A stretch of 64,000 bases of DNA, from assembly GCA_024654625.1 (NCBI GenBank), contig JANLHB010000016.1:137-64136 (forward strand), written 5' to 3'. Both the position numbers and the translations under genes were made by a program. Below the pieces are notes generated by a model. That model was not told the origin of the DNA, searched no databases, and was given only the letters and a program-made list of their open reading frames with translations. Origin of the DNA: Patescibacteria group bacterium (GTDB taxonomy: Bacteria > Patescibacteriota > Minisyncoccia > GCA-002772825). Position 1 is the stretch's first letter. Every line of letters starts with the position of its first letter. Positions 1 to 64,000 of the stretch are shown here, piece by piece.

Positions 1-12
1 GATAGGGTTTTA

Positions 13-711
13 ATGAAAGAAACCAAAGATTTTAATAATCCTGTTTATGCGGCCGAGTTGGGTGGAGGAGCTCACCCTGACAGATATCATGATTTTTTCA
101 GTAAACTGCTCACAGAGCCAAGAGGGCACATAGACTGGGTAGATGTCTCTCCTTATATGCTGGATCTGGCGAAGAGGTACATAGGGGACGATAAGTATAA
201 AGGACGAGAAGAAGTAATAAGTTTTATCAAAAGTGATATTTTAGAATATATACGCGGTTTAGAAGATGGAAAGCTGGATATTGCCATAATGAAATACACT
301 ATTGATCATATAGAAAATATAGAAGGCTTGTTTAAATTACTTTCCAGTAAATTAAAGCCAGGCGGTAAATTAGTATCTACTATCGGAAGCACGAGTCCAG
401 AGCTAAAAAGTTATTCTACTAATGCGCGGTTTCTGTACAATGGAGAACCATTTCCGGATGATGAAGTGCGCGTGTTGAAAGATGGAGATAACTTTACGGT
501 TAAATTTTTTAAAGTGTCCGGCGACCCTAACGCCGGTTATCTTGAAGGAGCTGAGACTGTGAAATACTTTCACTCTGCCGATAAGTTTAGAGAGTTGGCT
601 GATACTTTCGGTTTTAATATTTATTTGGGAGATTGGAAAGGGCTTATTGACGAGAAAGATCAAGATGGTGAAAAAATGGATCAGGCTATTCTAATTTTAA
701 CAAAGAAATAA
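13..711 (+). CDS. Class I SAM-dependent methyltransferase
   Basis: Glycine-rich motif I (ELGGGAHP) and Rossmann-type MTase layout in the ORF translation. Confidence 0.55.
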   Translation: MKETKDFNNPVYAAELGGGAHPDRYHDFFSKLLTEPRGHIDWVDVSPYMLDLAKRYIGDDKYKGREEVISFIKSDILEYIRGLEDGKLDIAIMKYTIDHIENIEGLFKLLSSKLKPGGKLVSTIGSTSPELKSYSTNARFLYNGEPFPDDEVRVLKDGDNFTVKFFKVSGDPNAGYLEGAETVKYFHSADKFRELADTFGFNIYLGDWKGLIDEKDQDGEKMDQAILILTKK

Positions 712-719
712 TAACCACC

Positions 720-1184
720 ATGCAAACGATAACACAATTTATGCAGAGTGATCATAAGAGGCTAGACGGGCTTTTTGAAAAGTTCCGTGAGCTTAAGAAC
801 GAGAGCCCGCAAGAAGCGAAGCAGAACTTCTGTCCTTTCAGAAGAGAGCTTTTCGTCCATATAGGGTGGGAGGAGGAGATACTTTTCCCGATCTTTGAAG
901 AGAAGACGGGGATGAAGGATAACGGCCCTACTTCTGTGATGAGGGCGGAGCATATTGAGATTAAAGATTTGCTTGACCGGATAAGGGAGGAGATAAAAGC
1001 AGGCAATTTCAATACAGGAGAAATGGAGAGCATTTTAGATAGTATCTTAAGAAGCCATAATGACAAGGAAGAGAATTTGCTTTACCCTTGGATTGACCAG
1101 TCAATTAAAGAGGAGGAGAGAAAGGCGATTTTTAATAAGATAAAAGAGATCACCCCGCCTAATACTTGCGGTTGTTCGCATTAG
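720..1184 (+). CDS. Hemerythrin-like (HHE cation-binding) domain protein
   Basis: Repeated H/E-containing helical motifs (HxxxE, RAEHIEIKDLL) typical of the hemerythrin HHE domain. C-terminal CGCSH. Confidence 0.55.
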   Translation: MQTITQFMQSDHKRLDGLFEKFRELKNESPQEAKQNFCPFRRELFVHIGWEEEILFPIFEEKTGMKDNGPTSVMRAEHIEIKDLLDRIREEIKAGNFNTGEMESILDSILRSHNDKEENLLYPWIDQSIKEEERKAIFNKIKEITPPNTCGCSH

Positions 1185-1255
1185 AGATTCGGCTCTTTAG
1201 TTATACACATAATTATATTTATTTTTGGATTTAAAAAAGTTATTATAGAAATATA

Positions 1256-2017
1256 ATGAAAAAAGCTATAATTCTTTCCACCGTATCTTTCTTGGTATCT
1301 TTCGGGGCATTTATTTATATTTTGAAAAGAGTAGCTACTCCGGATTTATTTGTTCATAATCATTTATTGCATGGCGCGGTGATGATTGCTGTATGCCTCG
1401 TCTCATTTTTTGCGGCATATCGCGCTTATGTTTCTTATTCATATTCTAAAAACGTTTATGAATTGTTTTTAGCGCTAGCTTTTTATATATTCGGCTTCAT
1501 TTTCCTCGCTCACGGAGTTTTTGTGCCAGGTTTTTTATTTTTTGATGAGATGCTCTTTGATATATTTGAGCATACCGGATTGTTTCTTGGCTCCATTCTG
1601 TTTTTAGGGTTAGGCTTATCTCTATCTAAATGGAGAGAAGATATCTATAATAAAAGATCAAAAATTATTGCAGGTTTTATTGCCGCGACTGTCGCTTATC
1701 CTATTTTTATATTAGGGACACCGCCTATAGCTGAATATATAGGTTCCAAACTTGATATAATCACCGGTCTGACGGCAATCTCGTTCTTAATAAGCGCCCT
1801 TATATTATTGGTAAGGTACAAGGATGCCATAACTAACCTGATTTTATGCCTTATTGTAAGTTTTTCTATCTTGATAAATATCGGAATCATTCCTTTCTTT
1901 TATGAAGAATGGAATATCGTGTGGTGGTATTTTCATATATTAACATTAGTCGCTTTCTTGATTATTTTAACGGGCCTTCTCCGTACTGATAAATATAGGA
2001 TAACTAATAATGGTTGA
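1256..2017 (+). CDS. Integral membrane protein of unknown function
   Basis: Multiple hydrophobic helices throughout. No recognisable catalytic motif. Confidence 0.4.
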   Translation: MKKAIILSTVSFLVSFGAFIYILKRVATPDLFVHNHLLHGAVMIAVCLVSFFAAYRAYVSYSYSKNVYELFLALAFYIFGFIFLAHGVFVPGFLFFDEMLFDIFEHTGLFLGSILFLGLGLSLSKWREDIYNKRSKIIAGFIAATVAYPIFILGTPPIAEYIGSKLDIITGLTAISFLISALILLVRYKDAITNLILCLIVSFSILINIGIIPFFYEEWNIVWWYFHILTLVAFLIILTGLLRTDKYRITNNG

Positions 2018-2032
2018 TAGATTATATTATAA

Positions 2033-4495
2033 TTATTTATAATTTTCATTTATCTCCATCTCTATAAGATTTCTCGGCCTGCCATATTTAAGACTTGAGA
2101 ATTCTTTTATTTTTTCCGGCAATTGATAATCTCCATTCTTAAATGCAAATGTTTTTAAGTTGAATGGCTTGGCTGGTTGTCCGTTTACAAGCAGTTTTAC
2201 ATACGCATTGTAATTATCAATGTTTATAAGATCGCGTGCAGAGAAAGTCGGCTCAAATTGCGTTTTGAGGAATTCCGCGTCTTCGGCACCCACTCGGAAA
2301 GAGGCGATAGAGCCGACATTGCCGAATATCGCTTTCCTGATATTTTCCTCAATCTGTCCTATGAATTGGTTGGCGACGATAAGGTCAAGATGATATTTTC
2401 TGGCCTCTGACAATATGGTTGATATTGAATCTGTAGTGACATTTTGGAATTCGTCTATGTATAGGTAGAAGTCCTTACGTTCTCTCTCCGGCATATTTAC
2501 TCGAGAGAGGGAAGCCATCAAGATTTTGCCGACAATTATAAGCCCTAGAAGATTTGAATTTAGATCGCCAAGCCGTCCTTTGGATAGGTTAATGAGGAGT
2601 ATTTTTTGGTCGTCCATTATTCTTCTGAAGTTGAAAGAAGAATTTTTCTGGACTAATATCGGCCTCATAACATCGTTTGATATGAATGTGTCAAACTTGC
2701 TTGTGATATAAGGAACAATATTTGAAAGAGAGGCTTCACCGCCGGCTTTCTCCGCCACATCGCGCCAAAATGATTTTACCACAGGGTTAAGGCAGGCGGC
2801 GATTTTTCTGTCACGGAAATCTTTGTCTGATAAGACTCTGGATATATCAATAAGAGTTGCCGTTGACTTGGGGTCGTCTATTGCAAGCATTGTCGCGTTC
2901 CTGAAGTATTGTTCAAACATCGGTCCTCCGGCGACTTTCATATCAAACAGCTTATTGAATATCCCCAATAGTTCGTTTACCACGAAAGTTTTCTGGTCCG
3001 GATAGAGAGGGTCATACTCAAGCATGTTGAGACCCATCGGCATCGCAGTATTTGCCGGGTCAAAGTAGATTACATCTTCAATTCTTTCTTTCGGTATTAT
3101 ACTTAAAATATCTTCTATATCTGAGCCATGCGGGTCTATATAACAGACGCCTCTTCCTTCTTTAATATCTTGCGCAATCATATTTTTCATTAGACTTGTC
3201 TTTCCGGTGCCAGTTTGTCCTATAATGTATAAATGCCTCCGTCTGTCATCTTCCCCAATATAGACAAGGTTTTTGTCCCCGTGGAAATTGTTCTCACCAA
3301 CCACAACTCCATCTTCCGGCATATTTTGAGGCGCAGGCGCTTCGTTTAGCCTGGCTTGCTTTAAGTGCGGAGAAGAAGTTATCCCGACTGGGAAATGGAA
3401 AATGCTGGTTAACTCAGCCGTATTTAAAGGGATAATCATTTTTTTATTAAAAAGACGAAAAGAGAATTCCAAAAATAAGTTTCTTAAGGCTTTACCTTTT
3501 AATCTCTTGAATTTTAGACTATTTCCGTGAGGAGCGCTAAATTGCAGAAACGCGCTTTCTATTTCATTTAAAATTGATTCGGCTTTGCCTTTGTCGCGCG
3601 AAGAGGCGATGAGGCGTATATTTGATGATAATATATGGCGTGACGCTTTCTCTTCAAGGAGTTTTTTTATTTCTTCGTCTGCGGTTATCGGGTCTTTATT
3701 CTCGTCTTTTTTCTTAGGAGTATTCCCTAAAATTATTTCATCAATAAGGCTGAAGACGGCGTCAAGCCACCCTTCTTTAGACATAGCTTTGCTTAGAGTT
3801 TCTCCTTTTCTGACTTTATCAAGAGTTGATTTTACTTTTTTAAGAAGAAAAGTGTTTGGCGCGGGTGAAACTACGAGTTGAAGCGCGGCTCCTTCTCCTT
3901 CTTTTTTCAATTTTGAAAAAGTGTTGATGATTGTAGAGAGCGGATCGGCATTAAACTTATCATATGTTTTTATCGGCAGAACATCATAAGTTGAAAGAGA
4001 ACCGATCGCGCCGGCATTTTCTCCTTCATATCTGAATATATTATAATCATCTTTAACCTCTCTTAATTTCGCGCTTGGAAAAAGCGCGTGAAGGTGTTTT
4101 TCAAAAATTTGTATTTTGGCTCTTGGCACGGCGGAGAAGAATGAAACTTCTGTCCCGTTTGCTGGTAGTCCGATCTCTAAAACAAAATACGGGTTATCTT
4201 CAAACCATGATCCTTTCATATCTTTTATCGCAATCATGCCTGAATAGAATTCCTCCATTACGGAGATGATGTCTTTGAATGTTTTTGTCTGGTCTTTTTC
4301 TGCTTCTTGGTGGGGGAGTGTGATCTCCACCAGAGCCATATTCAGAGACCATATCAGGCGGTGCTTGAAACTTGAACGATGAAGAAAGAATAAAATCAAC
4401 CAATATATTAATACTAAAAGTATTCCCAATATTAAGGCAATAAGCACAATGTCGTATGGAATGGAAGATGAATTAAATGGTAAATTTTTTATCAT
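2033..4495 (-). CDS. TraG/TraD/VirD4-family (type IV coupling-protein-like) P-loop ATPase
   Basis: N-terminal two-helix membrane hairpin followed by Walker A (GQTGTGKTS) and a C-terminal YLYIDEFQN ... ANQ motif region. Architecture matches T4SS coupling proteins. Confidence 0.55.
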   Translation of the reverse strand: MIKNLPFNSSSIPYDIVLIALILGILLVLIYWLILFFLHRSSFKHRLIWSLNMALVEITLPHQEAEKDQTKTFKDIISVMEEFYSGMIAIKDMKGSWFEDNPYFVLEIGLPANGTEVSFFSAVPRAKIQIFEKHLHALFPSAKLREVKDDYNIFRYEGENAGAIGSLSTYDVLPIKTYDKFNADPLSTIINTFSKLKKEGEGAALQLVVSPAPNTFLLKKVKSTLDKVRKGETLSKAMSKEGWLDAVFSLIDEIILGNTPKKKDENKDPITADEEIKKLLEEKASRHILSSNIRLIASSRDKGKAESILNEIESAFLQFSAPHGNSLKFKRLKGKALRNLFLEFSFRLFNKKMIIPLNTAELTSIFHFPVGITSSPHLKQARLNEAPAPQNMPEDGVVVGENNFHGDKNLVYIGEDDRRRHLYIIGQTGTGKTSLMKNMIAQDIKEGRGVCYIDPHGSDIEDILSIIPKERIEDVIYFDPANTAMPMGLNMLEYDPLYPDQKTFVVNELLGIFNKLFDMKVAGGPMFEQYFRNATMLAIDDPKSTATLIDISRVLSDKDFRDRKIAACLNPVVKSFWRDVAEKAGGEASLSNIVPYITSKFDTFISNDVMRPILVQKNSSFNFRRIMDDQKILLINLSKGRLGDLNSNLLGLIIVGKILMASLSRVNMPERERKDFYLYIDEFQNVTTDSISTILSEARKYHLDLIVANQFIGQIEENIRKAIFGNVGSIASFRVGAEDAEFLKTQFEPTFSARDLINIDNYNAYVKLLVNGQPAKPFNLKTFAFKNGDYQLPEKIKEFSSLKYGRPRNLIEMEINENYK

Positions 4496-4501
4496 TTATG
4501 A

Positions 4502-4900
4502 TTAATTGGCATTTTCTGATATTTTTCTGGCAAGCGCTCTTTCAAAATCATCTAATAAATGAGCATTGCCTGTTTTTGATATTAGATTAACGGCATTGAT
4601 GATGCCTTTTTCTTTAGCAAGATTTAATAATTCAATTATTTGCCGGTCATGCTCTTCGGCCGGCAAATCAAAAATTGATGCATTATGTTTTCCCAGCTCT
4701 TCGGTATTTGGAACATACTTATATTCTTCATGAAGCGTCTCTTTAGGCGCTTTTTTTGTGTGTTCTTTTACCGCTTCAATAACAGCCTCTTTGTTTCCTT
4801 CGGGAGAGACTGTTTTTAGCTCTTCAATCCGCTTTTTTAATGACTCAATCTCTTCTTCGGGCGATCTAAATTGTTTTGATTGTTCCGGTGTATTTAACAT
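4502..4900 (-). CDS. Hypothetical coiled-coil protein
   Basis: Charged, helical, lysine/glutamate-rich ORF with no recognised motif. Confidence 0.3.
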   Translation of the reverse strand: MLNTPEQSKQFRSPEEEIESLKKRIEELKTVSPEGNKEAVIEAVKEHTKKAPKETLHEEYKYVPNTEELGKHNASIFDLPAEEHDRQIIELLNLAKEKGIINAVNLISKTGNAHLLDDFERALARKISENAN

Positions 4901-5039
4901 TGATTAAATTATAGCACTTTAAGACAGTAAAATGAAAGGGTTTTTCCACTGATTTTTAAAGAGCCAGTGGACAAGTTTATTTTTTTGTTTTTTAAGTTGC
5001 TTTTTTAGCGTTCTCCACTTCCTTTGGCTCGCAATGTTT

Positions 5040-5048
5040 TGTTATAAT
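5040..5048 (+). promoter_or_regulatory. Extended -10 promoter element (TGtTATAAT) upstream of nrdJ
   Basis: TGTTATAAT about 90 nt upstream of the ATG. No good -35. Confidence 0.35.
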
Positions 5049-5073
5049 GCCAATACAAATTATAAATATTAAT

Positions 5074-5129
5074 TCTCCCCTTATTTTTCTTTTTTAATTT
5101 TTAATTAGAGATGAAAAATAAGGGGAAGC
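5074..5129 (+). promoter_or_regulatory. 5-prime UTR hairpin sequestering the nrdJ Shine-Dalgarno
   Basis: Arms ctccccttattttt and aaaaataaggggaag (about 14 bp). The right arm contains the SD AAGGGG, 11 nt before the ATG at 5140. Confidence 0.4.
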
Positions 5130-5139
5130 ACTAAAAAAT

Positions 5140-7419
5140 ATGGTTAAAGGAGTTGAGGCCACAAAAAACGTTTCCAAACTTATAAAAAGCATAAAGAAAC
5201 GCGACGGGAAGATTGTCCCTTTTGATATTAACAGGATTTCAAGTGCCGTGGGCAAAGCGATGAAATCTACCGGTGAGGGAGGAGAGTTTGACGCTCATAG
5301 AATAGCTGAAAAGGTAGTTCTTTATCTATATAAAACCAATATTAAGAATAAGTATTTCATCCCTACTGTGGAGGAAGTCCAAGATACTGTGGAAAGGGAG
5401 CTTATCTGGGAAGATTTTGCCGATACTGCCAAGGCTTATATTATTTATCGCGACAGGAGGGCGCAAGTGCGCGCGCAAGAATCGCAGGTTCCTGAAAATG
5501 TGAAGAAGCTTACGGAAGAAAGCAGTAAATATTTTAAAAATCAATTGGCGGAATTTATTTTCTATAGAACTTATGCCAGATGGGTTGAAAGTGAAGGAAG
5601 AAGAGAGACGTGGATTGAAACTGTTGACCGCTATATTGATTTTATGAAAGAGAATTTAAAAGGCAAACTTAGCGATGTTGAATATAAAGAAGTGAGAGAA
5701 GCGATATTAAGGCAAGATGCGATGCCATCTATGAGGCTGTTTCAATTTGCCGGCAAGCCGGCGCGTGAGACGAACGTTTGCGCTTACAACTGTTCATTTA
5801 TCGCTCCTTCAAGATTGCAGGACTTCGGAGAGATTATGTATATTTTAATGTGTGGAACAGGTCTTGGTTTTTCTGTTGAGAGCAGGAATGTTCAAGCATT
5901 ACCGCAGATAAAAGAACAAAGCGGTAAGAAACTTCCGGTATATGTTATTGCTGATAGTAAAGAAGGCTGGGCTGATGCTATTGTTCATGGGATGAAAACT
6001 TGGTTTGATGGGAATGATGTTGAGTTTGATTATTCAAAGTTGCGGCCAGCCGGAGCAAGGCTTAAGACTTTTGGAGGAAGATCATCCGGTCCTGATCCAT
6101 TAAGACAGGTGCTTGAGTTTACCCGCGAGAAGATATTGAAGAAACAGGGCAGGAGGCTCTTAAATATAGATGTGCATGATATTGTATGCAAAATAGGCGA
6201 AGTGGTTGTTTCGGGCGGAGTGAGAAGAAGCGCCTTGATATCACTCTCAGACCTTGATGATGTGGAAATGCGAGACGCAAAGAAAGGACAGTTTTATCTG
6301 GCAGAACCACATAGAATGCTTGCGAATAATTCCGCTGTTTATTTAGAAAAGCCAAGCAATGAAGAGTTTATGGATGAATGGGTGGCTCTTATGAAGAGTC
6401 GTTCCGGCGAAAGGGGCATATTCAATAGAGGGGGGTTATTAAAAACTATTCCGGAAAGACGTATTAAGGTTTTAGGAGGACATATTAATGACTTGGGGGT
6501 TAATCCTTGCGGAGAGATAATTCTTCAACCAAGGCAATTTTGCAACCTTTCTGAAATAGTGGCGCGCGCCATAGATGATGAGAAAAGTCTTTTAAAGAAG
6601 ATGAAGATCGCGGTTATTTTAGGGACTTATCAGTCTACTCTCACAAATTTTAAATATCTTTCTAAAGAATGGAAAGAAAATTGCGAGAAAGAACGGTTGC
6701 TTGGCATTTCTATTACCGGCCAGTGGGATTGCCCGGCTGTCCGTGACGGAAAAGTGTTAGAAAAGCTTAAAAATGAAGCGGTCAGATTAAATAAAATATA
6801 TGCCAAAAAGTTTGGCGTGAATCAATCCACTTCCATTACTTGCATTAAACCGTCAGGCACACTTTCTCAGCTTGTGGATTCTTCATCAGGAATGCATCCA
6901 AGGCACGCAAAGTATTATATAAGGCGTGTAAGGATTTCAGCTACAGATCCTTTATTTAAAATGATGAAAGATCAGAAGTTCCCATATAAGCCGGAAGTCG
7001 GCCAGAATATGGACGAAGCTCATACTTTCGTTTTAGAGTTTCCTGTTAAGGCGCCATCAGGGTCTATTTTTAAAGATGATATGAATGCGATAGAGCAATT
7101 GGAACACTGGAAGATGGTGAAGAATTATTATACAGAGCATAATCCTTCAGTGACTATCTCTGTGGGGGAGAATGAATGGCTTGGAGTCTCTAACTGGCTT
7201 TATGAGAATTGGGATCTTGTAGGTGGTTTATCGTTCCTGCCGAGGGAAGATCATGTCTACTTACTCGCTCCTTATGAAGCTATTAGTAAAGAAAGATATG
7301 AAGAGATGGTAAATAAGCTAGGGAAGATTGATTTTTCAAGAATCGTGTTGCATGAGGCGCAGGATAACACTGAAGTAAAAAAAGAGCTTGCATGCGCCGC
7401 AGGTACTTGCGAGATATAG
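5140..7419 (+). CDS. nrdJ: Adenosylcobalamin-dependent (class II) ribonucleoside-triphosphate reductase with N-terminal ATP-cone
   Basis: ATP-cone start (VPFDINRISSAVGKA), active-site motif NPCGEI, C-terminal CAAGTCEI cysteine pair typical of monomeric class II RNR. Confidence 0.75.
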   Translation: MVKGVEATKNVSKLIKSIKKRDGKIVPFDINRISSAVGKAMKSTGEGGEFDAHRIAEKVVLYLYKTNIKNKYFIPTVEEVQDTVERELIWEDFADTAKAYIIYRDRRAQVRAQESQVPENVKKLTEESSKYFKNQLAEFIFYRTYARWVESEGRRETWIETVDRYIDFMKENLKGKLSDVEYKEVREAILRQDAMPSMRLFQFAGKPARETNVCAYNCSFIAPSRLQDFGEIMYILMCGTGLGFSVESRNVQALPQIKEQSGKKLPVYVIADSKEGWADAIVHGMKTWFDGNDVEFDYSKLRPAGARLKTFGGRSSGPDPLRQVLEFTREKILKKQGRRLLNIDVHDIVCKIGEVVVSGGVRRSALISLSDLDDVEMRDAKKGQFYLAEPHRMLANNSAVYLEKPSNEEFMDEWVALMKSRSGERGIFNRGGLLKTIPERRIKVLGGHINDLGVNPCGEIILQPRQFCNLSEIVARAIDDEKSLLKKMKIAVILGTYQSTLTNFKYLSKEWKENCEKERLLGISITGQWDCPAVRDGKVLEKLKNEAVRLNKIYAKKFGVNQSTSITCIKPSGTLSQLVDSSSGMHPRHAKYYIRRVRISATDPLFKMMKDQKFPYKPEVGQNMDEAHTFVLEFPVKAPSGSIFKDDMNAIEQLEHWKMVKNYYTEHNPSVTISVGENEWLGVSNWLYENWDLVGGLSFLPREDHVYLLAPYEAISKERYEEMVNKLGKIDFSRIVLHEAQDNTEVKKELACAAGTCEI

Positions 7420-7425
7420 GACTTA

Positions 7426-7469
7426 CCCCGTCGCTCCTGCCTACCGGCAGGCAGGCGCGAGCGACGGGG
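7426..7469. repeat. REP-like palindrome (family 2: GCCTGCCTRCCGGYAGGCAGG core) acting as nrdJ terminator hairpin
   Basis: 44-bp palindrome ccccgtcgctcctgcctaccggcaggcaggcgcgagcgacgggg. Reverse-complement orientation of the copy at 43171. Confidence 0.6.
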
Positions 7470-7498
7470 TTGCATATTTGCTAATATAGTGGTATAAT
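7470..7498 (+). promoter_or_regulatory. Sigma70-type promoter of rnpB (-35 TTGCAT, 17-nt spacer, extended -10 TGGTATAAT)
   Basis: Near-consensus hexamers with ideal spacing. Predicted TSS about 7505, coinciding with the start of the P1 helix. Confidence 0.6.
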
Positions 7499-7506
7499 TT
7501 AATATA

Positions 7507-8074
7507 GTTTACGTTGGGTAATCGCTCTGTTTTTAAAAAACAGGGAGGAAAGTCCGAACACCCTCCAATCCGCTCCGCCAGCTGGCGGACGGATTGAGAG
7601 AAGTAAGCAGAGGGTAATACCCTCCGCTCCAGCAGTGATGTTGGGGTAGGGAAATCCCGATTTTGATTTATCAAAATCGAGGACACTCGACCAGTAAGGT
7701 CGGTGGTGCCACAGAGACAATACTAGTCCGCCTCGGCGGACAAAAGGTGAAAAGACTGAAGGTGTTCCGCCGGTTAGCGGATGCTACCTCAGTGTTATAA
7801 TCGGCAACGATTATAAGTGGTAAACCCTGTTTGGTGCAAGGCCGTGTTGCCAGCGCTTCGCATTGGAAATCCGAAACTCGAATATCGAAATTCGAAACAA
7901 ATACTAAAATTCAAAATTGTTTCGTGCTTCGGATTTATGATTTCGTGCTTCCAATGCGTAGCGTTGGCAGAGTGCCGCTTGATTCCGCTTGGCAACTGGC
8001 GGAACAGATAAATGATTATCGCTGTTTTTACTCTCGGGTAAATTCAGTACAGAATTCGGCTTATAGACGTAAAC
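7507..8074 (+). ncRNA. rnpB: RNase P RNA (bacterial type A) with expanded P12-like helix
   Basis: P4 strands GGAAAGTCCGAAC and ACAGAATTCGGCTTATA with compensatory changes. GGTAAACCC...GCAAGGCC motif. P1 pairing gtttacgt/acgtaaac at the ends. Confidence 0.85.
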
Positions 8075-8081
8075 ATGAATA

Positions 8082-8117
8082 AATGAAAAATCCATCTTAA
8101 CGGGTGGATTTTTCATT
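8082..8117. terminator. Bidirectional rho-independent terminator after rnpB and the convergent HTH gene
   Basis: Hairpin aatgaaaaatccat-loop-gtggatttttcatt with flanking T and A runs. Confidence 0.5.
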
Positions 8118-8341
8118 TATTCATCAATAATGAGTCTTTTGTTTGTTGATATTTTGAAATTATTTTTCTTTATAAAGGATTCTATTTCAGGGATTCTATA
8201 AATGCGATAATTATTTTTTGAGTCTCTTTTTGCTTCGAATTTTCCGATTTCGTCCCATATTCTTAAAGTCTGTGGAGATACTCCTAAAAGAAGCGAGGCC
8301 TCTTTGATTGTAAGATACTTTATCCCCATGCGTCTTTTCAT
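8117..8341 (-). CDS. Small helix-turn-helix DNA-binding protein (MerR/excisionase-type HTH_17)
   Basis: LTIKEASLLLGVSPQTLRIW HTH signature in a 74-aa protein. Confidence 0.5.
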   Translation of the reverse strand: MKRRMGIKYLTIKEASLLLGVSPQTLRIWDEIGKFEAKRDSKNNYRIYRIPEIESFIKKNNFKISTNKRLIIDE

Positions 8342-8391
8342 ATATTATATCGTATAATACTTTAATCGGTTTTTGAAGTGTTTTTGTTAAA

Positions 8392-10089
8392 ATGGTAAAA
8401 AGAATATTGGATTTTGTGTATAAGGGTTTTGACGGCTTACATGAAGCGGCGCTTCTTCTGGCATTATCCGCTTTGGGTTCTCAGATTTTGGCGCTGTTTC
8501 GCGACAGGCTTCTTGCCGGTAAGTTTGGCGCAGGGTTAGAGCTTGATATATATTATGCATCTTTTAGGATTCCGGATTTGGTATATGTTTTTGCCGTCTC
8601 TTTAATTGTCTCAGTTTCTGTATTGATACCGGTCTTTTTAGGTAAACTTTCTGATGAGAAGAAAACAAAAAATGAAAGAAAAGAGGAAGCTTCTCGGTTT
8701 ATAAATTCAGTTTTTAGTATTTTTATGATACTAATACTTTCTTTGGCAGTAATTTTATTCTTTTTTGTTCCTTATCTGGTGAAATTTATCGCCCCTGGTT
8801 TTGGCGAAAATGAAGCGAAAGAAATTATCGCCCTGACGAGGATCCTTCTTCTTTCTCCTGTTTTTTTGGGGCTTTCGGGAATACTCTCAAGTATTACTCA
8901 ATCTTTCAATAAATTTTTTATTTATGCTCTTGCGCCGATATTTTATAATTTGGGGATAATATTTGGGATTATTTTCTTGTATCCTGTTTTTGGGTTAAAC
9001 GGACTCGCCACGGGGGTATTATTTGGCGCTTTTCTCCATTTTGCAATTCAGATTCCTGTCGTATATAAACTTGGTTTCTTGCCGAGGTTTGAGATAGTAA
9101 GAAACCTTTCTGACATAAAGAAAGTTTTTCTGCTCTCTCTTCCGCGTGCTTTCGGTCTCTCGGTTACTCAGTTTGTGATTACCATATTCGTGGCTTTGGC
9201 TTCTAAGATAAGTATCGGCAGTATTACTGTTTTTACTTTTGCTTTCAATCTTCAGTCTGTATCTCTTGCTGTGATAGGGGCGAGTTATTCAGTAGCCGCT
9301 TTTCCGACTTTAGCGCGCTTTTTTACAGAGAACAGAAGAGAAGAATTTTTGAATCACATATTGATAGCCGGAAGACATATCATCTTTTGGTCTGTGCCTT
9401 TGGCAGGGCTTTTCATCGTGCTTAGGGCTCAGATTGTCAGGGTAATATTGGGGACAGGCGCTTTTGACTGGGCTGACACGAGGCTTGTGGCAGCGGCTTT
9501 AGCTGTATTTATTTTTTCGCTTGTCTCTCAGAGTCTAGTACTTTTATTTGTTCGCGGTTATTATGCTTCAGGCGAAACGAAGAAGCCGATAATTATCAAT
9601 ATTGTTTCCTCAGTTATTATAATTATTTCAGCTTTTCTCTTTATAAGGTTATTTAATTCTTTTCCTTTCATTCGTATTTTCTTTGAAGACCTTTTAAGGA
9701 TCAATGGCGTTGATGGTTCAACAGTGATAGCTTTGCCGATTGCTTATTCATTCGGAGTGCTTTTAAACGGTATTATATTATGGAGAATTTTTGAAAAAGA
9801 TTTTGGCAGGTTATCCGGCTTACGCAGGGTGAGTGCCCAATCGGTTGCTTCAACTGTTGTTATTGGCGTAGTAGCTTATGTATCTCTTTCTGTATTTAAT
9901 AATATTTTTGATATAAATACTTTTATAGGGATATTTTTTCAAGGATTATTGTCAGGGATGATAGGTATTGTGGCTGGAGTCAGCGTGTTGCTTATTCTTA
10001 AAAATAGGGAATTGGAAGAAATCATCAAGTCTTTTCGCCATAAATTTTGGCGAACCAAGCCTATTGCTCCACAGCCTGAGGAGTTGTAA
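8392..10089 (+). CDS. murJ: Lipid II flippase MurJ (MviN)
   Basis: N-terminal RDRLLAGKFGAGLELDIYYASFRIPD signature and about 14 TM helices. Confidence 0.8.
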   Translation: MVKRILDFVYKGFDGLHEAALLLALSALGSQILALFRDRLLAGKFGAGLELDIYYASFRIPDLVYVFAVSLIVSVSVLIPVFLGKLSDEKKTKNERKEEASRFINSVFSIFMILILSLAVILFFFVPYLVKFIAPGFGENEAKEIIALTRILLLSPVFLGLSGILSSITQSFNKFFIYALAPIFYNLGIIFGIIFLYPVFGLNGLATGVLFGAFLHFAIQIPVVYKLGFLPRFEIVRNLSDIKKVFLLSLPRAFGLSVTQFVITIFVALASKISIGSITVFTFAFNLQSVSLAVIGASYSVAAFPTLARFFTENRREEFLNHILIAGRHIIFWSVPLAGLFIVLRAQIVRVILGTGAFDWADTRLVAAALAVFIFSLVSQSLVLLFVRGYYASGETKKPIIINIVSSVIIIISAFLFIRLFNSFPFIRIFFEDLLRINGVDGSTVIALPIAYSFGVLLNGIILWRIFEKDFGRLSGLRRVSAQSVASTVVIGVVAYVSLSVFNNIFDINTFIGIFFQGLLSGMIGIVAGVSVLLILKNRELEEIIKSFRHKFWRTKPIAPQPEEL

Positions 10090-10143
10090 AAATATTTAAA
10101 TAGTAAGATAATGGATAATTATAGATGTTAACTAATAAAAAAT

Positions 10144-10425
10144 ATGCTATCAAACATACCTATAAATTTAGATGAAGTTAAAAAAGAGGATATAGATAAA
10201 GAGATACTTAGAGTGGCGATAATTGCCGAGCTTGATGCTGTTAGTTTATATGAACAGCTTGCCGCCAATACTCAAAGTGAAGATATTAAGAAAGTCCTGC
10301 TTGACGTGGCAAAAGAAGAGAAGACACATGTAGGCGAATTTCAAACATTGCTTTTAGGTATTGATAAAGAGCAAGAAAGAGAGCTTGAAGAAGGCAGGAA
10401 AGAGGTTGAAGAAGAATTAAAATAA
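10144..10425 (+). CDS. Encapsulated-ferritin-like (EncFtn/rubrerythrin-like mini-ferritin) protein
   Basis: ELDAVSLYEQ and EEKTHVGEF motifs align with the ExxH di-iron ligands of EncFtn. 93 aa. No recognisable encapsulin-targeting C-terminus. Confidence 0.45.
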   Translation: MLSNIPINLDEVKKEDIDKEILRVAIIAELDAVSLYEQLAANTQSEDIKKVLLDVAKEEKTHVGEFQTLLLGIDKEQERELEEGRKEVEEELK

Positions 10426-10469
10426 TTAAAGATAATAGCCCTGCTTTATAAATATTAACTGTCAAAATT

Positions 10470-11036
10470 ATGGAGAATCTAATTAATAAAAAAGTAACTG
10501 ATATGGAGTTTGAAGTGTATCAAAATGAAGACACAAAGAAGGTAAGATTAGCGGATTATAAAGGCAAGTGGGTGGCGCTGGTCTTTTATCCTGCGGATTT
10601 TACTTTTGTATGTCCGACAGAGCTTGAAGAGCTCGCCAATAGTTATGATCTTTTTAAGAAAGAAGGCGCGGAGATTATTTCGGTAAGCACTGATACGGTT
10701 TTTGTTCACAAGGCGTGGCATGACAATTCACCGGCTATTAAAAAGATTAAATACCCTATGGCGGCTGATCCTACAGGTAATCTCTCTAGGGAGTTTGGTG
10801 CATATATAGAAGAGGAGGGGCTTGCTCTAAGAGGAAGTTTCCTTATCAATCCAGAGGGCATAGTGAAGGCTTATGAGATTCATGACAACAGTGTCGGTAG
10901 GAGTGCTAGAGAGCTTCTGCGCAAGCTTCAGGCGGCAAAGTTTGTAGCAGAGCACTCTGGAAATGTGTGTCCGGCAAGTTGGGAACCGGGCAAGGATACT
11001 CTAAAGCCGGGAATGGACTTGGTGGGGAAGATATAA
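10470..11036 (+). CDS. ahpC: Typical 2-Cys peroxiredoxin (AhpC/Tsa family)
   Basis: Peroxidatic FTFVCPTE and resolving VCPASW motifs. Confidence 0.85.
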   Translation: MENLINKKVTDMEFEVYQNEDTKKVRLADYKGKWVALVFYPADFTFVCPTELEELANSYDLFKKEGAEIISVSTDTVFVHKAWHDNSPAIKKIKYPMAADPTGNLSREFGAYIEEEGLALRGSFLINPEGIVKAYEIHDNSVGRSARELLRKLQAAKFVAEHSGNVCPASWEPGKDTLKPGMDLVGKI

Positions 11037-11149
11037 GCGATAACATAAAAATAATTTTAGAAATTGACTTCTTCCAGAACGGTCTCCGCCAGCTGGCGGA
11101 AGGGAAATTCTTCAGAAGTCAAATTTCTAAAATTATTTTTGACTTAATT

Positions 11150-11731
11150 ATGAAATACGAAACAAAAAATTTTGAAGCACTTATCGGAACAGAGGGTTTC
11201 AGTGATACTCTTTTGAAAAATCATTTTACTCTTTACGAAGGATATGTGGCCAATTTTAATAAATTGAATGATATTCTTATTGCTATGGAAAAGGAAGATA
11301 AATTCGGCTCGCCGGAATTTGCGGAATTAAACAGAAGATTTGGGTGGGAATTTAACGGTATGAGACTTCACGAACTTTACTTTGGTAATATTTCAAAAGT
11401 GGGCAAAGAAATAAATAAAAATGCAGATCTCTATAAGAAAATTGAAGAAGAGTGGGGTTCTTATGATATGTGGGAGAAAGATTTTCGTTCAATGGGCGCG
11501 ATGAGGGGGATCGGCTGGGTAATCTTGTACTATGATAAAGAGAGCGGAAGATTGTTTAATGTCTGGGTAAACGAACATGATGTTGGACACTTGTCTGGCG
11601 CTACGCCTCTTCTTGTGATGGATGTATTTGAACATGCTTTTCTCACGGACTATGGTTTAAAGCGGGCAGATTATATCGCGAACTTTATGAAGGTGATAGA
11701 TTGGAATACTGTTGAATCAAGATTGCGATAA
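11150..11731 (+). CDS. Fe/Mn-family superoxide dismutase
   Basis: Conserved Fe/Mn SOD C-terminal metal-ligand motif DVFEHAF plus GWVIL core. The true start is probably the internal ATG at 11150, because the 10967 ORF start overlaps ahpC. Confidence 0.75.
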   Translation: MKYETKNFEALIGTEGFSDTLLKNHFTLYEGYVANFNKLNDILIAMEKEDKFGSPEFAELNRRFGWEFNGMRLHELYFGNISKVGKEINKNADLYKKIEEEWGSYDMWEKDFRSMGAMRGIGWVILYYDKESGRLFNVWVNEHDVGHLSGATPLLVMDVFEHAFLTDYGLKRADYIANFMKVIDWNTVESRLR

Positions 11732-11746
11732 ATACTAACCTTAAAT

Positions 11747-11770
11747 GTCAATCCGCCACGGCGGATTGAC
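11747..11770. terminator. Rho-independent terminator hairpin GTCAATCCGCCACGGCGGATTGAC followed by T-run
   Basis: Perfect 10-bp stem plus a T-run. Identical copy at 44102. Confidence 0.6.
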
Positions 11771-11819
11771 ATTTTTTGTTTTCTGGAAATTGAACTGTTT
11801 TTGATGTAGGATATAGTAG

Positions 11820-13607
11820 ATGGAGACTAAAAATATAAGAAATTTCAGCATTATCGCTCACATTGACCATGGCAAATCAACTCTTGCCGATCGTTTGATA
11901 GACAAAACTAACGCTGTTGAAAAAAGGAAAATGAGAGAGCAGGTGCTTGATGTGATGGAGCTTGAGCGCGAGCGCGGTATCACTATAAAAATGCAACCCG
12001 TGAGGATGAGCTATAAGTTGCAGGATACAAACTATCAGCTAAATTTGATAGACACTCCCGGGCATATAGATTTCTCTTATGAGGTATCAAGGGCTCTAAA
12101 GGCTGTTGAGGGAACGATACTTCTTGTCGATGCTACTCAAGGAGTGCAAGCTCAGACTTTTTCCACTCTTGAGATGGCAGAGAAAAGCGGACTCGTCATT
12201 ATCCCTGTTTTAAATAAGATAGATATGCCAGCCGCAAGAGTTGATGTTGTGTTGAAAGAAGTGATGGATCTTTTGGGTTGCGATGAAAAGGACGTGCTTA
12301 AAGTTTCGGCAAAGACAGGCGAAGGAGTAGATGAACTTATCGCAGAGATAATCAAACGTATTCCTGCTCCTGTTCACGGTTCTGAATCAGGGTCGCGAGC
12401 GCTTGTTTTTGACTTTGAATATTCCAATCATCAGGGCGTTATTGTGTATGCCAGAGTAACTGACGGCTCATTTAAGAAGGGCGATGAGCTCGTTTTGATT
12501 GCCGGTAAAGAAAAATTTATTGCCGGAGAGGTTGGCATCTTTACTCCAGAGAGGAAAGAAATTTCCATTTTAAACGAGGGCGAGACTGGTTATATCGTTA
12601 CAAATATAAAAAAGCCGAATGTTGCCGTAGTCGGCGATACGGTTACTTCTTTTAAGAAGCCTCTTCCTCCTCTTTCCGGATATTTCAAGCCGAGCCCCGT
12701 TGTCTGGGCAAGTATTTATCCTGAAGGGCAAGATGATTTTGACGATTTAAAACAGGCTCTTATGAAGCTAAGCCTTTCTGATTCATCGCTTGAGTTTGAG
12801 GAAGAGACTCAGGGGGCGCTTGGGAGAGGATTTCGCTGCGGTTTTTTGGGAATGCTTCACTTGGAGATAGTGCTTGAGCGCCTAAAGAGAGAATTTTCTT
12901 TGGATCTTATAACCGCTTCGCCTACTATTTCTTATGAAGTGGAATTTGTTTCCGGCAAGAAAGAGATTATTCGTTCACCTATTTTTTTTCCGGAAACGCA
13001 TTTAATTAAAAAAGTTTTTGAGCCGTGGGTTAATTTTGAGATTATTACCACCTCGGAAAAAGTGGGAGATATTATGAAGCTTTGTTACGAGCATGAGGCT
13101 CTGGTTGCAGACACAAATCAGTTTGGAAAAGAAAGGATTTCAATGAATGGAGAGATGCCTCTTCGCGAACTTATGAGAGGTTTTTTTGATAAGCTTAAGA
13201 GCGTATCTTCGGGGTATGCGTCTATCTCTTATAAAATAGGCGATATGAGGGAGGCTGATGTGGTGAAACTTGAGATACTTGTGGCCGATGAGCCGATTGT
13301 CGCCTTTACTAAAATAATATCAAGAAGGAGAGTAAACATAGAGGCAGAAGAAGCTGTTGAGAAACTGCATAAAATCTTGCCTAGGCAACTTTTTGTCATT
13401 AAAATCCAGGCCAAAGCGCTTGGCAGGATAATCTCTTCTCGGGCAATATCCGCGATGAAGAAAGATGTTACCGGATATCTTTACGGAGGAGATATCTCCA
13501 GGAAAAAGAAGTTATGGGAAAAACAGAAAAAAGGCAAGAAAAAAAAAGAGGCTTTTTCTAAGGTAAACATTCCTCAAGAAGTTTTCTTAAAGATGATGAA
13601 AAGTTAG
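11820..13607 (+). CDS. lepA: Elongation factor 4 (LepA)
   Basis: IRNFSIIAHIDHGKSTLADRL G-domain and LepA-specific C-terminal domain. Confidence 0.9.
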   Translation: METKNIRNFSIIAHIDHGKSTLADRLIDKTNAVEKRKMREQVLDVMELERERGITIKMQPVRMSYKLQDTNYQLNLIDTPGHIDFSYEVSRALKAVEGTILLVDATQGVQAQTFSTLEMAEKSGLVIIPVLNKIDMPAARVDVVLKEVMDLLGCDEKDVLKVSAKTGEGVDELIAEIIKRIPAPVHGSESGSRALVFDFEYSNHQGVIVYARVTDGSFKKGDELVLIAGKEKFIAGEVGIFTPERKEISILNEGETGYIVTNIKKPNVAVVGDTVTSFKKPLPPLSGYFKPSPVVWASIYPEGQDDFDDLKQALMKLSLSDSSLEFEEETQGALGRGFRCGFLGMLHLEIVLERLKREFSLDLITASPTISYEVEFVSGKKEIIRSPIFFPETHLIKKVFEPWVNFEIITTSEKVGDIMKLCYEHEALVADTNQFGKERISMNGEMPLRELMRGFFDKLKSVSSGYASISYKIGDMREADVVKLEILVADEPIVAFTKIISRRRVNIEAEEAVEKLHKILPRQLFVIKIQAKALGRIISSRAISAMKKDVTGYLYGGDISRKKKLWEKQKKGKKKKEAFSKVNIPQEVFLKMMKS

Positions 13608-13697
13608 AAGAGTGGCGCTATTGTAAATAGGACCATACCTATTACAGCAAGGAGTGATATGCTTATCCAGATAAGTTGACTCCTCTTTTTTTGTTTA

Positions 13698-14105
13698 TTG
13701 GTTTTCATTGTCTGCTATAATATAACAATAATGAGAGAATTTCAACAAAGGAGAATATTGCGGCGCTTGATGTATTCTAATGTTTCCATCTTTTTTTTAT
13801 TGGTGATTTTTATATTTTTTATTTTTTCTATCGCAGATGTTTATAATAAGAGCAGGGAGGCGATTAAGAAGAATGAAGAAGTCAGTAGTGAGTTAAATGA
13901 TATAAAGTCAAAGAAGGATTATTTTGAAGCGGAGATAGATCGTCTTAATACTAATGCCGGTATTGAAGATGAGCTTCGTGATAAATTTCAGATAGCCAAA
14001 CCGGGCGAGAGGGTGATCATTATCGTTGATGACAAGAAAGATGACAGTGAAGACGCCACTCCGAGAAAAAGCTTAAATTGGTTTTGGAATATTTTTGGCC
14101 GATAA
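13698..14105 (+). CDS. Septum-formation-initiator-like (FtsB/DivIC family) membrane coiled-coil protein
   Basis: Single TM helix followed by a coiled coil (SELNDIKSKKDYFEAEIDRLN) and PGERVIIIVDD. Confidence 0.4.
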   Translation: MVFIVCYNITIMREFQQRRILRRLMYSNVSIFFLLVIFIFFIFSIADVYNKSREAIKKNEEVSSELNDIKSKKDYFEAEIDRLNTNAGIEDELRDKFQIAKPGERVIIIVDDKKDDSEDATPRKSLNWFWNIFGR

Positions 14106-14131
14106 ATGAAGCCCTGTCTCATATTTCAACG

Positions 14132-14151
14132 CCTGCCTGCCGGCAGGCAGG
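14132..14151. repeat. REP-like palindrome family 2 copy (CCTGCCTGCCGGCAGGCAGG)
   Basis: Perfect 20-bp palindrome, nested in outer GCCCTG...CAGGGC. Confidence 0.55.
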
Positions 14152-14247
14152 GCTAGAACATGACTTAACCTCAAGGGTGGTTGACATAATGCCTATATAA
14201 AGTATCATAAACAGTAGCGCCTGAGAGGGCGTTTTAAATTAGAATTT

Positions 14248-14427
14248 ATGAAATTAACGGATTATTTAAGAGATACTAAAGGAGAATTAAAGCATGTTAA
14301 ATGGCCTTCCAAGAAGGATACTGTTCGGTTTACCATTGTTGTGATAGCGATATCAATTTTTGTCGCGCTTTATCTGGGTTTCTTTGATTTTATCTTCGGT
14401 TATATCATAGATAAATTGATTATTTAA
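14248..14427 (+). CDS. secE: Preprotein translocase subunit SecE (59 aa, below ORF-track cutoff)
   Basis: Translation MKLTDYLRDTKGELKHVKWPSKKDTVRFTIVVIAISIFVALYLGFFDFIFGYIIDKLII: KxVxWP motif plus one TM helix, immediately upstream of nusG. Confidence 0.65.
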   Translation: MKLTDYLRDTKGELKHVKWPSKKDTVRFTIVVIAISIFVALYLGFFDFIFGYIIDKLII

Positions 14428-14470
14428 TCATCAAAATTCGTCTAGATGGATTATTTATTTTAAAAAAGAT

Positions 14471-15016
14471 ATGGCAAAACAGGAATTACAAACAGGAAGA
14501 AATTGGTATGCTATTCATACTTACGCCGGGTATGAGGATGCTGTTGTGCGCAATTTAAAGCAGAGGATTGAATCTCTCGGTATGGAAGATAAGATTTTTG
14601 ACGTTGTTGTTCCTACGGAAAAAAAGATAAAGATAAAAGGAGGAAAAAGAAAGGTTATAGAAGAGAAAGTTTACCCGGGTTATGTGCTGGTTGAGATGAT
14701 AGTGACAGATAACTCATGGTATGTTGTCAGGAATACCCCTCGAGTTACAGGTTTCGTAGGCGCAGGCACTACCCCGACTCCGCTTGATGCCAGTGAAATA
14801 GAGTCTTTGTTTAAGAAGATGGATGGCGGAAACGCAAAACACAAGATAGATGTTGTAATAGGCGAGACGGTTCAGATTAACGACGGACCGTTTAAAGATT
14901 TTGAGGGCAAGGTGTCAGAAGTGGATGACTCCCGTGGCAAGGTAAAAGTCCTGGTTTCTATCTTTGGGAGGGAAACACCGGTAGAGTTGGACTTCTTGCA
15001 AATTAGGAAACTTTAA
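14471..15016 (+). CDS. nusG: Transcription termination/antitermination factor NusG
   Basis: NGN domain (WYAIHTYAGYE) and C-terminal KOW (KVKVLVSIFGRETPVELDF). Confidence 0.85.
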   Translation: MAKQELQTGRNWYAIHTYAGYEDAVVRNLKQRIESLGMEDKIFDVVVPTEKKIKIKGGKRKVIEEKVYPGYVLVEMIVTDNSWYVVRNTPRVTGFVGAGTTPTPLDASEIESLFKKMDGGNAKHKIDVVIGETVQINDGPFKDFEGKVSEVDDSRGKVKVLVSIFGRETPVELDFLQIRKL

Positions 15017-15078
15017 TATAAACTAGCCACTAGTAGATAGCCATTAGCCACTAAAATTACCAAAATTAGTGATACTCT

Positions 15079-15113
15079 ATTGGCTAAACCCTATTGGCTA
15101 ACGACTAAATTAA
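15079..15113 (+). promoter_or_regulatory. Conserved leader/promoter motif upstream of rplK (shared with rplJ)
   Basis: ATTGGCTAAACCCTATTGGCTAACGACTAAATTAAATGGCAA is nearly identical to 56752-56791 upstream of rplJ. Confidence 0.45.
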
Positions 15114-15536
15114 ATGGCAAAAGCAATTAAATCAATCATAAAACTTCAAATTCCGGCTGGGAAGGCTAATCCTGCTCCTCCTGTTGGGCCTGCTTTAGGT
15201 CAGCATGGCGTGAATATTGGAGATTTCGTAAAGAAATTCAATGATGCGAGCCAAGATAAGATGGGCGACATAATACCTGTTGAGATATATGTATACGATG
15301 ATCGAAGTTTTGACTTTAAGATGAAGACCCCTCCGGCTTCAGACTTATTGAGGAAGGCGGCTGGCGTGGAGAAAGGTTCCGGTAAAAATATAACAAGTAA
15401 AGTTGGAAAGGTGACTAAAGCTCAAGTTCGCGAGATTGCTGAGAGGAAGATGGAGGATCTAAATGCCAATGATGTGGAGGCGGCGATGAAGATCATAGAA
15501 GGGAGCGCTCGCTCCATGGGCATAGAAGTGCAATAG
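15114..15536 (+). CDS. rplK: 50S ribosomal protein L11
   Basis: [27 protein letters not shown] signature. Confidence 0.9.
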
Positions 15537-15637
15537 GCACTTCTATGGACCTTGCCAGATATTTCTTGAAAGCATGAAAAGAAATATCGACAAGGTGTAC
15601 TGTTCCTGTAAGGAATAGAAGCAACAGCTTAAATAAA

Positions 15638-15670
15638 ATAAAACGCCTCGCTTTGTCGGGGCGTTTTATT
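15638..15670. terminator. Rho-independent terminator after rplK
   Basis: aaaacgcctcgctttgtcggggcgttttatttt hairpin plus T-run. Confidence 0.55.
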
Positions 15671-15687
15671 TTGCTATAATGATCCTT

Positions 15688-16365
15688 ATGGATAAATATG
15701 AGATTGAAGTGAAGAGTCTATTGGGGAACGAGTCTATGGCGCAAGCCTTTAGAGAGAAGATGGTGGAGATTGACCCGAGTGTGGAAACTATCTCTCGGCA
15801 TAGTCAGATAAACCATTATTTTATAGATGGTGATATTAATTTTCTCCATGAGAAGATGCTGGCACATGTTCCACAAGAGAAGCATGAGAACTTAAGAAAT
15901 ATTATTGTTGATGGAAAAAATCATTCTATAAGAGTGCGGTTGGCCGATGAAGATTTGATATTCGTCATCAAGTCTTCTATAGATGACACTACAAGCGATA
16001 ACGGTATCTCACGGCTTGAGTTTGAACATAAGATGCCACACTTGAGCATTGATGAGTTAGATCAAATATTATTTGATGCTGGTTTTTCTTATCAGGCCAA
16101 GTGGTCTAGGGAAAGGGAAGAGTATAAGTTAGGTGATATAAATATTTGTTTGGATAAAAATGCAGGTTACGGTTATTTAGTTGAATTTGAATCAGTGGTG
16201 AGTGATGCTAGTGAAGCGGAAGAAGTGAAAGATAGGATATATAGATTGATGGAAAAGATGGAGGCCGAAGAGCTTGATCAAGACAGGCTCGCGCGGATGT
16301 TTGAACACTATAATAATAATTGGAAGGATTACTATGGCACGGATAAGGTTTTTTCAATAGAGTAG
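15688..16365 (+). CDS. CYTH-like domain protein (putative triphosphate tunnel metalloenzyme)
   Basis: N-terminal ExExK (YEIEVK) and C-terminal acidic motif (GYLVEFES). The start is probably ATG 15688, directly after the TGcTATAAT box at 15672-15680, giving a possibly leaderless mRNA. Confidence 0.4.
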   Translation: MDKYEIEVKSLLGNESMAQAFREKMVEIDPSVETISRHSQINHYFIDGDINFLHEKMLAHVPQEKHENLRNIIVDGKNHSIRVRLADEDLIFVIKSSIDDTTSDNGISRLEFEHKMPHLSIDELDQILFDAGFSYQAKWSREREEYKLGDINICLDKNAGYGYLVEFESVVSDASEAEEVKDRIYRLMEKMEAEELDQDRLARMFEHYNNNWKDYYGTDKVFSIE

Positions 16366-16419
16366 ATTTGATACATAGTCAATATAGATTAAAGTTTCTT
16401 ATTTGTAATAATAATTAAA

Positions 16420-17511
16420 ATGGTTTTATCTTTTCAGGATATAAAAAGAATGATCTCAGGGCAAAATCCTATTATTTTGTCTGATATCCCCTTTGCCGAA
16501 AATCAGATTCAACCCTCTACTATTGATTGTAGGCTTGGTAATAGGGTTTATCGTATGAGCACTGCAATGATACCAAGAAGAGAGGAGTCAATCGCTCAAC
16601 TTATAGATAAATATAAGTTATATGAGTTTGAGCTTAGGGAGGGGTCTGTTTTAGAAAAAGGAGCTTCTTATATAATTCCCCTTCTCGAGAAGCTTAATTT
16701 GCCAGACGAATTGAACGCTATTTTTAGTCCTAAGAGCTCGACCGGTAGAGTTGATGTCTTTTGCCGTGTTTTAGTTGACGGGAATCCTCATTACGACATA
16801 ACTGAATCTGGGTATAGTGGTAATCTATACTTGGAAGTTTCTCCTCAATCTTTTTCGGTCGGTATTACGCCGGGCCTTGCTTTGGTTCAGATGAGGATTA
16901 GGCAAGAAAATGTTTTTCTTAGTGATGATGACTTAAAAAGTCTTCAAAAGAGTGATGGTATAATTTACAACGATGTCGGCAAGGATGACAATCCGGTAAT
17001 AAAAAATAATAGCACTTATCTTCATGTAGATTTGCTGAGTGATGTCGTTGGGTTTGAGGCAAAGGATAATTCCGGTAAGTATATTAATTTATTCAAAAAA
17101 GATTTTTATGAGGCTGATGATTTTTGGATACCGATAAAGCGCCCCAAGAATGGAGAGTTGATATTAACCCCCGGTAGATTCTATCTGCTTGCCAGCAAAG
17201 AAAGAATAAGAATTCCTTCTTCTGTCTGCGCCGAGGTTGAAGCTTATGATTTAAATTTTGGCGAATTCCGTACTCATTATGCCGGTTTTTTTGACAATGG
17301 CTTCGGAGGTGACGATGGAACCAGGGCCGTGCTTGAGGTCAGGGTGCATGATGTCCCTTTCAGAATTTGCGATAATCAGCCTATTTGCAGAATGACCTTT
17401 GAAAAGACTAAAGAGGTTCCAGAAATGCTTTATGGAAAAGATCTTAATTCTAACTATGTAAGCAATAAGCCGTCTCTAAGCAAGCATTTTAAAAATAGAC
17501 TCTGGTATTAA
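16420..17511 (+). CDS. Long-form dCTP deaminase family protein (DCD, about 360 aa type)
   Basis: N-terminus matches the dCTP deaminase/dUTPase-fold signature (FQDIKRMI...IQPSTIDCRLGN). Confidence 0.55.
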   Translation: MVLSFQDIKRMISGQNPIILSDIPFAENQIQPSTIDCRLGNRVYRMSTAMIPRREESIAQLIDKYKLYEFELREGSVLEKGASYIIPLLEKLNLPDELNAIFSPKSSTGRVDVFCRVLVDGNPHYDITESGYSGNLYLEVSPQSFSVGITPGLALVQMRIRQENVFLSDDDLKSLQKSDGIIYNDVGKDDNPVIKNNSTYLHVDLLSDVVGFEAKDNSGKYINLFKKDFYEADDFWIPIKRPKNGELILTPGRFYLLASKERIRIPSSVCAEVEAYDLNFGEFRTHYAGFFDNGFGGDDGTRAVLEVRVHDVPFRICDNQPICRMTFEKTKEVPEMLYGKDLNSNYVSNKPSLSKHFKNRLWY

Positions 17512-17521
17512 TCATAAAAAT

Positions 17522-18970
17522 ATGAATAAGGATTTATCTTGGCCAATTAGATATCAGGAAATGTTGCTGCTGGGTAATCCTAAGTCAAATATCGGAGTTG
17601 TTTGTAATTGGACACTGAAGAGCAAAATAGATGATAATTTAAAAAATAAGGATTATCTGGTAATGGGCCAGCTCTATAGTAGCGATATAGGAATATCGTC
17701 CATCATAAGAAATGTGATGGCTCATCAACATATTGATACGATTATATTATGTGGAAATGAGGGAATGATAGAAGAGACTAGGGGAGGGCGTGCATTCCTA
17801 AACCTTATTAAGAATGGAATTGATGAAAATCATAAGATCATAGGTTCAAATTATTCAAAAATAGAAAAAGAGATTCCGGTTGAAAATATTAATGAATTCA
17901 GGAAAAGAATTAAAATTATAGATCTTCTCGGCGTTAATGATGTTTCAAAAATAGAAGAAGCCATTAACGAAAATTTGAAAAAGAAAAATAAGACTTTTGA
18001 AGTTAAATTATTCCCGGAACCAGAAAAAACAAAAGATGTTGAGTTGCCGTCGGAAGGGGCGGTATTTGTTGTAAGGCGTAATAAGGTAGCACACTGTTGG
18101 TTAGACATTTTAAAGAACATAACACATTTCGGGAATATTAAAGGGACTCAATATGGTGACAGGCAAAAAGAAGTGATAAATCTTGTCGCGGTTATCGAGG
18201 ATGAAGATGTTGATAACCCATTTTTGCCGGATTATGTTAAATTAACAAAAAAACAGATTGAAGATTACTCACCAACTATTACAACGGCTATGGAAGTTGA
18301 AGGGTCAAAGTATACATATGGTCAAAGATTAAGAGATCATGATGGAGTTGATCAGATTCAGAATATAATTAATGAGATAAGTGAAGCACCCTTTTCAAGA
18401 AGGGCTGTCGCTTCAACAATCAACGTGAAGATGGATAGTGGTAGTGGTAATCCACCGTGCTTGGATATTGTTCAAGTGTTAGTCCAAGAAAATAAATTAT
18501 ATTTAACAAGTTATATTCGTTCAAATGATATGTATATGGCCTGGCCTGAAAATGCTTTTGGGCTACTCTCTCTTCAGAAGCTTATAATTGAAGAGGTGAA
18601 TAAAAAGATAAAAGGAGAACAACTTGTGAAAGGTTCAATTACAACTATTTCTTGTTCTGCTCATGTATACGAAAGAGAGTGGGAGGATGTTAAAAAGATG
18701 TTATCTAGTAACGAGAGGTTGGAGTGCGCTTGGGATCCAAGGGGTTATTTTATCATAAGCATAGAAGACGGATTAATTAAAGTTTATAATTCTAATGACC
18801 CGGTTAATTTAAGGTGGGAAGGAAAAACAGCTTCTGAAATAATGGATAAGATTATTTTTTATATTTCGATAATGCCGCATGCCGCTGATTTGGGTATGGA
18901 ATTAATGAAAGCGGAAATTGCATTAAAATATGGTCATAGGTACATACAAGATAATCCATTGATTTTGTAA
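17522..18970 (+). CDS. Thymidylate synthase (ThyA)-family protein with about 190-aa N-terminal extension of unknown function
   Basis: The C-terminal half aligns with ThyA: SRRAVASTINV, catalytic NPPC, YIRSND (Arg/Ser/Asp of the dUMP site), WPEN (Asn as in uracil-specific enzymes). The N-terminal domain is unassigned (weak LOG/Rossmann-like DTIILCGNEGMIEE). Confidence 0.6.
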   Translation: MNKDLSWPIRYQEMLLLGNPKSNIGVVCNWTLKSKIDDNLKNKDYLVMGQLYSSDIGISSIIRNVMAHQHIDTIILCGNEGMIEETRGGRAFLNLIKNGIDENHKIIGSNYSKIEKEIPVENINEFRKRIKIIDLLGVNDVSKIEEAINENLKKKNKTFEVKLFPEPEKTKDVELPSEGAVFVVRRNKVAHCWLDILKNITHFGNIKGTQYGDRQKEVINLVAVIEDEDVDNPFLPDYVKLTKKQIEDYSPTITTAMEVEGSKYTYGQRLRDHDGVDQIQNIINEISEAPFSRRAVASTINVKMDSGSGNPPCLDIVQVLVQENKLYLTSYIRSNDMYMAWPENAFGLLSLQKLIIEEVNKKIKGEQLVKGSITTISCSAHVYEREWEDVKKMLSSNERLECAWDPRGYFIISIEDGLIKVYNSNDPVNLRWEGKTASEIMDKIIFYISIMPHAADLGMELMKAEIALKYGHRYIQDNPLIL

Positions 18971-19053
18971 TTTTTATTGCAAATATCCTGATTATGAGGT
19001 AAAAGTATCACTAGATAGATATTTAAAAATTAACCTAACAAAGGGAGATAAAT

Positions 19054-19707
19054 ATGAAAAAAGGCAAATTCATAGTGATAGAGGGTGGAGAAGGGGCCGG
19101 TAAGGGTATGGTCATGGCGTTTTTGAGGGAGAAGTTGGCTCTACGTGATGATGTCGTCTTTACGAGGGAACCCGGGGGAACTCCTGTTGCTGAGAAGATC
19201 AGAGAAGTCCTTATGGATAAAGAGAATAAGAACACATCTGTTTTAGCTGAACTTTTCCTCTTCTGCTCAGCTCGGGCGCAACATGTGGACGAGCTTGTAA
19301 GACCTTCGCTTGAGGCCGGCAAGATAGTAATAAGCGACAGATTTGATATGTCGACTTTGGCGTATCAGATCTATGGCAGACAGAGGCCAACTTTTCAGAA
19401 GATTTTTATTCTGTTGAATGATATTGCCAAGACGGGTCTTAGACCAGATTCGGTCATCTACCTTGATGTTGATCCGGTCGTCGGTCTTGAAAGGAAGCAC
19501 AAGAGCGACGAAGGTCACTGTACGCGCTTTGATGTGGAGAATCTTAGTTTTCATGAAAGGGTGCGTGCCGGGTATACTGCGCAGTATAAGGAGGCGATTA
19601 AAGATAGGAGCAACCCCGCCTGGTTCTTAGTTGCCACAACAAAGATGGCGGAAAAAGAGGTTAAGAAAACCGTGTGGGGGATAGTTGAAAAAACTGTAAA
19701 CACTTAA
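19054..19707 (+). CDS. tmk: Thymidylate kinase
   Basis: P-loop IVIEGGEGAGKG and DRFDMSTLAYQ signature. Confidence 0.85.
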   Translation: MKKGKFIVIEGGEGAGKGMVMAFLREKLALRDDVVFTREPGGTPVAEKIREVLMDKENKNTSVLAELFLFCSARAQHVDELVRPSLEAGKIVISDRFDMSTLAYQIYGRQRPTFQKIFILLNDIAKTGLRPDSVIYLDVDPVVGLERKHKSDEGHCTRFDVENLSFHERVRAGYTAQYKEAIKDRSNPAWFLVATTKMAEKEVKKTVWGIVEKTVNT

Positions 19708-19734
19708 CTTGCGAAATAAAAGGAGGTAAAGGAG

Positions 19735-21090
19735 ATGAATATAAAGCTCGTTTCAAAAAGTGTAATAGATCCTCAAGTCCTTGCTTCTTATGCGGCAAAA
19801 GGATGCTATGAAGCGGAAGAGCCGGAGTTGGGTAAGAAGATAGATCTTCAAAAACGCATATTCAACGTTGGGCACCACACAGTTCTTCAGCACAATCACT
19901 ATACTTTTCACATAGAAGGGATAGCGGTAAGCGACATAACCTTTGGCCTGCACCTTGCGAGCCCCTTTTACAACTCAAGCCAGAGGTCAGGCAGATTTTG
20001 TTCTGCTATGTTTTCCTCTCCCGACTACGGAAAGATAGAACAGTACATAAGAACATATTGGCCCGAGGTTGGAAATGGAGAGGTTGCTCTTGCTTTAAAT
20101 CTTGTAAAAGGCGGGATTGAAATCTTTCAGTCAAACATAGACAAGGCGACAAAAATCGCCAAGCATCTAATTAAAGGAGAACGGCCTTTTGCTTCCGAAA
20201 GCTACATAGAGGCGAATGCCGGAAAGTTTGCTCAAGAGCAGATGAGGATGTTTGTCCCAACAATATTCCCAACAGGGATAACCGTAACCTTTAACTTGTC
20301 CGCCCTTGTTTCAATGTATAGGGTGGCATGGTCTCCTGTGTTAAAGCATGTAACTTCGGAGATGATGCGTCTTGCTCTTTGCGACACACCAGAGCTTAAC
20401 TTTATGCTTGAAAAAGAAGAACAGGAAGAGTGGCCCCTAGAGCTTTTTGCTCGGTATCATAAAGCCACAATACCTGTGTTGTCCAAGCCGAAAGGAAAGC
20501 TTGTAAGGATAGAGAATGCAAATTCTTTTACCGAGCCGAAAGGTGGGGACTCACACCCTGTTGACCTTCTTCCTTTCTCCCCCCGGTATATGAGTAATAC
20601 CAATGGGGTAATAGAAACGGAAGTAGAGATTTCTGTTGCCACAATGGGACAGGACCAGCGCCACAGAACTGTTAAAAGAGGCCAACCAAGGTTCACTGAA
20701 AGATTTTATCTTCCTCCAATCCCAAGACTTTGTGGACTTGAGGGAGTTGCGGAAAGTTTTGCTTTCGCATGGTCTTCACTTCTTAGCCTTCTTCCTGGAA
20801 GCTTGGTTACGGCGCTCGCTCCTTACGGGGCTATGGTTTCTTATCCAAAAAGAGCTGATTTCAATGCCGCCTCTCATGAGTATACCAAACGGCTTTGCTG
20901 GTGTACTCAGGAGGAGATATACCATTCTGTTCTTTCTGTAAGAAACGAAGTTTCTAAAAAAGAAGGAGAGAACAGCCCTCTACTTAAGATGTTTTCTCCT
21001 TCTTGCGTCAAGACGGGAAAATGCGGAGAAGGAAGCAGGTATTGCGGAAGAGACATGAAAGAAAACTGCTTCATAGAGAGAAAAGTATAG
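19735..21090 (+). CDS. ThyX-family (Thy1 domain, flavin-dependent thymidylate synthase-like) protein with large internal insertion
   Basis: GHHTVLQHNHYTFHIEGIAVS matches the ThyX N-terminal motif. An RHRxxxxxxxRF motif appears about 230 aa later. Length is 451 aa versus about 220-250 for ThyX. Confidence 0.5.
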   Translation: MNIKLVSKSVIDPQVLASYAAKGCYEAEEPELGKKIDLQKRIFNVGHHTVLQHNHYTFHIEGIAVSDITFGLHLASPFYNSSQRSGRFCSAMFSSPDYGKIEQYIRTYWPEVGNGEVALALNLVKGGIEIFQSNIDKATKIAKHLIKGERPFASESYIEANAGKFAQEQMRMFVPTIFPTGITVTFNLSALVSMYRVAWSPVLKHVTSEMMRLALCDTPELNFMLEKEEQEEWPLELFARYHKATIPVLSKPKGKLVRIENANSFTEPKGGDSHPVDLLPFSPRYMSNTNGVIETEVEISVATMGQDQRHRTVKRGQPRFTERFYLPPIPRLCGLEGVAESFAFAWSSLLSLLPGSLVTALAPYGAMVSYPKRADFNAASHEYTKRLCWCTQEEIYHSVLSVRNEVSKKEGENSPLLKMFSPSCVKTGKCGEGSRYCGRDMKENCFIERKV

Positions 21091-21106
21091 CACAATTCAA
21101 TACCTC

Positions 21107-21143
21107 AACCCCAGGAAACCATCAAATGGTTTCCTGGGGTTTT
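21107..21143. terminator. Rho-independent terminator after the ThyX-like gene
   Basis: aaccccaggaaaccatcaaatggtttcctggggtttt perfect hairpin plus T-run. Confidence 0.65.
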
Positions 21144-21192
21144 CTTTTTATAAAATTTGAATTTTGGCGTTTAAAATAGTAGTATTATAAGA

Positions 21193-24100
21193 ATGGAAGA
21201 TGATTTAAAATCTAAAAGTCCGGCCGAGGCGGAAAAGGACATATTGAAGTTTTGGCAGGATAATAAAATTTTTGAAAAGACATTGGAGAAGGATGCTCCT
21301 TCGGGAGATTTTATCTTCTACGATGGGCCGCCTTTTGCCAACGGTTTGCCTCATTATGGGCATATTTTGGCCAGTGTGATAAAAGACGCCATCCCTCGCT
21401 ATAAGACGATGCGAGGGTATCGCGTCCCGCGCCGATGGGGTTGGGATTGTCATGGTCTGCCTGTTGAAAATGTGGTTGAGAAAGAACTCGGACTTAAAGC
21501 TAAGAAAGATATTGAAGATCTTGGACTGGAGAAGTTTAACAAGGCCGCAAGGAATGTGGTAGTTCGCGATACAAGCGAATGGAAAAAAATTATTCCTAAG
21601 ATAGGTCGTTTTGTTGATATGGAGGCTGACTATAAGACGATGGATCCAAGTTATATGGAATCAGTCTGGTGGGTCTTTAAAACGCTTTACGATAAAGGGC
21701 TTGTCTATGAGGGATACAAGCCGATGCATCTCTGTCCGCGTTGTGAGACGACTCTTGCAAACTTTGAAGTATCTCAAGGATATAAAGATATTACTGATAT
21801 TTCAGTAACGGCTAAATTTGAGCTTGATGACGAGCCGGGCACTTTTGTCTTGGCTTGGACGACAACACCTTGGACACTCCCGGGCAATGTAGCTCTTGCA
21901 GTAAATCCTGATATTTTATATGCGAAGATTGAAAAAGACGGAGAGAGGTTTATTTTAGCGAAAGACCGCCTTGATACTATTGAAGGCGAGTATAAAATAA
22001 TAGAGACTTTTAAAGGTTTTGCATTAGCCGGTAAGAGTTATAAACCGCTTTTTGATTATTATTCAGAGAAAAAAGATTTAGAGAACAGAGAAAACGGTTG
22101 GAAGATTTATTCGGCTGATTTTGTGACGACGGAAGAAGGAACCGGAGTCGTCCACATTGCGCCGGCTTTTGGCGAGGATGATATGAATGTCTCTTTAGAA
22201 TATGCGCTTCCTTTTGTTCAACATGTCTCAGCTGACGGAAGATTTAAGAGTGAGGTAAAAGATTTTGCCGGCAGATTTGTAAAACCGAAAGAAAATCATC
22301 AAGAGACTGATATTGAGATAATAAAACATTTGGCGCACGCGGGTAAATTATTCGCCAAGAAGAAGATCGTTCACTCTTATCCGCATTGCTGGAGATGCGA
22401 CACGCCACTCTTGAATTATGCGACTTCGTCTTGGTTTGTTAAAGTTACTGCGATAAAAGATAATCTTCTTAAGAATAATGGAGAGATTAATTGGGTACCG
22501 GCTCATATAAAGGACGGGCGTTTTGGCAAATGGCTTGAAGGTGCCAGAGATTGGGCGATATCAAGGAGCAGATTTTGGGGAGCTCCTCTTCCGGTGTGGA
22601 AGTGCGATAAGTGCGATAAGCTGGAAATTGCCGGTTCAATAGACGATATTAGAAATAAAGTTAAAAAGTCAGGCAATAAATATTTTGTAATGCGTCATGG
22701 GGAGTCGGAGCATAATAAGAAAAATATTGTCAGCTCTAATGTTTTAAATCCTCATCATATTACGGAAAAAGGGAAGACGGATATAAAGGAGATTGCTCAA
22801 AAGGTAAAAAAGGAAAACATTGATATTATATTCTCTTCAGACTTCGTTCGGACAAAGGAGACTGCTGAGCTACTGGCAAGCGAGATAGGTTGCGATAAAA
22901 GGAAGATAATTTATGATAAACGTATTAGGGAATTAAACACAGGAACTTTTGATGGTAAAAGGCCGAGAGATTATCATGATTATTTTTCTACTCTTGAAGA
23001 GAAGTTTACAAAGACGCCGCCTGAAGGAGAAAATTTGGTTGAGCTTAAAAATAGAGTATCTCAATTCTTGTATGATATTGAGGAAAAATACCAAGATAAA
23101 AATATTTTAATAATAAGCCATGAGTATCCTATCTGGCTTCTTTCCGCAGGAGCTGTCGGGGCTGATATTAAGAAGTCTGTAAAGATGAAAGAGGAAAAAA
23201 GAGATGATTATATAGAAACAGGGGAGTTAATGGAACTTGATTTTGTGCCACTCCCTCATAATGAAAATTATGAAATTGATCTTCATAGGCCATATATAGA
23301 CAAGGTTGAATTTGCTTGTTCTTGTGGGGGTAAAATGAAGAGAATTATTCATGTGTTTGATTGTTGGTTTGAGTCCGGCTCTATGCCGTATGCTTCGGCG
23401 CATTATCCGTTCGCTTGCGCTCAAAATCAAAAATCAAAAATCAAAAATCAAAAATGCTTGGCATTACCGGCCGAGTTTATCGCTGAAGGATTAGACCAGA
23501 CTCGAGGATGGTTTTATACACTGCTTGTTTTATCTACGGCTCTCTTTGAAAAGCCAGCCTATAAGAATGTGATTGTAAACGGGATAATCTTGGCTGAAGA
23601 CGGCCAGAAAATCTCGAAGCGTCTTAAGAATTATCCTGATCCGATGGATGTGGTGCATAAATACGGCGCCGACGCTCTGCGTTTATATCTTCTTTCTTCA
23701 CCTGTGGTACGCGCCGAGGATCTTAATTTTTCCGAGCATGGCGTTGATGAAGTGTATAAGAAAGTGATTCTGCGCTTATGGAATGTTTACAGTTTCTACG
23801 ATATGTACGCACTTGGCGGTTCAACCGCCAAATTAAATTTGGCGGTTGAACCGCCAAATGGGGATAAGAACGTGCTGGATAAGTGGATAATCGCGCGACT
23901 TCTCGAGCTGGAGGAAGAGATAACTCTAAATCTTGAGAAGTATGAACTTGATAAAGCAACAAGACCTATTTTTGATTTTGTAGATGATCTTTCTACTTGG
24001 TATATCAGGCGCTCAAGGGATAGATTCAAGAATGAAGGTGAAGATAAAGGGAGTGCCATTTTAACCACCAGATTTGTTCTAGTGGAGTTCTCTAAAGTTA

Positions 24101-24798
24101 TCGCTCCTTTTATTCCATTTATATCAGAGAGGTTATATCAATTGATTAGTAGAGAAGATGAGGCTAAATCAAATTCACAGAATTTGATCGCCCGATCCGC
24201 CAAAGGCGGATTTAGGGAGAGTATTCATTTAGATGAATGGCCTTATAAGAAGTCGTTAGCTGATAATGTCCTGGGTATGTTTGGTGTAGATAAATCTACT
24301 AAAAATTTGGATATTCTTTATGATATGAAAGAGATAAGAAAAATCGTCTCTCTTGGTCTTGAGGCGCGCGCCGAAGCGGGGTTTAAGGTAAGGCAGCCTT
24401 TGCAAAAATTGATAATCAAAAATGAAAAGTTGAAAGGTAAAGATGATCTACTTGAGCTGGTGAAAGATGAGGTGAATGTGAAAGAGGTAGCTTTTGATGC
24501 CGGCATCTCAAATGAAGTGAAATTAGATTTGGAGCTGACGCCGGAGCTTATCGCCGAAGGGCAGTTTAGGGATATGGTGAGATTTGTCCAGGGCTTGAGG
24601 AAGAAAGCCAGCTTGACACCGGATGATGAGATTTCCGTCTCTGTAAAGACGAGTTCTTCCGGACAAGAATTACTAAAGAAATTTGAAAATGAGTTTAAGG
24701 AGATTGTTAACGCGAGGACTGTGGAGTTCAAGGATATAGAAGATGGAGAGCTGTTGAAATTAGATGACCTGGAAATACATATAAAAATCACGAAATAA
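21193..24798 (+). CDS. ileS: Isoleucyl-tRNA synthetase (type 2) with inserted histidine-phosphatase (PGM-family) domain
   Basis: PPFANGLPHYGH and KISKRLKN class I motifs and a CP1 editing domain (WTTTPWTLPGN). A roughly 200-aa insertion carries RHGESEHN, SSDFVRTKETAE and ISHEYPI histidine-phosphatase motifs. Confidence 0.9.
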   Translation: MEDDLKSKSPAEAEKDILKFWQDNKIFEKTLEKDAPSGDFIFYDGPPFANGLPHYGHILASVIKDAIPRYKTMRGYRVPRRWGWDCHGLPVENVVEKELGLKAKKDIEDLGLEKFNKAARNVVVRDTSEWKKIIPKIGRFVDMEADYKTMDPSYMESVWWVFKTLYDKGLVYEGYKPMHLCPRCETTLANFEVSQGYKDITDISVTAKFELDDEPGTFVLAWTTTPWTLPGNVALAVNPDILYAKIEKDGERFILAKDRLDTIEGEYKIIETFKGFALAGKSYKPLFDYYSEKKDLENRENGWKIYSADFVTTEEGTGVVHIAPAFGEDDMNVSLEYALPFVQHVSADGRFKSEVKDFAGRFVKPKENHQETDIEIIKHLAHAGKLFAKKKIVHSYPHCWRCDTPLLNYATSSWFVKVTAIKDNLLKNNGEINWVPAHIKDGRFGKWLEGARDWAISRSRFWGAPLPVWKCDKCDKLEIAGSIDDIRNKVKKSGNKYFVMRHGESEHNKKNIVSSNVLNPHHITEKGKTDIKEIAQKVKKENIDIIFSSDFVRTKETAELLASEIGCDKRKIIYDKRIRELNTGTFDGKRPRDYHDYFSTLEEKFTKTPPEGENLVELKNRVSQFLYDIEEKYQDKNILIISHEYPIWLLSAGAVGADIKKSVKMKEEKRDDYIETGELMELDFVPLPHNENYEIDLHRPYIDKVEFACSCGGKMKRIIHVFDCWFESGSMPYASAHYPFACAQNQKSKIKNQKCLALPAEFIAEGLDQTRGWFYTLLVLSTALFEKPAYKNVIVNGIILAEDGQKISKRLKNYPDPMDVVHKYGADALRLYLLSSPVVRAEDLNFSEHGVDEVYKKVILRLWNVYSFYDMYALGGSTAKLNLAVEPPNGDKNVLDKWIIARLLELEEEITLNLEKYELDKATRPIFDFVDDLSTWYIRRSRDRFKNEGEDKGSAILTTRFVLVEFSKVIAPFIPFISERLYQLISREDEAKSNSQNLIARSAKGGFRESIHLDEWPYKKSLADNVLGMFGVDKSTKNLDILYDMKEIRKIVSLGLEARAEAGFKVRQPLQKLIIKNEKLKGKDDLLELVKDEVNVKEVAFDAGISNEVKLDLELTPELIAEGQFRDMVRFVQGLRKKASLTPDDEISVSVKTSSSGQELLKKFENEFKEIVNARTVEFKDIEDGELLKLDDLEIHIKITK
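23421..23454 (+). repeat. Heptanucleotide tandem repeat (TCAAAAA)x about 5 inside ileS coding sequence
   Basis: tcaaaa tcaaaaa tcaaaaa tcaaaaa tcaaaaa, translating to AQNQKSKIKNQK in a normally conserved YPFEN...FPADFIAEG segment. Confidence 0.8.
23813..23857. repeat. 45-bp inverted repeat (20-bp perfect arms, 5-nt loop) embedded in ileS coding sequence
   Basis: ttggcggttcaaccgccaaa ttaaa tttggcggttgaaccgccaa. Translated in frame as GGSTAKLNLAVEPPNG. Confidence 0.8.
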
Positions 24799-24799
24799 T

Positions 24800-26047
24800 A
24801 TGAAATATAAATTTCCAGAAAATTTTTTGTGGGGGAGTGCGACGGCGAGCCACCAAGTAGAAGGCGGTAATGTGAACGACTGGTCTATCTGGGAGAAGAA
24901 AAATGCCGATAGGCTTGCTAAGAACGCTAAAAAGAAATTCAGCAAGCTTCCGAACTGGGAGAGTATTAAAGAAGAAGCGGAGAATCCGGAGAATTATATC
25001 TCGGGAAAGGCTTGCGATCATTATAACCGCTATGAAGAGGATTTTGATATTGTAAAATCTTTAGGTCAAAATGCTTTTCGTTTTTCCATAGAGTGGTCGC
25101 GCATCGAGCCGGAAGATGGAAGGTTTGATGAGAGAGAGATATGGCACTATAGAAAGGTGGTCAAGGCCTTGCGCGCTCGCGGTATTGAGCCCTTCGTCAC
25201 TCTCTGGCATTGGCCACTGCCGGTGTGGCTTAAAGATAAGGGAGGATGGAGGTCAAGTGAAATCGTGGATCATTTTGGGAGATATACCATGAAGATGGCA
25301 GAAGCGCTCGGCGCTGATGTCAAATTTTGGATTACCCTTAATGAGCCCTTGGTCTATGCCACACATTCATATCTTAAGGGGGCATGGCCTCCACAGAAAA
25401 AGAACCCGGTATATCTACTCTTTGTAATACGGAATTTAGTTAAGGCACACCGCGCAGCTTACAAGATACTTAAAGAGATAAATAAAGATTCTCAGGTGGG
25501 GATCTCCAAGCACAATGTTTACTTCGATGCTTATAAAGGACGATTTCTAAATCGTCTGCTTAAAAATATACTTGATTGGGCGTGGAACTTTTCTTTCCTA
25601 AATAGTATAAAAAATTATCAGGATTTTATCGGTCTTAACAACTATCATCATAACCGCATCAATTACGGCTTTAATAAAAATGATGATGATAAACTTTCTG
25701 ATATGGGCTGGGAACTTTACCCAGATGCCCTATATTATGGATTACTGGATATCAAGAAATATAATAAGCCGATTTACATCACGGAGAATGGCTTGGCCGA
25801 TAGGGAAGATAGATACAGAGCTTGGTTTATAGAAGAGAATTTAAAAAGTATGGCAAGAGCGATGGGGGAAGGCTTGGATGTGCGCGGATATCTTTACTGG
25901 TCATTGCTCGATAACTTTGAATGGGATAAAGGCTTCTGGCCCAGGTTTGGGTTGGTGGAGATTGATTATAAAACGCTAGAGCGGAAAATCCGCCCCAGCG
26001 CCCACGAATACGCGAAGATTTGCAAGACAAATGAGATTGAAGTTTGA
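24800..26047 (+). CDS. Glycoside hydrolase family 1 beta-glucosidase
   Basis: FLWGSATASHQVEGG N-terminus, NEP acid/base and ITENG nucleophile motifs. Confidence 0.8.
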   Translation: MKYKFPENFLWGSATASHQVEGGNVNDWSIWEKKNADRLAKNAKKKFSKLPNWESIKEEAENPENYISGKACDHYNRYEEDFDIVKSLGQNAFRFSIEWSRIEPEDGRFDEREIWHYRKVVKALRARGIEPFVTLWHWPLPVWLKDKGGWRSSEIVDHFGRYTMKMAEALGADVKFWITLNEPLVYATHSYLKGAWPPQKKNPVYLLFVIRNLVKAHRAAYKILKEINKDSQVGISKHNVYFDAYKGRFLNRLLKNILDWAWNFSFLNSIKNYQDFIGLNNYHHNRINYGFNKNDDDKLSDMGWELYPDALYYGLLDIKKYNKPIYITENGLADREDRYRAWFIEENLKSMARAMGEGLDVRGYLYWSLLDNFEWDKGFWPRFGLVEIDYKTLERKIRPSAHEYAKICKTNEIEV

Positions 26048-26092
26048 TTTATTCTTTAGTATTAATTTTTAATTAAGGTATAATTTAAAAAT

Positions 26093-27013
26093 ATGAGCTG
26101 GGTTTTTGTTGCCATTGTAGCTTACTTTATAAACGCCGTTAATTCGGTTATTGATAAGTTGCTCTTAGATAAGAATATTCCAAACCCTATTGCTTACACA
26201 TTTTATGTAGGTTTGTTCAGCATATTTGCTTTGGCTTTTGCGCCGTTTAGTTTGGTGTGGCCCGGTCTTGGGCAACTTCTTTTGAGTTTTCTTGTGGGGG
26301 CGGTTTTTCTTTGCGCGCTTCTGGCTTTCTTTATTGCTTTAAGCAAAGACGAGGTTTCTCGTATCGCTCCTATTGTCGGCGCTTTCACGCCGATTTTTGT
26401 ATTTTTACTTTCTTTTCTTTTTTTAGGAGAAAGATTATTTTGGCACCAGATAACAGCTTTTGTTTTTCTTTTTGCAGGAGGAATTTTAATCTTAGCCAGA
26501 AGGAAAGAGCACCATCTCCACAATAATTCGGCATTTAAAAAATATTCTTGGCGAAAGATTGAGATATCAATTTTAGCCGCTTTTTTATTTGCTCTTTTTT
26601 ATGTGTTAACAAAATTTGTTTTCTTGAATCAGCCATTTGTTTCAACTTTTGTGTGGACTAGGGTGGGGAGTTTTCTTGCCGCTTTTTTGCTTATTTTGCC
26701 AAAAGGATTTAGGCGATCAGTTTTTCACACTACAAAAAATGTTGGGGCAAAAGGAGGAGGCTTATTTATCTTCAATAAGTTTTTAGCAGGTATAGGTTTT
26801 ATTCTTCTAAACTATGCTATCTCTCTCGGAAGTGTTACTTTAGTGAATGCGCTTCAAGGGATACAGTATATTTCTATTCTGTTTTTAGCTGGGATTATTG
26901 TTAGGGTTTCTCCCGGGGCTATAAAAGAAGAGGTGCATCATTGGAAATGTTTTTTGCAAAAGGTCGTGGCGGTATTTTTAATAGGCATAGGGCTAGTGGT
27001 TTTAGCTTTTTAA
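26093..27013 (+). CDS. DMT-superfamily (EamA-like) membrane transporter
   Basis: About 10 TM helices in two repeated halves. Confidence 0.45.
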   Translation: MSWVFVAIVAYFINAVNSVIDKLLLDKNIPNPIAYTFYVGLFSIFALAFAPFSLVWPGLGQLLLSFLVGAVFLCALLAFFIALSKDEVSRIAPIVGAFTPIFVFLLSFLFLGERLFWHQITAFVFLFAGGILILARRKEHHLHNNSAFKKYSWRKIEISILAAFLFALFYVLTKFVFLNQPFVSTFVWTRVGSFLAAFLLILPKGFRRSVFHTTKNVGAKGGGLFIFNKFLAGIGFILLNYAISLGSVTLVNALQGIQYISILFLAGIIVRVSPGAIKEEVHHWKCFLQKVVAVFLIGIGLVVLAF

Positions 27014-27016
27014 AAG

Positions 27017-28021
27017 ATGCTGAAAAAGGTAATTTTAATTTTGCTTGTAATTTTATTTCTAATCTTAGGATTTTTTTCTTTTTTATTCTTCACCCCTATT
27101 CAAGGTAATGCTTCTGATTATGTTTGGGGTATAACTTTTTCTAAGGCTTTTAGTCAAGATATGGGGTTGGACTTTAGAGAGGTTTATCTTGCGATGTTAG
27201 AGGAGCTTGAGCCCGGCGTGATTCGCTTGCCGCTTTATTGGCAAGACGTAGAACCTCAAAGAGAAGTTTATTTTTTTGATGATTACGATTGGATGATAGA
27301 AATGGCCAGAGAGAAAAATATAAAATTAGTTTTAGCAGTTGGACAAAAATTGCCACGCTGGCCAGAGTGCCAAATTCCTCTTTGGGTTGATCCTTTGAGT
27401 AAAGAAGAGAAAAAAGATGAGATCATTCATCTTATAGATAAAGTAATTAGGCGTTATAAAGATTATGATAATATTTACGCTTGGCAGATTGAGAACGAGC
27501 CATTTCTTCATTTTGGGGAGTGTGACAGATTTAATAGGGAATTCTTAAACGAAGAGATTGAAATAGCGCGCTCTATTGATCCAAGTCGACCTATCATAGT
27601 GACAGATAGCGGTGAGCTCGGGACTTGGTTTTCTGCCGCAAAGAGAGCCGATATTCTCGGTACTAGTGTCTATAGGATAATCTGGAATAAATATTTTGGC
27701 TATTTTGAATATCCGATTCCGCCGAATTTTTTTTGGTTTAAGGCAAATTTACTTCGCCTGTTTTATCCTGATAAACCGATTATTATAAGCGAACTCCAGA
27801 TGGAGCCATGGGGGCCTAAGATGATTTATGAAACACCTCTTTCTGAACAGGAGATTTCTATGAACATAGACCAATTTCATAGCAATATAGAATACGCTAA
27901 GAAGACCGGCTTTAAAGAAATTTATTTATGGGGCGTAGAATGGTGGTATTGGATGAAAGAGAAGCATAACAGACCGGAGTTTTGGGAGGGGGTAAAAAAA
28001 GTTATAAATGAAAAAAGATAA
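27017..28021 (+). CDS. Secreted/membrane-anchored TIM-barrel glycoside hydrolase (clan GH-A, GH5-like)
   Basis: N-terminal TM/signal, WQIENEPF acid/base-type motif and a downstream SELQMEPWG candidate nucleophile. Confidence 0.45.
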   Translation: MLKKVILILLVILFLILGFFSFLFFTPIQGNASDYVWGITFSKAFSQDMGLDFREVYLAMLEELEPGVIRLPLYWQDVEPQREVYFFDDYDWMIEMAREKNIKLVLAVGQKLPRWPECQIPLWVDPLSKEEKKDEIIHLIDKVIRRYKDYDNIYAWQIENEPFLHFGECDRFNREFLNEEIEIARSIDPSRPIIVTDSGELGTWFSAAKRADILGTSVYRIIWNKYFGYFEYPIPPNFFWFKANLLRLFYPDKPIIISELQMEPWGPKMIYETPLSEQEISMNIDQFHSNIEYAKKTGFKEIYLWGVEWWYWMKEKHNRPEFWEGVKKVINEKR

Positions 28022-28025
28022 ATAA

Positions 28026-28610
28026 ATGTCTCATCACATATATCAGACAGAAGGTATTGTCCTTGGGAAAAAAAATTTTGGCGAAGCCGATCAGTTTATA
28101 AGTTTTTATACTTCAGGCTTGGGCGGGCTTAATGCGGTAGCAAACGGGGTAAGGCTATTGAAGTCAAAGCTTAGATATAATTTAGACAATCTCTCATATG
28201 CCAGTTTCTCATTTGTTCGAGGAAAAGAGTCTTGGCGTATAATAGACGCGAGAGAGATTTCAAGATTTAACATTAAGGAAGACAATGATAAAAGAGCATC
28301 TCTTGGCAGGATCGTAAAACTTCTTTCCCGCTTGGTTCAAGGGGAAGAAAGGAATGAAAATCTTTGGGATATTGTTAAAGATGGTATATCTTTTTTAGAC
28401 AGAAATTCTTTTGACAAAAAAGCTCTAATTAATTTTGAGATTATAATGGCCATTAGGATACTAAATAATCTTGGCTATATTGGCGAGGTTGGCAATTTAG
28501 GCAGATTTTTAGATAAAAAGTTTTGTTTGGGTATGATTGATGAGATGAATAATTTTAAAAAAGAGGCTGTTGTTGAAATAAAAAAAGGACTAAAAGAGAG
28601 TCATCTTTAA
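28026..28610 (+). CDS. recO: DNA repair protein RecO (short form)
   Basis: N-terminal OB-fold signature TEGIVLGKKNFGEADQFISFYTSGLGGLNAVANGVR. Confidence 0.6.
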   Translation: MSHHIYQTEGIVLGKKNFGEADQFISFYTSGLGGLNAVANGVRLLKSKLRYNLDNLSYASFSFVRGKESWRIIDAREISRFNIKEDNDKRASLGRIVKLLSRLVQGEERNENLWDIVKDGISFLDRNSFDKKALINFEIIMAIRILNNLGYIGEVGNLGRFLDKKFCLGMIDEMNNFKKEAVVEIKKGLKESHL

Positions 28611-28659
28611 TTAATATTATAACTCTCGATTTAAGAGAGTTTTATGATATAATCATAAA

Positions 28660-30570
28660 ATGCCTGAAGAGAATGATAATATAGAAAAGTTAAAGATGAA
28701 GCTTTATAGAAAAGGGGCTTCTTTTCAGAAAAGGATAAAACGTCCGTCTCTTGGCGCCGGAATTAAGCTTGAGGAATCAGAAGATAAAGCTCAATGGGAC
28801 CCTTCTTTAAATATGACAAAGAAAAAGACTTTTATCTCTAAAATGATGCGTTTCGCGCTTCTTTTTGCCGGCATATTTTTTTCTGTCTCGCTCCTTGCGA
28901 CTGCTTATCTTTGGGATAAGGGATTTAATTTTATATCTTCCGGCGATATTGATATTATCTTTGAAGGACCTGAAAGCGTGTCAGGAGGAGAGCTTAATAG
29001 TTGGAGAATTATCGTTGAGAATAATAATAATGCTCCTCTTGAATTTGCCGATCTTATCTTGGAATATCCTTCCGGAACACGCGACTTAAAAGATGAAGAT
29101 AAATCTTTGAAAAAAAGATACCCGCTTGGACAGATAGCTCCGGGTGATAAGTCTGTTGAGGTTGTGGATCTTATCTTTTTTGGAAGTGCCGGTAGCGAGA
29201 AAGTTATAAATGCCACTTTGGAATACAGGATCACCGGATCAAATGCTATTTTTATTAAGGAAGTGAAAAAAATTGTTAAATTATTTGAATCTCCGGTAGA
29301 GGTTGCCATAAAACTTCCTTCGGAAGTAAATGCCAGACAAGAGATGAGTTTAGAGGTGGAATACATTTCTAATTCGGAAAGTGTTATTGATGGACTTGTT
29401 TTGCAAATGGAATATCCGCCCGGTTTCCAATTTAAAGACAGTAGTCCAAAGGTATCTTCCGATAAAAATAATTTATGGAACATCGGTACTTTGGAGCCCG
29501 GGAAGAAGAGAATTATAAAAATTAATGGCATTATGGACGGGGTTGATTTGGACGAAAAAGGATTTTTAGCTCAAGTTGGAATCATAAATAATAATGAGCT
29601 TGAGGTGTATGGAGAAGCCAGGGAGACAGTTGTCCTTAAAAAGATGCTTTTGGATCTCGCGATATTTATAAATGGAAACGACGATAAAGAGAATGTCGCT
29701 TTTTTAGGTGATATTATGCGAGTTGATATATTTTGGAGGAATAATCTGCCGGTTAGAATAGAAAATGGAACTATTGAAGTAAAAATAACAGGAAAAGCTG
29801 CCAATCCTCAGTCTATTTCTCCTGTAAACGGTTTTTATCGCGTTTCTGACCAGGCCTTAGTTTGGAATGCTTCATCAGTGCCGGAGTTTAGATTTATAGA
29901 GCCAGGCGAAGAGGGGAAAGTCAGTTTTACATTTTCCATGCTCAGTAGCTTGATTCAAGGAAATATAAATGATAAAAATTTTGTAGTGTCTTTAGATGCG
30001 AGTATCTTTGGTAGGAAGGCAACGGGAGTCGCTGGTGATACTGAAGCGAGAAGCGCAACTAAGAAAGATATAAAGATAGCTTCTAATCTTCAATTTGCGT
30101 CACAAGCGCTTTATTATGAAGGAGTTTTTACTAATTCCGGTCCGCTTCCTCCTAAAGCCGGAGAGAAAACGACTTATACGATAGTGTGGTCTCTTTCTAA
30201 TTCTACAAACGATGTTTTAAATGTGACGGCGAGAGCTTTCCTTCCTTCTTATGTTGAGTGGGAGGGGTCTCTGTCTCCGCAAGATGCTATTGTTTCTTAC
30301 GATAAAAATACCGGTGAAGTTGTATGGAAAGCGGGCCTTATTTCTGTCGGAACCGGAGTATTAAATCCGGCAAGAGATATCTCTTTCCAAATAAGACTTA
30401 TTCCTTCTCTTTCTCAGGTTGGCTTAGCGCCCAGTCTTATATCAGAAGTCGTAATTGAAGGGAAGGATTCTTTTGTCGGTACGGATATTAGGAAAGTTAA
30501 GGGATCGTTAAGCACTAGACTTGACAATGATCCTAAATTTAATCTTAATCAAGATAAAGTGGTCCAATAA
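28660..30570 (+). CDS. Membrane-anchored extracytoplasmic beta-rich protein of unknown function
   Basis: Single TM at about aa 65-85, then 550 aa of beta-strand-like sequence with no catalytic motif. Confidence 0.35.
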   Translation: MPEENDNIEKLKMKLYRKGASFQKRIKRPSLGAGIKLEESEDKAQWDPSLNMTKKKTFISKMMRFALLFAGIFFSVSLLATAYLWDKGFNFISSGDIDIIFEGPESVSGGELNSWRIIVENNNNAPLEFADLILEYPSGTRDLKDEDKSLKKRYPLGQIAPGDKSVEVVDLIFFGSAGSEKVINATLEYRITGSNAIFIKEVKKIVKLFESPVEVAIKLPSEVNARQEMSLEVEYISNSESVIDGLVLQMEYPPGFQFKDSSPKVSSDKNNLWNIGTLEPGKKRIIKINGIMDGVDLDEKGFLAQVGIINNNELEVYGEARETVVLKKMLLDLAIFINGNDDKENVAFLGDIMRVDIFWRNNLPVRIENGTIEVKITGKAANPQSISPVNGFYRVSDQALVWNASSVPEFRFIEPGEEGKVSFTFSMLSSLIQGNINDKNFVVSLDASIFGRKATGVAGDTEARSATKKDIKIASNLQFASQALYYEGVFTNSGPLPPKAGEKTTYTIVWSLSNSTNDVLNVTARAFLPSYVEWEGSLSPQDAIVSYDKNTGEVVWKAGLISVGTGVLNPARDISFQIRLIPSLSQVGLAPSLISEVVIEGKDSFVGTDIRKVKGSLSTRLDNDPKFNLNQDKVVQ

Positions 30571-30592
30571 TCTGATATAACTAATATAAAAT

Positions 30593-31900
30593 ATGGAAAA
30601 TAAAATGGAAAAAATAGTATCTTTGGCAAAACGGCGCGGGTTTATATACCCTGGTTCTGATATTTATGGAGGACTTGCCGGCACGTGGGATTATGGACCG
30701 TTGGGCGTTGAGCTTAAAAATAATGTGAAGGATCTATGGTGGAGGATGTTCGTGAAAGAGCGCGAAGATATGTATGGCGTGGACGCGGCGATTCTGATGA
30801 ATTCAAAAGTATGGGAAGCGTCAGGGCATGTTTCCGGTTTTTCAGACCCTCTTGTAGAATGCAAGAAATGCCACAAGCGCTTTAGAGCTGATCATTTGGA
30901 AGATGATAAATGCCCTGTCTGCGGAGGCGAACTTACTAAAGAACGTCAATTTAATATGATGTTTAAAACTCAAATTGGCGCTATGGAGGACAGTGCCGCA
31001 ATCTCATATTTGCGGCCTGAGACAGCGCAGGGAATTTTTGTAAATTTTAAAAATATTGTTGACTCATTTCACCCAAAGATTCCTTTTGGTGTCGGACAGA
31101 TAGGCAAAGCGTTTCGCAATGAAATTACTCCGCGCGATTTTATTTTCCGCGTGCGTGAGCTTGAACAGATGGAAGTGGAATATTTCATACACCCTGCTCT
31201 ATGGGAAAAATATTTTGATATGTGGAAGAATATTATGTGGAAGTGGATAGAAGCAGTGGGTATTAAAAAAGAGAGCGTGCATGAGCATGAGATAGAAGAT
31301 GGGGAACGCGCGCATTATTCAAAACGAACAATTGATTTTGAATTTGATTATCCGTTTGGCAGGAAAGAGCTTTATGGTCTTGCGTATCGCACTGATTATG
31401 ATTTGGGTAAGCATAGCGAACACTCTGGCGTGGCTCTTGATTATACTGATGAAGAGACGAAAGAGAAATTCATTCCTCATGTAATTGAGCCGTCACTTGG
31501 TCTTGACCGGACTATTCTTGCTGTATTAATTGACGCATATACGGAAGATGAGTTAGGAGGCGAGCCTCGCATTTTCCTTAGACTTAAGCCTCATATTGCC
31601 CCTGTAAAGGTAGCTGTATTCCCGCTTCTCAAAAACAAGCCTGAACTTGTAGCTAAGGCGCGCGAGGTTTACAGTATGATTAAAAAAGAAGTTCCGCAGA
31701 TAATGTTTGATAGTAACGGCAACATCGGCAAAAGATACAGAAGACAAGACGAGATAGGGACACCTTATTGTATAACTGTGGATTTTGACACATTGGAAGA
31801 CGGCACTGTAACCTTAAGAGACAGAGACACTGGGAAGCAAGATCGTATAAAGATTTCTGAAATAACTGCATCGTTGAAAGAAAAAATTAATTTTATTTAG
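30593..31900 (+). CDS. glyQS: Glycyl-tRNA synthetase (dimeric archaeal/eukaryal-type)
   Basis: RRGFIYPGSDIYGGLAGTWDYGPLG N-terminus, class II motifs, C-terminal anticodon-binding domain. Confidence 0.85.
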   Translation: MENKMEKIVSLAKRRGFIYPGSDIYGGLAGTWDYGPLGVELKNNVKDLWWRMFVKEREDMYGVDAAILMNSKVWEASGHVSGFSDPLVECKKCHKRFRADHLEDDKCPVCGGELTKERQFNMMFKTQIGAMEDSAAISYLRPETAQGIFVNFKNIVDSFHPKIPFGVGQIGKAFRNEITPRDFIFRVRELEQMEVEYFIHPALWEKYFDMWKNIMWKWIEAVGIKKESVHEHEIEDGERAHYSKRTIDFEFDYPFGRKELYGLAYRTDYDLGKHSEHSGVALDYTDEETKEKFIPHVIEPSLGLDRTILAVLIDAYTEDELGGEPRIFLRLKPHIAPVKVAVFPLLKNKPELVAKAREVYSMIKKEVPQIMFDSNGNIGKRYRRQDEIGTPYCITVDFDTLEDGTVTLRDRDTGKQDRIKISEITASLKEKINFI

Positions 31901-31902
31901 TT

Positions 31903-33183
31903 ATGAAATATGAAAAGTATACTTTAAAGAATGGCCTTCGGGTTATTATCGTCCCGATGAATAATACTCAGTCGGTTGTTTTTCAAGTGCTTGTTAAAAC
32001 CGGCTCTAAGAATGAAGATAAAAAGATAAATGGTATCTCTCACTTCCTGGAGCACCTTGTGTTTAAAGGTACCAAGAAAAGACCTAAGCCTGGGACAATA
32101 AGTAAAGAACTTGATCGCATTGGGGCGGATCATAATGCTTTTACAGGCAAAGAGATTACCGGTTTTTGGGTAAAATTAGCCTCAAAGGATTTTGATATAG
32201 GTTTTGATGTTATTTCAGATATGGTCTTAAATCCGATTTTTGACACTAAAGAGATAGAAAAAGAGAGAGGAGTAATCTTGCAAGAGATTTCTTCTTATGA
32301 AGATCAGTTTAGTAGCAAGGCATTGATGTATGTCGAAGAGATGCTTTATGAAGGTAACCCTCATAGTATGATGACTCTTGGTACTAATGATAGCGTAAAA
32401 AATATTTTAAGGAATGATATTTTGAAATATAGAAAAGAACGATATATTTCAAATAACATGATAGTAATAGTCGTCGGCAATATAGACGGAAATGATGCTT
32501 TGAAAAAAATTAAAAAAGTCTTTAGCAAGCTTAAGGCCGATAAAGAGCATAAAATTCCACCGCCAAAGATTAAACAGAATGATATAAATATAAAAATTAA
32601 AAATAAAAAATGCGACCAGTCTCATCTGGCTGTTGGAGTGCGAGCTTACGGATTATCTAATGAGAAAAAATATATACTTGAAATTTTATCTGTGGTCCTT
32701 GGTGGAAACATGTCATCCCGTCTTTTTAAAGAATTAAGAGAAAAGCGCGGTTTGGCTTATTATGTTGGCGCAAGCAATATGGAATATGAGGATTCGGGAT
32801 ATTTGCTCATGCGAGCCGGAGTACCAAAAGATAAGATCAATACTGTTTTTCAGGTATTTTCTAAATTATTAAATGATTTTAAGAAGCGTCCAGTATCAAA
32901 AAGTGAACTTCACTCTGCTAAAGAGTTCATAAGAGGGAAGATGTCATTGACTCTTGAACATACTGAATACGTGGCCGATTTTTTTGGTGAACAAGAGCTT
33001 TTTTATAATAAAATTCTTACTCCTCAAGAGATTATGGAAAAGATTGAAAAAGTTACCGCAAGTGATATTATGAAAGTAGCTGGTGACATCTTCCGTCCGG
33101 AAAATATCAACATAGCCGGTATTATCCCGGAGGATGGTAAGAGTATGGATCCTGATAAAATAAGAAATATATTCTTAAAATAA
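31903..33183 (+). CDS. M16-family zinc metallopeptidase (pitrilysin-like)
   Basis: Inverted zinc motif HFLEH and downstream E ligands. Confidence 0.8.
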   Translation: MKYEKYTLKNGLRVIIVPMNNTQSVVFQVLVKTGSKNEDKKINGISHFLEHLVFKGTKKRPKPGTISKELDRIGADHNAFTGKEITGFWVKLASKDFDIGFDVISDMVLNPIFDTKEIEKERGVILQEISSYEDQFSSKALMYVEEMLYEGNPHSMMTLGTNDSVKNILRNDILKYRKERYISNNMIVIVVGNIDGNDALKKIKKVFSKLKADKEHKIPPPKIKQNDINIKIKNKKCDQSHLAVGVRAYGLSNEKKYILEILSVVLGGNMSSRLFKELREKRGLAYYVGASNMEYEDSGYLLMRAGVPKDKINTVFQVFSKLLNDFKKRPVSKSELHSAKEFIRGKMSLTLEHTEYVADFFGEQELFYNKILTPQEIMEKIEKVTASDIMKVAGDIFRPENINIAGIIPEDGKSMDPDKIRNIFLK

Positions 33184-33184
33184 T

Positions 33185-34240
33185 ATGGAAACAAAAAATG
33201 AAAAAAATATAATAATAAGTATTACAAGTGGAAGTATCTTAAAGATAATAGTCTTTGTTGCGGCCGTTTTGCTTCTATACATTTTGCGCGATATGGTGGC
33301 TGTGATTTTAACCTCTGTTGTTATCGCTTCAGCTGTTGAACCGGCAGCTCGATGGTTTGAAAATCGCCGCATACCCAGGGTATTTGGTGTTTTGTTTGTT
33401 TATCTAATATCGTTTTTGATAATAGGGGCGATATTTGTCTTTATTATTCCACCTGTCTTTAGTGATTTATCAGGCTTTACAGAGACAATACCAAGTTATC
33501 TCAATAGGCCGTTTGAGTCCGCGACTTTTTCATCGTTTATAACGAGTATTCCGGAATCTCTATCTGTAGCTATCTCAGACCTTACTAAAGTTCTTGAGGC
33601 TTCCAGCGGCAAGATAACTTCAGGATTTTTCCAGGCGGCATCTGCTGTTTTTGGAGGGGCGCTTTCATTTATTCTTATCGTTGTTATTTCATTTTATCTT
33701 TCTGTCCAAAAGGGAGGTTTGGAGAATTTTTTACGGATTATAACTCCCGACAGTGAAGAGCAGTATGTTGTAAAACTTTGGCGGCGAGCTGAACAGAAGA
33801 TAGGGCTTTGGCTTCAAGGGCAGATTCTCTTAGGTGTTTTGGTGGGGATTTTAGTTTATCTGGGACTTACTATTTTAGGAGTGAAATATGCTCTTGTTTT
33901 TGCCATTATTTCAGCTCTCTTTGAGCTTATACCTATTTTCGGGCCAATTATGGCTTCTATACCGGCAATAGGCGTGGCATTTCTTGAGTCGCCTACTCTA
34001 GGCCTTATGGTTATTGGCCTTTACTTAGTCATCCAACAGTTTGAAAATCATTTAATTTATCCTCTTGTTGTAAAGAAAATTATCGGTATCCCTCCGATAC
34101 TTGTAATTCTTTCTCTAGTTATCGGCGGCGAATTGGCCGGTTTTTTTGGAGTGCTTTTGGCTATTCCTGTGGCGACTGTTTTAATGGAGCTTTCAAAAGA
34201 TATCGCGGAAAGAAAGCATATTTTTGAAAAGGAAATATAA
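33185..34240 (+). CDS. AI-2E family (UPF0118/PerM-like) transporter
   Basis: Eight TM helices and the characteristic LIPIFGPIMASIPAI segment. Confidence 0.6.
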   Translation: METKNEKNIIISITSGSILKIIVFVAAVLLLYILRDMVAVILTSVVIASAVEPAARWFENRRIPRVFGVLFVYLISFLIIGAIFVFIIPPVFSDLSGFTETIPSYLNRPFESATFSSFITSIPESLSVAISDLTKVLEASSGKITSGFFQAASAVFGGALSFILIVVISFYLSVQKGGLENFLRIITPDSEEQYVVKLWRRAEQKIGLWLQGQILLGVLVGILVYLGLTILGVKYALVFAIISALFELIPIFGPIMASIPAIGVAFLESPTLGLMVIGLYLVIQQFENHLIYPLVVKKIIGIPPILVILSLVIGGELAGFFGVLLAIPVATVLMELSKDIAERKHIFEKEI

Positions 34241-35702
34241 TGCTTTAATGGAAAAAGGTAAATTTTATATAACAACAACTCTCCCTTATGTTAATGCCGA
34301 TCCGCATCTTGGTCATGCTCTTGAGTTAGTTGAGGCCGATATTGTCGCTCGTTTTCATAGGGGGCTAGGTGAAGAGGTATTTTTTAATACCGGGACAGAT
34401 GAGCATGGTCTTAAGGTCTACAGGAAGGCGCAAGAGAAAGGAGAGATAGTTCAAAATTATTGCGACTCTTGCGCCGAGAATTTCAGGAAGCTGCAACCGG
34501 CTCTTAATCTGACAAGCGATGCTTTCATCCGCACTACAGACAGCCACCATAAAGAGGCGGCGCAAGAATTTTGGCGCAGGTCTTTTGATGCCGGCGATAT
34601 TTATAAGAAAAATTATAAAATAAAATATTGCGTCGGTTGCGAGCTTGAGAAGACTGATTCTGATCTTAAAGACGGCAAATGTCTGGATCATCCTAATTTG
34701 GAGATAGAGGTAATTGAAGAAGAAAATTATTTTTTTCGTTTTTCTAAATATCAGGACAGGCTGATTGATTTTTATGAGAAAAATTCTTTTTTTGTTCTGC
34801 CGGAGAAAAGATTTAATGAAGCGAAAAAATTTGTAGAAAGCGGTATTTCCGACTTTAGTATCTCTCGTCTGAAAGAGAAGATGCCATGGGGAGTGCCTGT
34901 GCCGAACGATCAAGATCATGTGATGTATGTTTGGTTTGACGCTTTGGTGAATTATATTTCTACTCTTGGCTGGCCTGAAGACGAAAAAAAATTTCACGCT
35001 TTTTGGCCCGGTGTTCAATTAGCGGGTAAAGATAATCTCAGACAACAAGCTGTAATGTGGCAGGCTATGCTTATGTCTGTCGGACTGCCAAATACCACTC
35101 AGGTTGTAATACATGGTTTTATAACAAGTAACGGACAGAAGATGTCAAAGACTTTAGGCAATGTTATAAACCCTTTTGACATAGTAGAACGTTATGGAAC
35201 AGACGCTTTGCGGTATTATTTAGCGCGCGAAGTTTCTCCTTTTGAAGATAGTGATTTTACAGAGGAGAAATTCAAAGAGGCTTATAATGCCAATCTGGCA
35301 AACGGCCTTGGCAACTTAGTCTCAAGGACTATGAAGATGTTTGTCGCTTATGATGTTTATAATTATGGTTTTGAGTTCAATTTTAGTCCATTTGAAGAAA
35401 TGGTAAAAAGTGAGAGTTATAGGGATTATAGAGAATTTATAGCAACTTTTGAGTTTGGCAAAGTGATGGATTTTATTTGGGAGAGGATAGGCGGTATTGA
35501 TAAACGCATACAGGAGACTCAACCATTTAAATTTATAAAGACAGATAAAGAGAAAGCTATTGATGATGTTGCTGGTCTGGTTAATGAGCTTTGGGGTATC
35601 GCCAACTTACTCGCTCCATTTATGCCGGAAACTTCGCAAAAGATAAAAGAAGCGATAAAGGCAAATAAAATGCCGGAACCGTTGTTTTTAAGGAAAGAAT
35701 AA
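34224..35702 (+). CDS. metG: Methionyl-tRNA synthetase (minimal form). The start may be ATG at 34248
   Basis: YITTTLPYVNADPHLGH (HIGH) and KMSKTLGN motifs. Confidence 0.9.
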   Translation: MKRKYNALMEKGKFYITTTLPYVNADPHLGHALELVEADIVARFHRGLGEEVFFNTGTDEHGLKVYRKAQEKGEIVQNYCDSCAENFRKLQPALNLTSDAFIRTTDSHHKEAAQEFWRRSFDAGDIYKKNYKIKYCVGCELEKTDSDLKDGKCLDHPNLEIEVIEEENYFFRFSKYQDRLIDFYEKNSFFVLPEKRFNEAKKFVESGISDFSISRLKEKMPWGVPVPNDQDHVMYVWFDALVNYISTLGWPEDEKKFHAFWPGVQLAGKDNLRQQAVMWQAMLMSVGLPNTTQVVIHGFITSNGQKMSKTLGNVINPFDIVERYGTDALRYYLAREVSPFEDSDFTEEKFKEAYNANLANGLGNLVSRTMKMFVAYDVYNYGFEFNFSPFEEMVKSESYRDYREFIATFEFGKVMDFIWERIGGIDKRIQETQPFKFIKTDKEKAIDDVAGLVNELWGIANLLAPFMPETSQKIKEAIKANKMPEPLFLRKE

Positions 35703-36517
35703 TGAAGCCAAAACTTTTTGACATTCATTCGCATTTGAATTTTCCTGAGTTTGATAATGACAGGGAAGAGATAATAAAAAAAATGCAGGCAGAAGGTATC
35801 TTTACTATTGTTGTCGGTACAGATAAAGAGACTTCTAAAAGCGCCATAAAACTTGCAGAATCCGCCTCGGCGGATGATAACCTTTTCGCTTCTGTTGGCT
35901 TGCACCCGACAGATAAAGAAGATGGCGAGTTTTCCGCCCAAGGCGGACCAGTCTTAGGCTGGGATTATGGATATTATAAAAAGATTGCCATGCATCCTAA
36001 AGTTGTTGCCATAGGCGAATGCGGAATAGATTTATTTCGTCGGGAGAGAAGCGATTTAAAAAGACAAGAGGATGTATTTAGGAAGCATGTCAAGCTGGCT
36101 CTAGAGATAGATAAACCGCTGATGATTCATTGTAGGGACGCTCATAATGAAGTTTTAGAGATTCTTAATTCGTATTTTTTGATACATGGCGCTAAATTGC
36201 GAGGGAACATTCATTTTTTCTCAGGAGATATTGATATTGCGCAAAGATATTTTGACCTTGGTTTTTCAATCTCTTTTGCCGGTGTCATCACTTTTTCAAG
36301 AGATTATGATGAAGTGATAAAAAGGGCGCCTCTTGAAAGAATAATGATTGAGACGGATTCGCCGTTTGTAGCGCCAGCTCCGTATAGAGGCAAGCGCAAT
36401 GAACCGCTTTATGTGAAAGAAGTAGCTAAAAAAATCGCTGAAATAAGAGGCATCTCTTATGAAGAGGTGTCAGAGATTACGACAGAGAATGCATTAAGAA
36501 TGTTTTATGAACATTAG
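35702..36517 (+). CDS. tatD: TatD-family metal-dependent hydrolase
   Basis: FDIHSHLNF N-terminal His cluster and TIM-barrel TatD motifs. Confidence 0.8.
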   Translation: MKPKLFDIHSHLNFPEFDNDREEIIKKMQAEGIFTIVVGTDKETSKSAIKLAESASADDNLFASVGLHPTDKEDGEFSAQGGPVLGWDYGYYKKIAMHPKVVAIGECGIDLFRRERSDLKRQEDVFRKHVKLALEIDKPLMIHCRDAHNEVLEILNSYFLIHGAKLRGNIHFFSGDIDIAQRYFDLGFSISFAGVITFSRDYDEVIKRAPLERIMIETDSPFVAPAPYRGKRNEPLYVKEVAKKIAEIRGISYEEVSEITTENALRMFYEH

Positions 36518-37021
36518 TTGCAATATATAAATATATTTGCTAATATAGCGCCTATGGACGAGATAGGGGAAATTAAATATGAAATTGAAGAAAATATAGA
36601 AGCCGACCCTAAATTGTATGAAATAGGGTATCTTTTGACGCCTTTAATACCGACAGACAAGCTGGCTGATGAGGTTAATCTGATCAGGAGCGCTATTGAG
36701 AAAGAAAAAGGTCTAATAGTCGGAGAGGAGGCTCCTAAAAGCAGGCAACTCGCTTATGAAATTAAAAAGTTTAATACTGCTTCTTTTGGCTGGATTAGAT
36801 TCATGGCAAGACCGGATGCTTTAGAAGGTATTAAAAAGAGTTTTGACGCCAATCTTAATCTTTTGCGATTTTTGATCTTAAATGCGGAAGAGGAAACAGT
36901 CTCTCAAAAACCATTTAAGACTATTAAAGCAAAAAGCGCAGAAGAGACACCTGAATCTTCTAGAGAAGAAATAAAAGAAGAAGAAATTGATAGAAAATTA
37001 GAAGAAATTGCAGGTTTATAA
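36518..37021 (+). CDS. rpsF: 30S ribosomal protein S6 with acidic C-terminal tail (start uncertain)
   Basis: YEIGYLLTP...SRQLAYEI...LRFLIL S6 core. Canonical rpsF-ssb-rpsR order. Confidence 0.7.
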   Translation: MQYINIFANIAPMDEIGEIKYEIEENIEADPKLYEIGYLLTPLIPTDKLADEVNLIRSAIEKEKGLIVGEEAPKSRQLAYEIKKFNTASFGWIRFMARPDALEGIKKSFDANLNLLRFLILNAEEETVSQKPFKTIKAKSAEETPESSREEIKEEEIDRKLEEIAGL

Positions 37022-37042
37022 AATTAATATTAATTTATATCA

Positions 37043-37489
37043 ATGAATTTAAATAAAGTTTTGCTTATAGGTAATTTGACAAGAGATCCTGAGTTGAGAA
37101 GTCTTCCTTCTGGAGCTCAAGTCGCTTCATTTTCAGTCGCTACCAACAGAGTATGGAAAGACCAAAGCGGACAGCGCAAGGACGATACACAATTTCATAA
37201 TGTTGTCGTTTTCGGTAAGCAGGCTGAGATAGTGGCGCAATATCTTAAGAAGGGGAGCTCGGCTCTTATTGAAGGGAGGATTCAGAATAGAAGCTGGGAC
37301 GGACCTGACGGAAATAAGCGCTACAGGACAGAAATTGTAGCTGAGAGAGTTCAGTTTGGTCCAAGGAGAACTGATGGGCAATCTTCTTCACAAGGAGCAG
37401 AAAAACATGAAGAAAGCGGTAAGAATGAAAGCGTTGATACTATAGAATATCCTGAAGACGATATTAACCCTGATGAAATCCCATTTTAA
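37043..37489 (+). CDS. ssb: Single-stranded DNA-binding protein
   Basis: OB-fold NKVLLIGNLTRDPELR and C-terminal acidic tail DDINPDEIPF. Confidence 0.85.
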   Translation: MNLNKVLLIGNLTRDPELRSLPSGAQVASFSVATNRVWKDQSGQRKDDTQFHNVVVFGKQAEIVAQYLKKGSSALIEGRIQNRSWDGPDGNKRYRTEIVAERVQFGPRRTDGQSSSQGAEKHEESGKNESVDTIEYPEDDINPDEIPF

Positions 37490-37520
37490 TCTAAAAAGCT
37501 AAAAATTAAAAAGTTAAAAT

Positions 37521-37721
37521 ATGAAACAGTGTTACTTTTGTACAAATAATATAAAATTAGTCGATTATAAAGATATAGAATCTTTAAAGAAATTTATTGA
37601 TCCTTTGGCGCGCGTATTATCAAGGAGAAAGAGCGGTACTTGCGCCAAACACCAGAGAAAACTCACTATCTCTATAAAGCGCGCGCGTTTCTTAGCGCTT
37701 CTGCCGTTTATCGGAAGGTAA
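37521..37721 (+). CDS. rpsR: 30S ribosomal protein S18
   Basis: CYFC...IDYKD...LRKFI...ISIKRARFLALLPF signature. Confidence 0.85.
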   Translation: MKQCYFCTNNIKLVDYKDIESLKKFIDPLARVLSRRKSGTCAKHQRKLTISIKRARFLALLPFIGR

Positions 37722-37740
37722 AAATTGTAAATAATCGACA

Positions 37741-37767
37741 AAAAAATCGCCTAATTGGCGATTTTTT
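37741..37767. terminator. Bidirectional terminator between rpsR and efp
   Basis: aaaaaatcgcctaattggcgatttttt hairpin flanked by A and T runs. Confidence 0.55.
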
Positions 37768-37793
37768 ATTAGGACATATTTTAGTGAGAAAGA

Positions 37794-38372
37794 TTATTTA
37801 CTAACTCTGTCTGTGTATTCACCTGTCTCAGTATTTACGGTTATTATATCTCCCTCATTTATAAATAAAGGCACATTTACATTAGCTCCTGTTTCAAGCG
37901 TTACTTGCTTGTTTCCGCCCTGAGCGGTATTACCTTTGATTGTCGGCGGAGCTTCTGTGACTTTAAGTTCTACTTTTATCGGAAGTTTTATCCCGATGAT
38001 ACGATCCTCAAATGTTAACGCGTTAACAATAGTATTTTCTTTGAGGAATTTAAGGGCTGGGCCAATTATATCTTCAGAAAGGGCAAAACGTTCGCCAGGC
38101 TTATTCTCATAACAGAACCAGATTTCATTTTTTTTTGGATTGGAGTATAAATATTTAATTTGTTTGGTTTCCATTTCTGCTTCTACTGCTTTGTCGCTTT
38201 GATGGAAAGAATGTTCGACAATTCTTCCAGATATCATATTTTTCAATTTTGTCTGGTTTACCGGTTTTCTTTGTTGTTTACGGAAAACATGCGAGTCTAG
38301 GACTTCATAAGGTTCGCCTTCGAAGATTATAAACTTCCTCTGTCGTATTTCATTGTATTCTAACATTGCCAT
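37794..38372 (-). CDS. efp: Elongation factor P
   Basis: KOW-like N-domain and EF-P OB domains. Typical length. Confidence 0.85.
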   Translation of the reverse strand: MAMLEYNEIRQRKFIIFEGEPYEVLDSHVFRKQQRKPVNQTKLKNMISGRIVEHSFHQSDKAVEAEMETKQIKYLYSNPKKNEIWFCYENKPGERFALSEDIIGPALKFLKENTIVNALTFEDRIIGIKLPIKVELKVTEAPPTIKGNTAQGGNKQVTLETGANVNVPLFINEGDIITVNTETGEYTDRVSK

Positions 38373-38411
38373 AATGACCTTATTTTATAGGATTTTAGGC
38401 CAAAAGTCCAG

Positions 38412-38444
38412 TTGCAACCTTTTTTGTTTCCAAAGTGTTATAAT
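38412..38444 (+). promoter_or_regulatory. Putative promoter of the ECF sigma gene (TTGCAA ... extended -10 TGtTATAAT)
   Basis: Extended -10 at 38436-38444. The -35-like TTGCAA is at a non-ideal 21-nt spacing. Confidence 0.35.
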
Positions 38445-38480
38445 ATATATAGAGATAATTATCGATTTTAAATTAATAAA

Positions 38481-39041
38481 ATGGATTTTGAAGATAAAAC
38501 AAAAAGCGACGAGGAGATTTTAAGTCTGTCTATTGATAGGCCGTCACTTTTTGAAATAATAGTCAATCGATACCAAAATGCTTTTTTGCGCAAAGCCAAA
38601 GATATTATTCATGATGATGAGCTCGCCAGGGATATTGTCCAAGAATCTTTTATGAAGATTTACATGAGTGCCTCTCGGTTTAGAGAAGTAGAAGAGGGGA
38701 GTTTCAAGGCTTGGGCGTATAGGATTATTTTAAATACAAGTTTTTCATTTTATAGAAAAAGACAAAAAGAGAGAATCTGGTTTGTTGATGAAGAAGTGGA
38801 GTTTTATGAGAATATTGCCGATGAGACGGATTATGTTAAAAGAAACGAACTTGAAGATTTTATAATCTCGGTATTTTCTAAGATGCCAAAAAGTTTAAGT
38901 AGAATATTGTCTTTGTATTATATAGAAGACAGGCCACAGAAGGAGATTGCGAAAATTGAAGGGGTTTCATTGCAGACCGTGAAGACTAGAGTTTATCGCG
39001 CCAAAAAAGAACTCAAGCGGGTTTGCGCAGATGTTGTATAA
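38481..39041 (+). CDS. ECF-subfamily RNA polymerase sigma factor
   Basis: Sigma70 region 2 and region 4 (SLQTVKTRVYRAKKELK). Confidence 0.8.
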   Translation: MDFEDKTKSDEEILSLSIDRPSLFEIIVNRYQNAFLRKAKDIIHDDELARDIVQESFMKIYMSASRFREVEEGSFKAWAYRIILNTSFSFYRKRQKERIWFVDEEVEFYENIADETDYVKRNELEDFIISVFSKMPKSLSRILSLYYIEDRPQKEIAKIEGVSLQTVKTRVYRAKKELKRVCADVV

Positions 39042-39043
39042 GA

Positions 39044-39394
39044 ATGATGCAAAATTATAAAGAAAGCGTAAAATTTAAAAAAGGAGTAATGAGGAGGATC
39101 TATGCCATCTGGCTTCTTAGAAATACTTTTAATTTAAGAACAGGATTATTATTATTTTTTGCCTGGCAAATGACGCTTTATATATCCTTTGGCGATGTTT
39201 TTGGCAATAGTCCGTCGTTTTTTGATATTCCTTCTATGTATAGTTTTATGCTAAGCGCTTTTTTGCATACAGAGATTATTGTCAAACTGTTCTTCGTACT
39301 TATATCTGTTTTAGCGTTTTTGTTTTTTAAAGATTGGATTAAAGGTGTTTTGAATTTTGTTATCCCCATAAGGATAAGAGGTCGTGTTAATTAA
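39044..39394 (+). CDS. Putative membrane anti-sigma factor (co-transcribed with ECF sigma)
   Basis: Starts 3 nt after the sigma stop. Small protein with 2-3 TM helices. No recognisable motif. Confidence 0.3.
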   Translation: MMQNYKESVKFKKGVMRRIYAIWLLRNTFNLRTGLLLFFAWQMTLYISFGDVFGNSPSFFDIPSMYSFMLSAFLHTEIIVKLFFVLISVLAFLFFKDWIKGVLNFVIPIRIRGRVN

Positions 39395-39413
39395 TAGCTA
39401 ATAGATTTAATTG

Positions 39414-39454
39414 ACGTAAAAGCCGTTCGTTAGATTGACGAACGGCTTTTACGT
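39414..39454. terminator. Bidirectional terminator between the anti-sigma gene and recA
   Basis: acgtaaaagccgttcgt tagattg acgaacggcttttacgt, a 17-bp perfect stem. Confidence 0.6.
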
Positions 39455-39470
39455 TTGTAAAAATTAAAGA

Positions 39471-40481
39471 TTATTTTTTCAATTCTTCTTTAATTTTTTT
39501 TTCTATTTCGTTTGATATTTTAGGATTTTCTTTAAGGAATAGGCGAGAGGCGTCATATCCTCGCCCGAGTTTCTCTTGTCCGTAACTGTATGAGGACCCG
39601 CTTTTTTCTATAATTCCATGATTTTCGCCGAGTGCCAGTAATTCTCCTTCTCTGGATATCCCCTCCGAGAAGATAAGGTCAAATTCCGCTTTTTTAAAAG
39701 GGGCGGCGACTTTGTTTTTCACAACTTTGGCACGGACGCGATTTCCTATTACATTTTCTCCTTTTTTGATTTGAGCGATACGTCTTACGTCAATTCTTAC
39801 CGAAGAGTAAAATTTAAGAGCCTTGCCTCCAGGCGTTGTCTCCGGATTGCCAAACATCACACCTATTTGCATGCGTATCTGATTTATAAATATTACTGAT
39901 GTTCTGCTTTTTGCGCCTATGGCTGTGAGTTTGCGGAGCGCTTGCGACATCAGTCTGGCTTGTTTCCCAACATGATAAGCCCCCATATCTCCTTCTATTT
40001 CGTCTTTTGGAGTAAGCGCGGCTACTGAATCAATCACGATTAAGTCCAGCTTGCCGGAGCGGACCAGGCTCTCTGTTATTTCAAGCGCTTGTTCGCCGTT
40101 GTCCGGCTGGGAAATTAGAAGATCATTTATTTGGACTCCAAGTTTCTTTGCATATTCCGGGTCCATGGCATGCTCCGCGTCAATGAACGCGCATAGACCG
40201 CCCTTCTTTTGAGCTTGCGCCGCCATAAGAAGGGATAAAGTCGTTTTTCCTGATGATTCAGGGCCGAATATCTCTATAATTCTCCCTAAAGGTATTCCCC
40301 CTACGCCTAGCGCTTCATCTAGTCCGATAGAGCCGGATGATATTACATCAATATCAACCTTAGGTGTTTCTCCTAATTTCATTATAGAACCTTCTCCAAA
40401 TTTTGTTTTTATGAGCTTGAGCGTGTCTTCTATGCTATTATCTTTTTCTTTTGATGTTTTTTCATCTTTCGCTTTCGCCAT
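39471..40481 (-). CDS. recA: Recombinase RecA
   Basis: [19 protein letters not shown] Walker A and the RecA core. Confidence 0.9.
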
Positions 40482-40483
40482 AT

Positions 40484-40834
40484 TTATTTATATATTATTT
40501 CTAATGTTTTTTTTGTCTCTCTTTCAAATCTGTCTCTCGCTTTAACTTCTATTATATTATAGCCGAGCGACAAGAGCAATTCTTCGTTGAAAATGCCTTT
40601 TTCATCTGTAAATATCTGTCTATCATTTAAGAATAATTTGGAGATATTTTTTGTTGTCCCCTGCACTTCTATAAATGATTGATTTATAACCTCTCCGTTT
40701 TTCGGCGATGTTATTTCAATTTTTGGTCCTGTTATGAAATCTTTAACCTCATAATAAGAATAGCCGGCGACTATTATGAATAATATAGAGCCGATTATCC
40801 CTTGTGTAATCAGTTTGTCTTTATTCCCCGTCAT
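40484..40834 (-). CDS. Small membrane-anchored hypothetical protein
   Basis: N-terminal TM helix followed by a beta-rich 90-aa domain. Confidence 0.3.
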
Positions 40835-40860
40835 TTTTCTTTTTATTGTTTAAGCTATTG

Positions 40861-43122
40861 TTAGTCATCATTTTTAGGCTCCTCATATATCTCTCTTGGT
40901 TTTGAACCGTCAGCCGGACCTACAACCCCCCGCTCTTCTAATATATCAAGTAATCGCGCCGCTCTGGCATAGCCTACTTTTAATTTTCTCTGCAAATATG
41001 ACGATGAAGCTTTTCCAGCTTCTATTACAATCTCTCTTGCCTCCTCATATAGCTCGTCATCGTCTCCTGTGTTTGTTTCGTCATCAAATTTTTGGTTGAA
41101 AATGGAATTTTGTTCACTCTCGGCTCCGAAAAGGTTTAAAGATTGCGGACCATCAGCCGGCGGGTAATCTTCATACCGGTCTTTGAGGAATTTTACAACT
41201 TTCTTTACTTCGTTTTCTGAGATAAACGGTGATTGTATTCGTCTTGGTTTTGCCATATCGCTTGCCAAGTAGAGCATATCGCCGGATCCTAGGAGTTTTT
41301 CCGCGCCTGACATATCAAGGATTGTTCGGGAGTCAATTTGAGAAGCTACTTGGAGGGCTATACGAGACGGTATATTCGCTTTGATAAGTCCGGTTATAAC
41401 TTCCACAGACGGCCTTTGGGTTGATATTACCAAATGTATGCCTACCGCTCTGGACATTTGAGCGAGCCTTACTATGGCAGACTCAAGTTCTCTTGGATAA
41501 CTTGTCATTATATCGGCAAGCTCATCTACTATCACTACTATATAAGGCAGAGTTTCTGGCTTGTCGCTCGCATTTTCTTCATTCTCGTCAGATTCGGATA
41601 CTCTTTTTTGGTTCTCTTTAACATATGGCGCCAGTATATTTTTATGATAAGACTGGATATCGCGCGTGCTGTATTTTTCTAAGATGTCGTACCTCCTGTC
41701 CATTTCTCTTGCTGCCCATCTTAAGGCTAGAATGGCTTTTTTTGCGTCTGTTACTACGGGTGTAAGAAGATGCGGTATGTTGTTATAGAGTGTTAATTCA
41801 ACCCTCTTTGGGTCTACCATTATAAGTTTAAGATTTTCCGGGGAGTTTCTGTAAAGAAGTGAAGTTATAAGCGCGTGTATCATTACTGATTTTCCCGCTC
41901 CGGTTGCTCCTGCAATAAGTATGTGAGGCATTTTTGCCAAATTTGAGAAAAATGCTTTTCCTGAGACGCCTCTTCCTAGTGCGAAAAGAAGCGGGTAGGG
42001 AGAGTTTTGGTATTCGTCATCTTTCAGAAGTGAAGCTAACCCGACAATAGCTTTGATGGTGTTTGGGATCTCTATGCCGACAAGTGATTTTCCCGGGATC
42101 GGGGCTTCTATGCGGATTGGATACGCGGCCAAAGATAGAGACAGGTCATTTTGAAGAGCGACAATTTTTGAGAGTTTGACTCCTTCTGCCGGCTTAAGTG
42201 TGTATTGGGTTACAGATGGACCTATTGATATTTCGCCCATTTCTGTCTCAATTCCGAAGTTTTGAAGGGTTCTTTTTATGATATTGGAATTCGCTTTTGT
42301 ATCTCCGACCGCCGGTTTACCTTTATCATTTTCAAGAAGCGAGATTGGCGGAGGCGAGAACACTATCCCTGAACGTGAGCCTGATTCTATGATAAGCTCA
42401 GAACCCTCATCTAATGCCCCTTTTTTACTTGTCATTTTATCTTTTACAGCAATGACTGCTCCTTTTAATTTTTCTTCTAATTTAGAGGTTGAACTTCCAA
42501 CTGGACTTAGAGGCTGAATCTCCAAGTTTTTGCCTTCTTCCGGTTCTTCATCTTCTGCTTCATATTCGTCTTCATCGGTTTCTATTTGTGATTTTTCGTA
42601 ATCATTTTTTTTATTAAAAATTGGCCACTTTAAGAAATTTGGCCAGCTGAGTTTGAGTCTCATATTAAACATAACAAGAAGCGAGATTATAAGAATTGCA
42701 AAAAGAATTATGAGGCTCACCCAAAAGTCAAAAAGTTTTATAAGCGGGAAGGAAATTATTTTTCCCACAAAGCCTCCTGATTCTCCGTCTTTGAGGATGA
42801 TGTCTGTAATGCCTAAGCTTGAGATAAAAAAGAATACGCTACTGATAAGTGTTGCAAGCATAAAATTCGGCCTGAATGATGTCAGGAAAGATACTCCTGT
42901 TAAGAAAAAAGAAATAGGCAAAAGGAAAAATCCTCCGCCAAAAAGAAACTCAAAAAATTTGAATACTGACTCGCCGACCATGCCTGCTTTTCCCATTGCT
43001 GACAGCGTAAGAAACAGAGCAAGGACAAATGAGATTATTGCGAGGATGGAATGTTTTGTTTCTTCTTTTATTCCTGAATGCCATTTGTCGGTATTATTAT
43101 TTTTTTTACTCTTTTTTGCCAT
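40861..43122 (-). CDS. ftsK: DNA translocase FtsK/SpoIIIE
   Basis: N-terminal TM domain, motor Walker A GATGAGKSV, C-terminal gamma domain (YLQRKLKVGYARAARLLDILEERGVV). Confidence 0.85.
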   Translation of the reverse strand: MAKKSKKNNNTDKWHSGIKEETKHSILAIISFVLALFLTLSAMGKAGMVGESVFKFFEFLFGGGFFLLPISFFLTGVSFLTSFRPNFMLATLISSVFFFISSLGITDIILKDGESGGFVGKIISFPLIKLFDFWVSLIILFAILIISLLVMFNMRLKLSWPNFLKWPIFNKKNDYEKSQIETDEDEYEAEDEEPEEGKNLEIQPLSPVGSSTSKLEEKLKGAVIAVKDKMTSKKGALDEGSELIIESGSRSGIVFSPPPISLLENDKGKPAVGDTKANSNIIKRTLQNFGIETEMGEISIGPSVTQYTLKPAEGVKLSKIVALQNDLSLSLAAYPIRIEAPIPGKSLVGIEIPNTIKAIVGLASLLKDDEYQNSPYPLLFALGRGVSGKAFFSNLAKMPHILIAGATGAGKSVMIHALITSLLYRNSPENLKLIMVDPKRVELTLYNNIPHLLTPVVTDAKKAILALRWAAREMDRRYDILEKYSTRDIQSYHKNILAPYVKENQKRVSESDENEENASDKPETLPYIVVIVDELADIMTSYPRELESAIVRLAQMSRAVGIHLVISTQRPSVEVITGLIKANIPSRIALQVASQIDSRTILDMSGAEKLLGSGDMLYLASDMAKPRRIQSPFISENEVKKVVKFLKDRYEDYPPADGPQSLNLFGAESEQNSIFNQKFDDETNTGDDDELYEEAREIVIEAGKASSSYLQRKLKVGYARAARLLDILEERGVVGPADGSKPREIYEEPKNDD

Positions 43123-43170
43123 GGTGACATTATAAAGCGAAAAGCAAAAAGCGTGAAGCGGAAAACTTTA

Positions 43171-43216
43171 CCCCCGTCGCTCGCGCCTGCCTACCGGCAG
43201 GTAGGAGCGACGGGGG
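43171..43216. repeat. REP-like palindrome family 2 copy
   Basis: cccccgtcgctcgcgcctgcctaccggcaggtaggagcgacggggg. Near-identical to the reverse complement of 7426-7469. Confidence 0.6.
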
Positions 43217-43251
43217 TTTACTTTTTTCTGTTTAAGTTTTAAGTTTAAGTT

Positions 43252-44097
43252 ATGGCAAATGAAGAGACTTACAATTATCTGACGGATAGGGTTGGGAAGA
43301 TCACAAGCGCCTTATACAAGGTGACGGATTTTATGTCTGATAAAGAGCCTCTCAAGTGGTCTTTAAGAGGCGCTTCAGTCAACATTTTGATAAATGTTGT
43401 CTCTTTGAAAGATAAAGACTCTCAAGGCAAGATAACTTCTTTTGCAGAGATATTTGAATCTTTAAATAAGGTTATCCATATGCTTGATATCGCAAGTATT
43501 AGCAGTTTTATAGCCGGTTTGAATTTTGAAATTCTAAAGAGAGAATATGAGAAAATAGGAGAGCTTATAGAGACCGATAAGAAAGAAGAAATACTATTTT
43601 CTGATAAGCTGTTTCCTGAGTTGACCGATAGTGTTCATAAGGATAAATATTTTAATAAAGGACAAACAGACATTCATAATGGACAGTATAAAGGACAAGC
43701 ATTGGATAAAGGACAGGGCTTATATAAAGGACATAGCTATAAAGGACAAGGACAAAATATGTCCGTTATGAATAGTTATTATGGTGTAGGGGGTATTCAA
43801 GATAAGCAACGCTTAGGCAGTAAGAATAGTGGCCTTAATCAAAATAAAAATATATCTAATAATAATGAAAATATTATTAATAAAAATCAGTTTATAGACA
43901 GTCAAAAGGACGCTCAATTAAGGGATATCATTGATTTTATTAAGAAGAATGGACATGTAACTATAAAGGACATCTCTTCTAATTTTCCGAAGATGAGCCA
44001 GAAGACGATACAAAGAAGATTGCTTTATGTGGTAGATAATGGACTCTTGGAAAAAGAAGGTGACAAACGCTGGAGAAGGTATTTTGTAAAAAAATAA
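43252..44097 (+). CDS. Hypothetical protein with KGQ-rich low-complexity linker and C-terminal winged-helix-like DNA-binding domain
   Basis: Repeats NKGQ/YKGQ/DKGQ. C-terminal DIIDFIKKNGHVTIKDISSNFPKMSQKTIQRRLLYVVDNGLLEKEG resembles a wHTH. Confidence 0.3.
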   Translation: MANEETYNYLTDRVGKITSALYKVTDFMSDKEPLKWSLRGASVNILINVVSLKDKDSQGKITSFAEIFESLNKVIHMLDIASISSFIAGLNFEILKREYEKIGELIETDKKEEILFSDKLFPELTDSVHKDKYFNKGQTDIHNGQYKGQALDKGQGLYKGHSYKGQGQNMSVMNSYYGVGGIQDKQRLGSKNSGLNQNKNISNNNENIINKNQFIDSQKDAQLRDIIDFIKKNGHVTIKDISSNFPKMSQKTIQRRLLYVVDNGLLEKEGDKRWRRYFVKK

Positions 44098-44101
44098 AAT
44101 A

Positions 44102-44125
44102 GTCAATCCGCCACGGCGGATTGAC
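44102..44125. terminator. Terminator hairpin GTCAATCCGCCACGGCGGATTGAC (second identical copy)
   Basis: Identical to 11747-11770. Followed by a T-run. Confidence 0.6.
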
Positions 44126-44737
44126 TATTTTTTTACAGAATCCTCCTTGTTTTGTGGTAACTTGGAGTAGTCTTTACAACATTATAATATATGGTCCTGT
44201 CTACGTTTTTATTGACTTTAAGAGGGGTGAAAATATATACTTTAATATACCTTATATACAGGCTTAGGGTCATTGGCCCGGCTTATTTATTATAAGGGCT
44301 AGAGTTATCCACATTATAATTTTGAAAGAGATACTTGACGATTTATAATGTGTTTAAGTTAGATGATTTGATTTGACTGCGCGCCTTTTTATTGTAGCAT
44401 CGGGTTTAGTAAGTCTGAGTGAAAGAGGGCACATTGAAAACAAAATATTTACGGATGAAAAGATTGAAATTCAGGTCAGTTAAAAAGTTTATTTTATTGT
44501 AATTTCTCCTTGCATCTTTTCGTCTGAAAAGACGACCTGGTGTCGGGGTTAATTAAATTAGTAATTATTAGTTTAGTAGTTGCATAGAATTATTTAGGAA
44601 CTGTCGAACTTAAATTTCTCTATGCTTATGATAATTTTGTGAATGTTTTATTGACTCACGTAAACTCGTTAATCCGTTAATACGGAGCGAAGCGCGACGA
44701 GATAAAGTACAACGAGATTATTAATTAGAAACAATTT

Positions 44738-47700
44738 ATGAGTAGATTTAAGAAATCTAGATTGAGTAAAATAGTTTCTGTAACTTTAGGTCTTACGACT
44801 GCTGTTATGATGTTTGGCGGAGTATTGGTTACTCCAGCAAGCGCGGCAACAGTTGAAGAACTTCAGGCGCAGATCGCAACTCTTCTTGCTCAGATCCAAG
44901 CTTTACAGAGTCAGATGTCTGGCATCTCAGGCGGGTCTGTTGCTACAGGAACAGTTTGCGGATTCACATTCGGTGCGAATTTGAAGCAGGGTGATACAGG
45001 GTCAGATGCTATGAATCTTCAAAAGGTTCTTAACTCAGATCAAGCAACACAAGTTGCTTCAAGTGGAGTTGGCTCAACAGGGAACGAATCATCGTATTTC
45101 GGTTCTTTGACAAAGTCAGCTGTTATCAAATTCCAAAACAAATACGCTTCTGATGTTTTGACCCCAGTTGGTCTTACAACAGGAACAGGTTATGTTGGTC
45201 CTTCCACTAGAGCTAAGTTAAATGCTCTCTTTGGAACATGTGCGCCAACTACACCTCCAACAACAGGCGAAGACACAACACCTCCACCAACTTCAGTTGG
45301 TACAGGACTTACAGTATCTTCTGTCGCTCAACCAACAGCATCACTTGCAGTTGAGAGCGCAGCAAGACTTCCATTCACTAAAGTTGCTTTGACAGCTTCA
45401 GCAGATGGAGACGTTACTGTAAATTCAATCCTTGTTGAAAGAACAGGTTTGGCGCAAGACGCTGTTTTTGCCGGAATCGTCCTTTTGGATGAGAACGGAA
45501 ATCAGATCGGTATCGCTAAGACTTTGAACTCAGTTCACCAGGCAACAGTAGGAGATCCTTTTGTTGTTAAGGCTGGACAGACAAGAACAGTTACAATCGC
45601 TGGAAATATGCTAGCAAGCCTAGACAGCTACGCTGGTCAGGTTGCATTCCTTTCAGTTGTTAAAGTAAATACTTCAGCTAATGTATCAGGAGCGCTTCCT
45701 ATTACAGGCGCTGGACACACAATAAACATTAATCTTGCAATAGGTTCAGCTACTCCTGCAGTAGGAGGACTTGATCCTAATGCAAGCGCAAGCAAGCCAA
45801 TCGGTACAACCGGTTATACTTTCGCTTCAGTTAAGGTTACATCTGGTTCAGCTGAGAAAATTCGTTTGAATTCTATCAGATGGAATCAGTCAGGTTCAGT
45901 CGGTTCTACAGACTTGGAGAATTTGAAGACTTATGTTGACGGTACAGCTTATGACGTAGTCGCAAGCTCAAATGGTCAATATTACACTACAAACTTCGGC
46001 TCAGGAATCGTTATTGATAAAGGTTCTTCAAAAGAAGTCTCTATCAAAGGTGATATCGCAGGTGGTTCAGGAAGAACAATAATATTTGATATCTACAAGA
46101 ATACTGATATCAATGTAACAGGCGAGACATTCGGTTATGGAATCACTCCTTCAGGAGAGACTACAGCTACAGCAGCTGACACTTCATCACAATTCACTAC
46201 AGGAACACCATGGTTTGATGGTTCTAAAGTGACAGTATCAGCTGGAACTCTTAATGTTCAGAAGGCTACTACAGTAGAAGCTCAGAACATTGCAGAGAAC
46301 GTAACTGATCAGCCTCTTGGCGGTTTCTTGGTAGAAGCTAAGGGTGAAGAAATTTCTGCTGCAAGCTTGGTATTCCATTTCACAATTGCTACAACATCAG
46401 GTTCAGCGCAAAGCGTTGCAGACGTCACTAATATTACTTTGGTTGATGAAAACGGCAGCATAGTTGCTGGTCCTGCAGACGGAGCAACAGTGGGACTTTC
46501 AGGCGGTACAGTTACATTCTCTGATACAGTTACATTCCCAATCGGTAAACACCTTTACCAATTGAAAGGTAAGATAGGAACTGATTTCGCTAATAACGAC
46601 ACAATTCAGGCTTCTACTACACCTTCAACAGATTGGACGACTGTTACAGGTCAGGTTACTGGAAACAGTATTACACCTTCACCTACATCAGCAGTTGTAG
46701 CTAATACAATGACTGTTAAGGCGTCATCATTGACAATTTCCGTATCACCGGATCCAGCTGCTCAGACAGTTGTTGCCGGAGGTACATTCACTTTTGCTAA
46801 TTATTACTTTGATACAACTGCTTCAGGTGAAGACATCAAGATGTCAACATTGCCTCTAGCTTACGGTGTGTCAGGTGACGGTTCAGCAACAAACCTTACA
46901 AGCTGTGCTTTGTATGACGGCGCTTCACAGATAACAACAGGTTCAAATGTTGTTAATCCTTCAGCTGCCGGTTCTTCAACATCATTCACTATTGATGGAT
47001 CAGGACTTGTAATTCCTAAAGGAACAGTTAAGACAGTTTCATTGAAATGTGATATAGCTGGAAATGCCACAGGTATGTACCTATGGGGAATTGATTCAGC
47101 AGCCACATTTGCAGGAACAGGCTTAACATCAAATCAGTCAGTTACTCCTACAGCTACAGACGCGAATGGTCAGTTGATAACACTGGCTTCAAGCGGATCA
47201 TTCACAGTAGCCCTTGATACTGGTAAGAGCCCTTCATCTAAAGCTGCGGCTGTAGCCGGTTCAACAGGTAATACTGTAGGTGTATTGAAGTTCCATGCTA
47301 CAAACGAAGCAATTGATATTACTAGAGTTGCTCTACAGATAACATCTGCTTCAACATCTAGAAATGACATTGTAAGAGTTACATTGCATGACTACGATTC
47401 AGGTGCGCAGGTTGGCGAAGCATTCTTCACGACTGCTAACAACGCAACATCAACATTAACAAGCGCTTTCAGAATTCCAAAAGATTCTGATAAGTATATG
47501 ACAGTTAAAGCTGATCTTGCTACAATCGGCACAACAGGTCTTGGTACACAAGGTCACTTGGTAACAGTTGATTATGACGGCACTGATTCAACTGGTACAA
47601 GAGGTACAGGTGTAAATTCAGGCTCTACAATCAACACAGGTTCAACAGCTGACTCAGCTGTAAATGGTTTGAGGATGTTCAAATCTCTACCTACAGTTGC

Positions 47701-64000: not shown

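Follow-up and report, generated by a model that had tools for sequence, protein, structure and literature searches.

The window, that is, the whole 64-kb stretch of DNA analysed here, contains a deoxypyrimidine gene cluster that is probably a housekeeping operon leading from dCTP to dTDP, with two unrelated alternative dTMP synthases of lineage-typical architecture. Both synthases most likely make ordinary dTMP. A deoxypyrimidine cluster with two synthases of non-canonical architecture had been predicted, and this is borne out by the family assignments and the gene context; the four open reading frames concerned (363, 482, 217 and 451 aa) are all present at their coordinates and lengths and are co-directional. 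The two architectures, a ThyA-type fusion and a ThyX-like protein, are new, biochemically uncharacterised variants of known enzymes, and we know of no enzyme activity for either family. The features of the region are as follows.

5140-7419, + strand, class II (B12-type) RNR with ATP-cone (Pfam domain matches)
15679-16365, + strand, CYTH (triphosphate-tunnel) domain protein (Pfam CYTH E=2.4e-10)
16368-16395, + strand, promoter-like site before the dCTP deaminase gene (TTGATA-16-TAAAGT, 9/12 matches; weak, a consensus match only)
16420-17511, + strand, long two-domain dCTP deaminase (DCD_N + DCD_C), 363 aa (NF005734 equivalog)
17522-18970, + strand, ThyA-fold fusion protein of three parts (MtrA-like, TS core, PterinBD/DUF4346), 482 aa
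19054-19707, + strand, canonical thymidylate kinase tmk, 217 aa (TIGR00041, Pfam Thymidylate_kin)
19735-21090, + strand, ThyX-like protein, 451 aa (Pfam Thy1 58.7 bits, cutoff 24.8)
21107-21141, + strand, intrinsic-terminator-like hairpin (16-bp stem with 8 G-C pairs, then a T-run)

The gaps between the cluster genes are short and the last gene is followed by a strong terminator, the hairpin at 21107-21141, which was the top-ranking terminator site of the scan. A further promoter-like site (15653-15680) lies at the start of the CYTH gene, which may open the operon, its role being putative; the gene is syntenic in locus L081 and adjoins the fusion gene in L110 and L120. The cluster lies among cellular marker genes (NusG, L11, IleRS, RecA, FtsK and RNase P RNA), and an NCBI entry, 'Parcubacteria group bacterium', is 100% identical to the window's ThyX-like protein. 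A phage origin of the DNA was ruled out by the cellular gene surroundings; the host belongs to the Parcubacteria group (CPR) and has a tiny genome.

The dCTP deaminase scored 367.8 bits against NF005734 (cutoff 283) and matched Pfam DCD, DCD_N and DCD_C with E values of ~1e-51 to 1e-54. Tmk scored 152.2 bits against TIGR00041 (cutoff 83.25) and matched Pfam Thymidylate_kin with E=1.5e-38. The class II RNR expected upstream at 5140 was confirmed by its ATP-cone and B12-type class II insertion domain (Pfam ATP-cone, RNR_Alpha, RNR-II_ins_dom and Ribonuc_red_lgC) and is taken as the upstream dNTP supplier of the cluster. In the proposed route, the long dCTP deaminase would yield dUTP, dUMP would be formed in a step for which no gene was identified in the window, either thymidylate synthase would methylate dUMP to dTMP and Tmk would phosphorylate the dTMP. 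None of dut, folA, glyA and folD (the first two named in the original prediction) was found within the 64-kb window, so that it offers no gene for the dUTP-to-dUMP step or for pterin recycling, which counts against a housekeeping operon.

The pairing of a ThyA-type with a ThyX-type enzyme is indeed as unusual as had been suggested, being seen at one of the 83 fusion loci and, outside this lineage, at no more than one of the 80 ThyX-like loci. No other TS was present within 10 kb of the ThyX-like gene in 79/80 loci, and in most lineages the fusion has no second TS-type gene within the same distance. Genomes with both thyA and thyX have been documented in 20 species and read as a transition of lateral transfer followed by loss (PMC2826268). 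The present pair may likewise be a transient product of lateral transfer, in which the synthases are redundant, one is to be lost and there is no division of labour, an explanation that we regard as possible but rather doubtful. The pairing is confined to this narrow lineage. The ThyX-like gene is only 52% identical (an allele differing by 48%) between syntenic genomes with 84-95% identity in the flanking genes, which suggests in-place replacement, and at locus L005 thyA and folA genes resembling those of E. coli (61% and 35% identity) have been inserted as a pair directly beside a ThyX-like gene. Against transience, neither gene is disrupted and no invariant residue is missing, in the window or in L081, and they share a single operon and a single terminator. 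Their cofactor needs also differ (one oxidises its pterin to the dihydro form, the other needs flavin plus a reductant), and it is just as plausible that each is used under different conditions, for example of oxygen or pterin availability. Transfer would in any case explain co-presence only and is compatible with two dTMP synthases.

The ThyX-like protein belongs to a 450-aa form found in >596 proteins. It had been predicted to be a ThyX-family protein of non-canonical architecture; the family and the odd architecture stand, but the chain consists of two tandem ThyX-type domains and not of ThyX plus an extension.

19735-20418, + strand, N-domain, aa 1-228, complete ThyX fold
20476-21090, + strand, C-domain, aa 248-451, degenerate ThyX domain with Q-x-Q-RHR, the R174 equivalent and a Cys4 site

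The AF2 model (pLDDT 86.6, pTM 0.86) matched only ThyX structures in Foldseek. The N-domain aligned with canonical ThyX in hhalign with a probability of 97.3% (E=2.7e-11); it keeps the equivalents of H53, S88-G-R90 and R147 and is without RHR and R174. Residue invariance was assessed over 80 species (38-52% identity). H47, S85, G86 and R171 of the N-domain are invariant in 80/80 and R87 is kept in 78/80, while invariant G71 and H73 (L/M at 72) take the place of R78-H79-R80. The C-domain, for which a sequence search of Pfam, NCBIfam and PDB gave no match, is collinear with ThyX over 175 columns in hhalign (E=0.011) with four motif anchors, including RHR and R-x4-AQxEI, and its AF2 secondary-structure order mirrors that of ThyX. 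Its homology to ThyX is statistically weak and is argued from collinearity, motifs and predicted secondary structure; this weakness counts against the reading of the protein as a dTMP synthase. Q306, R309, H310, R311, R386, C388, C424, C430 and C437 of the C-domain are invariant in 80/80 species.

In PBCV-1 ThyX, one active site combines Gln75 and Arg182 (R174) from monomer A with Ser88/Arg90 from monomer B (PMC3498832). The division of residues between the C-domain and the N-domain matches this two-monomer make-up exactly. The ThyX-like protein is probably a ThyX-type flavoenzyme turned fused pseudo-dimer, in which the N-domain would give the substrate loop S85-G-R87, H47 and R171 and the C-domain would give Q306/Q308, R309-H310-R311 and R386; the residues being complementary, each polypeptide would therefore hold one complete composite active site. 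Canonical homotetrameric ThyX (T. maritima TM0449, PBCV-1, M. tuberculosis) shares the full N-domain fold (97%), all dUMP and FAD contact residues within the polypeptide and the dCMP deaminase/tmk context. The ThyX-like protein differs in that its single chain comprises two domains which have lost complementary sets of residues (the C-domain alone has RHR and R174, the N-domain alone H53, S88, R90 and R147) and in its predicted half number of active sites, its dimer mimicking a canonical tetramer. It differs also in an additional invariant Cys4 site (C388, C424, C430, C437), which would bind metal as structural Zn or an Fe-S cluster.

The protein might instead be a neofunctionalised relative that modifies another nucleotide, as is known for the ThyX paralogue PolB with its altered substrate (PMC5954106), leaving the fusion as the only dTMP synthase. 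Its extreme divergence (TIGR02170 40 bits, below the cutoff of 87.9; PDB match E ~0.01 even with the family profile), a ThyX motif broken within each domain, the four additional invariant cysteines and the low identity between near-identical syntenic genomes would all fit such a history. We consider it improbable: all four dUMP hydrogen-bonding residues of T. maritima ThyX (R78, R80, S88, R90) are collectively kept together with R147 and R174, their equivalents being invariant in all 80 species save for that of R90; the gene adjoins dCMP deaminase in ~24 and tmk in 20 of 80 loci, nearly always as the only TS nearby; and small genomes need a dTMP source.

The ThyA-type protein was described in the original prediction as carrying a 190-aa N-terminal extra domain. 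This domain is real and MtrA-like (aa ~1-165); a third domain, PterinBD-DUF4346, had been overlooked.

17522-18016, + strand, MtrA-like Rossmann-type domain, aa 1-165 (Pfam MtrA 67 bits, cutoff 25)
18056-18721, + strand, TS core of archaeal/methanogen type, aa ~179-400 (TIGR03283; PDB TS profile match)
18722-18970, + strand, PterinBD-DUF4346 domain, aa ~401-482 (Pfam PF14251 51 bits, cutoff 29.6)

The whole fusion scored 62.6 bits against Pfam Thymidylat_synt (cutoff 24.3) and 167.9 bits against its best NCBIfam match, TIGR03283, slightly below the cutoff of 174.55; that neither synthase reaches its NCBIfam cutoff (TIGR03283, TIGR02170) counts against two dTMP synthases. The enzymes of the archaeal type are themselves barely characterised (PMC9931769). 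With the fusion-family profile, the nearest solved proteins are genuine TS (E=1e-23, over L. casei residues 112-302 of 316). The catalytic residues match L. casei and E. coli TS one-to-one; C313, R333, S334, D336, N344, H381, Y383 and Y266 are invariant and R293/R294 nearly so. Cys313 would be the nucleophile, with dUMP bound via R333, S334, N344, H381 and Y383 and the pterin via D336. Archaeal ThyA (TIGR03283/PF00303) thus has the same fold, Cys nucleophile, R166/S167/D169/N177/H207/Y209/Y94 equivalents and R126'/R127' pair, and differs from the fusion in lacking the flanking domains; the fusion in turn has a polar Leu143 equivalent, no free C-terminus and no folA synteny (0/83 loci, E. coli FolA probe).

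The MtrA-like domain shares with MtrA, the corrinoid subunit of methyl-H4MPT:CoM methyltransferase (5laa, 5l8x), the Rossmann-type fold, a clear homology in sequence (5laa, E=8e-17) and the tail-pocket contacts to the cobamide nucleotide (T53 as S53, G57, N64). It differs in the loss of the cobalt ligand His84 (T86), its partner Glu54 (S54), the GAIPF-(Y/F)-xEN segment and the membrane anchor, and cobalamin would not be bound as it is in MtrA. The PterinBD domain matched the C-terminus of the DHPS-like model TIGR00284 and positions 289-369 of the 390-aa 'MtrA' model NF002128; a sequence search found no PDB relative. In NF002128 the MtrA-like and PterinBD parts form a contiguous module, whereas in the fusion the TS domain lies between them, presumably inserted into the pre-existing module. 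The module may hold or deliver the reduced pterin C1 donor and may replace the shielding for which canonical TS uses Leu143 and a free C-terminal lid. Among the Foldseek matches of the whole fusion model, bifunctional protozoan DHFR-TS chains had the best E-values; they likewise combine an N-terminal alpha/beta domain with TS, tying pterin handling to dTMP synthesis. The superposition is poor (rmsd ~18 Å, TMq 0.34), the true match being limited to the TS domain; in sequence the N-domain of the fusion resembles MtrA and not DHFR, and no NADPH motif was identified in the fusion. The resemblance is one of domain order and concept only.

In canonical TS, a hydrophobic Leu143 and an unattached C-terminal lid steer the reaction towards hydride transfer and away from attack by water. 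The Leu143 equivalent of the fusion is N310 in the window, K/N/H/S/E across the family and Gly in viral members, never bulky-hydrophobic, and the PterinBD domain stands in place of the lid; both features count against dTMP synthesis by the fusion and speak for a C5-modifying enzyme. So does the best per-target Foldseek match of the short TS core, the phage dCMP hydroxylase 9iqu (TMt 0.75). Phage base-modifiers (T4 dCMP hydroxymethylase, dUMP hydroxymethylases, and 5-hydroxy-dCMP synthases including RB69 gp48 and HY126 AfhB) share with the fusion the TS fold, a structurally similar short core (AfhB, TMt 0.75), a non-hydrophobic position 143 and abundance on phage contigs, where at least 99 fusion homologues were found. 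In the TS superfamily, Asn at N177 marks dUMP over dCMP and Asp at D169 a folate-type enzyme over a flavin hydroxylase, while Leu143 excludes water in true TS and is a conserved Asp/Glu in hydroxymethylases (PMC13326640). The fusion has invariant Asn and Asp at the first two positions, where the phage modifiers have Asp and Asn, and position 143 is acidic in only 7/77 cellular members.

The earlier suggestion that one of the two enzymes makes a modified dUMP is thus not supported, and the extra regions proved lineage-typical, the fusion architecture giving >589 metagenomic matches across CPR and DPANN. That the fusion, as the more plausible candidate, is a dUMP hydroxymethylase or other C5-modifier supplying a modified DNA base through the kinase, with the other enzyme making dTMP, is very unlikely: the kinase, although flanked by two synthase-type genes in one operon, is a canonical dTMP kinase above its equivalog cutoff, and the fusion is mostly the sole TS-type gene of its neighbourhood. 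At L082, where the fusion is accompanied by a second TS homologue, it is that homologue which has the hydroxymethylase-like Asp at position 143. No glycosyltransferase or base-hypermodification genes accompany the fusion, phage contigs included; the viral copies stand among RNR, Tmk, dCMP deaminase and replication genes. Over the 83 loci scored, the neighbours of the fusion include dCMP deaminase in 15, tmk in 11 and DCD in two, and the protein is naturally fused to Tmk in P0078 and to dUTPase in P0089.

The region 16420-21090 was found to contain four ORFs, all in the same direction, at exactly the coordinates of the original prediction and separated by gaps of 10, 83 and 27 bp. The features located in and around this cluster were as follows.

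5140-7419, class II, B12-type ribonucleotide reductase (RNR) with an ATP-cone, from the family scan
15679-16365, CYTH (triphosphate-tunnel) gene, 54 bp upstream of the dCTP deaminase gene
17522-18970, 482-aa ThyA-type protein (TS fusion)
19735-21090, 451-aa ThyX-like protein
21107-21141, terminator-like hairpin with a 16-bp stem, the strongest of the region, directly 3' of the last gene

The dCTP deaminase is of the long form (DCD_N and DCD_C; NF005734 equivalog, 367.8 bits, cutoff 283) and the tmk product is a canonical dTMP kinase (TIGR00041 equivalog, 152.2 bits, cutoff 83.25). The deoxypyrimidine pathway proposed earlier was supported. Both 'thymidylate synthases' are uncharacterised structural variants which break textbook features of their families. 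Because the cluster is surrounded by housekeeping genes (NusG, L11, LepA, IleRS, RecO, MetRS, RecA, FtsK, L10/L12 and RNase P RNA) and an NCBI entry labelled 'Parcubacteria group bacterium' matches the ThyX-like protein at 100% identity, the window is a CPR bacterial chromosome and not a phage.

Neither dut nor folA, the two genes flagged in the original prediction, nor glyA or folD was found among the ORFs of at least 120 aa in the 64-kb window. The dCTP deaminase could be bifunctional and cover the dUTP-to-dUMP step, the CYTH protein might, speculatively, carry it out, and genes for this step or for pterin recycling could also sit outside the window. A CPR-related clade, Dcd2, has been described (PMC10733785), to which the long-form deaminase may correspond. 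A CYTH gene recurs beside the TS fusion at three homologous loci (L081, from the sister genome, L110 and L120).

The 482-aa protein was confirmed to combine a ThyA fold with an additional N-terminal domain, as had been noted; the latter was identified as MtrA-like, and a third domain, PterinBD-DUF4346, had been missed. The TS core (aa ~179-400) is of the methanogen type, narrowly missing the TIGR03283 cutoff (167.9 bits against 174.55) and passing the Pfam PF00303 gathering cutoff (62.6 bits against 24.3). The catalytic cysteine nucleophile (E. coli C146, P-C motif) corresponds to C313 in 'NPPCL', which does not vary among 33 cellular members or 78 viral ones. The dUMP-binding set R166, S167, N177, H207, Y209, Y94 and R126'/R127' corresponds to R333, S334, N344, H381, Y383, Y266 and R293/R294. 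In the 33-member alignment C313, R333, S334, N344, H381, Y383 and Y266 were invariant, and D336 and R293/R294 nearly so. The residues C313, R333, S334, N344, H381, Y383, D336 and R293/R294 align with L. casei C198, R218, S219, N229, H259, Y261, D221 and R178/R179. The TS core is complete. In the viral copies (IMG/VR contigs L164-L243) every catalytic residue is retained, and in most of them the inter-subunit phosphate-binding pair R293/R294, equivalent to E. coli R126'/R127', is replaced by Ala/Ser.

Two features of the core are not those of a canonical synthase. The free C-terminus of TS closes the cofactor site and is important in TS enzymology. The family profile of the TS fusion matched true thymidylate synthases (E = 1e-23), the alignment ending at residue 302 of the 316 in L. 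casei; the PterinBD domain therefore starts where the canonical free C-terminal lid would be; the chain runs on into this 80-aa domain and has no free C-terminal carboxylate there. The second feature is the position of Leu143, a bulky, hydrophobic and water-excluding residue in TS, which is N310 in the window. Across the cellular members from 83 loci this position is occupied by K (24), N (22), H (11), S (7), E (6) and others, and Gly was found in 66 of 80 viral copies; in this family it is never bulky and hydrophobic. At this site the family fits neither the TS nor the hydroxymethylase signature. The accessory MtrA-like and PterinBD parts would shield the active site in place of Leu143.

The original prediction had proposed a modified dUMP derivative as the product of one of the two synthases. 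This was evaluated using the diagnostic positions tested in a 2026 study (PMC13326640), in which Asn or Asp at N177 denotes dUMP or dCMP, respectively, Asn at the pterin-contacting D169 marks flavin-dependent 5-hydroxy-dCMP synthases, and at L143 a hydrophobic residue excludes water and gives a methyl product, whereas hydroxymethylases carry Asp/Glu. The N177 equivalent is N344, invariant in the cellular and viral alignments, whereas dCMP hydroxymethylases have Asp. The D169 equivalent is D336, near-invariant or invariant depending on the alignment; the 5-hydroxy-dCMP synthases (RB69 gp48 and HY126 AfhB) combine D169N with N177D, and the TS fusion has neither change. The dCMP/dUMP hydroxymethylases are acidic at Leu143, whereas the window protein has Asn and the position is acidic in only seven of 77 cellular members. 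In Foldseek, the best per-target match of the short TS core was 9iqu, a dCMP hydroxylase of TS fold from a phage (TMt 0.75); when the family's sequence profile was used instead, genuine TS ranked first. Phage-type pyrimidine hypermodification clusters combine, in a viral genome, a TS homologue and a kinase with DNA-level glycosyl-, amino-acyl- or pyrophosphoryl-transferases, whereas the present genome is cellular and its operon contains no genes for DNA-level modifying enzymes. Nor were glycosyltransferases or hypermodification enzymes found when 133 ORFs neighbouring 13 non-redundant viral fusion loci were surveyed with Pfam. On the sequence evidence, a modified-base product is not supported and appears unlikely: N177 and D169 read as dUMP and folate-type, and no evidence for a hypermodified base emerged from the residues and gene content surveyed, which is a useful negative.

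MtrA is the corrinoid subunit of the methanogen methyltransferase. Homology of aa 1-165 to MtrA was detected with Pfam PF04208 (67 bits against a cutoff of 25) and with PDB entry 5laa (E = 8e-17, or 2.4e-22 using the family profile). The residues defining MtrA are the cobalt-ligating His84, Glu54 and a GAIPF-(Y/F)-xEN segment (PMC4915002). In the window, His84 is replaced by T86 (Ser/Ala in relatives) and Glu54 by S54, and the segment is absent. The domain lacks the features that define MtrA as a cobalamin protein. Residues in contact with the cobamide nucleotide tail are retained (S53, G57 and N64). A DHFR-like N-domain was rejected: DHFR-TS chains head the Foldseek list, but with an rmsd of ~18 Å and a TMq of 0.34.

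The PterinBD domain spans aa ~401-482 (PF14251 at aa 405-477, 51 bits against a gathering cutoff of 29.6); pterin binding is predicted, and the domain on its own gave no match in the PDB. The 390-aa NCBIfam 'MtrA' model NF002128 contains an MtrA-like domain immediately followed by PterinBD and matches both parts in the window, and PterinBD also terminates the archaeal DHPS-like protein TIGR00284. The two parts are thus a pre-existing module tied to pterin enzymes, and the TS fusion looks like a TS inserted between its halves. An improbable further step is that this module makes the protein a self-contained TS that never releases dihydrofolate. In one version the bound pterin may be kept and recycled in place; in a more radical one a methyl group may be relayed from a methyl-pterin held by PterinBD to a His-off corrinoid on the MtrA-like domain and on to the Cys-activated dUMP, i.e. 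an Mtr-style relay grafted onto TS. A self-contained TS would explain why Leu143 and the C-terminal lid are missing, why no folA synteny is seen and how the three-domain unit could be carried over into phages.

Patescibacteria and DPANN archaea have hundreds of proteins with the three-domain architecture, some with additional fusions to Tmk (protein P0078) and to dUTPase (protein P0089). Neighbours at 83 loci included dCMP deaminase (15), tmk (11) and DCD (2). No match was obtained near the fusion loci using E. coli FolA and T. maritima ThyX as tblastn probes, which divergent DHFRs could escape. Viral contigs, many of them 80-200 kb long, carry at least 99 full-length homologues (28-32% identity). 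The Pfam survey of 133 ORFs at 13 viral loci yielded both RNR subunits (large and small), DNA polymerase accessory proteins, dCMP deaminase and Tmk; this setting is that of a dTMP supplier. The TS fusion is common in CPR, DPANN and phages. Among the 83 loci, a second TS-type gene was located within 10 kb of the fusion only in the sister locus L081, in L082/L083/L129 and in L125. In a further Patescibacteria lineage (L082, L083 and L129) the fusion adjoins a dCMP deaminase and a divergent 317-aa ThyA homologue (L082 11844-12797, minus strand). In L082 the Leu143 position of this homologue is Asp ('DPPC') and its N177 position Asn, a signature resembling that of dUMP hydroxymethylases, in a cellular genome.

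For the ThyX-like protein, a canonical ThyX profile was built after the T. maritima ThyX sequence had been checked against PDB entry 1kq4. The protein passed the Pfam PF02511 gathering cutoff (58.7 bits against 24.8) and failed that of the TIGR02170 equivalog (40.1 bits against 87.9), and the whole-family profile matched ThyX in the PDB at E ~0.008 over the first ~55 residues only. A confident AlphaFold model (pLDDT 86.6, pTM 0.86) retrieved ThyX structures only in Foldseek. The N-domain (aa 1-228) aligned with the ThyX profile from end to end (hhalign, probability 97.3%, E = 2.7e-11). The C-domain (aa 248-451) gave no significant sequence match when its profile was compared with PDB sequences and NCBIfam; its alignment with ThyX was collinear along 175 columns (E = 0.011) and held together by four anchors independent of one another, and its predicted secondary-structure order mirrors the compact ThyX domain. 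The correspondences are listed below.

T. maritima ThyX H53, H47 in the N-domain
T. maritima ThyX R74, D67 in the N-domain
T. maritima ThyX R78-H79-R80, G71-L72-H73 in the N-domain
T. maritima ThyX S88-G-R90-Y91, S85-G86-R87-F88 in the N-domain
T. maritima ThyX R147, R171 in the N-domain
T. maritima ThyX R174 segment, deleted in the N-domain
C-domain anchor 1, QDQ-RHR with RQWF-RHR
C-domain anchor 2, FYLPP with FYIPS
C-domain anchor 3, NA with NA
C-domain anchor 4, KR386-LCWC-AQEEI with LR174-ADSH-AQWEI

On this model and these alignments, the protein is probably a fused pair of ThyX domains. The ThyX motif RHR-x7-8-S is not satisfied within either domain, the N-domain having G71-L72-H73 with S85 and the C-domain R309-H310-R311 with no aligned Ser. 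The dUMP-contacting residues R78, R80, S88 and R90, together with R147 and R174 (PMC3498832), are all present, split between the C-domain (R309, R311 and R386) and the N-domain (S85, R87 and R171). Conservation was assessed in 80 species-level representatives (38-52% identity, including Alphaproteobacteria MAGs): H47, G71, H73, S85, G86, R171, Q306, R309, H310, R311, R315, R386, C388, C424, C430 and C437 were invariant in all 80, and R87 was kept in 78.

Canonical ThyX is a homotetramer of ~210-260-aa subunits, whereas the present protein is a single 451-aa chain in a family of ~440-475 aa. In PBCV-1 ThyX, one active site is assembled from two monomers, A contributing Gln75 and Arg182 (T. maritima R174) and B the Ser88-Arg90 loop (PMC3498832). 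The fused chain reproduces this division exactly: the residues of monomer A are retained in its C-domain and those of monomer B in its N-domain. The chain would accordingly be an obligate pseudo-heterodimer, a dimer of which would resemble the tetramer but with half as many active sites. A Cys4 metal site is predicted in the low-confidence, glycine-rich C-terminal loop; in a less radical parallel to the methyl relay, it could hold a [4Fe-4S] cluster feeding the flavin from ferredoxin rather than NADPH. A recent tandem duplication was rejected, as the N-half and C-half did not align significantly with hhalign and BLASTP gave a hint over 14 residues only; any such duplication would, by sequence, be ancient. 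Fused ThyX with complementary half-sites and the Cys4 site is common in Patescibacteria.

At 80 genome loci the neighbours of the ThyX-like gene included tmk (20), dCMP deaminase (~24) and DCD (5), a setting that is that of the organism's thymidylate synthase. Viral contigs carrying this family numbered two only. Another TS-type gene was found near it at one of the 80 loci, L005, a Moraniibacteriota MAG in which an E. coli-like thyA (61% identity) and folA (35%) lie directly upstream (6446-7753); the two genes have the look of a proteobacterial pair that was acquired recently and added to the dTMP locus. The joint presence of thyA and thyX is uncommon, being recorded in 20 species in one survey and read there as a lateral-transfer transition (PMC2826268). 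Redundancy during such a transition is one possible explanation of the two synthases in the window and condition-dependent use is another.

The window and L081 have an identical gene order throughout, with flanking proteins 84-95% identical. The ThyX-like proteins (window 19735-21090, L081 8357-9706) share only 52% identity, with the differences distributed uniformly and the catalytic motifs intact. This divergence suggests that a distant allele has replaced the original in place or that the gene has evolved unusually fast, and its contrast with the flanks points to the former. A half-gene swap between the window and L081 was rejected on the uniform distribution.

A search of the literature library returned no mention of DUF4346 and no publication on the TS fusion, a two-domain ThyX or a Cys-rich ThyX. 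Thymidylate synthesis is essential, a drug target and a classic case of two unrelated enzymes for one job; here, two large CPR/DPANN/phage families from the least-understood branches of life bear the plain annotation 'thymidylate synthase', yet both differ from the textbook enzymes in features regarded as important for the mechanism. An example of how a homotetramer with shared active sites can evolve into a pseudo-heterodimer with divided labour is provided by the fused ThyX, which is also a natural half-sites variant to which a predicted metal centre has been added. Two old questions, how ThyA organisms do without FolA and which pterin serves the archaeal-type synthases, are touched on by the MtrA/PterinBD-flanked ThyA. 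The two proteins are small, look soluble and are open to testing by complementation.

Oxygen-defence genes (hemerythrin, peroxiredoxin and Fe/Mn superoxide dismutase) were located at 720-1184 and 10470-11731; the dismutase ORF as listed begins at a GTG within the peroxiredoxin gene and matches the SOD C-terminal domain only. These genes may matter for the operation of an oxygen-sensitive ThyX. The 1201-aa IleRS (21193-24798) contains an inserted histidine-phosphatase domain (His_Phos_1), the 'RHGE' motif having been read in the translation and the domain annotation taken from the L081 orthologue. A bacterial class A RNase P RNA lies at 7506-8079 (plus strand) between the RNR gene and murJ (124 bits, E = 1e-37), its match covering 574 bases against a 367-position model and thus including large insertions. 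A TrwB/VirD4-like coupling ATPase (2033-4495, minus strand) and an IS200-type Y1 transposase (49222-49887, plus strand) point to mobile-DNA traffic. The window also encodes very large proteins of surface type at 44738-48286 and 50670-55460, the latter with a lamin-tail domain.

What the first reader, a model, noticed from the sequence alone, without database searches (positions are those of the whole stretch)
22600..23400. Complete histidine-phosphatase (phosphoglycerate-mutase family) domain inserted into the catalytic core of isoleucyl-tRNA synthetase
Between the conserved ISRSRFWG...WKCDKCDK and DCWFESGS blocks (where E. coli IleRS has about 60 aa), this protein has about 260 aa. The insert carries all hallmark histidine-phosphatase motifs: RHGESEHN, SSDFVRTKETAE, a GTFDGK segment, PEGENLVELKNRV and ISHEYPI (the second catalytic His). 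The CP1 editing domain is still present, so this is an additional enzymatic module. Its substrate is unknown. Candidates include aminoacyl-adenylate, Ap4A or a phospho-substrate.
Basis: partly seen in the sequence, partly recalled or inferred. Interest (0 to 1): 0.65.

Follow-up and report, generated by a model that had tools for sequence, protein, structure and literature searches.

The report
Phosphatase domain built into isoleucyl-tRNA synthetase
The enzyme that loads isoleucine onto tRNA in this uncultured Parcubacteria-group bacterium carries a complete, apparently active phosphatase inside its catalytic core, and because related bacteria encode the same phosphatase as a separate gene directly in front of the synthetase gene, the two probably work together, on a substrate still unknown.

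Summary
Window 21193..24798 (+) is one uninterrupted 1201-aa type-2 IleRS (TIGR00392 883 bits). Residues 488-688 (nt 22654-23256) are a full histidine-phosphatase domain (PF00300, E=2.9e-30; AF2 pLDDT 95). It replaces a 5-8 residue loop between two zinc knuckles.

It is not a chimera. All 120 best full-length homologues carry it, at least 537 GTDB species representatives hold a relative of the insert, and 79 of the 80 loci inspected have it inside ileS. The catalytic residues are essentially invariant: R501, H502, R553 and E580 in 120/120, H643 in 119/120.

New here: other Parcubacteria encode a roughly 190-aa standalone orthologue immediately upstream of an insert-less ileS. In 30 non-redundant loci the stop and start overlap (16) or lie 1-22 nt apart (14). 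Of 69 informative metagenome loci, 57 link the phosphatase to ileS. The fused and split states changed at least 3 times, always at the same insertion point. One close relative appears to carry a replaced cassette, and others carry 2-4 tandem copies.

The nearest solved folds are small-substrate phosphatases (PspA, PhoE, CobC, GpgP), not true mutases, and no equivalog threshold is met. The substrate remains unknown.

Best reading (about 0.6): an active phosphomonoesterase selected to act together with IleRS. I found no paper describing it. It is a new variant of a known kind.

The parts
21193..24798 (+). Complete isoleucyl-tRNA synthetase gene (type 2, eukaryote-like), 1201 aa, carrying the inserted phosphatase domain
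   Evidence: ORF. TIGR00392 scores 883.3 bits against a 621.4 cut-off. Best PDB matches are IleRS2 and cytoplasmic IleRS: 9w01, 8c8v, 1ile. P0121 is 100% identical and labelled 'Parcubacteria group bacterium'.
21107..21141 (+). Terminator-like hairpin (16-bp stem plus T-run) ending the upstream thyX-like gene. ileS appears to start a new transcription unit.
   Evidence: This is a consensus scan only, so function is not shown.
21352..21363 (+). HIGH signature (HYGH, aa 54-57) of the class I synthetic site
   Evidence: Read directly from the sequence. P53, H54 and G56 are invariant and H57 nearly invariant in 93 homologues.
21778..22386 (+). CP1 editing domain (aa ~196-398) with the TTTPWT motif
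   Evidence: The isolated IleRS editing domain 1wk8 matches aa 196-398 at E=2.5e-30. W222, T223, T224, T225, W227 and T228 are invariant.
22603..22614 (+). First zinc knuckle, C471-x-x-C474, just upstream of the insert
   Evidence: C471 and C474 are conserved in 119/120 close homologues. The cysteines are lost in many more distant fused relatives.
22654..23256 (+). Inserted histidine-phosphatase domain (aa 488-688). Pfam His_Phos_1 covers aa 498-662 (nt 22684-23178).
   Evidence: PF00300 at E=2.9e-30. Boundaries come from the break in alignments to solved IleRS2. AF2 of the insert alone gives pLDDT 95.1 and pTM 0.91. Foldseek gives TM 0.72-0.75 to PspA, GpgP, CobC and PhoE.
22693..22701 (+). 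R501-H502-G503: the catalytic nucleophile His and the first phosphate-binding Arg
   Evidence: R501 and H502 are 120/120 and G503 is 117/120. They align with the RH of PspA 4ij5.
22849..22851 (+). R553, the second phosphate-binding Arg (motif S-x-x-x-R-T-x-E-T)
   Evidence: 120/120.
22930..22932 (+). E580, the putative general acid
   Evidence: 120/120 in fused forms. The standalone family's consensus has Asp at this position (RLRDxNxG).
23119..23121 (+). H643, the second catalytic His (motif ISHEYPI)
   Evidence: 119/120.
23257..23325 (+). Return linker (HNENYEIDLHRPYID) and second zinc knuckle, C709-x-C711
   Evidence: H689 is 119/120, H698 and D703 are 120/120, C709 is 118/120 and C711 is 119/120. 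IleRS2 alignments resume at 689-696. pLDDT here is about 92 in the full-length model.
23359..23379 (+). DCWFESG block, where the Rossmann fold resumes
   Evidence: D723, W725, S728 and G729 are 120/120.
23608..23622 (+). KMSKS-equivalent loop (KISKR, aa 806-810)
   Evidence: K806 and K809 are invariant and S808 nearly invariant in 93 homologues.
23878..24411 (+). Anticodon-binding domain (aa 896-1073)
   Evidence: PF08264 at E=1.5e-26.
24517..24795 (+). Type-2 IleRS C-terminal domain (DUF5915, aa 1109-1201)
   Evidence: PF19302 at E=1e-14.

Best explanation
SHOWN. The gene encodes a canonical type-2 isoleucyl-tRNA synthetase with its HIGH, KMSKS-like, CP1 editing, anticodon-binding and C-terminal domains intact. 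A complete PhoE/PspA/CobC-like histidine phosphatase of about 200 aa has been spliced into the hairpin between the WxISRxRxWG and DxWFxSG blocks. In this protein that hairpin is held by a CxxC...CxC zinc knuckle. The insert folds as an autonomous domain on short, confidently modelled linkers. It keeps the full catalytic set of the superfamily: nucleophile His502, Arg501, Arg553, acid Glu580 and His643. In sister Parcubacteria the orthologous phosphatase is a separate gene, overlapping or within 22 nt of the start of an insert-less ileS. The two states interconverted several times, always at the same insertion point.

INFERRED. The domain is a working phosphomonoesterase that acts through a phospho-His502 intermediate. 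Selection keeps it at a 1:1 ratio with IleRS and physically on it, as an operon partner and probable complex in some lineages and as a covalent insert here. The reason would be that its substrate bears on Ile-tRNA(Ile) synthesis. Candidates are a phosphorylated nucleotide or other ligand of the synthetic site, a phosphate blocking the 3' end of tRNA(Ile), or a phosphorylated residue of IleRS itself. Which of these is correct is not determined. I give no single candidate more than about 0.2.
For: Architecture.

Not an artefact:
- All 120 best full-length homologues (54-84% identity; Wolfe-, Niyogi-, Lloyd- and Pace-bacteria) have PF00300 inside PF00133.
- At least 537 GTDB species representatives carry a relative of the insert, and 79 of the 80 inspected have it inside ileS.

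Active-site selection:
- R501, H502, R553 and E580 are 120/120, H643 is 119/120 and N508 is 117/120, while the insert averages only 54% identity.
- Every tandem copy keeps the RHG motif.

Fold:
- pLDDT is 95.1 for the insert alone.
- The full-length model has pTM 0.80, with insert and linkers at pLDDT 88-96.
- The nearest solved structures are phosphatases.

Functional link:
- The standalone family has at least 2048 members and lies directly upstream of an insert-less IleRS of 931-989 aa.
- Of 69 informative metagenome loci, 41 are adjacent, 6 have two tandem phosphatase genes followed by ileS, and 10 are fused, giving 57/69 linked.
- In 30 non-redundant split loci, stop and start overlap in 16 and are 1-22 nt apart in 14.
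- The pair persists while its flanks vary: 18 upstream and 12 downstream neighbour families.
- At least 3 fused/split transitions appear in 100% of bootstraps, with an identical insertion point.
- P0138 has a core 71% identical to the window's but an insert only 30% identical that still keeps all catalytic motifs. That suggests the cassette was replaced at the same site.
- No locus has both a fused and a standalone copy.
Against: - No biochemical data exist, and no substrate can be deduced.
- The closest characterised relatives act on small metabolites unrelated to translation.
- A subgroup of the standalone family, 12 of 69 loci, is not next to ileS and has variable neighbours. The phosphatase can therefore exist apart from ileS.
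- In alpha/beta folds the active site lies at the C-terminal ends of the strands, which is the end of the domain opposite its tether. By that inference the site need not face the synthetic site. I could not obtain model coordinates to measure this.
- About 40% of loci share an argS...recO frame, so part of the adjacency is inherited synteny.
- The trees are neighbour-joining only.
- The insert's GC is slightly lower than the rest of the gene (0.348 against 0.412).
Confidence: 0.6

Rival explanations
1. Hitch-hiking metabolite phosphatase. The domain is an ordinary housekeeping phosphatase, for example acting on phosphoserine, a sugar phosphate, 3-phosphoglycerate or a nucleotide. Its function has nothing to do with IleRS. 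It sits beside or inside ileS only because that guarantees constitutive co-expression in a tiny genome. The neighbouring gene was the handy donor for insertion into a structurally permissive surface hairpin.
For: - The closest solved relatives are all small-metabolite phosphatases.
- A conserved aromatic and hydrophobic cap segment (Y594, F598, F605, K607, P609-P610) suggests a defined small-molecule pocket.
- 12 of 69 loci have the phosphatase away from ileS.
- The same IleRS family tolerates other insertions: GNAT in CP1, AAA_18, and tandem copies.
- Part of the adjacency is inherited synteny.
Against: - The phosphatase-ileS link (57/69) is conserved far better than either flank.
- Overlapping or near-abutting stop and start codons in 30/30 non-redundant split loci point to stoichiometric co-translation.
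- The states interconverted repeatedly at one exact residue position.
- P0138 shows an apparent cassette replacement at the same site.
- No locus inspected retains both a standalone and a fused copy.
Confidence: 0.3
2. A genuine cofactor-dependent phosphoglycerate mutase. The insert supplies the cell's glycolytic PGM activity. This is a special case of the hitch-hiking model.
For: Superfamily membership. dPGM_arch NF038349 is the top phosphatase-type NCBIfam hit.
Against: - All dPGM equivalog thresholds are missed by a wide margin: 78.4 against 225, 61.4 against 261, 39 against 316.
- dPGM structures rank below the phosphatases and align with lower target coverage.
- The domain is about 200 aa, like PhoE, PspA and CobC, and shorter than the solved dPGM chains listed (about 228-274 aa).
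Confidence: 0.04
3. A non-catalytic module. The domain has been recruited as a structural, tRNA-binding or dimerisation element and no longer needs catalysis.
For: - Histidine-phosphatase enzymes are commonly dimers or tetramers (my own knowledge, for example PspA homodimers). Variants with 2 or 4 tandem copies could mimic that.
- The linkers are rigid in the model.
Against: The whole catalytic constellation is near-invariant at 54% mean domain identity. RHG is kept in every tandem copy. Such conservation is not expected without catalysis.
Confidence: 0.05
4. An assembly or binning artefact: a chimeric contig or a frameshifted join.
For: None found. The exact-sequence contig look-up returned nothing, but that only reflects the index.
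Against: - An identical protein exists in NCBI (P0121).
- Hundreds of independent assemblies from different projects show the same in-frame architecture.
Confidence: 0.01

Closest known systems
Bacterial type-2 (eukaryote-like) IleRS, e.g. Priestia megaterium IleRS2 (PDB 8c8u/8c8v) and Thermus thermophilus IleRS (1ile)
   Same: The whole synthetase scaffold is shared. E-values are 1e-214 to 1e-228 over the HUP/Rossmann, CP1 editing, anticodon-binding and type-2 C-terminal domains. The hairpin flanked by CxxC and CxC is also shared.
   Different: Those enzymes have 5-8 residues where this one has a 201-aa phosphatase domain. A 2026 survey that curated about 96,000 IleRS sequences does not mention 'phosphatase' or 'Patescibacteria' in its main text (doi 10.64898/2026.02.03.703510).
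NCBIfam NF040702, 'isoleucine--tRNA ligase, N-acetyltransferase domain-containing' (ileS_w_GNAT)
   Same: It is a precedent for an IleRS that carries an extra enzymatic domain. One relative, P0173, has both a GNAT and the phosphatase.
   Different: The domain is different, and so is the site: the GNAT of P0173 lies in the CP1 region, aa 285-415. The window protein scores 319.5 against that model's 1999-bit cut-off.
Small histidine phosphatases: PspA phosphoserine phosphatase (4ij5), PhoE (1h2e), CobC alpha-ribazole phosphatase (6nru, 6e4b), GpgP (4qih), Aquifex riboflavin-pathway HFP (9mmh; PMC12051542)
   Same: Same fold, size and catalytic residues. Foldseek gives E=2e-13 to 1e-10 and TM 0.70-0.75. 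The profile against PDB gives E=1.4e-21 to 4e-16.
   Different: Identity is only 19-26%. No equivalog cut-off is reached (PspA 73.9 against 350; CobC 74.9 against 162.9). Those enzymes are free-standing, whereas this one is inserted in, or translationally coupled to, IleRS.
Bifunctional RNase H / acid phosphatase (NCBIfam NF005567, PRK07238; Rv2228c type)
   Same: A histidine-phosphatase domain is covalently joined to a nucleic-acid enzyme. That model hits the insert at E=3.5e-20.
   Different: That is an end-to-end fusion, not an insertion into a catalytic core, and the partner enzyme is different. The score of 72.7 is far below the 326 cut-off. To my knowledge the coupling of the two activities there is also unexplained.
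6-phosphofructo-2-kinase / fructose-2,6-bisphosphatase
   Same: The classic case of a histidine-phosphatase domain fused to a second catalytic domain acting in the same pathway. It matches at E~1e-9.
   Different: That is a C-terminal fusion to a kinase with a known shared metabolite. Here the domain is nested inside a synthetase and the shared substrate is unknown.

Membership tests
Isoleucyl-tRNA synthetase (TIGR00392 equivalog; class Ia) | Whole-protein score above the curated equivalog cut-off | tested here: met
   883.3 bits against 621.4.
Isoleucyl-tRNA synthetase (TIGR00392 equivalog; class Ia) | HIGH and KMSKS signature motifs of the class I synthetic site | tested here: met
   HYGH at aa 54-57 and KISKR at aa 806-810. 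H54, G56, K806 and K809 are invariant in 93 homologues.
Isoleucyl-tRNA synthetase (TIGR00392 equivalog; class Ia) | CP1 editing domain with the Thr-rich motif | tested here: met
   1wk8 matches aa 196-398 at E=2.5e-30. WTTTPWT is invariant.
Isoleucyl-tRNA synthetase (TIGR00392 equivalog; class Ia) | Type-2 C-terminal organisation rather than the IleRS1 zinc-binding domain | tested here: met
   DUF5915 at aa 1109-1201. The best PDB hits are IleRS2 and cytoplasmic IleRS, while IleRS1 (1ffy, 8c9e) scores far lower.
Isoleucyl-tRNA synthetase (TIGR00392 equivalog; class Ia) | Aminoacylation of tRNA(Ile) with isoleucine | not testable with these tools
   Needs an enzyme assay.
Histidine phosphatase superfamily, branch 1 (PF00300) | Pfam score above the gathering threshold | tested here: met
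   105.8 bits against 21.7, covering profile positions 2-166 of 194.
Histidine phosphatase superfamily, branch 1 (PF00300) | Catalytic core: the RHG nucleophile His, two Arg, a second His and an acidic proton donor | tested here: met
   R501, H502, R553 and E580 are 120/120 and H643 is 119/120. They align with PspA.
Histidine phosphatase superfamily, branch 1 (PF00300) | The alpha/beta fold of the superfamily | tested here: met
   AF2 pLDDT 95.1. Foldseek probability 1.00 and TM 0.70-0.75 to many members.
Histidine phosphatase superfamily, branch 1 (PF00300) | Phosphomonoesterase or mutase activity through a phospho-histidine intermediate | not testable with these tools
   Needs an assay with the H502A control.
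2,3-BPG-dependent phosphoglycerate mutase (dPGM equivalogs NF038349, PRK03482, PRK01295, PRK01112) | Score above the equivalog cut-off | tested here: not met
   78.4 against 225, 61.4 against 261, 39 against 316, and 37.4 against 320. dPGM structures rank below the phosphatases.
Phosphoserine phosphatase PspA (NF045917) | Score above the equivalog cut-off | tested here: not met
   73.9 against 350, although 4ij5 is the best solved relative at 26% identity.
Alpha-ribazole phosphatase CobC (TIGR03162) | Score above the equivalog cut-off | tested here: not met
   74.9 against 162.9.
IleRS with GNAT domain (NF040702) | Score above the cut-off, and presence of a GNAT domain | tested here: not met
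   319.5 against 1999. Pfam finds no acetyltransferase in the window protein.
Mupirocin-resistant IleRS MupA/MupB (NF000257, NF000258) | Score above the exception-model cut-off | tested here: not met
   727.9 and 749.3 against 1900. The similarity reflects only shared type-2 ancestry.
Known anti-phage defence components (PADLOC-DB) | Match to any PADLOC model | tested here: not met
   No hit at E<=0.01 for the insert or for three standalone members.

The most novel reading that the evidence does not exclude
The phosphatase is a built-in repair or counter-toxin activity for isoleucine charging. Under this reading it removes a blocking phosphate or pyrophosphate from the 3'-terminal ribose of tRNA(Ile), or it removes a phosphate placed on the KMSKS-loop serine (S808) of IleRS. 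From my own knowledge, the first kind of lesion is made by toxic small-alarmone-synthetase toxins and the second resembles what HipA/HipT-type kinase toxins do to GltX and TrpS. That would make this the first aminoacyl-tRNA synthetase with an integrated phosphatase that protects its own reaction. The evidence here requires only that the phosphatase is active and tied to IleRS. It neither supports nor excludes this specific substrate.
Probability: 0.15. Interest if true: 0.85.

Novelty: new variant of a known kind. Interest (0 to 1): 0.62.

Why it matters
Aminoacyl-tRNA synthetases often gain appended domains, but a second, catalytically intact enzyme nested inside the catalytic core of an essential synthetase is unusual. 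Here it is conserved across hundreds of species of a major uncultured bacterial group. The alternation between gene neighbour and fused domain gives a clear, testable prediction that the phosphatase and IleRS act together, and it supplies natural 'split' and 'fused' versions for experiments.

If the substrate proves to be tRNA, IleRS itself or a synthetic-site ligand, that would reveal a new layer of control or repair of isoleucine charging.

There is also a practical consequence. The architecture is present in public databases under labels such as 'class I tRNA ligase family protein', 'histidine phosphatase family protein, partial' and 'broad specificity phosphatase PhoE', and one 195-aa standalone phosphatase is labelled 'isoleucyl-tRNA synthetase'. 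Automated metabolic reconstructions of Parcubacteria may therefore score a phosphoglycerate mutase or phosphatase that is really part of IleRS.

Tried and rejected
- The exact-sequence contig look-up for the window protein returned nothing. The organism was instead inferred from the identical NCBI protein P0121.
- My first motif-regex check of the 80 GTDB loci was too crude because many motif variants were missed. I replaced it with phmmer-based classification.
- A search for a standalone His_Phos paralogue in the window found none.
- PADLOC gave no defence-system match.
- Neighbours of the ileS-unlinked phosphatase subgroup show no common theme. They include an HI0933-like flavoprotein, a PD-(D/E)XK nuclease, a Sua5/YrdC fusion and a NYN domain.
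- Literature searches found no description of the fusion.
- I could not name the hairpin unambiguously as CP2 or CP3, because the papers read give no residue boundaries.
- I could not measure whether the phosphatase pocket faces the synthetic site or the tRNA, because the prediction tool returns confidence and secondary structure but no coordinates.
- I considered a recent foreign origin for the insert. Its GC is only modestly lower (0.348 against 0.412), and the insert co-diverges with the host protein (r=0.62), so I rejected this.
- I rejected the chimera explanation.
Full report
**The observation.** Window 21193..24798 (+) is a single uninterrupted 1201-aa ORF. NCBIfam places it in the ileS equivalog TIGR00392 at 883.3 bits against a 621.4 cut-off. 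Pfam splits tRNA-synt_1 into two stretches around a His_Phos_1 (PF00300) hit at aa 498-662, with E=2.9e-30 and 105.8 bits against a 21.7 cut-off. It also finds Anticodon_1 and the type-2 C-terminal DUF5915.

**Exact anatomy.** The best solved relatives are type-2 and cytoplasmic IleRS (9w01, 8c8v, 1ile; E=1e-214 to 1e-228). Their alignments stop at query residue 487 and resume at 689-696, while only 5-8 residues elapse in the structures. The insert is therefore aa 488-688 (nt 22654-23256). It sits between C471-x-x-C474 and C709-x-C711, a zinc-knuckle hairpin lying between the WxISRxRxWG and DxWFxSG blocks of the Rossmann fold. Different papers call the connective peptides in this part of the enzyme CP2 or CP3. 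I could not fix which name applies.

The synthetase parts are intact. HYGH, KISKR and the WTTTPWT editing motif are conserved across 93 homologues, and the isolated editing domain 1wk8 matches aa 196-398.

The insert alone folds with pLDDT 95.1 and pTM 0.91. In the full-length model (pLDDT 86.4, pTM 0.80) the insert and both linkers score 88-96, which suggests a fixed tether rather than a floppy one.

**Not an artefact, and a clade-wide trait.** An identical protein is deposited as a Parcubacteria-group MAG protein (P0121). All 120 best full-length homologues (54-84% identity, 1035-1352 aa; Wolfe-, Niyogi-, Lloyd- and Pace-bacteria) have PF00300 inside PF00133. Of the 80 best loci, 79 hold the IleRS N-terminal part, the insert and the IleRS C-terminal part in a single ORF. 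Only those 80 were inspected. The named lineages belong to the Parcubacteria group of Patescibacteria. Some TPA records are labelled 'Saccharibacteria' and one 'Spirochaetia', and I did not verify those labels.

**Is the domain an active enzyme?** Across the 120 homologues the insert averages 54% identity to the window's, against 64% for the rest of the protein. Despite that, R501, H502, R553 and E580 are 120/120, H643 is 119/120, and G503 and N508 are 117/120. These align with the catalytic residues of PspA. From established knowledge of the histidine-phosphatase superfamily, this is the full set needed for phosphoryl transfer through a phospho-histidine intermediate.

The nearest solved folds are small-substrate phosphatases: PspA phosphoserine phosphatase, GpgP, CobC, PhoE and the Aquifex riboflavin-pathway phosphatase, at TM 0.70-0.75 and 19-26% identity. 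True phosphoglycerate mutases rank lower. No NCBIfam equivalog cut-off for dPGM, PspA, CobC or PhoE-type enzymes is reached. The domain is therefore a member of the superfamily, but no known specificity can be assigned.

**The main new finding.** Searching 1.84 billion representative proteins with the insert alone recovered other fused IleRS and also complete standalone proteins of 189-201 aa at 39-46% identity. This standalone family is large (at least 2048 proteins at E<1e-10) and carries Parcubacteria labels where it is named at all.

On three long contigs from deeply diverged members, the standalone gene lies immediately upstream, on the same strand, of an insert-less IleRS of 931-956 aa. 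I then scanned metagenome contigs with the standalone family and obtained 80 loci, of which 69 have enough downstream sequence to judge:

| State | Loci |
|---|---|
| ileS starts right after the phosphatase gene | 41 |
| Two tandem phosphatase genes, then ileS | 6 |
| Fused (insert inside ileS) | 10 |
| Separate subgroup, not linked to ileS | 12 |

In 30 non-redundant split loci the phosphatase stop and ileS start overlap in 16 (by 4, 8 or 10 nt) and are 1-22 nt apart in 14. The pair persists while its flanks vary: 18 upstream neighbour families among 36 loci and 12 downstream among 31. About 40% of both split and fused loci share an argS...recO frame, which suggests the two states interconverted in place. 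No inspected locus has both a fused and a standalone copy.

**Evolutionary dynamics.** In neighbour-joining trees of the IleRS core (119 taxa) and of the phosphatase (163 taxa), fused and split forms are strongly clustered but interleaved. The minimum number of state changes is 3-4 in all 100 bootstraps of the IleRS tree (about 28 when states are shuffled) and 3-8 in the phosphatase tree (about 54 when shuffled).

Every fused form examined uses the same insertion point...GS[IV]x[ED][IL]K, then the insert, then PLPHNxNYELDLHRPYID... Many lineages have lost the zinc-binding cysteines, so zinc is not essential to the arrangement.

P0138 is informative. Its IleRS core is 71% identical to the window's and its flanks are nearly identical, but its insert is only 30% identical. 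Every other homologue is at least 41% identical there. The P0138 insert still keeps all catalytic motifs. This looks like a replaced cassette at the same site, although it rests on one 4.5-kb contig.

Other relatives carry 2-4 tandem phosphatase domains, each with RHG, or add an AAA_18 domain after the phosphatase.

**Interpretation.**

- *Shown:* a canonical IleRS2 plus a complete, selectively maintained phosphatase, and a persistent genetic link between the two that takes either operon or insertion form.
- *Inferred:* the phosphatase is active and is kept stoichiometric with, and attached to, IleRS because its substrate bears on Ile-tRNA(Ile) synthesis. I put this at about 0.6.
- *Main rival (about 0.3):* an unrelated metabolite phosphatase that hitch-hikes on an essential gene and entered a permissive hairpin from next door. 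In its favour are the small-metabolite relatives, the conserved cap segment that suggests a small pocket, the unlinked subgroup and the shared synteny. Against it are the much higher conservation of the pair than of its flanks, the translational coupling, and the repeated use and re-use of one exact site.
- *Minor rivals:* a purely structural role is unlikely given the invariant catalytic residues. A true dPGM is unlikely given the failed equivalog tests.

I cannot name the substrate. Candidates drawn from my own knowledge rather than from tests here are a nucleotide monophosphate product or inhibitor, a phosphate-blocked tRNA 3' end, and a phosphorylated KMSKS-loop serine. I give none of them more than about 0.2. 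By inference from the alpha/beta fold, the active site lies at the end of the domain opposite its tether. Without coordinates I could not check whether it faces the synthetic site.

**Novelty.** The domain combination is recorded in precomputed Pfam annotations, and the proteins are deposited under generic names. I found no paper describing it. A 2026 survey that curated about 96,000 IleRS sequences does not mention it in its main text. NCBIfam has a dedicated model for IleRS with a GNAT domain but none for this architecture. I rate it a new variant of a known kind, namely a synthetase that has accreted an extra domain. Three features are unusual: the extra domain is a complete second enzyme nested in the catalytic core, it is clade-wide, and it has a gene-neighbour counterpart.

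**Local context.** A 16-bp terminator-like hairpin at 21107-21141 separates ileS from an upstream dTMP-synthesis cluster. The next gene, a GH1 glycosidase, starts 2 nt after the ileS stop. The window does not have the argS...recO frame seen in about 40% of relatives.

Noticed in passing
window 23413-23457 (IleRS aa 741-755): A lineage-specific extra loop (ACAQNQKSKIKNQKC) lies just after the YPF motif. At the alignment columns printed (aa 741-743), 114-117 of 120 homologues have a gap. The region is modelled with pLDDT below 50 at 734-737 and 743-754. Two further low-confidence stretches are at aa 998-1005 and 1024-1037.
   Followed up: partly
window 16420-21090: A pyrimidine-deoxynucleotide cluster lies directly upstream of ileS. 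It holds dCTP deaminase, an unusual 482-aa protein combining MtrA-like, thymidylate-synthase (ThyA)-like and PterinBD-DUF4346 domains, thymidylate kinase, and a long (451-aa) ThyX/Thy1-like protein. ThyA-like and ThyX-like genes sit side by side.
   Followed up: partly
window 7506-8079 (+): Bacterial RNase P RNA class A (124.4 bits) spans 574 nt for a 367-position model, so it must contain sizeable insertions. No tRNA gene is found anywhere in the 64 kb.
   Followed up: no
window 44738-48283 and 50670-55457 (+): Two very large ORFs. The 1182-aa one has no Pfam match at all. The 1596-aa one has only a lamin-tail domain.
   Followed up: no
whole window: GC skew is positive in 30 of the 32 2-kb bins, so the cumulative skew rises almost throughout. 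Nearly all long ORFs are on the + strand. This is consistent with one replichore's leading strand.
   Followed up: no
P0255, P0297, P0339, P0345 (proteins): IleRS relatives with 2-4 tandem His_Phos domains at the insertion site, each keeping RHG. Split-form genomes can likewise have two tandem standalone phosphatase genes overlapping into ileS: L098, L124, L125, L138, L142, L144 and L148.
   Followed up: partly
P0379; P0173; L017:4101-8201: Other enzymatic domains occur in the same IleRS family. P0379 has an AAA_18 (P-loop kinase-like) domain after the phosphatase. P0173 has a GNAT domain inside the CP1 region in addition to the phosphatase. The L017 ORF has an HD-domain fragment at its C-terminus.
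   Followed up: partly
P0138 (1162 aa, ENA contig of 4452 bp): The IleRS core is 71% identical to the window's, but the insert is only 30% identical and about equally distant from the fused and standalone families, with catalytic motifs intact. This may be an independent replacement of the phosphatase cassette at the same loop.
   Followed up: partly
L101-L103, L105, L106, L109, L111, L114, L119, L121, L132, L137: A subgroup of the standalone phosphatase family (MKLILKNRYFLLRHGKTIHQ...) is not next to ileS. Its neighbours vary: an HI0933-like flavoprotein (often), a PD-(D/E)XK nuclease, a Sua5/YrdC fusion, a NYN domain, and a gene whose product begins like the GTPase TypA/BipA (identified from its N-terminal sequence only).
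   Followed up: partly
L007, L013, L025 and other fused loci: Many fused IleRS have lost the CxxC and CxC cysteines flanking the insert, for example VWEAESGERIAIGS and LEKDGMDYKR. The zinc site of this hairpin is therefore dispensable in those lineages.
   Followed up: partly
P0411 (195 aa), P0001, P0017, P0028 and others: Database names are inconsistent. A 195-aa standalone phosphatase is labelled 'isoleucyl-tRNA synthetase', and IleRS fragments are labelled 'histidine phosphatase family protein' or 'broad specificity phosphatase PhoE'. This is a likely source of annotation error in Parcubacteria metabolic reconstructions.
   Followed up: no
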